Assembly: GCA_964016885.1 (NCBI GenBank)
Contig: OZ024740.1
Coordinates: 328,910,001-328,974,000, forward strand
DNA length: 64,000 bases
Reading direction: 5' to 3'
Origin: Eledone cirrhosa
Taxonomy: Eukaryota
A model generated the notes under the pieces. That model worked only from the letters and a program-made list of their open reading frames with translations. It had not been told where the DNA came from and did no database searches. Positions 1 through 64,000 of this stretch are shown here, in pieces. The translations under genes were made by a program, and so were the position numbers. The stretch's first letter is position 1, and the number at the start of each line of letters is the position of its first letter.

Positions 1-1941
1 CATTGTCTTTGCATGACATTTCCTCATACAAGTTTTAGTTTATTTATTTATTTATTAAAGAATAGTTTCAGTTGTTGTGTCACCAATCCTTACATAGATA
101 ACAGTTATCTCAGATTCTCTTGTTTATTTCTTGGCTTCCTTGAAGACTGAAAACAATTTGTTTAGTTCATTTGTTCACGTATTTATATTAGTTTCTTGTT
201 ATTAATTACAGGAGTATAATAATCGGCATCATTCTTGATAAAAATATCTATGCATAGATATCTGAATGTATGCAACTATATGAATGCACAACGTTTGGTA
301 GTGTACATTGTATCATGCATTTTGTACACTGATTAACAAGCACACTTCTTCACTAATGTATTTGAATATTTGTTTCTTTTCCTTTGTGGCAAATCAAGGC
401 ATTATTACCATTGTTGGTATTATTAAGATGTCAGATATAATTAGATAATCAAAATAATTTTCCAGCAGTTATAAACCAGACACCTGCTTTAGTCAGTAGA
501 ATAAAGTACCAGTCAGTAGAATAAAGTACCAGTTACGTACATGGCTTGATATAATCTAATATTTATATTTTAAATTTTGTTTCTGTTCTTGATTTACTTG
601 ATGTAGATGAAAACATGGTTACAGTGTTCTGAAGGGATTTCACTTCCACTGATCATACGCCCATATAACTTAATTCCATTTATATATCTGTAAATATGTA
701 TGCGTTTGTGACTTTTGAAAAAATGTATTCTTTTCCAGAGATATATACTTTCACAGAATTAAAACCTTTTGTATTATTAGAAAATTAATCTAATCTTGGC
801 ACGCCAAACCTTGGAATTGATTTACCATGCAGAAATGATTTACCATTCCGGAAAAATAAAACATTTTATCTGAGAGAAGTAAATAAATTTGTATATAAAT
901 TGTTTTATCAGGAATAAGAAACTTTTTGTTAGAAGTAACTGAATGTTCATATTGATTGATTTTATAGATGTTATTTCAAACTGGGGCCTGTGCCTATTAT
1001 CATGCAGTTGATTCCTTAAAATTAAGATATTTATACATATAAATATAATTCTATCTTTAATAAATTTTAAGTGTAACTAATAATTTTTAATATTATCAAG
1101 TTTTAAAAATACACTGTAAAGCGTTTAAAATGTATCTTTAGAAAATGGTTAATTGAAGCAGATACAATCATTTAGTTGTTCTTTAACTGAGAAACCATTA
1201 GGAAAATCTGTTAATCTTTATATCATCCTTATCCTATCTATTATAATTTGAAAGATTGAGATTATATCACCTGCCTAAAGGATTTTTAATAAATCTTTAA
1301 CGTTGCTACAGTTTTAGCCAATAGAAGTGTGCTAGAAATCATACAGCATGGATTGTTTATGGATTTTCTTTTTACATTTAGGTTTATAGTGAAGGATGGG
1401 ATGGTGGTGGGTGGCAAAATTGTAAAGAGTAAACAAGACATTGCGGTATATAGTTGCATATTCTGGGCGCATTTAATGAACTCCACCTGGAAGCAGCCTT
1501 TCAGGTCAGGTTTTCGAACTCAGTATAAATGATGTTCCTTCTCCAAACTCTTGAAGAGACACTGAAAAGTGTAGAAGAATCCTGCCTATCCTCATCTAAC
1601 TAAGCCACACAGAGGAATATGAATTCATTTTCCACTGTGTGAAATTTGACGTTCATCATTTCTGGTGTCGAAAGAATAATTACCAATCAAGAAAAGCAAT
1701 TGATATAGTAGACTATGTTGTCTCTAAATATTTGACCTTGTACCAACATGTTGCAGCCTTTTCATTAGTAGAAAGATGTGCACTTTTAACTACTTAAAAT
1801 ATTATTGTTAATATAATTTTAATTCAATTCTTATCTCGAGCATACTATCCATTATATTTATGCTGAATATTTCTCTGTATATCTTTGCTTTTCAGAATAT
1901 AATATAACATGCTCGCAACAACGACGTAATTTAACTTAAAC

Positions 1942-2052
1942 AATAATTGTTTCTACTTTTTGTACAAGGCCAGCAATTATTCCAGTGCATTACAGGTACG
2001 CTATTTTATCGACCCCGTAAGGATGAAAGGCAAAGTTAACCTCGGCGGGTTA
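1942..2052 (-). mobile_element. tRNA-derived SINE, partial copy
   Basis: Matches the family motif ttgtttctactttt...ttttatcgaccccgtaaggatgaaaggcaaagttaacctcggcggg, repeated about 10 times in the window. Confidence 0.8.
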
Positions 2053-2119
2053 ACTCTGCCTTAAACAATAATGTAAGTGGATTATGTAAACCATGTTTTG
2101 GGCCCTTGCGGCCAATAAA

Positions 2120-3447
2120 ATGATGATTATTATTATTTTGAACGTGGTATTTCAGTCATTGATGTTATTTAACCGGAGAATTTGCTCACGCGGCTACCTG
2201 CAGCCTCACATTTTCAGCACGTGTCGGAGGGCTTTTGTTATTCCCGTAGGTATATCTTTTGAATTGTCTAAAAAAGGGACTGTGCTAATGTTCTTTAGCC
2301 AGCCTTGGAAACTCTTCGAGACAGTAACTAGTAATCCTATGGCGATGGGGACGATTGTGATCTCATAACACTTCCCAATCCATTTCAGTTCCCACTTTAG
2401 ATCCTGGTACCAGTTAATTTTCTCCTCCTTTTCTTGCACTCTTGTGTCAAAGGGGGAATCTAAATCTATAATACAACAAGATATTTCCCTTGTAAAAGAC
2501 CAACAGCTCATACCTATTGTATTCTTATTCAACCGTTAATTATCTATCACTGACGCATGCTTACGCTCATACCACTTCTTAGGATTGGGTAAATTATTCA
2601 GTTTGCATAATATCATGGCTCCATCCTTTATAATAAGACTGAGCTAAGTGCTTACACTGGGATACGATGTGTGCCACTGTTTCATCCCCACACAGATCCA
2701 ACAGAGCGCTTTAGCTTCCTCCTTGTCAATATGATATTTCATCCATTTCGGTCAAAGGGCTTGCTTGTGTGTAAACAGTAGCATTCCCTCTATAGATTTC
2801 TTAAGGTTCTCATTTTTTAACCAGTCCCAATCCTCGGTCCCTGATTTCTGTTTTCTTCATGAAGATTATATGAAGGGTTTTTTCATTCAGGTTGTTCTTC
2901 CTTTATGTTGTTACTCCGTTCATGGGCATCTCCTGGTCTATTATCTCTGCCTTCAAATCAGCCTTAAGCATTGACTCGTTACTCTCATACACATACTTAT
3001 ATAAATATATCCTCACCACCTCAACACCGTCCTGATTATACCTCTACCACCTTCAGATCTCTTTAAGTACAGTCTATCAACACTACGCTCCGTAGGGAAC
3101 ATACTAAGGTAGTCATTAATTTACTTGTCTTTCATTTTACTCGTTTACATTCCATTTAAGGTTTCCTGCACTGTACCTAATAATAGATACAGCTCGGGAA
3201 TTTACTGCACTTATGGCAGTCCTACTATTTAGATGTGATTTTAATATTTTTCTTACTATTCTTATGTATTCAGATCTTATCATCTCCTTCATTTGATTGT
3301 TTTTGATGTTATCTGTCTCCAATAAATCAAATACCTATATCCTTCTTCGGTGTCGATCACCAGTTAGTACCTCTATTCCATTGCTTCTCTTTAATTTATC
3401 TCCCCTCATCACTAGGATTCCACACTTATCAACATCAAATTCTTTAC
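2120..3447 (-). pseudogene. Degenerate R4/Dong-like non-LTR retrotransposon 3' part (RT thumb, zinc knuckle, restriction-like endonuclease)
   Basis: Minus-strand peptides EYIRIVRKILKSHLNSRTAISAVNSRAVSIIRYSAG, C..ETVAHIVSQCKHLA and IIDLDSPFD..EKINWYQDL..IVPIAIGLL; many stops and frameshifts; ends in a short (TAA)n run. Confidence 0.75.
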
Positions 3448-3540
3448 ATTTTGCCTTTCATCCTTACGGGGTCGATAAAATAAAGTACCAGTAATGTACT
3501 GGGTAATTGCTGGCCTTGTGCCAAAAGTAGAAACAATTAT
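3448..3540 (+). mobile_element. tRNA-derived SINE, 3' half
   Basis: tttgcctttcatccttacggggtcgataaaataaagtaccagt...gtagaaacaatt. Confidence 0.8.
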
Positions 3541-6039
3541 TATTTATATTACTACGTCTTTCATGAAAAGGCTTGGGATCCGCCCTTCAGAGGCAGTGCC
3601 CAAATTTCTACCACCACTAGCATTGCCAGAATTGTACGTGTTATATGATGCCTCTTCTATCAGGGACTGATCTTAGGCCAATTAACTACCAAGCGATTGC
3701 TAGAGAAACATTAGAAAAGGAAAATAACAATTATTATTTCCTCATTGCAAATTATGGATCAAGCATACTTCAATTTTATTTCTCTTCAAACTATCAAGTA
3801 CAAGTGTTTTTTTTCCCAATGTTAAATATTTAATTATGAAAATTACCAGTAGTTCATTTGTAAACACCTGTGTACTGGAGCAAAGAAACAAAGTTTTAAG
3901 AGCATAAATGGATACATGTTTAGCGGATGAGTGACTGCTGAGCTGGTCAAAGCTTCTAATGAGAATATTACTTCATATCCCTTCACCGAACCAGCCTTGC
4001 TTCAGGTCACTAATTCTGAGATTGTTAATTAGAGTCGAAGCTCTAAATAATTGAGAGTTTTCTAATTAAATCAAATGTAAAAAAGAAATTCTAATTTTCC
4101 CAATACAGTACCTTTTTATATACTCGATACTATAGTTAATAGAACTTTACTTCTATTGGTAAACAATTTGTATTAAAACTTGGTGGATATGTGTAATTGT
4201 ACAATACGTTGTTTAGACTATCTATCAATCTGTCAAATGGAGACAATCTGAATACTCAAACGGTTATATGAAGAGCAACAATTTCTTCGCTATTGATTAG
4301 AATAAATCATTTACAGTTCCTAACGCAAATAAAATACAACTTTAAATGCATCACTTCAACATTACATGTTGCATTATTCTTGCAGTCTATGTGGAAAATT
4401 TTGTTTTACATCTATATTCAATAGAAATAGAAAGCATCCATTAATATTCATTCCCATTGTGAATTTAGTCAATACAGAGTTGAAGTTAATCGAAGTGATT
4501 TATATATGTGTTGTTCTGCAACTGGCAGATGCGGTTTTACTTGGCAATTTCTGAAGTCGTAAATTGATAATGGCTTTCGAAAAATGTCGTCGGAATTAAT
4601 CAAGAGCAGATATTTATAAGGTCGAAAGTGCCGTAAAGTTTGGAATAAATAAAATATTTGGTTCATAGCTATTAACTACAAGACATATTGACTGCACTGC
4701 GACTGGATTCAAATCAATTCTACCTTTATCTTGCAAATTGTACCATAGAAACATTTTGTATTTTAGTAACCTAAATATTTATATAGGCATACTAATGATA
4801 GTATCGAGTTAGCTTCTCTGAATCATTCACCAAATGTGACTATAACTAGTTTTAAAGCCCTACACAATTCTGGCAAGTTTCCTATTTCAAAAGTAAACTA
4901 ATACAGAGAAATCAAATATGTGATAATACTTCTTACGCAAAGGTAAAGTATGTCACCAAAATTCGATATCTGCATCCTCACCAGTCTAGACCTCTCAGCA
5001 CAACAAAATAAAAGATAAGTATTTCATCAACTATGATGACGTTTGGACATTACATTGTATATAGATACATTGTACATCTGTGCATATACATTTGTTTTAC
5101 AAGCTTGCATTCATCCATTATCGCTGCATGAGAACTCAGATAGTTTCGATTAATTATTGCCATTTGATGAAGGTCGTCAATTCGTGTTCATCATACAAAG
5201 AAAGGAAACATCTTAGAACTACTTAAAATAATGATTTGGGTAACAGCCACATACGTTTTGCATGCCATGACGTTTTGCTGACAGCACGTAATCAAATCTC
5301 TAACGTATTTAACAGTGCTTCAAAACGGATGAAGTAATTGAAATAGCTGAGTCATTGGAGATAGTTGTCGCTGGTTATCCGATCATTTCATCGAATATCT
5401 ACGAGATATTTACTTATGTAATAACGCCGTCACTTCAACTCACCTCTTCCTACTGTCTACCCTCTCTCACTCTGTGGTGTTCATTTACACGGAAGACCTC
5501 CTGATTCTATCTGTTTAAAGAAACAACTATCTACTTCGCGCCTTGTGTGTTATTTTCTCATTGGTTCGAACAGCGTAACGACGTTAAGGAATGTCGAATT
5601 TAGACACTTATATCACACCGTAGAACGACTCATCGTATCATTTTGCACTCTACCATTACATACCGTTTTATTATATACTCTACTACAACACACAACACCA
5701 CCACACCACACATAATTACATAGTTATATCTCACAAACTATATACACGCATGACCCGATTTAGCGGGAGACTGAGGGGGTAAATATGTGCATCAAATAAG
5801 AACAGGCAACGCCCTCTCTGATCAGGGAACCTTCTTCGAACAGGGCCACCCTCTTTAAACAGGGCGCTAGCTACGTTTTAAGAATAGGAATAGAAAAGGT
5901 GCCTGATGATAAATATAATGTAATCTTTAAGGGAAAATATTTTTAACAATGTAAATTGTGTCACTGGTGTGCCAATTTATCAAAATTACTCTATTTTAGC
6001 GGCACTAGTTAGCGAAAGGAAAAGGAGGTGAGTGTGGTG

Positions 6040-7450
6040 TATAAGTAGGATTGCATATGAGCGTATGTATAAGTTAGATCAATTATGTTGCCTGATGTGT
6101 ATATATATATTTATATGTAAGGATGTGTGGGCATATGCTTTTGTGTGTGTGTGTGTGTATGTACACAATGACCATTCATCTCTTATCTCTATAATTTGAT
6201 ATCATGATTGATAGTGGACTGAGATATTCGAAATTCAACGAAATTCAAAAAGAATGTGAAATCGTATCCTCTCTGTCTGCCTGTCTTTCTCTGTATCTGT
6301 ATCTCTCTTCCTCTTTCTCCCTCTTCCTTTCCCATCTCTTCTATCTAAAGGTAGACAAACATTTGTCACAATGTTTTCTTCTCACTATAATGTAAGTAAA
6401 TTGTTTATCATTATGAACATTTGATAAAATATATCTTAAAAACTTAAGTGTATTTTAACTGTTGAAGTTTAAAATGTAACATTTCCAGTGAAATATAAGT
6501 TGATACGAAACCACTTGAAACTAATTCAACAATACAAAACTATTTTAAAGTGTTAAATTCATTTAAAAACCTTCTATCATAATTTTATCAAAACCTTTAT
6601 TATATTATGTTCCAAACACCGGCTTAATAATCAGTAAGTCAGTATTTTACACTTAAATTTTGTATGCATAAATTGTCAATTACGATTTCGTGCACTAAAT
6701 GTACTTTAATATTCAAAATTAGGAATTATCTGTGTATTTTAATTTTTGTCTGTAAGAGACTCATATATTCAAGGACGTGGTGTGTATGTATTGAAGTATA
6801 TTTATGAGTGCTTATATATATAGTGTGCGTATAGTTATATGAATTATGGTGTTTAATGCTAATGTGCTAATTTGTGCTTGTATGTGTGTGTATGTGACAA
6901 TGATCATTCGTCCTCTATCTCCATGATTTGACCTCATGACCTGGTAGTAGACTGTGGTATTTGAAATCCATGGAAATGGGAAATATACACATCTCTATTC
7001 AGTTGCCGCTATCTTTGATTATATATTTCTCTTACTCGCTTCTCCCACCTCCTTTTTGTGTATGTAGCCAGACATTTAACATAATATTTTCTTTACACTA
7101 AAATGTAAGTTAATTATTTACCATTAGGAAGATTTTATAAAATATATCTTAAAAAACGTAAGTGGATTTTAATTGTTGAATCTTAAAATCTAAACTTTGT
7201 ACTGTAATAATGTTTGGTACGAAACCACCTGAAACTGGTTCTAAAATACAAAACGATATTAAAGTGTTTAAATCTTTTTATGAAAATAAACTTTATTATA
7301 TTAACAATGGCTTAAAATGAAAGTTTGTTATATATCTTATTTTTATTTTGCATTTACCTTTTGTATGTATAAATTGCCAATTACAATTTGATGCACGGAT
7401 TGGATTTTGATGTAAATTTGGTAATTTGCTGTACATTTTAAGTTTTGTCA
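6040..7450. repeat. Old direct tandem duplication, unit about 735 bp
   Basis: caatgaccattcatc at ~6165 matches caatgatcattcgtc at ~6898; tacgaaaccacttgaaac at ~6505 matches tacgaaaccacctgaaac at ~7218. Confidence 0.7.
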
Positions 7451-7689
7451 GAGGTACTGGCAACTGTGGAACGAGTTAATGAGGAGAGGATTGTCACTAA
7501 AACTGAATAGAAATATATAGAATATGTGTGGGAGAAATGTCATAATTTTTGGTAGCAAGATATAGGTGAAATATGTTCAGAATACGCAGAATGTGGAAAA
7601 GCATTGAAGTATGGAAAGAGCAAAAAGGGAGAATGGTAAGGTGAATGAGTGGAGTATTGCTAAGAGTGAAGATAACAAATAGCGAATTG

Positions 7690-7910
7690 CAGAGAGTGAT
7701 GTGGTGTATCTCGACTTCAAAAAATATTTTGATCATGAAAAGATATACCCAAACTATATAATCTTCGGATATTTGGAAACATAGTAGCTTGTTGCACGAC
7801 TTCGCAAGAGATGTAAAGCAAGCAGTTTTTGCAAATGGAGCTCTCTGAATAGAAATAGTAACTGGAGGCCTCCAAAAGAATGGATTGAAGCCATTGGTGT
7901 TTGTATTAGC
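7690..7910 (+). pseudogene. Highly decayed CR1-like LINE RT fragment
   Basis: gatgtggtgtatctcgacttcaaaaaatattttgat = DVVYLDFKKYFD, resembling the CR1 DxxYLDFxKAFD motif; remnant of the SGVPQG region downstream. Confidence 0.5.
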
Positions 7911-8157
7911 TTACTCAGTTGTACATCTAGTTACTCTCAGCAGCTAAGCTGATTACAGGAAAGCCGCGCAAGATGATGTCGCGCACTTACAGAAAATTTG
8001 AATGGAATTGGCATGCGCCCTGAAAAAAAGCAGCATGGATGTAATGGTGTAGGGTTATATATATATATTTGAATTGCAAGGTTTTTGATATGAAATCGTG
8101 TGTCGAAACAAATATTGTTATACTTGGGGAGGGTCATATTGTTGTAATATTGCCAGA

Positions 8158-8346
8158 AATAATTGTTTCTACTTTTGGCACAAGGCCAGCAATTACCCAG
8201 TACATTACTGGTACTTTATTTTATCGACCCCGTAAGAATGAAAGGCAAAGTTAACCTCGGCGGGATTTGAACTCAGAATGGAAAGGACCGTAACTCTATG
8301 CGTCAAAGCATGGCGTCCGACCCTCTACCGATACTGCCAATCCACT
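8158..8346 (-). mobile_element. tRNA-derived SINE, near full length
   Basis: Minus strand has A-box-like TGGCAGTATCGG and B-box GTTCAAATCC, followed by the conserved core gcctttcat.cttacggggtcgataaaat (resembles the Nin/Deu SINE domain). Confidence 0.85.
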
Positions 8347-8734
8347 TGTTTGATTGGTTTTCGCTTCTGTACTTTTTATATCTTCATAGTTAATTTATCT
8401 GGCAATTAATGTTAAATATCAGCGGTTAAATATACAGATATGAATATATATACATCTCAACATCATCAGTGGGGACATAATAGTACCACTGATGATATTG
8501 CAGAATGTGGAACGAAAGCACATTGATAGACCATATATATATGTGTATTTTTAACCGCTGGTCAATCAATGATAAACATTGATTTCCAAATAAATTAACT
8601 ATGGAGATATAAAAGATACAGAAACGAAAACCAACCATACAGTGAGTGTGTTTTGTTATTATGTCTGGCAATATTACAACAATATGACCCTCTCCAAGTA
8701 TAACAATATATATTTATATATATATATATATAAT

Positions 8735-9377
8735 AAAATAAAATAAGGGTAGAGGTCAGATGTACTTAACAATAGCAAACACAAACACTACAGGGAGCCT
8801 CACCCCAGAAACAATTTCTATAGACTTTGGACTGAGGAATGCTCTCAAAACTGACCAATGGGAAGAGTGACCTTACAAATTTTTATAACAACACCACTAC
8901 CAACATAAGAATAGAGGTCAGATGTACTTAAAAATAACAAGAACAACAACTACAGATTGTCTTGCCTCAGAACGAATTTCTATAGACTTTTGACTGAGGA
9001 ATGTTCTAACAACTGACCAATGAGAGGAGAAGAGGCCCTCTGACGCTGAATTCGTTTGTTTAAATTCATATGATTCCAGTTCCTCAGTGAAATAACAACC
9101 CAACGAGAAACTGGGCATATCAGAGTATTGACAAAGTTATACACCTGAACAACATGTGTCCTCGTCTCTACCACACTAATTCGGATTGCCTGAAGAGGTC
9201 ACAGCCAAAGATGGCTGCCACCGAAATATATATAGCAGTAATAAACGAAGCCAAATTTTAAACGTTTGACTTATTTATTTTATTTTACATTACTCCGGAG
9301 TAACCAAACCAGCCCGCGCACTTCGTCGAGTGCTCCAATCTGCATACTTAGGTGTTGGTATACAACCAACATATACT

Positions 9378-9380
<3 letters not shown>
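8735..9380 (+). mobile_element. Non-coding HHR-bearing repeat (solo pLTR / non-autonomous PLE-like)
   Basis: Bounded by (TA)n; internal duplicated block agaggtcagatgtacttaa...gactgaggaatg...ctgaccaatg; second copy at 38143-38762; contains an HHR. Confidence 0.7.
9185..9239 (+). ncRNA. Type I hammerhead ribozyme
   Basis: attgc CTGAAGA ggt-ca-cagcca aaga tggctg-cc-acc GAAA tatata TA gcagt; intact core, palindromic stem III, predicted cut after 9234. Confidence 0.85.
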
Positions 9381-9381
<1 letters not shown>

Positions 9382-9453
<72 letters not shown>

Positions 9454-9504
9454 ATACATATATGTATATATATATATATATCTATATATATATGTATATA
9501 TATA
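9382..9504. repeat. (TA)n microsatellite
   Basis: Direct reading. Confidence 0.95.
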
Positions 9505-9723
9505 TTTCGTTTCTGAATTTGTTTAGCAAGATTCTTTATCTGAAATCGTGTGTTGAAACCCAAATTGTTATATTTTAAGAGGGTCATGTTGCCAATAAGA
9601 AACACACGCACCAGTTGCTTTCACTTCACTTTATTATAATAAATTTATAAATTTAGGAATTCATAAATTTATAAATTTCTGGTTGGTTGGTTGGTTCCAC
9701 AACCAGTTAGTTGTTTATATATT

Positions 9724-9766
9724 GTCAAAGTTCTTTCGTCACACATTCTGTGACCTCATCAGTGAG
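9724..9766 (-). ncRNA. Minimal type I hammerhead ribozyme in PLE 3' region
   Basis: Minus strand: ctca CTGATGA g gtcaca gaatg tgtgac GAAA gaac TT tgac. Confidence 0.75.
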
Positions 9767-9967
9767 TGGGGATTCTTTTCTTCGTTTTTGTGCCTCTCCT
9801 TTGTTCTGTCCTACGCCATTTTGTTTCTGTGTGTGTGTTGTGCGCTCAGTCTGCGCATGCGCCACATACGGGTGTCTGTGTGTGTTTATATTTGTTTATT
9901 TATTTGTTTATTTACATGTTACCGGTTGGTTGTTTGTTCTATGTGTGTGCGTGTTTTCGTTTTGTCC

Positions 9968-10285
9968 TTAATTGTAAGTTGTGATGTTGCTGTTCCACTC
10001 ATATTTTCTATTTAATTTTGGTTGTAATTCTTTTATGTTTATTGCCTCTGTGATTTGTCTAAACATTGCGTCTTTTCTGTGTGTAGATTCTATTTTTATT
10101 TCTATGTTCTCTAATTTACCCTTATGTTCTATTTTAGCATGTTGGTAGAGTACAGATGATTCTTTACTATCTTGAAGGTCTCGCCAGTGTTCATTTATCC
10201 GTTCCCCTACACTACGGGCTGTCTCACCTATGTACACTATATTTTTGTCTCTACATTGTCCTTCAGTACATCTTATGCTATACAC
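9968..10285 (-). pseudogene. GIY-YIG endonuclease domain of PLE
   Basis: VYSIRC...IVYIGETARSVGERINEH...RQITEAINI..LNRKYEWN. Confidence 0.85.
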
Positions 10286-12757
10286 TACATTTCTAGTTTT
10301 ACAGTTAATATGGGGGCTTATTTTACAGGTTATGCATTTCTTATCTATACAGGGGGGGATCTTTACAGGGGGGATCTTTAGAGGGGCGGTCTTTGAAAAG
10401 GGTATGTCTTGCTAATAAGTGTTTTTACGGAGGTACCTGGTCTTTCTACTATCTTAATATTGAGTTTATATTTATCTAGGGCCCTTCTAAATTTGTAAGC
10501 TAATTCACCCCTAGGGGTTGTATCGATGAACATTACACTCTGGTATTTATTGCTATCATACCATGAGTTTATTCTATTAGCCTTATTCCTAGTTCTTTCT
10601 ATTCTATTCCAAAATTTGCTCCTATACAAGGGGCAGGTCCCATTTGTGTCATTATTTACCATTTTTTCCCATTTGGTTCTGGCTCCTCTATACACTCTTA
10701 TTTTATCTCTCTGATTGTAACCAGAGAACTGCATACGGTGGATGAAGTGTTGTATGTGTCTCTCTAGTTCTTCCGGGTTGCACATGCGGGACACGTTTCT
10801 CATCACCCGTACCAAATCCGCAATCAGTATGTTGATTTTGGTATGGTCCGAAACAGCCGAGTTTCGGTGGATCAGATGTTTGGAAGTCATGGGTTTGGCA
10901 TAATGGGAATGGAGGATTTGTTTTTTGTTATTAATGGTATCTAACCAGAGCTCTGTGTCTAGTACAGGTAATCGATGGTTAGGGTGTTTAGTTGGGTAGT
11001 CTATAGTAACTCTAATACTCTGGTGGATGGAGTTAGCTATTTGCTGGATGCTTTCCATTGTGTTTTTCTCTAGTTCCTGACTGTTCTCTAGTGGCGGTGT
11101 CTTAACTACGATGTTTATATCATCAACGTAGCGGGAGTACATTATCAGCGTTAAGGGGTCTTCTAATTGTTCTTTAAGTTTAAGTTTAAGTCTACTGTCC
11201 CCCATACCATGAATAAGTTAGCTATGTCGCCTGAAATGCTAACACCAATGGCTGCTCCTTCCTCCTGGGCATATGTTTTTCCATTAAATTTGAACATATG
11301 TTCCTTAAGGGTTAGTTTTATGCTGGCCCCTACCGCATGTGCAATCATTTTCTTCAGTTCATCGTGGTTTTCGGGTGTCCGTATGACTCTGGTCCACCCG
11401 TTCCATCTATCCGTGTCGGTTTTCTTGGCCATTGAGGTAATGGTAGGTGGTCTGCCTCGTCGCAGGTCGAACGACTTATCAGAGGGATTATAAAAACTAG
11501 AGATCCAGGCTGCTGATTTATGTGTACTAGTGCTATTGTTATTGTTAGTTGTGTTGTTTCTATTTCTATTTCCACTAACAGCCTCATGGTTGTTTCTATG
11601 TCTCTCATAATTATTCCTGTCTCTTTCCACTGGCTCATTGTTATTATCTACTCTATTTTGTGTGTCTGTGTGTTCGTCTTGGTTATTATCTTTGTCCATA
11701 GTCTCCCTTCTCCTTTTAATCCTATTACTTTCCCTTATTTCTGTGATTTCTGTGCTACTGTCATTATTTGCTTTCTGTGTCTGTGTGTTTGTTAAGATTG
11801 TGGTGGTGGTGAGAGACATTGAATGTGTGTGTGTTGTTGTTGTGGATGTGTGCTGTTGTTGATGTGTGTTGTTGTTGTTGTTGTCTCCGTGTGTGTTATT
11901 ATTGTTGTGTGTGTTGTTATTGTTATTGACATATACAACACACATCCCAACAATAACAGACACACAGACACAAACAACAATAACAACAACACACACACCA
12001 ACAATAATAACATACCCAGAAACAACAACAACACACACGCAGACACAAACAACAATAACAACACACAACAATAATAACACACACAGAGAAAACAACAACA
12101 CACACACATTCAATGCCTCTCACCACCACCACAATCTTAACAAACACACAGACACAGAAAACAAATAATGACAGTAGCCCAGCATTCACAGAAATAAGGG
12201 AAAGTAATAGGATTAAAAGGAGAAGGGAGACTATGGACAAAGATAATAACCAAGACGAACACACAGACACACAAAATAGAGTAGATAATAACAATGAGCC
12301 AGTGGAAAGAGACACGAATAATTATGAGAGACATAGAAACAATCATGAGGCTGTTGGTGGAAATAGAAATAGAAACAACACAACTAACAATAACAATAGC
12401 ACTAGTACACATAAAGCAGCAGCCTGGAACTCTACCTTTTATAATCCCTCCGATAAGTCGTTCGACCTGCGACGAGTCCACGCCACGACTTTACCATTTA
12501 ACAAACGCACGCAATTGCCGTCGCAGGTCGATGAACAAACAGAAGCACAATTTAGTATAGCTAGATCCGAACTTAGAAATATTATAGAACAGTATAGCAA
12601 GAAGCATAATAGGATGGAGGCCCAGCAACTGGAAGAAAAATCTGCAAATGGCTTGCGTAAGCTCATGCAGCGCTCGCGTAATGGAGAGATAGCATGCTTT
12701 CCAACAGACAAGTCTGGCAGAATGTCGGTTGACAGCCTGCCAAACTACATCTAGGCA

Positions 12758-14431
12758 ATGCAACCCCACATCACTAACACAAGAGAGGTAACACCACAGG
12801 AGCATGAGGATAGAGAAAAAGCCCTCAATGCCCATATGGTGATGTGGACGAATATAATGCAGCCCAACAAAAGGACTGCCAACAACTTCCAGGCCTGGAA
12901 CAATGACGTGCCGGCGTTGTATGGGCTTCGAAAAGACTATAAAACGGGCAATGACCCTGTCACGGGACCACCAACACGGCCAGCCTGTGGGGCTAACATT
13001 GCTAGTAACTACAGACTGTCCTACTTCCTCTCCCTGATCATACGCCCCATCATTGAAATGTCCCCAGATGTATGTGACAGCACGGAGGACCTCCTCAGCA
13101 GAATCGGCGAGAGTAACCGATCTAGGGACCTAACAAACTTCATAATAGGTAGTATGGATGTTGTGTCCCTGTATCCATCTATTGACGTGGATTTTGCTGT
13201 GGAGAAATGCGTAGGAAAGATCAGCGAGAGCAATGTTGAGTTCCGTGGGATTGATACCAGTGAGCTGGGACTCCTACTTAAACTTACCTATAGTAATAAT
13301 TACCTAGACACATATGACCTTAGCCACCTGTGCCCTACAAGACCAGCAAGTGGCAGACCACCTACCATTACCTCAATGGCCAAGAAAACCCACACGGATA
13401 GATGGAACGGGTGGACCAGAGTCATACGGACACCCAAAAACCACGATGAACTGAAGAAAATGATTGCACATGCGGTAGGGGCCAGCATAAAACTAACCCT
13501 TAAGGAACATATGTTCAAATTTAATGGAAAAACATATGCCCAAGAGGAAGGAACAGCCATTGGTGCTAGCATTGCAGGCGACATAGCTAACTTATTCAGG
13601 CTATGGTGGGACAGTAGACTTAAACTTAAACTTAAAGAACAATTAGAAGACCCCTTAACGCTGATAATGTACTCCCGCTACGTTGATGATATAAACATCG
13701 TAGTTAAGACACCGCCACTAGAGAACAGTCAGGAACTAGAGAAAAACACAATGGAAAGCATCCAGCAAATAGCAAACTCCATCCACCAGAGTATTAGAGT
13801 TACTATAGACTACCCAAGTAAACACCCTAACCATCGATTACCTGTACTAGACACAGAGCTCTGGTTAGATACCATTAATAACAAAAAACAAATCCTCTAT
13901 TCCCATTATGCCAAACCCATGACTTCCCAACATCTGATCCACCGAAACTCGGCTGTTTCGGACCATACCAAAATCAACATACTGATTGCGGATTTGGTAC
14001 GGGTGATGAGAAACGTGTCCCGCATGTGCAACCCGGAAGAACTAGAGAGACACATACAACACTTCATCCACCGTATGCAGTTCTCTGGTTACAATCAGAG
14101 AGATAAAATAAGAGTGTATAGAGGAGCCAGAACCAAATGGGAAAAAATGGTAAATAATGACACAAATGGGACCTGCCCCTTGTATAGGAGCAACATTTGG
14201 AATAGAATAGAGAGAAATAGGAATAAGGCTAATAGAATAAACTCATGGTATGATAGTAATAAATACCAGAGTGTAATGTTCATCGATACAACCCCTAGAG
14301 GTGAATTAGCTTACAAATTTAGAAGGGCCCTAGATAAACATAAACTCAATATTAAGATAGTAGAAAGACCAGGTACCTCCGTAAAAACACTTATTAGCAA
14401 GACATACCCTTTTCAAAGACCGCCCCTCTAA
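12758..14431 (+). CDS. PLE reverse transcriptase (interrupted ORF segment)
   Basis: Motifs PALYGLRKDYK, TRP, GSMDVVSLYPSI, QEEGTAIG, YSRYVDD, LPVLD, HYAKP. Confidence 0.9.
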   Translation: MQPHITNTREVTPQEHEDREKALNAHMVMWTNIMQPNKRTANNFQAWNNDVPALYGLRKDYKTGNDPVTGPPTRPACGANIASNYRLSYFLSLIIRPIIEMSPDVCDSTEDLLSRIGESNRSRDLTNFIIGSMDVVSLYPSIDVDFAVEKCVGKISESNVEFRGIDTSELGLLLKLTYSNNYLDTYDLSHLCPTRPASGRPPTITSMAKKTHTDRWNGWTRVIRTPKNHDELKKMIAHAVGASIKLTLKEHMFKFNGKTYAQEEGTAIGASIAGDIANLFRLWWDSRLKLKLKEQLEDPLTLIMYSRYVDDINIVVKTPPLENSQELEKNTMESIQQIANSIHQSIRVTIDYPSKHPNHRLPVLDTELWLDTINNKKQILYSHYAKPMTSQHLIHRNSAVSDHTKINILIADLVRVMRNVSRMCNPEELERHIQHFIHRMQFSGYNQRDKIRVYRGARTKWEKMVNNDTNGTCPLYRSNIWNRIERNRNKANRINSWYDSNKYQSVMFIDTTPRGELAYKFRRALDKHKLNIKIVERPGTSVKTLISKTYPFQRPPL

Positions 14432-14446
14432 AGATCCCCCCTGTAA

Positions 14447-14839
14447 AGACCCCCCTGTATAGATAAGAAATGTATAATCTGTAAAATAAGCCCCCATATT
14501 AACTGTAAAACTAGAAATGTAGTGTATAGCATAAGATGTACTGAAGGACAATGTAGAGACAAAAATATAGTGTACATAGGTGAGACAGCCCGTAGTGTAG
14601 GGGAACGGATAAATGAACACTGGCGAGACCTTCAAGATAGTAAAGAATCATCTGTACTCTACCAACATGCTAAAATAGAACATAAGGGTAAATTAGAGAA
14701 CATAGAAATAAAAATAGAATCTACACACAGAAAAGACGCAATGTTTAGACAAATCACAGAGGCAATAAACATAAAAGAATTACAACCAAAATTAAATAGA
14801 AAATATGAGTGGAACAGCAACATCACAACTTACAATTAA
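14447..14839 (+). CDS. GIY-YIG endonuclease with upstream Cys cluster, in frame with RT beyond two stops
   Basis: RPPCIDKKCIICKISPHINCKTRNVVYSIRC...YIGETARS. Confidence 0.8.
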   Translation, partial: RPPCIDKKCIICKISPHINCKTRNVVYSIRCTEGQCRDKNIVYIGETARSVGERINEHWRDLQDSKESSVLYQHAKIEHKGKLENIEIKIESTHRKDAMFRQITEAINIKELQPKLNRKYEWNSNITTYN

Positions 14840-15040
14840 GGACAAAAGGAAAACACGCACACACATAGAACAAACAACCAACCGGTAGCATGTAAATAAA
14901 CAAATAAATAAACAAATATAAACACACACAGACACCCGGATGTGGCGCATGCGCAGACTGAGCGCACAACACACACACATAAACAAAATGGCGTAGGACA
15001 GAACAAAGGAGAGGGACAAAAACAAAGAAAAGAATCCCCA

Positions 15041-15083
15041 GTCACTGTTGAGGTCACAGAATGTGTGACGAAAGAACTTTGAC
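15041..15083 (+). ncRNA. Minimal type I hammerhead, core mutated (A6U)
   Basis: gtca CTGTTGA g gtcaca gaatg tgtgac GAAA gaac TT tgac; mirror of 9724-9766. Confidence 0.65.
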
Positions 15084-15312
15084 AATATATAAACAACTAA
15101 CTGGTTGTGGAACCAACCAACCAACCAGAAATTTATAAATTCATAAATTCCTAAATTTATAAATTTATTATAATAAATTGAAGTGAAAGCAACTGGTGCG
15201 TGTGTTTCTTATTGGCAACATGACCCTCCCAAAGTATAACAATATGTATATATATATATATATATATATACAATATTAAATAAATGGAAACTATATTTAT
15301 AAAACCATATTT

Positions 15313-15376
15313 ATTTCATTATATATATTTCAGGGATAACATATTAACAATATGCTATGCCTTCCTCAGACAAAAT
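15313..15376 (-). ncRNA. Type I hammerhead ribozyme
   Basis: Minus strand: attttgt CTGAGGA agg-c-atagcatatt gtt aatatgttat-c-cct GAAA tatata TA atgaaat. Confidence 0.8.
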
Positions 15377-16765
15377 ACAATATAAACAGTTTTATAGATA
15401 AATAGATTCGACATACCGTAACAACATCTACTTGCATTTGAGAAGGTTGATTTGGTTGTGACAAAATTGTATACAGAGAGAAAGAAAGAGAGAGAGAAAG
15501 AGAGAAAAAGAGAGAAAAAAGGAAAGAAAGACAGAAAACGAAGAAAAAGAAAAAGAAGAAATGCATGGAACAAAATAGAGAGATGGAAAGATAGATAAAG
15601 AGAAGAACTTCATGTAAAGAAACAGAAAGATATATATATATATAGAGAGAGAGGAAATAGAGATAGATACATATATAGAAAGCTAGGTAGTGGGACGACT
15701 GTTGAATAACGTATCAATGATACATTTATTTATTTATTTATTTATTTAGCTCTAGTATTAATGTAAGGGAGATATATGGAGGGAAAACCAGCTGTTATAT
15801 AGGGAGAGAAAAAATATAGAGAGAGAGAAAAAGAGAGAGAGAAAATTCAAAAATATCCAGACACAGGCGAGGCGTACAAACCTCTGTTTTAATGTAGAGG
15901 TATTAGTATTTACAAAACCAGCCTCTGCATTGTAAATATCAGTATTCCTGAATGAGATATGTATCCACAATGTGTGAAAATTAATGATCTTATGTTTAGT
16001 TTTTAACAAATTCATATGTTTATGTGATAATTACAAACATCTATGTGAATGTACATGATCAATTCTGCAAACCCTAAGTTCACGGAAAGTATTCTCAATG
16101 CGGTATAAAAATTTAAGTATACATATATGTGTATATAGAGTCAATATTACTATTTCTGTCTCTACTCTACAAGATTATCTATCAAGCAAAGATAGAGCAG
16201 ATTTCAATATACTAATAAAAATAAAAATAAAAATATATCGGAAACAAAACTAAACTAAAAATAACAATAATAATAATAAATAATAATAAAATAGAAAACT
16301 AAGAAATATTACGAAAGAATATTACATATTAAAAATATTACATATTAAAAAATTTACATATTAAAAATATTAAAAAATAAAAATTAGGAAATACTACAGT
16401 AATAAAAATAAAATAAACCACAAAGATCAACCCTTCAAAATTAATTGACAATATATTGCCAGGTTCATTATAAACATCAGAGTCGAAAAACAGATAAAGC
16501 CAAAAATTATCTATCAAATCGCATCTAGCAAAGATCATTTCAAAAAGTATAGGATGCCCAATTTGGTCTACATGTGTTCTTATATTTAATATAGAAGTTT
16601 ATCTAGTGTAACGTTTATTCGAAATATTTGGAGCATCAACTTTTAGGATAGCTTAATTTTTCATGAAGAATGTTTAAATAAATAAAATAAAAATAAAAAG
16701 AGTAAAAAGAGAATCAAAGATTTATCGGCTAGTTTCCCATATAATTATAAATCAAACTAAATATA

Positions 16766-17851
16766 CTACATTTTAAATTTAAATTTATATTTAAACGTTG
16801 AGTTTAATCTATGTTTGCAACAACTGAATAAATTTGTCCGTAGATTAAGGGAATTTTTAGATTTTAGTATAAAGAATATCTCCTCTGCGCAGAGGTCACA
16901 TGTCTCAGAGGATGAATTAAAAGGAATCCCTCTTGAGACTATATTCCAAGCCGTCGAATATCTAACGTTATCTAGCTTAAGTTGCCATAGTACGCCTGAT
17001 AGTGCCGTTGAAGATTTTTTACTTGGATCTGTGAAAGAATTCTTGTGGTTATTATAGCGAAGTTTAAATTCCGTCGATGTGGAACCGACGTAGTTAAAAG
17101 AATTAGAGTCAGTATTAACATTACAATTGTATACTATATTTTTAACTAAGCAGTTGTTATTTAACGGACATTTAGATCTATCTCTACAGTTACATTTGTT
17201 AACTTGTATATTATTTATGCTGTTATCACTAGGTTTTAAGTTCCTATTATTTATTCTATTGATATTTTGTGCTAAATTTTTGGTGGATGAGTAGGTTAAT
17301 TTAATTGTATGTCTATTGAAAATTGAGTGATATCTATGTGTTCTAGGGAAGCGATTATCAAGAGCTTTAAAAAATAGTTTAGCGATGTGGGTTTTAATGT
17401 TTAGTGAGAAAGGGGGGGCAAACCAAATTATGTTCCTAGTTCTATTTCTTTTTTGGCCTTTGGAATTATTGTAATGCTTTCTATTATAGTTGTTAAAGAT
17501 GTTGCCGTAATTAAAAAAGTTGTTACTTTGTTTAGTTTGTCTATCATTATCTATGTACACAATCTTATCAGCATATCCTGCTCTAGCTAATGCTTCATTG
17601 TAGTATTGGGCTTTTTCGTCGAAAATCTTTCTATTCGACGAGATCCTAGAGATACGTTTTTGGACAGAGTTTACTATAGTGTTTTTGACAGATCTGGGGT
17701 GGTTAGAGTTAAAGTTTACATAGTTTAAGTTTTCATTCAACTTGTGAAAAGGATAGTGAAGACATGTGTTGAGATTTAATGTTATATCTAGGAAATTGAC
17801 TAGTCTATGGTTGTTTTCAATTTCTATTTTAAGATTAAAGTAATTAAACAA
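16766..17851 (-). CDS. PLE RT thumb + GIY-YIG (5' truncated)
   Basis: VNFLDITLNL, SNHP, WFAPPFS, CNCRDRSKCPLNNNC, IVY..YVGST..FKLRYNNH, CDLC, CKH. Confidence 0.85.
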   Translation of the reverse strand: MFNYFNLKIEIENNHRLVNFLDITLNLNTCLHYPFHKLNENLNYVNFNSNHPRSVKNTIVNSVQKRISRISSNRKIFDEKAQYYNEALARAGYADKIVYIDNDRQTKQSNNFFNYGNIFNNYNRKHYNNSKGQKRNRTRNIIWFAPPFSLNIKTHIAKLFFKALDNRFPRTHRYHSIFNRHTIKLTYSSTKNLAQNINRINNRNLKPSDNSINNIQVNKCNCRDRSKCPLNNNCLVKNIVYNCNVNTDSNSFNYVGSTSTEFKLRYNNHKNSFTDPSKKSSTALSGVLWQLKLDNVRYSTAWNIVSRGIPFNSSSETCDLCAEEIFFILKSKNSLNLRTNLFSCCKHRLNSTFKYKFKFKM

Positions 17852-17892
17852 TTGTGTAATTTGTTTACATTTTCTATTTAGTTCAGAGTTAT

Positions 17893-17923
<31 letters not shown>

Positions 17924-18699
17924 TAAAATAACAGATTAAAGTTTAAGCAAAGAATCGCTGCTTCAAATTTATTATTATTATAGTCTTCAAATTTATTATT
18001 ATTACTATATATATATATATAAAAACAACTATCAAAAGATTTTATATTTTATATAATATATAGTCCATAATTGTATCTATTTAAATATTATTTTAAAATA
18101 TTTTTTGAATATAACCAATGAAATGGAAAAAGAAACCTCAATATTAATACCCACAACACATCTCTATTACCAGAACAATTATCACTTTACATCCACCATA
18201 AACTCACATAGAAACTGTTTTAAATATAATTATCTCGCTACTTAATACTACATAACATTTTTTGTACTACACAACAGCTTTACTTCTGCTTGGATTGCTT
18301 ATTTAATTACTTATCTGATCCACTCTCAATGCATGCATCAACGAAACTTCACACTTTTCACCTTATATTCTAACTATGCATTCCTGACTGCTTAATATCT
18401 TCAACTTATTACACCTACATTTTGTGATGCTGTATATGCTTAATACCTTTGCTTTATTTACCATATTATTCTGTATATGCTCAATACGCCTGCTTTCTTA
18501 CTGTCTATATGCCTATGTACCACTAATGTCCTCATTTGCGAGTAAACCTCTTTTATACGCTTTATTATACCCATTGCTATATACCACAACCTCTTCACTG
18601 TCTTTGAATATTACACTATTGATAGCAACAATAATATCAATGTATCTTTATGATTGTTCTGTAGAATAGGAATTTAATTATGTGTTTAAACTTTGCCAG

Positions 18700-18746
18700 T
18701 GCTCCGATGATACCAAACGGGTGTTTGGAAGAAACGATTGTCAGCA
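18700..18746 (+). ncRNA. Type I hammerhead, U4C variant, at the end of a solo pLTR-like segment (~18020-18790)
   Basis: tgct CCGATGA ta-ccaaac gggt gtttgg-aa GAAA cgattg TC agca, then AATAAA. Confidence 0.7.
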
Positions 18747-18799
18747 ATAAAATGTATTAAAAATAGATTTGATTGTTCTGTACTTTATATATATATATA

Positions 18800-20170
18800 T
18801 AAATCAAGAAAGAAGAATGACATGGTTTGCTATACAATAAGGGCTTTATTCATATTGCTGACAATTGTTTCTCTGAACTGGTAGGTCTAGAGATCGCTAT
18901 CCGCCTCTTTTGGGGTCAATCGATCACCAATACTTTGTTATAACCAGTCTATTCATCAGGCATGGCTTCTATATATAGTAGTGACATTAAATCAGAACAA
19001 TAATAACGATACTCAAATAAATTAGCTAGATAGTAAATAGTTAGAATAATCACACCATCAATCTAAATAAGAAATAGAGTATACTGATGACTTTAGCATG
19101 TAAAACGAGCTGATACGAAACAGATGTATGAAATTGACATGTAAAAGTTGTCATGGGGTATATTATATATAGTGTAGAGATAACCTGGGGCTTGAAATAA
19201 TGGACCATTTACTTTACTGTAGGTTTGTTGACCGTAAGATTTATTTATTATCTGACAGATAAAATATTTTCATTGTAGTGAGCATGGTAATCTTTATTGG
19301 TGTAAAGCGGATTCATTATTTAAGTGATCTATATTAGATGAAGGGATTGTTAGTTCGAATCATGGGGGTTGTTTAGCTTTCACAGCATCAATAACAAATC
19401 ATGCATGAATAAGACAACAACAAAATAGGCAATAAGGTAATACATAGGTTAAGAAAGCAAGGTATATATATAGAGAACATGATGAATGCTATTACGGATA
19501 CATTGGGGTGTTCATTATAACAACAGGAGGAAGGTGATATTTCAAGGACTGTGGTAGTAGTCAAATAATGTACTTAGAATTAGGTTCATCTGTTAAAAAT
19601 CAAGAGTGAGGAGTTGGTGTTGACAGCAGCCGAGAAGAGATATATTTATGGGTTGATAAGGTATTTGCAGACATTACTGTGGTATAGAATTAATCAGGCT
19701 AGAAGCTGTTTAAAGAATAGTTCTGTGGTGGTCTGTGTGAGAGTGCGGATTTCATATGTTGAATGCTAAGTTATGTTGGTTCGAATTACTGTGGCTTAAA
19801 TCTTGTGAATTTAGTAGCGATCCTGTGTCTGCAGAAAATTGACCTTTCTATCTTGTTGTTGAGTAGCCTTTTTTCGTTCCTAAGGATATACAGAAATTCA
19901 AGGTCGCAGAGCCTACAATAGGACATACCGGTACTATATGCCCTTGGGGCCGACAACCTCGACCAGTTGATATTGTAGTCGATGTTTTTGTCCTTAAGTT
20001 CCCAGATTTTTTTGGCGAGGGTTGTAGAACCTATTAGTGCACTGTTCTTCATCGAATGTCTGTGCACATACCATCTTTTTTTTAAAGTACGCTCGGTGGA
20101 TCCAATATAATGCCAAGTGGAGTTGCCCGAGTTCACCGTACACATGTACACTAGACTTAGATCAAGGAAC
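18800..20170 (-). mobile_element. PLE 3' fragment (GIY-YIG + 3' UTR + HHR)
   Basis: ORF 19786-20202: LVYMCTV..HYIGSTERTLKKRWYVH..CRLC..FCRH. Confidence 0.8.
18856..18963 (-). ncRNA. Type I hammerhead with large stem II insertion
   Basis: Minus strand: tgc CTGATGA atagactgg [~60 nt] ccagttcaga GAAA caattg TC agca. Confidence 0.65.
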
Positions 20171-20199
20171 CTGTTCGATCCATAATTAAATCCATAGCA

Positions 20200-22032
20200 C
20201 ATAGAATATCCCTCAGAATATCCCGCCTATCTTGGAACCTAGAAATTTTTAACGAACACGCAAACTGTTATAACATAACTTTACATAAGGCTGGGCATAA
20301 GGAGAAGCTGGAATACATACTAGATAGAGACAATATCAGCAACCTAACGACAACAGCACTACCCGCTCATATAACGAGCATAGAACTAAGCATAGAAATA
20401 GACAACAAGCACCCAATATAACTGAACCGAACACTAATATAAGGACCCCAAAAACTATAGAAGATCTAGAGATAGAAAGTACCTATGGTTCAATCCAATA
20501 TTCAACTCCTCTATAAAAACTAAACTACCTTCTACATTTTTTTACACAAATACCATAGAATCTTTAATAGAAAAACTATAAAACTATCCCACTCTACTGC
20601 AGTCAACTTAGATTCACACATACGTAAAATCAACCACAAAAATATCTCTAAAGAAATTAACCTACCAACATACACCATAGCACCAAATACAAAACCCAAA
20701 TACATAACAACATCACAACCACAAACACATCAGAACGCATCACAACAAAACACTAATAGGCCTAAATCACAACCCACCCACAACAACTTACAAAACCGCA
20801 ACGGTGAACCTGCACACAGAAAAACCTCAAATTGTAATTGCCACATCCGGATAAGTGCCCACTACAGAATAGATGCCTGGATTCGAGTATGGTATACCTG
20901 TGTACTGTAGATTCAGGCAACTCTACTTGACACTACGTAGGTTCCAGGGCTGGGGAGTTCAAGAAAAGGTGGTACGTCCACAGACCCTCCATGAAGAACC
21001 GTAGACTGGAGAACTTTACGACGCTCGCCAATAAAATCTAGCAGCTTAAAAACAATAACTTAGAATATAAGATTAGCTGGTCAAAATTATCGGTAGCAAG
21101 AGCCTACTGCAACGGAATGTCCCACTGCGGACTTTGTAATTTAGAACTACTCCATATTTTAAGGTACGATGGGATACTGCTTAACAGCAAAATAGAAAGA
21201 TCAATTTTCTGTAGGCATAAAATAGCTACCAGATTCACAAACTTCAAATCACCATGATTTGAACCAGCAATCCCAAATTTAGAACCGAGCCACCAGCATA
21301 TAGAATATACACCATCGCACTGCTATTAGCTGTCAAACGGCCAACTGGTCACTGGATCATAAATCTCTGAACATCTCTTTCACCCTCTCTCCCCGAAACA
21401 GCATCAACCCAATTAAGATTGAACAATCAGCAAAACATTTACAACAAACGTTTGTCAAACGTCCCTTCACCCCTAGCCCGTAAATCTCAATTAAAGTCTA
21501 ATTTATTGATTATCCTTTTTTCTTTTATCTGTCACTACCCTCTACGCGTATCTATGTATATCTCGAATCTGATTTTTCATGTTAGCACTAAACCCACCAA
21601 GGAATCCTTATAAGAACACTTATTCACCACTACTACAAACATACTCTGTACTTACATGCTCTCACTTATCCTTATTTATTTCTTTATATTTTCCATTTTC
21701 TCATTTTCTTACTTTTTTAATGTATCCTATCTTATCTGGTACTTTTTACTTTTTACATCTGTAACTTCTCTACCTATTTACCATATATGTTTTATTATTG
21801 ATGTTATTGTTTTGATTATACGCTATTCTTCTATATATGTCTTGCCTCGAGTGAATTATTTTTATATCTACGTACTCTGGTGTGTTGACCAGAGGTAAAT
21901 AATGTATTGGAGATCGAGTGACACAACTTCAAGCGATTAGCGACCTTTAGACTCACCTGATCAACGAAACAATTGTCAGTACTTTAAATAAAGGCCCTTA
22001 TTGTACAGCCAACCATGTTACTCTTCATTCTG

Positions 22033-22037
<5 letters not shown>
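20200..22037 (+). mobile_element. Degenerate PLE 3' half (RT thumb, GIY-YIG, 3' UTR, HHR)
   Basis: Broken peptides LRISRLS, LWFNPIFN, HKYHRIFNRKTIKLSHS, CPLQNRC, YVGS..FKKRWYVH, CGLC, FCRH. Confidence 0.8.
21872..21982 (+). ncRNA. Degenerate hammerhead with large stem II insertion
   Basis: gtact CTGGTGT gttgaccag [~65 nt] ctgatcaac GAAA caattg TC agtac; homologous to 18856-18963. Confidence 0.6.
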
Positions 22038-22089
<52 letters not shown>

Positions 22090-23472
22090 ATAATAATAAA
22101 TTTGAAGACTAAAATCCAAAGAGGGCTCGATAAGCGCTTCTTTGCTTAATCTTTAATCTGATATTTTAATATTGTATAAATATAACATACATAGACATAT
22201 ATACACACACAGACAAACACAAATAAGACAGATACAAAAAGAGAATGGGGAAAAAAAACAAGGTTAAGTAGTTAAATAATTCATTGATGATCGTATTAGA
22301 TAGCAAAATTGATAACAAACAAATTCTTGATTATGCAGAAATATTTTCGTAGCAATGTTTAAATCAACACACACACAAACTGTATATGAGGTCTATAGCA
22401 GATATATTAAATTACGCATAAATGAATATAACTGTTACTGAAAAGAATTTTATAAAATATAAATAATTGAAATTTTGTAAAAATATATTTTGTCATCTTT
22501 CCTGTGTGGGTTTGTGTCTATGTGTCTACCCTATATAGCCATTTAGAGTTATTTTCAATGTAATATATTTTAGGCCATTCATTTACATCTATATATATTA
22601 CCATTGCAACATTTTTATTAGCTTTCATTTTTTTCTATTTGTCGGTTACTTTGATAGTCTAACATTCCTCAGCGTAAATGTGTTTCTATTTATTTACTCG
22701 GTTTTTTAGATGTTATATTTTATTTGGATATTTACATTTGGATATTTTGGGCGCTTGATCATTGAAAGGATTAAGGCCATTATCTGAGTCAACGTTTTCC
22801 TTTTATCCGTTTATTGAACTGGCTTTACGCAAACTTATTTCAATATTTTACCACACAAAATTACTATTAACACTCACAGCCATGTTAAAGAAATATATTT
22901 CTTTCTTTTTTCTGTTGGTTGTCTATGAAGATGAAAAATATAAAATAAAATCAGAAAAGAATGAAAAAAAAAAAGCTAAGGTCATTGATGCAAATGAAAA
23001 TGATGTGATGTTAGCACAATCAGGGAAAATTCGAAGTGGAAAAAAAGAAACGAGCTATTTTAATGGCTGCCAATGAAAATAAAAATTGTGTTGGTTGAAG
23101 TTGATATTTTATGTCGGTCCTGGTTAACAGTAGAGAGGGAAAGAGAGAAAAAAAAAACGCTAATAAATATTCTGTCACCGCCTAAAAAATACTCTTTTCG
23201 TGTGGAGATTGATAATACATGACATGACGTGTAGAATAGTATCCAATTTGGTGCTAACGAGATCATGGCAGTTTCTCAGGCCTTTCATTTACCTTCATTT
23301 ATTTTGAATATCACTAAAGCAGTGAACGATATGTTCCAGTTCACCTCTGACTCATTGTTTCGCATGTGCCAACCTTCAGCTGTGTTTTCTTAAATCCTCA
23401 TCGTTAGAATATGATTTGTTGATGCTAGCATCAAATAAATATATTTAAATGGACATCACATTTCCTAATTCA

Positions 23473-23567
<95 letters not shown>

Positions 23568-23856
23568 CATATATGTACGTATATATATGTGTGTATATAT
23601 ATATATATATATAATGACTGGAATAATTATGCTACTCAGATTCCCCATTTGAACTGCGTATAGCAACATAGCAACACATATGTACAAAATACACCTCGTT
23701 TAATTATTATGCCACCATTTCATTAAGAAATCATTATTATCAAGAAGAAAGCATGTTGCTAGTATCCTCGGGCAGTAAAAAATATTTTAAGCGTGTTCAC
23801 CCGGCTACCATATAACGTCTAGGTGGGCTTGAAATGTTCTCTCCACTTACATTAAA

Positions 23857-24210
23857 TAATTGTTTCTACTTTTGGCACAAGGCCAGCAATCATTCCAGTG
23901 CATTGCTGATGTTTTTTTTAAAGACCTCGTAAGGATAAAAGGCAAAATTAACCTTTGAACTCAGAACGTAAAGGGCCATAACTTCCATTGAATAATGATT
24001 TCTACTATAGGGATAAGGCCAGTAATTTAGGGGGAGGGGAAAGTCGGTTAAATCGACACCAGTACGTTACTGGTTCTTTATTTTATCGACCACGTAAGGA
24101 TGAAAGGCAAAGTTAACCTCGGTGGGATTGAATTCAGACCGTAAACGACCGTAACTTCCATTAAATAATTGTTTCTACTTCCATTAAATAATTGTTTCTA
24201 CTTTTTGGCA
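23857..24210 (-). mobile_element. Two to three tandem partial SINE copies
   Basis: Repeated ttgtttctact...gtaaggatgaaaggcaaagttaacct. Confidence 0.75.
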
Positions 24211-24956
24211 CAATTCCATTAAATAATGAAATGAAATAATTCATCTATATGTTATATACATTGAACAAACATTATATTTTATATAAATTGAAATTATAAT
24301 CATAGGATGTTTATATGAATAATGTAATGTTCTACTTTCTTCTGTTTTCCCGGTTACAGAATATAAAATAAAAGTCATAATTTATTATCTGAAAATATTC
24401 CATACTTTGATTGTATACAGAATATTGTAATAGCAAAAATATTCAAATGAAAGCTCGTAATTTGAACGACTTTCATCCTTTGCAGAAATGTCCATCCCTT
24501 GCATACATCACTATTATTGTCACAAAACAGTGATAGGAGGACTGAATAGCTGATTATTATATTCGTAATCACAAACTTTATTACTATATCTATTTGCATA
24601 AAATGTTCCGTCGGTTCAATATATACAAGATATATAGGAACTATTTTATTTAATAAATCGTAAAATTTGAGCGATACAATATTTCAAGATTGCCGCTGGC
24701 AATAGCTGGAAGCGAGTTGTTCGAGTTTAACAGACAGAACAGACAGGGCAGAAAAACAGGTATGGTGCTACAAATACTAACACACACATATATATATATA
24801 TATTGAAAATAAATAGGGGAATATTTTTCCTTTATATAGATCTTAAGATTTGTTGAATAAATATAAAAAAATATATTATAACACAAAGTTTTCAAATCAA
24901 TATATTTGCACATACACATACACATACATAAGTTTCAGCCTTACGTGCGCATTAAC

Positions 24957-25082
<126 letters not shown>

Positions 25083-25875
25083 GCATACACTTGATGGAGC
25101 TAGTTTGAGGATGCCTGTATGCTAGAGCCTCCTGCATGAAGTACTGTGTTCAATTGGGAACTCTTGTTGAAGCTAGATCGGCGTTGGATGTAAATGCTTC
25201 CCAACATTTATTCCTGCCATCCAGCACATCCTGGATGTATCCCGCTCCACGTACGCTTCGTAGTTCGTTGATCTGTGGTTGTCTTGACGTAGCATCATAC
25301 ATGATGCTTTTGCGGTGTCTCACCATTTGCCACAGTCTATGATGGTCAGTTCACACGTGTGCGCACACTCAACCCCTATGCTTCCAACAATAACACGGTT
25401 TTGTCATCATCTGACGACTTCAATCCTTCAAAATCTGAGAACTTCTCACAGATAAACACCCGCAACACACACATACAGGCACATATTAACTCAAAGTAAA
25501 GATTGTCTCCCATTTAAACACCTTCTCATAAGCAGGATACATTCTGAGCCGCACTTCCCCAACAGAGCTGATTAAATACACATGTGCTTTCTCTTTCTCC
25601 CTCTTCATGTTGTTCTTTCTACTTATTTTATCTCTCATTCTATCTTTTGTTGAAAGACTAACGTCCAAATATATCACTCGTTAAACTAATATATATCTTC
25701 ATTGTAGCGTCTTGTTGTGCTATGTTATTTTTCGTTTACATGTTTTCCTTCGCTTTTAAATCCTCTTTTCTGATTCCACCATGTCTCATTTCTTTCCCAA
25801 CCAAGATATTACCTTTTTTAAATGCACCTGTAATCTCTTCGACATCTTATACATAGTTACTTTCCTTCATCCTCT

Positions 25876-26280
25876 ATGACTCTGTACTCGCCTCACTGTA
25901 ATACCTCTCTCTTCCTTACCAACCTCCCCACTCTTACTGGTACATTCGATTTCTTACTCCGCCATCACTCCTTCACATGCACCTCCATCAATTTTGTCTA
26001 CTCCCTCCTCTGTTTACTTTGTGGCTCCATATACATTGAACTAACAGACTGCCGTCTGGTGGACCGAATAACAGAAAACCCGAGAGACATACGACTTGCC
26101 AAATATATTCCTGTTTCTCGTTACCTTTATTCCTCCAATCATTCAACTTAACACCTATTTGTCTTGGGTCATTCTACATAACAGATTCCCAGCCATGTGC
26201 ATAAGGACCGAGCAGATCCATATTTTCCACCTTGGAACTACATCTGCGCATGGTCTCAGCATTTGCTTTAGTTTCTATAA
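25876..26280 (+). pseudogene. Decayed GIY-YIG domain of a Neptune-type PLE
   Basis: SFTCTSINFVYSLLCLLCGSIYIELTDCRLVDRITENPRDIR..PVSRY..SSNHS, then EQIHIFHLGTTSAHGL. Confidence 0.7.
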
Positions 26281-28069
26281 ACTCCCTTATCCTTTTTCAG
26301 ACACACACATACATGCACATCCACACAAACGCACACACACGCACACATACATAGGATTCCAGCCAACAAAGAGATACACACAGTCACAACACTCGTATAT
26401 ATCACTCACCATACATATATACCTCTGCACACACATAACCTCACACATGCACAGATACACATACATCTGCCGCAACATTCACTGTAAAACCATATACACA
26501 AGCTCCTCCACCCCAATCCCTCTAAACATTTACAATTTTACATGCATGCACGTGTATGTACGTAGTATATACATTTCACTCACGTATCACACACCACAGA
26601 AACACAACGTTTCAGGACTCTCACTTGAGGGTGCATATGCGCTTGTGTTTTCCCCGGAGAAACATCGTTTAGGAGTGTAGAGTTAGCACTAGTGACAGAA
26701 CATAGGTACATACTATTGAGGAAAGGTGGTACAAACATTGCTACTCATTGAAAATAATCAACAAGAGAGCCCGTCACTATCCATAAAATATGTCGTAGTC
26801 TATGCATAGAACAACACAGCTAGCAAAGGAAGATATTTTGCAAGTGGTAATGATTTATGCACGACAGAACCCAGGGATATTACACATGGTGGGTTTCACA
26901 TAATTAATAGTCGCTCTGATGTTTTTAATACATACAGATACAAAATATCAAGGACCTTCTTAAAACACTTTAGTCAACATTTACATGTTCACCATTCCCC
27001 ACCAACGTGGATACAACCCCACATATTACATCCCTTTGAAACCCCCTAATACGTTAATGTATAGGTACACTAGTTAATCTATCCAACGGAGTGTTGGCTT
27101 CTCCAGATCACTTAGCTAATCCTCTAACATCTGATAAATACCACGCTTCCATAGTTAATAACTATTATCCTCCTACCTTACAGGTTAGGACCACGAATAA
27201 CCATTTCCGTAGCATCTAACGTTTTTTCTTTTATTTTGTTATGGTGTGAATACTCTCTTTCTTTTCTTTATTCAGCTATCATTGTGTGTGATTGCGCGTA
27301 TGGGTTATGTGTCTGTATGTATTAGTGTGTTTATGGTGGTCGATATTTAATGAGTACTCGAATGTATGTGGATATATGACTGCATGTAGTATGATGTGAA
27401 CCCACTATATTAAGATTTAGCTCAAGCACACGGTTACGGCCATACTCGCAAGCTTTAACTGAAGCGCACACTCTCTTCCACCTACACCACAAGAAATATA
27501 AATATTCATTCGCTAAAGACACAATGATACTATAGTGATAATATTAATGATGCTCATAAAAATACGACTGTGATCACCCATTGAGAAGAAACTGAACGAC
27601 CGTATATCAATAGGAAATATACTTATAATAGTTATTGGTTAATGGCCCCCTTAAAGACCGGAGCGGGATGACTAAATAATGAACACCCGGAGACACCTTT
27701 AGTACACTAATCTACTGCAACTTCTACCTCCACAGCAGCTCACACTTCTATTTTTCTAGATAACCAACGTCAGCTAGATGTAGCATATGCCTGCTGTAAC
27801 CCTAAAGAACAACATCTCTTCGGCGGCAGGTATATCAAAAGCCATCAACAAAAACAAAACATCGTTTATATATTCAGTCCCTGACTGACTGCAACGCAGG
27901 AAATAACTATTGATTTAAAACATTCTAATGCCTTTGAAAGGGACATAGCATGTGTGCGGTAAGATCATAAAATTAAAGTTGAATATTTAAAACTGTCTCT
28001 CTCTTTTTCTTTCTTCACACGCACACACACACACAGACACACACAAAAACACACACAATAAAACACATT

Positions 28070-28109
<40 letters not shown>

Positions 28110-28374
28110 GAAAATGCTATTTTCATCATTTCTAAAAAATAGCAAAACAATTGATGCTTTGGATAGGGTCAAACAGTAGTCGTTATACATGCTCAACCTA
28201 CCGTGACGCCTAAACCAATCAGCTTTAGTAATCCAGTTAAACCTCACACCGATTGGTCGAAATATAGTTTGCAAAATTTAGCATCCTGTATCCTCTTTTC
28301 ACTGTATATAAGGCACAAAATTTACCCATCTCATTACAGTTGAAAATTGCAAACTTGACTGTCAGCACAGAATA

Positions 28375-28413
28375 TGAACCTGAAGATTGCGAAAACATGA
28401 AAGTACTTGTTCA
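28375..28413 (+). ncRNA. Minimal type I hammerhead with weak stem II
   Basis: tgaac CTGAAGA ttgcgaaaacat GAAA gtac TT gttca; palindromic stem III agtact. Confidence 0.6.
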
Positions 28414-28565
28414 ATTAACACTTAACATTTAATATTCTACCATACTATTTCATTCTAATACCATTATACATTTTAAAGGATTGTAAATAAAACGAGTAAA
28501 TCAGACAAAGCTGGAATTCCTTTTATTAATATAATCTTCTATGCACAATCATACACACACGTGTA

Positions 28566-28634
<69 letters not shown>

Positions 28635-28691
28635 CCAAATGTTAAACAACGTTCATTGATTATTCTTGCATGTTATGCATCAATTTATGTA

Positions 28692-28753
28692 TTTTATCTG
28701 ATGAGGACGTACTGAAAAAACACCACAGTACCTCCGAAATATATATAATAAAA
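28692..28753 (+). ncRNA. Type I hammerhead ribozyme
   Basis: ttttat CTGATGA gga-c-gtactg...cagtac-c-tcc GAAA tatata TA ataaaa; sits in a ~160-bp segment between (TA)n tracts. Confidence 0.9.
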
Positions 28754-28795
28754 CATATATTTTGATTATGTGAATGTATTTTCAATAATATATAT

Positions 28796-30161
28796 ATGAA
28801 TGAAAATAGACCGAGAAACAGGAATGTCCATCATCAGTAGCCTGCTGATTAGCATTGGTATTTCTTCGCATTAATGACTAGATGCCTAAAATCAATGTGA
28901 GCGATAACTAAATTAAGTTATCGGGACAGAGGAAAGTAAACAAACAACATGGTAGTAATTCAACGTAAAGAGAAGAAAAGAGAGACAAGTCAATGAATCT
29001 TGTCGGCTTAAGTGCAACAAATTAAATGACGAGAAGAGGCAGACACGTCCGAGCCACGCGAAAAGTGAGAGAGGAAAGAATTTCACGCAGGTCAGACGGG
29101 AGGAAGTGAGTGATGAGTAGTAGCAGAGAGTGAGTGAGTGAAAGTGTGAGGAAGGGGCCAGCCGAGAGTGTGTGGCCAGCAGCGGGGGCGGAAGAAAGCA
29201 AGTCGTAAAGGAGAGAGAAGGTGAGAGAGAAAGAGGATAGCAGTAAGGTGACAGAAAAAATACGAACCACAGCGAAGGGAAAAAATATATGTGAATGACA
29301 TATGGCGTGTTGCGTTGTTGCAGAGATGAACATATGAATGAAAATAGACCGAGAAACAGGAATGTCCAACTCCAGTAGCCTGCTGATTATCATTGGTATT
29401 TCTTCGCATTAAAGACTAGATACCTAAAATCAGTGCGAGCGATAACTAAATTAAGTTATCGGGACAGAGGAAAGTAAACAAACACCATGGTAGTAATGCA
29501 AGGTAAAGACAGGAAAAGGAAATACCAATGATAATCAGCAGGAAACTGATGATGGACATTCCTGTTTCTCGGTCTATTTTCATTCATATGTTCATTTTTG
29601 CAACAACGCAACACGCCATTTTTCATTCACATATATTTTTTCCCTTCGCTGTGGTTCGTATTTTTTCTGTCACCTTACTGCTATCCTCGTTCTCTCTCCC
29701 CTTCTCTCTCATTTACCTCTAGCTTTCTTCCACCACGGCTGCTGGCCACACACTCTCGGCTGGCCCCTTCCTCACACTTTCACTCACTCACTCTCTGCTA
29801 CTCATCCTCTTTCACTTCCTCCCGTCTGACCTGCGTGAAATTCTTTCCTCTCTCACTTTTCCCGTGGCTCTGACGTGTCTGCCTCTTCTCGTCATTTGAT
29901 TTGTCGGACTTAAGTCCACAAGATTCATGACTTGTCTCTCTTTTCTTCTCTTTACGTTGCATTACTACCATTTTGTTTGTTTACTTTCCTCTGTCCCGAT
30001 AACTTAATTTAGTTATCGCTCACATTGATTTTAGGCTTCTAGTCTTTAATGCGAAGAAATACCAACGATATCAGCAGGCTACTGATGATGGACATTCCTG
30101 TTTCTCGGTCTATTTTCATTCATATGTTCATATTTGCAACAACGCAGCACGCCATTTTTCA

Positions 30162-30167
<6 letters not shown>
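28796..30167. repeat. Inverted pair of partial tandem arrays of a ~538-bp non-coding unit
   Basis: Left arm 28796-29520 and right arm 29521-30167 are reverse complements; each is 1.2-1.35 units; flanked by (TA)n. Confidence 0.85.
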
Positions 30168-30209
<42 letters not shown>

Positions 30210-30309
30210 TAGGAACGATCGAGTTTCGTCACATCGGACCTAGGAAACAATGTTTCCGTTGGTCTTTCCAATTGCTAATACTATCTATCGGTCGCAACAC
30301 CAGGTAGAA

Positions 30310-30426
30310 GGAGCAACGTGAAGTAAAGTGTCTTGCTCAAGGACATAACGCAACGCCTGGTCCAGGAATCGAACTTACAACCTCACGATTGCGAATCCAA
30401 TTCTCTAACCACTCAGCCACACGCCT
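30310..30426 (-). mobile_element. Second tRNA-derived SINE type (CORE-like), 5' fragment
   Basis: Minus strand: aggcgtgtggctgagtggttagaga (A box), ttcgattcc (B box), ccttgagcaagacacttt. Confidence 0.7.
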
Positions 30427-30860
30427 ATATACATATATACGAAATACCGATCGGTCATGTTTGAACATGTATTGTAACCACAGCAAAAGTCTTTACCAAC
30501 GCACCCACACAGAGTTTTCGGTGAAAGAGCAGCGATCGCCAATGCATGTAAGTCTCCCATGTTCTTATTCCTATTTTTTGCAAGGAAAAGTGATATTAAA
30601 TACATTTTGTCATTAGTGACGTCCCATGCAATTTCAGAACGAAAATTGCTGCTAGAAATACACGAAACCATGATGATCGTTGCTCTGAAAATTCAGCTAA
30701 TCCACGGATTTAGCCTTCATATCATAAAAGTCTGAATTTAGCATGAAACCACCAGTTAACATTAACAGAAATCATATAATGTTTCAATACAAAAACGTTC
30801 ATATATATATATATATATATATAATATAAGATCAAAAGATGGTTAAAGGAGTTCCATATA

Positions 30861-30927
30861 TTTTATTATGCGCATTTCAAAAACAAACATCATCATGCAA
30901 TAATATTTGTGTTTTCATCAGATAAAA
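30861..30927 (-). ncRNA. Type I hammerhead ribozyme (mirror copy)
   Basis: Reverse complement of 31050-31116. Confidence 0.85.
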
Positions 30928-31049
30928 CAGGAGAACATGATATGAAGGCTAAAAAACACTTGTGGATAGTGCAGTTTTAAATCAACATATGTTGATTTAA
31001 AACTGCACTATCCACAAGTGTTTTTTAGCCTTCATATCATGTTCTCCTG

Positions 31050-31116
31050 TTTTATCTGATGAAAACACAAATATTATTGCATGATGATGTTTGTTTTTGA
31101 AATGCGCATAATAAAA
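31050..31116 (+). ncRNA. Type I hammerhead ribozyme
   Basis: ttttat CTGATGA aaa-c-acaaatattatt..gatgatgtttgt-t-ttt GAAA tgcgca TA ataaaa. Confidence 0.85.
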
Positions 31117-31294
31117 TATATGGAACTCCTTTAACCATCTTTTGATCTTATATTATGCATACTCCAGTCCTACAAACTGTAGAGTGCTTCTTATCCGATA
31201 TCTGCATTGCTTTATTGTCCTACAATAAAACTCACCTCCTACATATATATATATATATATATATTCACAAAATATGCACAAAATATACAATTAA

Positions 31295-31345
<51 letters not shown>

Positions 31346-32201
31346 ATTGTATATTTTTGTGCATATTCCTGTGTGTATTCATAGATATTTCTAAAGATAA
31401 ATCTTATAAAATCTAAAATCATGTATGTGTGTGTATGTCTGCCTATTTATTTTGGCACCCCTTTTAATCGAATTCAAATATCTGTTATTTAAACAAATTC
31501 TGTTGTTTTTTTTTTGTTACAGTTTTACAGTGGATAGCTTAACAAATATAATAATCACACATTCGCCCGTGATAAAACATTTCTTTATATTACAAATATA
31601 TTTTTTATCACCAGTTGCTATTTATGTGATTTTAAAATGAGGGAAACATATATTTGAAACGCTAAACTGTCACATATATAGGCATAAAATTGCGCATACA
31701 CATATACATAAATCACATACACTATCATGTACGTATATGCATATTGATATCTCTACACAAACACCCATACATATATATTTATAGGTACAAGGACTTATGA
31801 GTTGGCTTGAACGATAAAAGTGTGAAGAATCGATATTCTGTACATGATAATATATTTGTAAAATACAAATAACAAAACTTTGCCGTCTGCCAGCATATGT
31901 GATTGACTGCTTGCATATGTATGTATATATATATATATACACACACACCCGCTCATATATGTATATAAATATATATGTTAAATGTTTTATATATATGTGT
32001 ATATGTGTGTGTGTGTGTGTGTGCGCGCGCGCGTATGTGTGTACATATATATGATTGTGTGATAGGGAATAACAAGGTGTATAAAAGTGTGAATATTTGT
32101 GAATAAGTTGATATTTTTCTCTTTCTGTGCAATTGAATGATTGAAGTAGAGGAAAAAAACTTCCCTCTCTATTTCTCTCTCTCTCCCTTTATATATATAT
32201 A

Positions 32202-32202
32202 A

Positions 32203-32294
<92 letters not shown>
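32202..32294. repeat. (GA)n microsatellite
   Basis: Direct reading. Confidence 0.95.
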
Positions 32295-32300
<6 letters not shown>

Positions 32301-32618
32301 AATTGAAGGAATTAAGTATTATTATTTGGAACTCCAAATATCCACTAGAACATAAGCACAAAAGAAGAAAATCTTGACGTTTCATTAATAATACTTGCAA
32401 TTAATAATATTTAATAATACGTAAAAATGGTCACCTCAACGTTTTCGTCGATCACTTGTCAACTCAAGAGCCATATGGTGCATCTAGAAGTACATTATTG
32501 GAGTAGCGCTTTAGCATCACGAGTATCCTATATGTAGCATTGCAAAGCCTATCTAATGAATAACCACTTGTAAATTTCCTGTACGCGTTCTTTGTAATAT
32601 TATTTTTTTCTTTTATGC

Positions 32619-32667
32619 TTGTCTGATGAATTAGTGCTATGTAAGAAGCTGAGAAAAGTTGTCAGAA
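32619..32667 (+). ncRNA. Possible decayed hammerhead
   Basis: ttgt CTGATGA attagt...gctga GAAA agttg TC agaa; stems imperfect. Confidence 0.4.
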
Positions 32668-34159
32668 TATCTAATATACCTGGAGTTATAGTAAATATAT
32701 TTTGCATCAGATTAAATAGATTGGTAGAATTGTTAGAGTATAAAAAATAGCCTGCGGCATTTGTTTCGGCTCATGACATCCTGAAACACTACTTCCATCA
32801 CCCTGCCTGATAAGGGCAGCAACAACTTTTAGTCTATAGCTCTCAATGTATTTCTGAGGTTTCCTCTATCTTACTTTCTCTTTGCATATTTTCTGAATGT
32901 TTTCTGCATGTTTTCTGAAGTATATTCTATAATTCTGTTTTCATTTTGTTTTGTAAACAAACGTGTTCTTTATCGAAATCTTTCTTTTCACTATAATTAG
33001 TTTCTAGCTTGTTTTATATTGCTTCCTTAGAGGGAAAAGTTTGTTGCCTTATACTAATCCATTTCCTTTTACTTGCTTTTAAGTATTTTTCTACTTACGT
33101 TTACTGGTAAAATTCGTAGATTTTCTAACCTTTTAAAGACAGAGTGGAAACTATGTAAACTTCTTTTATCATTTCGGCGTAATTGTGCAATACACCAAAG
33201 ACCAGTAAAGTTAACGAAATTCAGACATAGTTTGCATTTCTGTAGGCTGATGTATATTAGTACCAAATGAATTGCCATGAATTTCCTTCTGAAAACGAAT
33301 GAGTGGCTAAACGTGATGAGTGTAGGATTTTTGGTGGCTAATGAGAAGAGGAAGAAAGCTAGTGGTTAGGAATTTGATACATTCATAGTTCAGATGAATG
33401 AAAGTCTCTATAGTAGCTGTAGAAAAGGATAACGAATATGTTTGTGACATAATTGTTGTACCGTCTGTAGTGATAATCGAGACTTTGTAGTACTACTTTT
33501 ATGGATCAAATTGTAAACAGTCTAGTTTATCTGAATAGAGAAAAATGTCCCTATGGAGAAGGAGCTGTATTATGAATAATTAAATAAAAAGGTTTGTCAA
33601 CTATTTTCAAAGCATGTTAAATTACCAAATGTTTTGAAAAAAATCCACGCGTTGAAATCTGGATCTTTAAAAGTCATATCTCATTGCACTGATCAGTTGA
33701 AGCATGAGATTTTGTTGTGGTTGTGTTTGAAGTTTAAAACACTCGACGAATTATAACTGATTCCCTTGTACAATGAAATCATGGCAAAATATTCAAAGAA
33801 AAAATGTGTTAAGGATAATGTTCAGTTTTAAGGTTAAAACAAAATGAACTAAAATAGAGTTAATGAAAATCACGCGGAATCGTGTAATTTGAAATTATTG
33901 GAAACAACACACTGGTAAGAAGATAATGACCGTAGGGGTTTCATATATCTTTGAAAGTGAAGCCATTAAAATATTCAAAATGACTCGTTGTACGGTATGA
34001 TGCACGGATCCTAAACACTATCATCATGATTAATGGTATTGATAGTGCAACTTAAAAACGTGCATAAAGAGACCAGGTGTAAGAAAATACGTGGATATGA
34101 TTTAGTTTTTGTTAGGAGTGATCTAGAACACATCATTAAAATAGATTAAGACATCAATT

Positions 34160-34329
34160 TCAATAGCTGTATAGTTAAGAAGCTCGTTTCACGTTTTTGC
34201 GTTTAGTCGCACTGCGAGCCACCTTGTGCAGGTGTTCCCTACCATAGCCATGGGGAGACGAATTACTTGCAAGAGAAATTGAGATGACTGAAACTGCGTG
34301 AAATCCAATCGTTAATATGAATATATAAG

Positions 34330-34418
<89 letters not shown>

Positions 34419-34570
34419 GTTCGTGCATGTGTGTATTTGTGTCTACTTGTTTATGTCTCGTAAATTAGCTGATCAACGAAAAGAGGTCGAGAAAATAAAT
34501 GCCAGACGCAATAATATATGTGCTGGAGTCAATATAATTTTCTAAATACTCTTATAGGAGGACGTAGAGT
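34160..34570 (+). mobile_element. Decayed SINE with internal (GA)n
   Basis: Degenerate tRNA-like head, caccttgtgcaggtgtt core-like motif and ggtcgagaaaataaatgccag tail motif. Confidence 0.4.
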
Positions 34571-35256
34571 GGCTGCTATTCTGAAAACATATAGGAAATA
34601 TAATAAAATAATTAAAATTTTAAGGTATTGTTAAGTTACATATGTGTAGGTATACCAAGGATTAATTTCTGGTACGTTATAATACCAAAGCTCAGAATAA
34701 CTACAATTTTACTTCAGGTATGAGATCATGTCTTTCGTTATATATCTTAAGAGAGATCCATTATACTATAAGTAAGTCTAAGAATTCGTTTTGTGGAAAC
34801 GTCACACCTTTTAGTCTTATACTTGTATTTACATATGCTAACATATACTTTATATTACCATGCTAATATGATATATATTAACATTCTAGACAATGACGCA
34901 CAGTACCCGAATCTTATAAGCACCTATATATCCAAAGAAATCAGAGGAAAGAAAATCCACAATTGATTTATGGTGTATAATGGACATTTTTAATTATCGT
35001 GCAGAATACATTGTATCAATTACTTGCAAAACTCGTTTAATACATTCTAGAGTAAAAGAATCACCTCACTGATAAAATGACTTTACCGTAAAATCTCACA
35101 TAATTTATTTTTCCTCTACTCAAAGTGTTAAACATTCTCAAGTCTATCGACTATATCGTTTCAGTTAGTGCAACATTTTGTTAAAACTATTCAACTGGTA
35201 ACTTACAAATAAGCTATGAGTGATATGTAGATTCTGCTTCTTGTACTATGTTAATA

Positions 35257-35448
35257 TAATTGTTTCTACTTTTGGCACAAGGCCAGCAATTATTCCAGTG
35301 TATTACTGTTACTTTATTTTATCGACCCCGTAAGGATGAAAGGCAAAGTTAACCTCAGTGGGATCTGAACTCAGATCATAAAGGGGCATAACTCTATGCT
35401 GCAAAGCATGGTGTCCGACGCTCTACTGATACTGCCAATCCACCGCCC
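35257..35448 (-). mobile_element. tRNA-derived SINE, full length
   Basis: Same family as 8158-8346. Confidence 0.85.
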
Positions 35449-35692
35449 TACGACCCCAAAATGAAGCCACTCGGAGGTAGCTGGAGTTGGTAAAACTAGC
35501 ACCAAAATCCTTTTGATATCGCATCATATCATGTTGACATGGAAAGAATATATTGGTTAAAGTTAAGTTAGGGGGATCACAGCTAGAAGCATTTACCATA
35601 ATATCCTGTCAGTCAGGGCTGACTTAGTCCTAAATAACAAGGTCATTGATATGGAAATACATAAAATATTCCCAAAAGGCCATGCCACTTGC

Positions 35693-35998
35693 CAGTGCCG
35701 GATTTATAGGGCGGAGGGGACAAAGGGGGTAATTTCCCCTGCTCCCCTGCAGAGAAGGGCCCCGCCAGCGACGGCCGTAGCAATTTATTTGTGCCCTCAG
35801 CAGAGCTTTTAAGGTCTAGGATGGTTGGAATGTTTTAATTTAATAACTGTATGTATAACTTTTCAACTCCAATTACTTGCGCCAAGCTAAATTTTATTTG
35901 CACAATTGGGGGGGTTGCTGTGTATTCTAATTGTTTGTGTATTAGGGGCTGCCCAAACCCGAAGTGCCCCCACACCCCGCACTCTCAATCCAACCCTG
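35693..35998. mobile_element. hAT-type MITE
   Basis: Imperfect TIRs cagtgccggatt / aatccaaccctg; 8-bp target duplication ccacttgc (35685-35692) / acacttgc (35999-36006); GC-rich subterminal regions. Confidence 0.7.
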
Positions 35999-36029
35999 AC
36001 ACTTGCAATACAATAAACACAAAAGAAGG

Positions 36030-36550
36030 TGCACTATTTTTCCGACAAAATACGCAAGACAACATGGAACCTCACCGTATACACACTTTACATTATTCTT
36101 AAGTACCACAAAACGAAATTCCCTTCCATATCAAGGTTAATCAACTCCTCCAAATGTGAATTGCGAATATGTAGTAAACATATTCTTGAATTAATTATCC
36201 TCAAAATGAGTAATAGTAGTTCTCTCTTGTTATTTAGTGGTTTCATGGCATTGATAACGCATTAGCCTGTCAATCCACCCAATTAAACGTTGCGATCTTT
36301 TATCTATTCATCTATAAATGTCGTCTGGTGAAAATTATGAATTTGGAGTGTAATTTATTACAATTAGCAATCTAGACAGTAGTATAATAGCGAAAAACAG
36401 GACATTATGCCTATACCCCCATGATATTTACTAAGTAAAGAACGAGCGCAACCCATTGTTGGACGCCACTGTGAGCTGCAGTTCAATCTTATGGGATTGT
36501 AAGTCTTCGTACGCTTTCGAAAAGGCCCACATATTCTGAGATTTCCTTAG
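36030..36550 (+). pseudogene. Decayed PLE RT fragment
   Basis: ILKYHKTKFPSISRLINSSKCELRICSKHILE aligns with TLKDPTSDFDRKPSIRLINPTKSDVGRISKKILD of the 44 kb element. Confidence 0.6.
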
Positions 36551-37800
36551 TAGACAGAAAAACATAAGTGATTCCCTATATATATATATTTAACCAGTAA
36601 ACCAGTATCTAACGAGTCTAAAGAGAATTATAGTCAAATGATATTCATATCAAACACAATCTAGAACATAAATGGAATAGCTAGTTCAATGTATATCATA
36701 TATATTTGTAGGGTTGTAATTAGGGAATGTTCGTTTATGTACAACACTGTGAATATTAAGGGGAAACATATATAGCTAATCTGGGTAAAAGAGAATAAAT
36801 GAATGTGTTTCTCATTGTATATATTTTCACTGTTGCTGTTATAAACTCCAGTTAAACCTGCACATCTATATTAGATTTTATAATATACGTTGAGCTGTGG
36901 ATATTATTTAATTAATTACGCCACTGTAAAATGCACATTATGCATGCTAGATTAGGTGATCTAGTTAAGTTCTTCTTTGGTTTGATATAAATAACATTTG
37001 ACTATATAACCTTTTGTGGACAGATATACAAAGGTACCTGTCCATTATTGAAGGACCAATTAGTTGTAAAGCATATATAAACAATGTTTCATTTTTGCAA
37101 AGAAAATAACAGAGATGTTTTCACGTTTGTTTAATCATTCCTAGCTCCTGTTACAACAGCATTGCATTTATTATCGATTTTCTAGTATACGTGCTGCTGT
37201 GGTTAAATCATCACATACACACACGCACCCATACACAGACTCAAAAACATTCAGAGGAAGGAGCCCTATTAGGTTAAAAAATCGATTAAAAGTGCTTATC
37301 ATTTTTTCAGTTTACAGGTAAGTTCGCATTGTCTGGCATGTTTGCATGCTACATATTAAATATATGTATATACACATTGGTGAAGTATCGAATACACACT
37401 CTGTATGTATACTGTTATTACTTTATCATGCACTTTGGCTGCTAGCACCCTTCTCAATGCATATCTTAATTAATTACGACAAAAACGCAAATTATATGCA
37501 AATTGGTACGTCTTTTTCAGAATAATACTAAGAGTGAATAGACATATAAACAGATCAAATATATTTTTCCTTGTGGTTGTATACATGATATGCACAACTA
37601 CTGAAAAGGGCCCACTTCTGTCCGAAAATCGATTTAAGCTCTTTATCATTTTTTTCAATTAAGAGAGAAATTCGTATTTTCAAGAGCGTACAAGACTAGA
37701 TATTAAATATATTCTAGTTATAAACACACTAATACAATTTCGGTTACACACTCTCTATTTATACACATACAATTTTATCGCACACTTTGTCTGCATTTCA

Positions 37801-37836
<36 letters not shown>

Positions 37837-37928
37837 GCTTTCACCGTAATTTTTGACTAGTCAAAAAATACGGTGAAAGTTATTCTGTTTTCAAATTTTA
37901 AACCTGCTCACTGTTTCAAAACATATTT

Positions 37929-37983
<55 letters not shown>

Positions 37984-38142
37984 ATTCGAATTGTCCGACA
38001 ACAAACATTAGCTATCCTAGATGTAATCGCTTATATATTGACAAAACACGTGTCAGTTGAATAATATTAATCCTATTAATAAATGACATGAATACACCAA
38101 TTTCACAATTGCCAATACTCGAATTTAACAATCAAGACCGTA

Positions 38143-38905
<763 letters not shown>

Positions 38906-39581
38906 GTTGGCAACTAAACTGGCAACCCCACCAAGTTTTCTTGGTGAGGAGGGTGACTTTGGACATCCTGCAGGACTAAAAACAAAACCTGTCAAAGGGA
39001 AAAGGAGCTCTTAAGAGTCAATGGCCATCCAAAATCACCGAGAGAGATGACCTCTTAGCCTTTGTCAAGGCAGAATTCTAGGAGAAGGAAAACTCTGATA
39101 TAACACCTGCAACCCTGATGGTATCCAATGATGTTGACTTGTTCTTCTTTTTGGTAAATATCATCTTGGTTAAGAGAGTGGGACTGGCTTTGTGCAGTGC
39201 CTTTGCTCACTATAAAAGCTTCACGGCACAGGCATTGCTTTATATCTGGAGATCTCTCTGCACTTGTCGTCACATGGTACCATGGGCCCAGCACTATATG
39301 TCAATAATTGTCACAAGTGTAGTGTTTGTACCAGAGCTTTCAAGTCGCTGGCTGGACTAAAAATCACACTCGTTCAGCGCAACGGTAGGGGTTCTCCTAC
39401 ATGGATATAAAGTAGTGGCCGTACTCGAAAACGAGTTGGCAGCCTCCATATATATATGTATATATAGTGTATTTTGCAATACACTGTATGCTTAATTAAA
39501 AGCATTTCGAAGACCTTATGCTATTGTTTTAGAGTAGTGACAGACTCACTTACTTTAATTTCAGCAAACAGGGGGATATAA

Positions 39582-39626
39582 AGCTGACAAGGCCTTGTTT
39601 CGCATTTATTGATGCTTATCAAAGCC
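39582..39626 (-). ncRNA. Variant type I hammerhead (U3-A8 core)
   Basis: Minus strand: ggct TTGATAA gcat caataa atgc GAAA caaggccttg TC agct. Confidence 0.85.
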
Positions 39627-39911
39627 AACTCCTCCTCCTGCCTGCTGAAATCATGGATGTTTGGTTCTTATAGAATTCTAGTAAAGAATCGGGAACTGAT
39701 TATACAGAGCGGTTGCCTGTCAAGCAGAAATTGAAAATTAGAATTGGTGCTCTGAAATAGCTATATATATATGAATGTATATATAGTGTATATGTTCTAA
39801 TTTTCAATTTCTGCTTGACCGGCAACCGCTCTGTATAATCAGTTCCTTATTATTTACTAGAATTCTATAAGAACCAAACACCCATGATTTCAGCAGGCAG
39901 GAGGAGTAGTT

Positions 39912-39956
39912 GGCGTTGATAAGCATCAATGAATGCGAAACAAGGCCTTGTCAGCT
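39912..39956 (+). ncRNA. Variant type I hammerhead (U3-A8 core)
   Basis: ggcg TTGATAA gcat caatga atgc GAAA caaggccttg TC agct; distal stem atttcagcaggcagg / cctgcttgctgaaat. Confidence 0.8.
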
Positions 39957-40146
39957 TTATCTCCCCCTGCTTGCTGAAATTAAAGTAAGTGAGTCTGTCA
40001 CTACTCTAAAACAATAGCATAAGGTCTTCGAAATGCTTTTATTAAGCATACAGTGTATTGCAAAATACACTATATATACATTCATATATATATAGCTATA
40101 TCACAGCACCAATTCTAATTTTATATATATATATACATATACATAC

Positions 40147-40197
<51 letters not shown>

Positions 40198-40203
40198 TAT
40201 ATA

Positions 40204-40247
<44 letters not shown>

Positions 40248-40251
40248 TATA

Positions 40252-40350
<99 letters not shown>

Positions 40351-41278
40351 CTGTGCAGTGTCAAGAGTTCCCGTAGACTAGATAATGGAAAAATGGTGTT
40401 ATATTACGTACAGAGCTAAACTATATTATTATAAATAGGTTCTCAATACAGCTGCCTGCTACCAATGGTTTCAAAACCTACTCAAGCATATGTCTTAGAG
40501 ACCGTGTCACTGGTAGGGTTTCTTATCTTTAAGGCAATACCAGGGTCACCGACGTTATTTACACGAGATCTCGTCAAGTGCTAGGGAGATAATTATAATT
40601 TTATGTTTTTCGTATTCAGATGGAGTAAATCCCGTATATCAACGTTTATCTAAATTATAACAAAGTAAGGTGTGCGGGACTACGTCCAGAATATATATTT
40701 TACTATCCCGTTTGTAAAATATGTTGGATTACTTTAAATAAATAATGAATGAATATTACATAATCTATCTACTAAATTTCGTTATACTTGATTAAATATA
40801 AATAATTTTGTTGCTTATTTTAAGATTAACTTTTTAAAAATGTTCAAATGTCCGGTTAGCGATCGCTTAAATAAACATTCATATATTTCCGTCACTAATT
40901 TTCTCCTAATGCAGTTTATATATAATATCGTCTTTTTTTACTGTATCATGGATTACGTTACTGATTACATAAGACAGTGTAACGCAGCCTTCGTTCAATT
41001 TCTGTGGATATTGTCAATTACGATTTTATTTGATGTATCATATATACATGCACATTTACTTGCGTATAATATCAATATGCACACTACACATGCTAGCAGA
41101 AAACCACACGAAGGGTGGTTTTTCTGCTTGTATTTTTAATGTCATTACAATTGTAATTGTATTTGTTAAAATGTCTGTATTGTGGGTATGTCTGTTTGTG
41201 TTTCCCTATGTATAATCAATTATATGGAGTACTGTAGTACATATGTTTTATTATTATTATTTTCATCATTTTTTTGAA

Positions 41279-41470
41279 GGGTGGTGGATTGGCAGTATCG
41301 GTAGAGGGTCGGTTGCCATGCTTTGGCGTATAGAGTTACAGTCCTTGTCATCCTGATTTTAAATCCCGCTGAGGTTAACTTTACCTTTCATCCTTACGGA
41401 TCGATAAAATAAAGTAACAGTCATGCACGGGGATAATTGCTGGCGTTGTACGAAAATGTAGAAACAATTA
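41279..41470 (+). mobile_element. tRNA-derived SINE, full length
   Basis: ggtggattggcagtatcggtagagggtcgg...cctttcatccttacgga tcgataaaat...gtagaaacaatt. Confidence 0.85.
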
Positions 41471-41907
41471 TTTTTATCATTAAGGCGCAGTTTTTTTTTT
41501 TTTTACTATTATTAAGGTGTAGTATATTGTTAAATTCAGTACTTAAGGTGTGTGTATGTGTACTTGTGTGTGTGTATTTATGTTTATATTATTAATGTAG
41601 ATGGAATGTGGTGTGTTGCCTTGACGGTGTATGTGTTTTGCCAATACACCACTTCATTATATATACATTTTCTTACACCCTAGTATTAATATTAGCCTCT
41701 CTTTTTCTTCTTCCCTTATAAATTATCCTAATAATTATTTAAATTTACCTAGCATCTAAATATAAGGATCGTGTTTCAGCCTTACGTTTCAACCTCATTT
41801 ACATATTCATCCTAAAGATTTGAAATTTTTCTTTCACTATCCAAACTGAACCTGAACCGATAAGGTCTGGTTTCTTGGGTAGGTCACCATTCATAAAACA
41901 AATTTTG

Positions 41908-41968
41908 TATTTTATCTGATGAGAGCGTACCAAAATGTTGGTACCCTTGAAATATATACAATAAAATA
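41908..41968 (+). ncRNA. Type I hammerhead, cleavage-site U mutated to C
   Basis: tattttat CTGATGA gag-c-gtaccaa aatg ttggtac-c-ctt GAAA tatata CA ataaaata. Confidence 0.75.
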
Positions 41969-42012
41969 AATATGGTTTTATAAATATAGTTTCCATTTAT
42001 TAACATCATTGT

Positions 42013-42065
<53 letters not shown>

Positions 42066-43646
42066 TATATAATGCAGTAACGTATTGACACATAGAGAAG
42101 GTGAAGTCTAATATGTCAAATAGGAAAGCAATCAGAGCTGCAGACTAGGCTTGAAGTAGCACAGTGCCACTATATTTGTACACTCACTGTTTCAAATTTG
42201 GTATAGGAAAATGAGACTGAGAAAATTCAATATTGCAACGATAAGAATCGTGAATGGTGCCAGAAACATTAATGAAAACAGACACTCTAAAGATACAAAC
42301 AATAGATATGATCGAATAAATTCATCTATTGTCTCTCAGAGGTATCATGCTGACAGTCTAGGAGAACAAACTTTTCTTATCATTTTGGTTTTTCCAAATA
42401 CGAAGACACACACATAGAAAAATATATAAGTAGATAGTTGTCTATTTTCTCAAACATACACGCAAATAACCTATACAGCAATGAACAGCGATTAAAATGT
42501 TTTAAGTATTTGAAGTAAAAACAGATTCAACATATCAGGGATATGAAGAATATCAACCAAAATGTATACATCTTGGGAGAGTTGTTAACACACTTTATAA
42601 AGAGAACTTAAATTTCAAAATTAACCATTAAAGATACTAGCAGAAAAACCACCCTTCGAGTGGTTTTCTGCTAGCATGTGTAGTGTGTATATTGATATTA
42701 TACGCAAGTATATATACTTGTAGATATGATACATCAAATAAAATCGTAATTGACAATATCCACAGAAATTGAACGAAGGCTGTGTTACACCGCCTTATGT
42801 AATCAGTAACGTAATCCATGATACATTAAAAAAAAGACGATATTTTATATAAACTGCATTAGGAGAAAATTAATATATTTATTTAAGCGATCGCCACCGG
42901 AAGTGTTGACATTTGAAAATTCTAAAGAAGTGAATTTTTAAATAAATAATAAACTATATTTAATGAGCAGTCACGAAATTTAGTAGATAAATTATGTAAT
43001 ATTCATTCATTATTTATTCAAAGTAATCCAACTTATTTTACTAATGGGATAACGAATTATAAAACGTACACAGTCCCGCGCTTCTTACTTTATTATAGTT
43101 TAGATTTTTGACAACAATGAGTATTATGCATTATTGTTGAAAAAATATTTCTTATGTAAATTGATATTTGGAGAACATTAAGGGAAATATAAAAAAATAC
43201 ATTATAACTCTGTGTAAGTGGAAGGCTATTATTAAACTATCAAACATTTCTTTACAAGTGGAAGGCCACTTACACATACGTACATGCACGTGTATCCTCT
43301 CGTTGCACTTTATATATGTTTATAATATAATTCTCAATGTATCACCACCGTGTCATTTTTATTTATGTATTATAAGATATTTCCGAATGTTAATACTCTG
43401 AGAGGGATAATATTTTTGTATAAAACTAATAAAGACGAAGAACTTTCTTGTTTTAATAAAATAATTTTTCAGCATAAACATATTATACATATTTTGTATG
43501 TCTTCTTGAGAATGCTTTTTAATTAGATAATATGGAATTTAGGTTCGCTTTGTACTATAATTTGCATTTATTATCAGGTTGTACGATAAATGTCCCATTT
43601 CAGGTATTTGAAATGTTATAGAACACACACACACACACACGCACAT

Positions 43647-43738
<92 letters not shown>

Positions 43739-43749
43739 ACACACATATA

Positions 43750-43782
<33 letters not shown>

Positions 43783-44612
43783 TTCGATATGGTTGTCCAA
43801 GCTTTTATGACTATATTTTCATTACCAATACTCATGGATAGTTGTTTTGGGCCTACTACCTTTTAAGACTACTACACTTCTTTTGTCCGTTTACTCACGA
43901 AATATTTTCCTCTTATTGTGAAAGGAAAATATACATTAATAATGCATTAACACACAGAGACATACACCTCCTCTTTATATATATATATAACGAAGGAAAT
44001 GTGGTAAGGGACCAGATGGACCATAACGCACCAAAGTACTCAATACTTAGGGTAGTAGAGTGGGTAATAGGAACAAGTAGGAACCCGACCTACGAACCCT
44101 ATGCTCTCACCCTTCGAGAGTGACCTTTTCCAACTGGTCAAGAGCATTAAATTCAAACCCAGACACAACAGATTCCTACAAAATCTACGTAGCAATTTAA
44201 CAGAGTATAAAAACACCAATGACATCATGGTACACTCGGATAAACTGGTAACCTCTACTTCGTCAACCCCGACAGATACCACACACTGATCAGGAGCAGC
44301 CTAAACTCCACCTATAAAAAGGCTAACCACTCAAGCATCGAGGACATAAATCGAGATGGACAACAAGTTACCCCCAGCCTCGGGGTCGCCGAGCGCACGG
44401 AACCCCTAGACCCACGGACTCCCTAATTCACACTGAAGGACCCCACATCCGATTTCGACCGTAAACCATCTATAAGGCTTATAAACCCAACGAAGTCCGA
44501 CGTAGGGAGAATCAGTAAAAAGATCCTAGACCGCGTTATACCAAAAGTTAAGCAAAACGCCAGACTTAGCCTATGGGTCATCACCCAGGAAGTAATCTCA
44601 TGGTTCAGCAAT

Positions 44613-45284
44613 ATGGAGGAGAAACGAGACACAAAATTCATCCAGTTTGACATAGAAAGTTACTATGCTTCAATTACCTTACCGCTCCCCACGGCCGCCT
44701 TGGACTTTGTCGAGACACTCGCGCCCATCACCGACCAGGAAAGAAATATCATCCTCCACGCCAGGAAGACAGTCCTACATTTCGACGACTCCAAATGGAT
44801 AAAGAGAGCTCCCGACTCCCCCTTTGACGTCAGTATGGGCGCGACGGATTCGGCTGAGGTTACAGATCTTATAGGATTATTCCTACTATTTAAACTCACC
44901 GATATGTTTCATGCATTCGGCGGTGGATTGTACCGTGATGATGGGCTACTTACTCTCAAAGGGTACAACCCCAGTAGTACAGACCGAGTCCGTAAACAAT
45001 TAATCAGCTTCTTCCGCGACTGGGGATTTAAAATAACCCTACACACATCCATAACGCGAGTAAACTTCCTGGACGTTACCGTTAACATCGATAACGATCT
45101 GTACTACCCATACAGGAAACCAAACGGCAACCTGCACTACATCACCAATAACCTGGTTAAAAACATCTCGCTCCGCACATCTCGTTTGTCCGCTAATGAG
45201 CAGATATTCGAGGAACATGCGCCTTATTACAACCAGGCCCTCAAGCTTCCGGGAGGAAATATCCTATCGTCCAGCTTCCATTAG
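44613..45284 (+). pseudogene. PLE RT core fragment
   Basis: YRDD catalytic motif; flanked by frameshifts. Confidence 0.85.
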
Positions 45285-47174
45285 CGGAACCAGCAGGCGA
45301 CACCGCCGCTCACGCAACGTAACGTGGTTCAATCCTCCCCACAATGCCGAGGTGACAACACCTATCGGGAAAATCTTCTTTAGGCTCATCGAAAAACACT
45401 TCCCACTACAACACCGCTACCACAACATAATCAACAAAAATACCATCAAACTCTCCTACAGCACCACACCTAACTTTGCACAAAACATCGTCTCCTCTAA
45501 CAACAAAAAACTCAACCCATATGGAAGAAATAACCTAGATAGCAGTGGAGAGCCGACCAGGAAGTGTAACTGTCCTGATGGATCCCTTTGCCCCCTCGAC
45601 AACAGATGCAGAGATCGTAATGTGATATTCCAGTGCAAGGTGAGGACGGACACCTCCAACAAAGCTTATATAGGACGCTTGTGACTTCAAGACCCGGCTA
45701 TACCAACACAGACATACTTTCCAAAACCCGGCCCGGCGTCACGCCACTACACTTTCGGGCCACACCAGGGACCTCAAAGATAACAATATAACATAAAATC
45801 TCGCTTGGAGCTTACTGTCCAGAGCAAACTCTTACACGGGAGGACGCCGTCCGTGTAACTTATACTCGGAGGAAACATTACAAATGCTGTTTTCGACAGA
45901 CCAACTCCTAAACAAGAAAGACTAACAGGTAACTGCATGCAAACACAGATTGCGTAGGACTTACCTTGCCCTCAAACCCCATAATGACCCGGGGGGGGGG
46001 GTGTAGACAAGGTCTGAAACACCCCACTTGCCGATTTTGTAAGGGGTAACCCCTGCTTGCAAAGGTAGACGTAAGTTTTTTTATATATTCTTTTTATATA
46101 TTTTTTATCGTTTCCTCTATATTTCCTTCTTCCCCCATCCCTTCCTAGTCCTTCCACCCCAGATCTCCTTCTTTGTCGTCATCCTTTTCACCTTCTCGCC
46201 CACCCCGATGCATCCCTGCGGCCCTCTGTAGCCTCAGTACCCCCACCCCCTTATTTTATGATAGAATTGGCCGATTCCACTTTTTATAGCAGATGTGCTA
46301 GACCCCAGTTACTTGCTTTCTTCTCTGGTTGCTGCCCCATTTCCATGATTTAGGATTTCTTAGTGGTATTTCTGCTTTAGTTTCTCGAATATCCGTATTT
46401 ATTTTTTGGGATTCTGAATTAATTTTTCGTATTAGATTTTCATATATATTGTACAAGTATTTATGTAGATTGTATTAGAATTTATGTATTGTAGCAGTAT
46501 TTATATATATTGTATTAGTTTTTTTTATATATATTGTATGAGTATTTCTGTAGATTGTATTAGAATTTATGTATTGTAGCAGTACTTATATATATTGTAT
46601 TAGTATTCATGTTTCTGGATTCTGAATTAATATTTCGTATTATTTTTTTTAGTATGTTGGTCCGCAACTTGTTGATCTGACCTTGTAAAATAGCTTTGGC
46701 CGATTACTACTAACTATTGTAGTGGTGGTAGACCCCCTGTAATGATGGCCTCATAAAATTCTTTCACTACAATCTCGTATTTAGTATTCCTTCCCACCTA
46801 TTAAACTTTTCTATAGCTTAGCAGTACCAGTGAGAGATTTCATGATTGTGGAAGGGGACTAGTAACCAGAAATTGTTTTTTTTATATTTTTAATATTTTT
46901 TATATATTTACTCCATTTAGATTTACTTATTGTTTCAACTCCCCCTCCCCTTCTCTAGTATACTTTTTTCGACCTTCTATACACCATCCTTAGAATCTGC
47001 TGTAGTTTTCACTTTCAACGCTTGACTGGATTTCCTCCACTCCCTATCCCTCTTTCTTCTACTGGCAAGTTCAGCTACCCCTACCTTCCACAAAATGCCA
47101 CGATAGAATCATGTGTCTTAACAACAAACTTTTGACCAATCCTTGTGACAATCATTTTTACCATATACGGAATT

Positions 47175-47270
47175 ACCCCCTGAGAAGTTCGGGTATTCAT
47201 TTACCAGGCTAAATATTTTCATTTAGTCCAGAATTAGCCGTCGAAACGGCTTGAGCCCAGCCGTCGGGGT
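47175..47270 (+). ncRNA. Type I hammerhead with long stem II, core G8A
   Basis: acccc CTGAGAA g...c GAAA cggct tgagccc agccg TC ggggt. Confidence 0.7.
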
Positions 47271-47280
47271 CCTACTTGTT

Positions 47281-47340
<60 letters not shown>

Positions 47341-47391
47341 AAATAATAAAATGCGAAGTAGTTTCTGATGTTAAAGTCCTTTATTGATAAG

Positions 47392-47466
47392 GCTGTGATA
47401 CATATTTCGATTACGACATCGGCCACGCGATCCCGTGTACCCAGTGTCATGCTCTCATAAGACAGC
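47392..47466 (-). ncRNA. Type I hammerhead, core G5U
   Basis: Minus strand: gctgt CTTATGA ga..tgacac..tgtcg..tc GAAA tatgta TC acagc, then AATAAA. Confidence 0.65.
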
Positions 47467-47561
47467 TTCTTACATAATAAGGTTACGTTCCCGAGGCAAT
47501 CGAAATTGAAACAACATCGCAGTCCACCTCGCAGAAGAACGTAAAATAAACAAATACTGGG

Positions 47562-47990
47562 GGTTTTCAGGCCGCTTCCTCTTCGCACCGGTCGCCATCG
47601 AAACCTCTGGTGTACTTGGAGCCCATACTGCCGAGCCCCTCCGCAAGATCGAAGCGTCGGTGGCCCGTCTAAGGAGGGGGCCTCGCGAGGTTGGGTGGAT
47701 GTGGCAGAGGGTGTCACTTGCCACCGTCCAGAGGAATGCTTTTGCCGTCTTGTCCATGGGGCGCAGCACTCCTGTCCCCTTCACCTAGGCCCAAATCCCA
47801 ACCCCTCCCCTCTCTTTTGCAACTCTAGAGCTCTTGCCACCCCCTCCCTTTGCCGTTCTTTTTCTTCTTTCTTTGTCTCTCTCTTTTTTCTATATTTCCT
47901 TATTCTTTCTTTCCTTTTGTTTCCCCTTTTTTATTTTTTATTACTAAATAAGGTTTGTTTTTTGCTTTTGAATAAATTCATTTAATTCTA
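47562..47990 (+). pseudogene. 3' end of a CRE-like non-LTR retrotransposon (restriction-like endonuclease C-terminus + UTR)
   Basis: FLFAPVAIETSGVLG...PREVGWMWQRVSLATVQRNAFAVL matches the FxPxAxETxG...QRxSxAxQxGNA pattern; pyrimidine-rich UTR with AATAAA. Confidence 0.7.
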
Positions 47991-48214
47991 GAATATATAT
48001 ATATGGTAGTTTGTGCAGATGTTTGTTTTAATATTGAGAAATTTGTAATTACAATATGTACTTTCAAATGTGTAGATAAAAATACCACCTAGTTACGAAT
48101 ATTGATATTTTGAAAATTTTCCAATGAGAGATGAGGATATATAATCCCATATGTGTCATGATGCTGACCCCAGCAGAACTTCAAGAACACGTCTGTAAGC
48201 ATTAATATTCCAGC

Positions 48215-48291
<77 letters not shown>

Positions 48292-48701
48292 AAATATAGA
48301 GAAAAATACTGCAGGTAGCACATGGATAACATGTAATAAAATGAGTCCCTCATCAGTGATTTGCCGAAGATCATAGATATTTCATTGCATTAAAAATCAT
48401 ATACCTCACCTCGGTGCAATAATAACCAAAATAAGTTATTAGGACAATTGAAACGCGTAAAGCGAGTGAGACAGGAGAACAACAAAAAGTATAGCTAACC
48501 GTAGGGGGAAGAAACAAGATTCAAAAATTATTCTGTTTAGCATAAGCTAGGTGAATATATGAGCGCTTTTAGAACAGACAATACACGAACGAAGGCTATG
48601 AGCGGAGAGAGAAAAATAGCTCTCGTGGTGTACAGGATGAAATGAAGAGAAGAGAGAGAAACAGTGAGTGAGTGAAAGTGTGAGGATATATATATATATA
48701 T

Positions 48702-48902
48702 GAAAAAGTAAGACCCCGACGGCAGAGCCCGAGCAGTTTCGACGACTATTTCTGGACGAGGTGAGTCCAGAAATAGCCGTCGAAACGGCTTGAGCTCTGC
48801 CGTCGGGGTCTTACTTTTTCCTATTTCCCACTCTACTCCCCTAAGTATTGCTTACTCCGGTGCGTTATGGTCCATCTTGTTCCTTACCACAATTCCTTAG
48901 TT
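48702..48902. repeat. Foldback of the 3' half of the 47.2-kb HHR plus PLE terminal tail
   Basis: Hairpin 48702-48820; 48803-48902 is the reverse complement of 43990-44089. Confidence 0.8.
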
Positions 48903-48949
48903 ATATATATATATATATATATATATGCGTGTGTGTGTGTGTGTGTGTA

Positions 48950-49002
<53 letters not shown>

Positions 49003-49039
49003 TATTATATACACACATATTTATACACACACAGACATG

Positions 49040-49114
<75 letters not shown>

Positions 49115-49447
49115 TAAATCGTGTCCTTAGAATTATTAGATAAAATATATACCATTTCCTCTCCCAATATATATATATATATATATTGTCCCTATATATA
49201 TTCCGTTGGTACTTAGTACCTACTGGATTATCTATATCATTTATTTGAATTCTCCTTTAATGTAGAGTAAAAAAATGTTGTATCGTGCTGCTATTTCTAG
49301 TAACATGAAATATCAACGAGTCTATAATTCCTGTTCTTTCTTACGGCCTATTTGTGTGTGGGGCATTTTAACGGCTAGATCTCATACACCGGACACAAAG
49401 CGACATATCTACTTCTGCTGGGCTTTATGTCTAGTAGTTTGGAAATA

Positions 49448-49525
49448 GCTGTGAAGAGCTATATCTTTCCATTGGAAATTCTCTGAATTTCCAATCTTTT
49501 GATCAGCGAAACCGTCGGTCACGGC
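49448..49525 (+). ncRNA. Decayed type I hammerhead (2-nt deletion in core)
   Basis: gctgt [CT lost]GAAGA gct..attggaaattc tct gaatttccaat..agc GAAA ccgtcgg TC acggc. Confidence 0.6.
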
Positions 49526-49598
49526 ATTAGAAGAGGTGAATATTTAAATCGTATTTTAATTTACTTAAAAGATTGTTTAATGTTTGCTTGTTCCGCTC

Positions 49599-49658
<60 letters not shown>

Positions 49659-51123
49659 TTACACACACACACACACACATACACACACACACACACACAC
49701 ACATATATGTATATATGTGTGTGTCTGTGCCTGTGTGTATGTGACTCTGCGCGCGCGCGCGCGCGTGTGTGTGTGTGTTTATGTGTGTGGAAAAAAAGTT
49801 GAAATCTAATTGCACTACATTGAAGTTGAAAGCTACACGATGTCATGAATGGTAATTAACAGATTCAAAACATCACCTTTGTATCCATCCCACATTAACA
49901 AGAGAATTGCGGAACCAGTGAAGAAACATGTCCACCATTAACAATATCGAGAAAGCCATATTTATCAATTTCATGGACGAAAAAAAAAAAAAAAATAATG
50001 TTTGATGGAATATTAACATTAAAATTAATTAATTCGTATCGTGTAACATGTAAGGTGATTTCTCTAAATACTATTTTATGGAAGAACTTTGGTAAGGAAG
50101 GGAGACACCTCGATATCTGTAAAATCTGGAATATACAAGCATTGACACAATCTCACACACACATATATAAGTATATATAATACATAAAACCTTCAATATA
50201 AAGTTTCAAATATATATCTATACATGCTTCCAGCAAGTAATAACCATATATGACATTTCTGCTGCAATAAGCGTATATGACATTTCAGGGTGGCTGACAA
50301 GGAAACTCAACCCTTGTTTGTCATCCATATCCTTTCCTCCATATGGAACAACAACAACATGACACACTCCGTACCTACCTTGATTAACTAACCCATCTTT
50401 AAATTTGGGCGACAGCCCCTTTTCGCAAAATCTCTGTCTAAGTTGCTACTAAATCTTTCTTTATTTTCAGCGTTACCTAATGGTCCAACTTACATTCTAG
50501 ATTTGGCTGCCCTCTGGTGCAGCTCCGCCTATATATTTGAGTATGTGTGTATGTGTACGTGTGTGTGAGTGTGTGTGGGTGGGTGTGTGCATGTGTGTGA
50601 GTGTTTGTGTGTGTGTGTGTGGGGGGTGGGGGGGGGGGCATACATACATAATTACGGACATAGCTATTTACAAATATATGTATAGATTGTTATCGAATCG
50701 CTGCTATGTATACTCCAACATTTGCTTTCTCTTCCCCTTTCCATTTAAAGATATGGTCCCTCCTTGCCATGGTCTTTAAGGTGACATTTAAGGACTAATA
50801 CATACCTGTAGGTTCCATTTAAAATTCCATTTAAGTATAATCTTTCATATATACGATTGGTATGTACCTCGTAAACCCTGAATATAAGTAGCTTATTTAG
50901 TTATAGTAACTGAAAATAATTGACTTGCATATGATATCAACCTTTTACTCAGTGGAGCTCCTTATCATTGACGACAATGGACAAACGAAGGCTTAACAGG
51001 CTTGGCGGGAAGCTAACTCCTTGATAGTTCCAGGCCTCCCTAGGAATTCTATGTTTTCCATCTTGAACTGCATTCACACACACACACACACAATCACAGG
51101 AAGACATACATATATGTATGTAA

Positions 51124-51166
<43 letters not shown>

Positions 51167-51712
51167 TGTGTGTGCGTGTGAGTTCAACACTTTTTCGTAT
51201 TAGTGTATGATGTGTTTGTGAAAATAATATAATTTTTTTTACTTTTTTTAAATAATAGACGTTGTGACAGAGATAATCGATAAATACTTGTATATACATA
51301 GTGTGTCAATTTGAAACAACAGCATACTGTAGTTATTACAAGGCATAACTATCATTATGATGGATTCGAACACCATGTGTTGTCAGAAAGAAAAATATAA
51401 CACTTGCATTCAGTATGTGATTAAACTCTGTCAGAGGCTATATCAATATATTATTTTTTCATATACGCATTGTCAGTCGTACAAATGAGCAGAAATGCAT
51501 ATCGAAGACATGTGTGCATTGACCCAAACTTAGATGTAATGAATATTGTAGGTTGGAGCATATTTCATGACGCATGTTCAGAAATATTTAGTGACGTGAT
51601 AAAAATAAGAGAATATAAGTCATTGACAAAATAATATTGTTATATTTTCTTGTAAATGGAGTAGAAATATTCAGACGTACTTTCATTTTATATTATTAGT
51701 TTCCTTACCAGA

Positions 51713-51930
51713 AGGGTGGTTGGCAGAATCGACAGGGCATCGGACAACATGCTTTGTGGCATTGAATTACGGCCCTTTACGTTCTAAGTTCAAAATTCCG
51801 CCGAGATTAGCTTTGCCTTTCATCCTTACGAGGTCGATAAAATAAAGTACCAATAACGTACTGGAGCCGATTTAATGGACTTTCTCTTTCCCTCAAAATT
51901 GTTGGCCTTGTGCCTAAATCATTAACTATT
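51713..51930 (+). mobile_element. tRNA-derived SINE
   Basis: tggcagaatcg, gttcaaaattcc, gcctttcatccttacgaggtcgataaaat. Confidence 0.8.
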
Positions 51931-52474
51931 ATTAGCTTCCTTACATACGCACTGTTTCTCGTTTGCAAGACATTTAATCAGTAGTAAAATCCAAACGTCG
52001 AAACCTCGTCAGTTTCCATGAACGTTCTTCCGACAATAGAAAGTAGCTAGAAGCAAATTTAAGTATAAGATGTGTGAAATTATGTCTACTTGTAAGGAAT
52101 CAATACGTTGCTGTTCTACCAATTTCATTATTTATTAAGTGACGAACAAAAATTCTTGAATTGATTGTCCATGTGACTAGCTCAGATAGCCGAGTTGTTT
52201 CAATTAGGGTATAGCAACTAGAGTAAAAGATTTTCTATTGTATCAATATAAGGCCTTAGATTTTTTGTATTGATGTTCTTTCGTCAAAGGTCAGCCCTGA
52301 CCGAGAAGACATATGATTAATATAATTGCGGTCGAGATTATACTGTCATTCTTCTAGATATAATTTAACGCGGACTACACTACCCGATGCCGTGATTAGT
52401 GTGTGGCTTGAGGGAGATTAATGATACATGTTTTCTTGGCCTCTTTTCCTTTTTACACACACGCACACTCATAT

Positions 52475-52563
<89 letters not shown>

Positions 52564-53470
52564 TCTCTTTCTCTCCCTTTTTCTCGATGATATAATGTAA
52601 AGAAAAATAATATACAAAACCACCTAACAGCGTATAATAAGTGATTGAATCCCGATCTCTAGGTGTAGCATTATCGACCCAACTTCCACAAGTTTATCGC
52701 CACCCACATCAGTAGAACCCACTGTCGTCTCGGGTCTCTGAACTACCTGCCTGCTTACTGCGATAATGGTGGTGTTGGCCATCTGCAAGAACGAGTCCTG
52801 ACACTTTCAGCACATCTACCTAACTATCCAACTGTGTTACGTATCTGCGATACACTCCGCCGGGACTATGAAGCAACATCTATCTGATATTTTTCAATTA
52901 ACGTAGACAATATAGATTAGTATAATATCTTATAGTATAGCATGATGTCTTATACAATACTGAGAATTCTTCATCCTAGGAATATTTACAAAGCTTGTTT
53001 AAACATATGTAATTTATTGCTACATCAGATATTTCTTTTCATACCCATACAGGGAAATGTCTACGAGGTAAGCGTGAAATAGACTTTGATATTTAACAAT
53101 ACATACTATTATGAAATATAATAATATAAGAAGCAAATAAAATAGCGTGTATTTGAAATGCTTTGTAATAGACGAGAATAATAAAATGTACTAAGTCCAT
53201 TCAGCTCTTTCGATGGGATAAATATATTTAGATAATCCTCTAGTGTATTTGCCGATATCGCTTTCTTTGATAAGGTACACATATTCTGCTTCTATATAGG
53301 TATTTCAGAAACTGATTTTCATTCCTTTAATTAATTTCTCATTTTTCTTTCAGCGTCCATAATTTCTCCCGGGAGAATAATATACAGGAGCCATTAACGA
53401 ATTTTACGTTTCTCGGGATCTTACACGACAAGTGCTGCTGCTACTACTACTACTACTCTCCTCCTCCACG

Positions 53471-53629
53471 TTCTTCTTCTTCTTCTTCTTCTTCTTCTTC
53501 TTCTTCTTCTTCTTCTTCTTCTTCTTCTTCTTCTTCTTCTTCTTCTTCTTCTTCTTCTTCTTCTTCTTCTTCTTCTTCTTCTTCTTCTTCTTCTTCTTCT
53601 TCTTCTTCTTCTTCTTCTTCTTCTTCTTC
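53471..53629. repeat. (TTC)n microsatellite
   Basis: Direct reading. Confidence 0.95.
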
Positions 53630-55249
53630 GTTATTCGGTTAGCTTTAGCAGACGGATAGATGTAGAGAAATATAGAGTAGAACAAAGTGTGGCAACAAAG
53701 CTACTATTTACTTTCTGACAGACTGCAGTAAATGTGCGCTATTTGGCCTTAAGCATATGTGCACGAGTTTTCGGCGGACTTTCGATTTACGCTTTTTAGT
53801 GCTGCGAAAGGCCGGTCTCAGTATACAATATCGGAAACCAATATCGGAAAACAATGTTTGCATTCTAAACAGGGTTACTGAAAGTTATGAGTGACGATGA
53901 CCTCTGATGGAGAATATGGCAACACGTATGGTATCGGAAACCTTTGACGTAAAGCTCAGTGCCGAGACAAGCCAATGGGCTTGCAGCCCGGCACTGGACC
54001 CACGGTCCCATTAATATGCTCCCAGTCTGATGCGGACAGCATATCTAGGTAGACAAGAATTACGGAGAGGCTAAGAACAGGATGGACAGTCTCATTAAAA
54101 GATGCATTGAGAAAAATCTGTCCCTAAATCTTGGAGATAAAATGGTTATCGTCAAAATCGCCTCCGTGATACACTTCCACCAGACCATCATACAAGGTCC
54201 TAAAAAGGAACCGGCCACACTGGAGCCGATGTCTATCGAGTTCTTAGAAGAACAATGTTCTGCTTGTTACGAAATCTTTTTTTTTGCATCACCCACTTTG
54301 AGGTGATTTCGGGATGCCCTGATGATGTGCAGACACACGCTACAGATGATATGGCTAATGTACCAGTAGAATTATGTTGACCTATGCAACAAAGGTGAAG
54401 AATAACCACTGGGGCCTTTTTTGCGACAACGTCTTTTCAGAAATCGCCTGCTTAACCAAGGTATAGTCCTGACTCAAGGGTAGACCAAAGTTGAGCCCCT
54501 GATATCTGAAGGCTCTCTCTGGTGCGATCGGCAGATGAAAAACAACAGTTGCTTTCTAAAGAGGGTTAGTGAAAGTTATGAGTGACGGTGGCCTGGGAGC
54601 GATTAGGAGCATCGACGAGGAGAGCCTCAGTAAACTCCAATAGAGTATTTTCAAGTCGGAGACTATGGACAATATCCACAATTCCTTGGTGGGGGTGAGT
54701 CTACCTGCTAGTGACAAGTTCCACAGCTACGGATTACAAACAATCGATCCTGAACGAGATGCGCACTGAATGATGAAACCATCTGCGTTGAAGACTTATA
54801 AGCTCATTTCGAAACGATGCTCTGAAATGTTGGAGAGATACAAGTATAGTGAAATTCGTACTAGCAGGGAAGGATGGTAATATTCTCTATGGTGTATAAG
54901 CCTAAAGCCTTTGCGGAGAGGGATCTTCCTTTGCACCCAACCTTATATCGACCAGTTGAAGTATTACATGAAAGTGAAGGTGATACTGAAAAGGGAAGTG
55001 CTGGCGTCTAGTATGTTTCATGAATGCTGGATGGGAGACGTAAGTCTAACGTGTTAGAATAGGCTTACTCTAAATATGTTTTACATATACAGGAAGAAAT
55101 ACATCGGAAGAGGCTCTTTCTTTGCCGTTGGTGCGATATAGTAATTCAGGATATTGTAACGGTTTTCCTGGGAATACCCCTAGGTGGTCTTCCCCTCTTA
55201 AACGAAGCACATATCAAGTATTTAAGCACATGGGGTGAGGCGGGCTCAG

Positions 55250-55437
55250 GCACCATGTTTTGCACCATAGAGTTTAGGCCCTTTACATCAATCTGAGTTC
55301 AAATCCCGCCGAAGTTAGCTTTGCATTTCATCCTTACGAGGTCGATAAAATAAAGTATCAGTAACGCACTGGGGTAGATTTAATTGACCCCCACTTCTTC
55401 AAATTGCTGGCCTTGTGCTTAAATCGGAAATCATTAT
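55250..55437 (+). mobile_element. tRNA-derived SINE
   Basis: gagttcaaatcccgccgaagttagctttgcatttcatccttacgaggtcgataaaat. Confidence 0.8.
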
Positions 55438-55975
55438 TTTGCAATATTTTGCCATAATAACTTCACAATAAAAGTCATGTTCTGTAGACATATGGAATTA
55501 CTCCAGAGAAACAATTGCTTCTATAAAATGCTTCATCAACAGATATTGTTTGGAAATTGCCAATATCAATTATATGTCCACAGACAAACTGACAGTAAAT
55601 CTACAAAAACGTTTGTGTATCGTTCAAGTTGTAATTACTTCTAATTGAATGGCGAAGATATTTCAATCAAGAAATATATTTATATTATCTAAGGCAGTGT
55701 AAATTTTGAGCTTTTTAGTTTGATGTTACATGGCAATTATATTTACTATATATTGATATACTAATTATGTAAACAATATTGCAAATTTTATAAAACAAAT
55801 TGATGTTAGGCTTTTATGCCAACATTCAATGCAGATGATAACATTTTATTGGAGAACTGCATTGTCATATGCTCAGAAAAATAATGTTCCTAAGAGTGCA
55901 ACAGAAATTCTAATCAATCTTATATACATACATACATATATATATATGGATTTTAGTCTTCGAATTTATTATTAT

Positions 55976-56010
<35 letters not shown>

Positions 56011-56149
56011 ATAGTTAAACAAGATTCAATGAGTATATCAAAGAATGAGTTTTACAATAGAATGGAAGCACTCTACAGAAAAACATTTTCCAGAGTTATT
56101 AATATTAATTCCAAATATTAACAAAATAGATATTCTTGTGATCAATTAT

Positions 56150-56214
56150 ATTTTATTATACATATTTCAGAGGTACTGAATTAAGTTCAACAGTACGTCC
56201 TCATCAGATAAAAT
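56150..56214 (-). ncRNA. Type I hammerhead ribozyme at the end of a solo PLE 3' UTR-like segment (~56010-56960)
   Basis: Minus strand: attttat CTGATGA gga-c-gtactg...cagtac-c-tct GAAA tatgta TA ataaaat. Confidence 0.85.
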
Positions 56215-57207
56215 AAAATGATACATGACATACCCTGACATAGTAGATGGTTAAGATTTAATCAAGGTAGTGATTAACTTATGAGAAAACTCAATATTTA
56301 TACCTTAATATTGAGAACATGAGAAAACGTAATACAATCAATAGAGAGAGAGTGTGAGTAATATATTTTAAGAAATACATGGCATCAATGTAACAGTTAT
56401 AGAATTTTTAATATTTAAAAAACTACTAGAGAAATATGCGGGAGAGGAAAGCATAGAGGACGACGTGTTATAACTTATTTAGTATTTAGCTTGAGAAGAC
56501 AAATGAAAGATAAATAAAGAGAGAGAGAGACAAAGGGGAGTAATTTATGCTCAAGTTTCTACATACACATATTCATATAGAGTTGGCGGTTAATTTTCAA
56601 AATATTTAATTTATGTTATTTCAAGGTAAAGAATCAAATTTTAGGTTTTAAAAGTTGATGGGTATTTGTATTAATATTATAATATAATTATGTTAAATTT
56701 CTAAAATTCAAATTTTATGAAGACAAATTTAAAGGATTTAGGAAACCCGCGAAAGAAAGAAAATATACATATAATGTTCGATATCCCCACAAAGGTAATC
56801 TTTACCAAAATTACTTATAATATTGACAACAGTTTCTATAATATAATTTATGAGATATTTACTATTATAACTATTAAATAATTTATTGTTAACTAGTTAG
56901 AGTGCCTAAAGTATAAATAGGTCTTATAATTAAACTTAAAGAAGTCAGAGTTTTCAGCTATATATATGTGTGTATTGATCATAAAATATCAATTTACGAC
57001 GAAATCTCCTTATATAAACACACACACGCACATATATATATATATATTAGAATTGGAGCTCTGAAATAGCAATATATATATGGATGTATATATAATGTAT
57101 TTTGCAATACACTTTATGCTTAATTAAAAGCATTTTGAAGACCGTAAGCTATTGTTTTAAAGTAGTGACAAATTCACTCACTTTGATCTCAGCAAACAGG
57201 GGAGATA

Positions 57208-57251
57208 AGCCGACAAGACTTGTTTCGCTTTGGTTGAAGCTTATCAAGGCC
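57208..57251 (-). ncRNA. Variant type I hammerhead (U3-A8 core)
   Basis: Minus strand: ggcc TTGATAA gctt caacca aagc GAAA caagtcttg TC ggct. Confidence 0.85.
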
Positions 57252-57431
57252 AACTACCCCACCTGTTTGCTGAGATCATTGATGTTATATTCTTATAGAA
57301 ATCTAGCATTTTGACAACCGCTCTGCATAATCAGCATTTTGACAACCGCTCTGCATAATCAGCTCCTGATTATTTACTAGATTTCTATAAGAATATAACA
57401 TCAATGAACTCAGAAAACAGGTGGGGTAGTT

Positions 57432-57475
57432 GGCCTTGATAAGCTTCAACCAAAGCGAAACAAGTCTTGTCGTCT
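57432..57475 (+). ncRNA. Variant type I hammerhead (U3-A8 core)
   Basis: ggcc TTGATAA gctt caacca aagc GAAA caagtcttg TC gtct. Confidence 0.8.
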
Positions 57476-57588
57476 TATCTCCCCTGTTTGCTGAGATCAA
57501 AGTGAGTAAATTTGTCACTACTTTAAAGCAATAGCTTACGGTCTTCAAAATGCTTTTAATTAAGCATAAAGTGTATTGCAAAATACAT

Positions 57589-57638
<50 letters not shown>

Positions 57639-58147
57639 TATATGTGTGTGCGTGTGTCTCTATGTGTGTGTGTGTTTGAGTATGTATGTGTGAGCATGTG
57701 TGTGTGTCGGCTTAACTATGTTATTATGTCTCCAATTATATTATGTTGAATATAGTTATAGTAATTGGGAAAGTATATTTCTTTCTTTTATTTTATATAG
57801 TAATTCTTGAAAAGTTTCGTCGATTATATGTTTCCGATCTGTCTATGACTTATTCACTACAGAAATGACGGTGACAATGTAAAGGAATTGTGTAACCTGA
57901 TGCAAACCACTATATTAAGGGAAATATGTTCTTGATATTTAATTTTAGTTATGTACAGCTGCAAAAATATATTATATACGTGCATACATACATAATATTC
58001 ACCCACCATCCATACATGCATGCATACATACATACACTATTTTTGCATGTCAGAACTCCATATATATTGTTGATGTCTAAATTCCCATGAAAACGCAATG
58101 CGTCTATTTTAGAAACCGGCTCGCTCTCTATGGGTAAAAATCTATAA

Positions 58148-58337
58148 AATAATTGTTTCTAACTTTGGCACAAGGCCAGCAATTATCCAGTGCATTACTG
58201 GTACTTATTTTATCGATCCCGTAAGGATGAAAGGTAAAGTTAACCTCAGCGGGATTTGAACTCAGACCATAAAGGGCAGTAACACTTTGCTGCAAAGCAT
58301 GGGGTCCGACCCTCTATCCATACTGCCACTCCACCGC
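58148..58337 (-). mobile_element. tRNA-derived SINE inserted into a LINE 3' tail
   Basis: Family motifs; interrupts sequence homologous to 59159-59270. Confidence 0.85.
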
Positions 58338-58394
58338 AAAATAATGAAACCAGAACATACATACATACATGCATACATAAGAAACCAGAAAATC

Positions 58395-59297
58395 AACACA
58401 AAATAGCTGATTCACAAAGAGAGAGGGATGCAGGCAAAATACCTAGATGTGACAACAAGTGCATCGAAGTTGTCACCCATGTCATCAGCAGCTGTCCAAA
58501 GTTGTCATCGCGGTACTATCTACCTATGAGGTATGATGTAGTGGCCAAAACACTGTACAATGCAATCTGTAGCAAAGATTGTCCCGACAATAAACAATGT
58601 AGAAGACATATATATACATAATATGAAAGAGTGCCGGTGGAATGTTCCAGTAAAAACCCCAATAAAATGCAGGCATAACAGACCAGATATAATGATATGG
58701 GACAGGGAAAAGAAGGCATGCACCGTAGTGGAAGTTAGCTGTCCAGCAGATGCCAATATAATATCAAAGATTAGCGAAAAGGAGAATATCTATGCAGAAC
58801 TAATGAGAAATATGCAGATACTCAACTCTGACTATACCTTCAGATTTATGCCTGTGATTGTTGGGGCACTGGGATATGTTAGTAACTGCCTCAATACAAA
58901 TCTTGAGAAGCTGAACTTCACAGAAATAGGAAGAACACGACTAGTTAGGAAATTACAAGTACAATCCATTAATAGAACAGTAAAAATATGTAAGACATTC
59001 GAAACAATTCTGCATCTAATAACTGCATATACACATGTACATATACAAAATATATGCACATGCACACATACAACTAAAAAACTACACATCGACACATGCA
59101 ATAACATCCATACGTGCACACATATGCATGCATGCAGACATGCATACATATCTACCTAGTTGATGTGTAAATTCCAATGAGAGAGATTTGTATTTATGTT
59201 AGAGACCGCATCTCTCTCTCTCTCTATTGGCAAACATTTCTGAAATTATAAAACCAGAAGAACATACATATATACATACATGCATACATACATACAT
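58395..59297 (+). pseudogene. 3' end of an R4/Dong-like non-LTR retrotransposon (zinc knuckle + restriction-like endonuclease + 3' UTR)
   Basis: EVVTHVISSCPKL..YLPMRYD.VAK, then WNVPVKT..CRHNRPDIMIWD..VVEVSCP..EKENIY..PVIVGALG; ends in (CATA)n. Confidence 0.85.
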
Positions 59298-59699
59298 GAA
59301 GATGGCTGCCCCTTCGTTATCGAGTATGGCCATTGCACGATATACCATTATTAATAATTATTAATTAATTCAATCGTGCAATGCTTGTGCGAGAAGATTT
59401 TTTAAAGTGAGGAAAGACTGTGTACTGAGCTAATCCCACTCTCTGAGCGATCGTAGCTATAACCCAAAAAGAAGAAAAGATCAACATCATCGGTAACTAC
59501 TATTAAAAAATAGAAATCGCCATCTGAAAAGTGATATTGATATAGGCAAAATCTTAAAATGGGTTGAAACACCTTTTGAATATCGTATCATATTCCTTCG
59601 AAATGATTTACTAACGACTATGTAACGAAGTATATCCATTGTTCAGCCATGCATCCGTAAGTCAAATAACCACACACCAGTGGGAAATGCGCTCTTTAG

Positions 59700-60540
59700 G
59701 AATGTATTGCCTCACTGATGACAAATGATACACACCTACAGAATTTCATTGCTCTACTCAACCTATTTAAGGAAAAGCTGACAGCTTATCAACAGAAGAC
59801 CATGCATATCAATGCTATCAGAAAAGCTGAAAGTGATGGTAACACAGATAAACCAAGTAATCCGCCTTAAATCAACACATTTTATATTAACTTTTCCTCC
59901 AATCTAGGAAAAGGAAATAACAAAATCAAAATACTTGATGCATAAAATTGATAGGGATACATGTAAAGAGACATTGATATGATAACAGATGCATCCTCAT
60001 AGGGATGCCAAATATATACATTACAAGCAGTTCCTTGAAAATGTCATCATGATACTATCTTATAAGGCATAGTGTGGTTGCAAAAATACTTTGTACAATG
60101 CAATCCGTATAAATGTTAACCACGAAATAAAAAGAAAGAACAAATTACAGTTATGCAAAGGCCACAGAAATATTGGTGGAATGTTCCAATTGTCACAGCC
60201 TCAAAATAATAGATCGAAAATCAGGTCTGAGACGAATGAAACAAAGGGTTTATAATCTGAAAAGAAATATTTGTACAGAAAATGTTAGATATAAGGAAAA
60301 AGAAAACATCTATGCCGAGTTCATAAAAAAAAAACTTTTCACGTACTCCATTTGGTTTATAGCTTTAAATTTATGCCGATATATATTGGAGCACTTGGAT
60401 CTGTCACTAACATTACATTTGAGAAACTGGGCTTCACAAAAACTTGAAATAATACAATTAATTATGAAAATAAATTTACAAGCCATTAATGAAATTGCAG
60501 AAATATGTAAAACGTTCCTGAAATTTAACCACTAGTAATT
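59700..60540 (+). pseudogene. Older decayed copy of the same R4-like family
   Basis: aaggcatagtgtggttgcaaaaatactttgtacaatgcaatc and KEKENIYAE...EICKTFL match 58530-59000. Confidence 0.6.
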
Positions 60541-60808
60541 ACATATATAAACGCGAAGACATGTAAACATACTTATGTCGAGTTTCCTAGATCCAATGAA
60601 CAGTACTCTTTCCGTTTGACTCGATCTAGCATTAGCACTCCAATATCCGTTAAAATTCCTCTCATGTCAGCATATAGCATAACCAGATTCGTTGTCGAGA
60701 GACGACCTCTACTTTTATGACCGTGCATAGGCTTCCATAAAAGGACACCGCCAATCTAAACATCTAATATCATCCATCATTGAGGTACATGCATACACAA
60801 AACATGCG

Positions 60809-60889
<81 letters not shown>

Positions 60890-62479
60890 CACACACACAC
60901 ACACACATACACCCACACACCCACACCCACACACCCACACACACGCACACACAAACATTATACATATGATATGGCTGTGCCCTCCATGCCGTCGAAAAGT
61001 ACCACTAACTTGGTAAATTTTGGATGTAACAGTGTTACTTTAAGATTGTTAGTCTCTTACATGTCATTGGGCGGACCTAAAAGCAAAACTGCGTATGTAG
61101 ATTTTTACGCAGAAGTATATTCTGATATATAGTACTCTGCCTTTTCAAGCCACAAATAGTTTTGCGAAATTTCTCGCATTCATTGCATGGTTCTCAATGA
61201 TTTAGACGTACATTTGCATAGATAAATATATATATATATATACATACAAATATTAATAAATTTAAATATGAATACATATATATATACATGCATACATCTA
61301 TACATATATCACACATACATATATATTTAGTACACGTGTATTTGTGTATGTGTATGTGCGTGAGTGTAAGGTGTATGAACATATATGCTTATATAAATAT
61401 AAGGATGATGGTTCCTAATGTAAGTATCCACTCACCGATGTTTGTCCAGGGTTTGTTGTTTCTGGGTATTGCATTCTTAATTATTCAATAATGCGGGAAG
61501 TAATATTGGCGAAGCTATAGCCCATTCTCTTTTAACCATGCCATCTTATGTGTGTTGCTTGCTGAGGCGTAGTTATTGCAAAGAAGCCACATGAAATGCA
61601 TGCACCGTTTGTTACAACTGATCTTTAAGCAAGGTTCAATTCTGCATTCATCCGTATTGAAATCTAAAACATTCCTTCATCAATCTGTTGTTCCTTGTTT
61701 CGCACACTGAGTCATGCGCCCACACATGCACATCGAACACATGGTTTAAGAGAAGCACACATTCATGGAAGCTTACATATCACATATTAACTTTGGCAAA
61801 ATATGATATTGACGTACAAATATTTAAGATAGAAAAACGCTATTTTTATTATGATATGCTTATACATTAGATTACAGTTTATAAGCACACATAAATAATA
61901 CCTACATACATAAATACATACGCACACACTCATACACACACATATATAACGCACACACACACACATATCTCATTAGAGCTGCTCTGCTAGAAAGTGATCC
62001 AGGTGGCGGATAGCGATACCGCTACCAGATATAATCTTTAGTTGCGATATACGCGGTTCTTGCCACGTGAAAATATATCAAATTACTAGGGGAGAGGGAG
62101 AGGGAGCAATGGGTGGCACTGTGAGCTCCCAAGAAAACTCTCATAACCCAGTGAGGTAGCTAATATTCGGGAGTCTGAGAAAAGTACGAAATTGGTGACT
62201 GGTGCGAATGAGACCACCAACACACCGCAATATGTGTGTAAACTGTAAAGGCATTCCTACTGCATAGTTTTCACAGGGGATAGAAAGGGACGCATTAGGT
62301 AGAGGAACCTGTTCGAAACACATATTGCAGTCTCTATCCAACGCTGTAAGAAATGACGATGGCCTAAGACCTGTCATGGGAGACATGGGATGGAAGCACA
62401 AAGGTTACGTATACTGAGAACTCAGAGATGGTCCAGAAAGGCAAACTCTTCGACAATTGGTAATTGTTGCTAGTGTCTT

Positions 62480-63080
62480 TAATCCGGCATTGATCTCTGG
62501 TATCTTTATTCCGACATTGATCCCTAGTGTTTATAACTCGGTACTGATTATTATTATTTTTAAACCGGCATTCATCGTTATTTTTTAATCTGGCACAGAC
62601 CATTATTTTTTTAAATCCGGCACTGACCATTTCTATTTTTAATCCGCCACTGACCTTTATTATTTTAAACCATCCACTGATAATTATTTTTAAATCGGGA
62701 GTTAACATTACTATTTTTAATCCGGCGCAATCATTTCTGCTTTTAATCCGCCACTTATTATTTTTAACCCGGCACTTATCTTTATTATGTTTAATCCGGC
62801 ACTAATCATTAGTGTTTTTAATCCAACATTCAAACTTATTATTTTTAACCCGGCACTATTCCGGAACTGACAAATATTATTTTTAATCCGGCACTTATCC
62901 TTATTATTTTTAATTGATTATTAGTGTGTTTAATCCGAAACTTAAATTTACTATTTTAATCCGACATTAATTACTAGTGCTTTTTAACCAGGCACTGAAA
63001 CTTATTATTTTAAATCCGGCACTAATCCATAGTGTTTTTAATCCGGTACCAACCCTTATTATTTTTAACCCGGCACTAAT
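62480..63080. repeat. Degenerate ~25-bp minisatellite (ttatttttaatccggcactgac-like)
   Basis: More than 20 recurrences of (t)aatccggcac / aacccggcac. Confidence 0.85.
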
Positions 63081-63494
63081 TTTGGGGTAATATTATCCAC
63101 CAGCAATAGGAAGTAAGTTATTTAATTTCAATAAATATCTGTTATATATTGATTGATAAGAGTTTATAATGTCTAAGTGGCCTTGCAATGGTAGTTATAC
63201 GGTGGGTTTTTTCTGAAAAGGTGTGTTATGAGTTTAGGAGTGGTTTATATAACACTCCGAACCGGGACAAAATGTGATCGATGATGATTAGTACAAGATG
63301 TCGGGAATCTTTGTTATATAGGATATTTTAAAATTCAATCAATACTTTCATGAATGAAATAAGCAAGAAATCTTTATGACTATGAAACTTTTGAAGGCTG
63401 GAAGGAAAGTGTCAGTCGTATTGTAGGGTATTAACGTTGGATTTGTTTTTTGATAAAGTTGAATTTGGAGGGTATTTGATTGGCTTTCATGTCC

Positions 63495-64000
63495 TACTAG
63501 CCTCAAAGTGCCATATTTTCCCACACTATCTCCCCAATGCCATACTGCGACATCCTAGCTGGAAGGGTCATAGTGCGGCACCCTAGCTCCAAAGTGACAT
63601 ATTTCCCCACATTATCTCCCTTAAGGGGTGACACTAGCTCCATATTTCCATACTGTGTCACGGAAGCTACCTAGTTCCAATGTGTGCCATCCTAGTACTA
63701 CTGTGCCATAGTGCGACACTCTAGCTCCGAAGTGCAATATTTTGCCACCCTATCTCCCCATTGCCATACTACGACATCCTAGTTTCATATTTCCATACTG
63801 TCACTGAAACCTCACGCTCCCATTGTGTGCCACCCTTGTCCCGCAGTGATGTAGTACGGTACCCTACCTCCTAAATGCAGTAATATTCCAACTTATCTCC
63901 CCATTGCCATACTGCGACATCCTAACCACCCACTTCCATAATGTGCCACCCTTGACCCGCAGTGCCATAGTGCGGCACCTTAGCTTGAAAGTGCCGTATT
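63495..64000. repeat. Degenerate tandem repeat running off the window
   Basis: Recurring tatctcccca.tgccatactgcgacatcctag and atagtgcggcacc.tagctc..aagtg. Confidence 0.75.

Follow-up and report, generated by a model that had tools for sequence, protein, structure and literature searches.

A U3-A8 hammerhead motif carried by a likely non-LTR retrozyme family in the genome of Eledone cirrhosa

Hammerhead motifs in the window

The window, a stretch of 64,000 nucleotides from contig OZ024740.1 of Eledone cirrhosa, contains two inverted pairs of repeat copies, at 39 and 57 kb, with a hammerhead motif in each arm, as well as an inverted pair of Penelope-like element (PLE) sequences. The features concerned are as follows.

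9561..15246, inverted pair: Penelope-like element; RT ORF at 12755-14431, GIY-YIG at 14447-14839
39456..39791, minus strand: subfamily B copy of the putative retrozyme, slightly longer than one monomer (BLAST with the monomer)
39558-39651, minus strand: intact subfamily B hammerhead; core 39622-39616, C17 at 39586
39778..40122, plus strand: inverted partner of the subfamily B copy; 36-bp tail (40087-40122) ahead of (TA)n
39916-39922, plus strand: core of the 39-kb partner hammerhead; C17 at 39952, stem I mismatch of G39915 opposite A39953
57046..57306, minus strand: subfamily A copy of the putative retrozyme; monomer positions 89-316 (57306-57079) plus a 33-bp Penelope-type tail (57078-57046), then (TA)n
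57186..57276, minus strand: intact type I hammerhead with distal stem, subfamily A; stem I 57253-57248 / 57211-57206, core UUGAUAA 57247-57241, GAAA from 57226, predicted cleavage after C17 at 57212
57342..57599, plus strand: inverted partner of the subfamily A copy; monomer positions 54-311, (TA)n at the end, 98% to the monomer
57409..57498, plus strand: 57-kb partner hammerhead; core 57436-57442, C17 at 57471, stem I mismatch of C57434 opposite T57473

As an earlier, sequence-only reading of this DNA had claimed, TTGATAA stands in place of CTGANGA in all four copies, and each core is followed downstream by a 4-bp stem II, then GAAA, stem III and GUC. The positions which that reading gave for the four copies do fall on the motifs, but they mark the outer ends of stem I and not the cores. 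The compensatory differences between the loci that it described in stem II and the distal stem are present, as is the palindromic stem III at the 39-kb locus, where the palindrome is perfect; at 57 kb, stem III is a palindrome with one additional central U. Its stem I pairs are true for both minus-strand copies, but each plus-strand copy carries one mismatch (GGCG/AGCT at 39 kb and GGCC/GTCT at 57 kb). The 57-kb plus-strand copy has an additional mismatch in the distal stem, and its hammerhead (57409..57498) is likely to be impaired by the mismatch in stem I.

A strict descriptor identified two intact copies in the window and none in each of 200 dinucleotide-matched simulated windows, and the fold z-scores of the window hammerheads ranged from -3.6 to -6.2. 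The best match in an Rfam search was HH9 (RF02275), which at 24.6 bits fell below the cut-off of 52, so that the motif is not a member of HH9. Loop 2 (CAA..A) and the stem I bulge (GU) are conserved, and their letters match those of the HH9 consensus in sequence. Rfam matches to microRNAs were rejected as microsatellite or hairpin noise. Identity among the four copies was 96-98% within an inverted pair and 83-85% between the loci; they therefore represent two lineages, not four samples, and because the 3-8 pair is invariant among them, no 3-8 covariation can be obtained from these copies. The covariation support that had been claimed for the core is thus missing from the window itself, but is strong across copies genome-wide.

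Several other features accompany these copies. At the inversion junction of the 57-kb arms (57307-57341), a stretch of ~29 bp is duplicated. Further hammerhead-like motifs, with canonical cores, lie at 28698(+), 56207(-), 15369(-), 9190(+) and 31056(+)/30921(-); most have an ATATAT-type palindromic stem III, and they likely belong to other PLE or retrozyme families. Positions 30821-31156 are a 336-bp palindrome without a mismatch (100%), each arm of which contains a hammerhead-like motif; it is either a recent inverted insertion or a fold-back in the assembly. A degenerate 27-bp tandem repeat array is present at 62449-63105, and a dispersed repeat of ~190 bp, possibly a SINE, has at least eight copies (1939-2049, 8157-8345, 23851-24179, 35251-35449, 41276-41482, 51711-51933, 55242-55438 and 58139-58337).

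The carrier repeat and its insertion marks

The carrier of these hammerheads is a non-coding repeat of ~316-320 bp, present in thousands of copies in the 3.0-Gb host genome. The subfamily A minus-strand copy matched the genomic 316-bp monomer with 100% and 97% identity (BLAST). For the 57-kb stretch there were 1,168 first-look candidates and, among the best 40 scored, at least 26 places were 100% identical over 167 bases, several of them 316 bases apart; for the 39-kb stretch there were 2,202 candidates, the nearest other copies among the matches listed being 96-98% alike. A conserved 3' motif of the unit had 5,903 exact matches in the genome (control, 0). At the fetched loci, units form 5'-truncated, head-to-tail arrays of up to ~17, often with an inverted copy on the 5' side. 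Each unit carries one type I hammerhead and has a GC content of 34-35%, and no ORF of more than 101 codons, counted from stop to stop, was found in the three arrays checked. Head-to-tail units of 150-450 bp, each with a type I hammerhead, low GC and no ORF, are the marks of non-LTR retrozymes, and the repeat is likely to be one, that is, a self-cutting mobile RNA.

The copies also carry the insertion marks of PLEs. Their architecture, in the passages of PMC8557442 that describe it, comprises 5' truncation, an inverted 5' copy, an optional 30-40-bp tail and a microsatellite target, the tail being a consequence of RT starting at two internal sites (PMC11167929). In the repeat, 5' truncation, an inverted 5' copy, a tail of 30-44 bp and (TA)n targets were all found. 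Among 66 subfamily-A strand runs, 43 stop at monomer position 311-316 (the TA tract), a figure that includes some runs extending into a tail left unchained, and 19 stop at +33 to +44; a dinucleotide tract directly follows 44 of the 66, most ends being in (TA)n. The 5' ends of these runs are scattered and show no pile-up at the predicted cleavage site (3/66 within 3 nt) in a set of loci that is not a random sample. A DNA foldback or MITE reading of the inverted pairs was rejected on account of variable inversion breakpoints and unequal arms.

As a test for rolling-circle copying, changes private to an array were sorted by the units that carry them: 78 were in one unit, four in some units and four in all. 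Core damage was found to be common to several units of single arrays, for example GAAA changed to GAAT (L092:1749-3370) and G3 in two units (L096:1474-3081). Such arrays suggest that an uncleaved template was copied or that units were duplicated locally, so that cutting may not be required for copying.

Stem covariation and selection on the fold

Genome-wide covariation, which the sequence-only reading had proposed as a check, was assessed in an alignment of 42 rows, which took in the four copies of the window and, in id order, a maximum of four from each subfamily. Of all cells, 92.8% were paired, 19 of the 26 pairs changed on both sides and the covariation score was 0.439. The observed values were reached by 0 of 500 shuffles, and slid controls paired 25-41%, in a test that relatedness inflates; the outcome was as the proposal had anticipated. 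In a tree-aware count, 38 of the 46 changes on branches leading to five or more leaves kept pairing (14 of them Watson-Crick to Watson-Crick), compared with 80/217 changes on terminal branches (Fisher p=1.8e-8); this count omits four pairs, namely pairs 5-6 of stem I and the two pairs of the distal stem closest to the bulge, and uses a tree to which the stem columns themselves belonged. Eight internal changes break pairing, several of which resemble a mis-registered insertion. Lineages that amplified have retained the fold, whereas inserted copies decay. Stems I, II and III all covary, and a Watson-Crick 3-8 pair, GAAA and an NUH site, as in type I hammerheads, are present. The identification as a type I hammerhead with a U3-A8 core, its fold under selection, is thus well supported by these comparisons.

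Distribution and origin of the U3-A8 pair

In the frame of subfamilies A and B, a genome-wide pattern returned 1,609 matches, of which 1,597 had U3-A8, 12 were mismatched or wobble and none had C3-G8. One genome-wide frame yielded 4,391 U3-A8 matches (control 3) versus 1,339 with C3-G8 (control 0), and the first 100 of 3,313 matches to a wider frame comprised 60 U-A, 33 C-G and 7 other pairs by hand count. When stem II was fixed and positions 3 and 8 were left free, a hand count among the 100 matches listed of 126 gave 71 C3-G8, 24 U3-A8 and 5 other. Sister subfamilies that share an identical stem II and are ~90% alike differ at both positions. Covariation at 3-8 among sister subfamilies was first seen at loci L004 and L040. 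In the 42 aligned rows, the 3-8 pair was UA in 27, CG in 15 and unpaired in 0. About three quarters of the family escape descriptors that require CUGANGA literally, much as had been claimed of standard searches, but U3-A8 is not the sole reason for such failures: an Rfam search had 0 hits in 4 loci, and a canonical C3-G8 sister was likewise without a hammerhead hit at E<=1.

For tree building, positions 3, 7 and 8 were masked. Of the 263 copies extracted, 225 were sufficiently complete and were clustered at 97% into 130 rows; as mismatched copies were fetched deliberately, the rows are not frequencies. In the 130-row tree, a short branch (support 97/89) had all C3-G8 rows on the same side. After 11 rows of a further subfamily were added, parsimony placed one change from C-G to U-A above 102 of the 141 rows. 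On this larger tree there was no clade of at least five rows with an unpaired 3-8, and C occupied position 17 in 136/141 rows. In a tree of 35 near-full monomers, for which family E, divergent and on a long branch, served as outgroup, U3-A8 formed one clade (95/97) and E joined the C3-G8 rows. A single U3-A8 clade with the outgroup among the C3-G8 rows makes it likely that the swap happened once, from C3-G8 to U3-A8. U3-A8 was inherited by six subfamilies (C2, H, F, G, B and A), the youngest included. Subfamilies 68-90% alike retain the core and GUC while their stems turn over, an invariance that is partly by construction because extraction required U4-G5-A6, A9 and GAAAC.

Two U3-A8 matches, G000:C1:52141238(-) and 52141600(+), have a different stem II and flank and possibly represent an unsampled subfamily or a separate origin. 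Family E (L040:2068-2760) is a distant retrozyme, a ~310-bp tandem with 59-68% identity to the others, whose core has C3-G8 and whose stem III is a short palindrome.

A Neptune-like Penelope element as candidate helper

The linker of the element at 9561-15246 reads Cx4CxxC, fitting the CX2-5CxxC of Neptune-type PLEs, which favour microsatellites according to the passages of PMC8557442 on this group; from this linker motif we infer that the element is Neptune-like. The GIY-YIG domain at 14447 was the only domain named by Pfam in seven window proteins. The 3' UTR of this PLE carries a minimal hammerhead with a long stem II and a bulged G at 15045(+) and 9762(-), of which the former has lost A6; relatives at other loci are canonical. 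Other Penelope-like RT/GIY-YIG fragments are located at 16766-17935(-), 19786-21269 and 44427-45684, some as inverted pairs.

Sequence of the Neptune-like clade is contained in 39 of the 195 distinct places inspected, and five of the 195 have direct retrozyme-PLE junctions, three head-to-head (L013/L259, L105/L260 and L214/L262) and two in the same direction (L079 and L166/L261). In the head-to-head joins, a truncated PLE meets a truncated retrozyme without a spacer; L013/L259 is 94% to the window element, and both of its outer ends are in (TA)n. No such join was listed at 12 places with other PLE proteins, a weaker test that relied on protein matches, and the 3' end of the window's Neptune-like PLE shares no sequence with the monomer beyond TA. 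The joins may reflect template switching by one RT, with nested insertion as the alternative; PLEs do insert beside PLEs. A Neptune-like element is likely, as a candidate, to be the helper of the retrozyme. If so, the chimeric insertions would directly record the copying of retrozyme RNA by a Neptune-like RT whose element is unrelated to it in sequence, and would identify the helper enzyme of an animal retrozyme.

Folding and a proposed mechanism

Folding was computed with a model that omits tertiary contacts and Mg2+. The active fold of a single unit lay a median of 5.7 (A) and 6.6 (B) kcal/mol above the minimum-energy rod, which in both subfamilies pairs the core with stem III, and that of a circular monomer lay 6.2 kcal/mol above the rod. 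The stem III strands are self-complementary in 10/10 subfamilies. For all 16 tandem pairs, the double-hammerhead fold was 7-18 kcal/mol below two single folds, and in 10 of them it came within 3.5 of the minimum. As the double fold beats single folds and the monomer adopts a rod, cleavage of multimers as double hammerheads would be favoured, with the monomer quiet. On balance, we consider it probable that a U3-A8 hammerhead occurs once per unit of a PLE-copied non-LTR retrozyme whose multimers are predicted to be cut mainly as double hammerheads.

In the proposed mechanism, an array would be transcribed by read-through, and the self-complementary stem III strands of neighbouring units would pair, so that both cores fold and cut after GUC. 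Unit-length RNA would be released and may be circularised, a lone unit remaining mostly an inactive rod. Copying by a Neptune-like RT would begin at an internal site, either the TA tract or a point 33-44 nt past it; the enzyme would prime at a nicked (TA)n site and copy at least one unit, giving rise to truncated, inverted and tailed insertions. U3-A8 would be a tolerated Watson-Crick swap that arose once, probably via two transitions, and remained functional in the six subfamilies that followed.

A more tentative proposal, possible although doubtful in our view, is that the lineage with the swapped pair overtook its C3-G8 sisters (3.3 to 1, the youngest copies among them) because the altered pair tunes cleavage to the benefit of spread, with the Neptune-like RT as helper; the genome would then hold a complete natural experiment. 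U3 itself was rejected as the cause of the monomer being locked in the rod, because the C3-G8 subfamilies I and J are equally unfavourable (6-10 kcal/mol) and a computed swap at 3-8 moves the energy gap in both directions.

The same element could also have an active ribozyme of which each hammerhead cuts efficiently alone, the palindromic stem III being incidental or a helper only. Stem III could form 4 bp in a monomer, with a 3-4-nt loop, which counts against the need for a dimer, and in subfamilies C1/C1b no more than 1 kcal/mol separates the single fold from the minimum, the gap being ~2-3.5 in C2, F, G and H. The conserved letters of loop 2 and the stem I bulge agree with HH9, and for most invertebrate retrozymes the sections of PMC7229834 on their activity describe efficient cleavage of the monomer. 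For this reason, and because the model ignores tertiary contacts and Mg2+, monomer activity may exist. However, the single fold is ~6 kcal/mol unfavourable in the window subfamilies A and B, and a fifth stem III pair that is possible only in the dimer covaries (AU 20, GC 11 and CG 4 in the 42 rows), making efficient cutting by lone hammerheads unlikely.

It is improbable, in our judgement, that the U3-A8 core is weak or dead, a product of drift (C>T and G>A) in a genome rich in AT, with the fold kept only for RT binding or RNA stability. Such an origin would fit the nature of the two changes, both AT-ward transitions in a single event, and the multiplication of damaged-core copies within arrays. 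Cleavage is also dispensable for PLE insertion in vitro, where hammerhead mutants had no effect (PMC11167929), and most tested frog retrozymes were inactive, 8/9 dimers being without cleavage in the experiments described in bioRxiv 10.64898/2026.07.22.740005. Yet positions 3 and 8, which do not pair as part of the secondary structure, could vary without constraint in a dead core, whereas clades of five or more rows with 3-8 unpaired are absent; the core and GUC persist despite stem turnover (again partly by construction); and such swaps are said in part of PMC3088659 to be active in vitro.

That the copies are truncated pLTRs of an unseen autonomous Penelope-like element, not a non-autonomous family, would agree with their PLE-type insertion marks (as in the passages of PMC8557442 cited above), with the relationship of frog retrozymes to pLTRs noted in sections of bioRxiv 10.64898/2026.07.22.740005 and with an inspection that covered only 195 places, but is highly improbable given that what sits upstream of a unit is the previous unit, in arrays of up to ~17 without an ORF, that 0/8 extended loci had an ORF ending in a retrozyme unit, that a search for an autonomous parent among same-strand pairs 1.6-3.2 kb apart and the eight extended loci yielded arrays or separate insertions, and that the window PLE has a different, minimal hammerhead.

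Comparison with known systems

The predicted double-hammerhead retrozyme resembles the animal non-LTR retrozymes described by Cervera & de la Pena 2020 (PMC7229834, main text) in its ~300-bp, low-GC tandem units with one type I hammerhead and no ORF, and the dimer-dependent cleavage that the same text describes for axolotl non-LTR retrozymes is like that predicted here. It differs from the retrozymes presented there in its U3-A8 core and its longer self-complementary stem III (4-5 bp), and its circular RNA is a putative one; the terms 'U3-A8' and 'covariation' have 0 occurrences in that main text. Rfam HH9 has the same topology and loop 2 letters as the retrozyme hammerhead, at the sub-threshold score given above.

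The core variant itself has precedents, and the novelty implied by the sequence-only reading was overstated. Natural covariation from C3-G8 to U3-A8 was reported in 2011 by Perreault et al. (PMC3088659), who, in the part concerned, cite Przybilski & Hammann 2007 for activity of the swap in vitro. The examples that this part of their paper presents are scattered, whereas the family described here has thousands of copies and before-and-after sisters in one genome. Cervera & de la Pena 2014 (PMC4209133) also report the same swap in minimal hammerheads belonging to the Cercyon PLEs of Schistosoma, with ~1,300 hits and a dedicated descriptor. As described in the relevant sections of that paper, Cercyon hammerheads likewise occur as opposite-strand pairs 100-700 bp apart, with a palindromic stem III and a dimer model, but have a 7-8-bp helix II, a bulge after position 9 and a minimal helix III. 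In contrast, the retrozyme described here has a 4-bp helix II, no bulge, a 4-5-bp helix III and a non-coding tandem unit, and given these differences in architecture the U3-A8 swap is likely independent.

Mobilisation of retrozymes by PLE machinery has been proposed by Li, Clavereau & Pollet (bioRxiv 10.64898/2026.07.22.740005) for elements of similar unit lengths. The evidence in the sections of that preprint bearing on this point consists of co-occurrence and pLTR homology, whereas here there are direct junctions and a PLE 3' end that is non-homologous to the unit. A literature search found no report of a U3-A8 retrozyme family, and supplements, including those of PMC7229834 and PMC4209133, may list some. 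As both the core variant and the element class are known, what is added here is mainly ~4,400 overlooked hammerhead copies. Beyond these, sisters that are ~90% alike and differ at positions 3 and 8 offer a clean natural test of the effect of the swap on cleavage, and a possible enzyme for the mobilisation of animal retrozymes is indicated by the places where the element is joined directly to a single Penelope clade.
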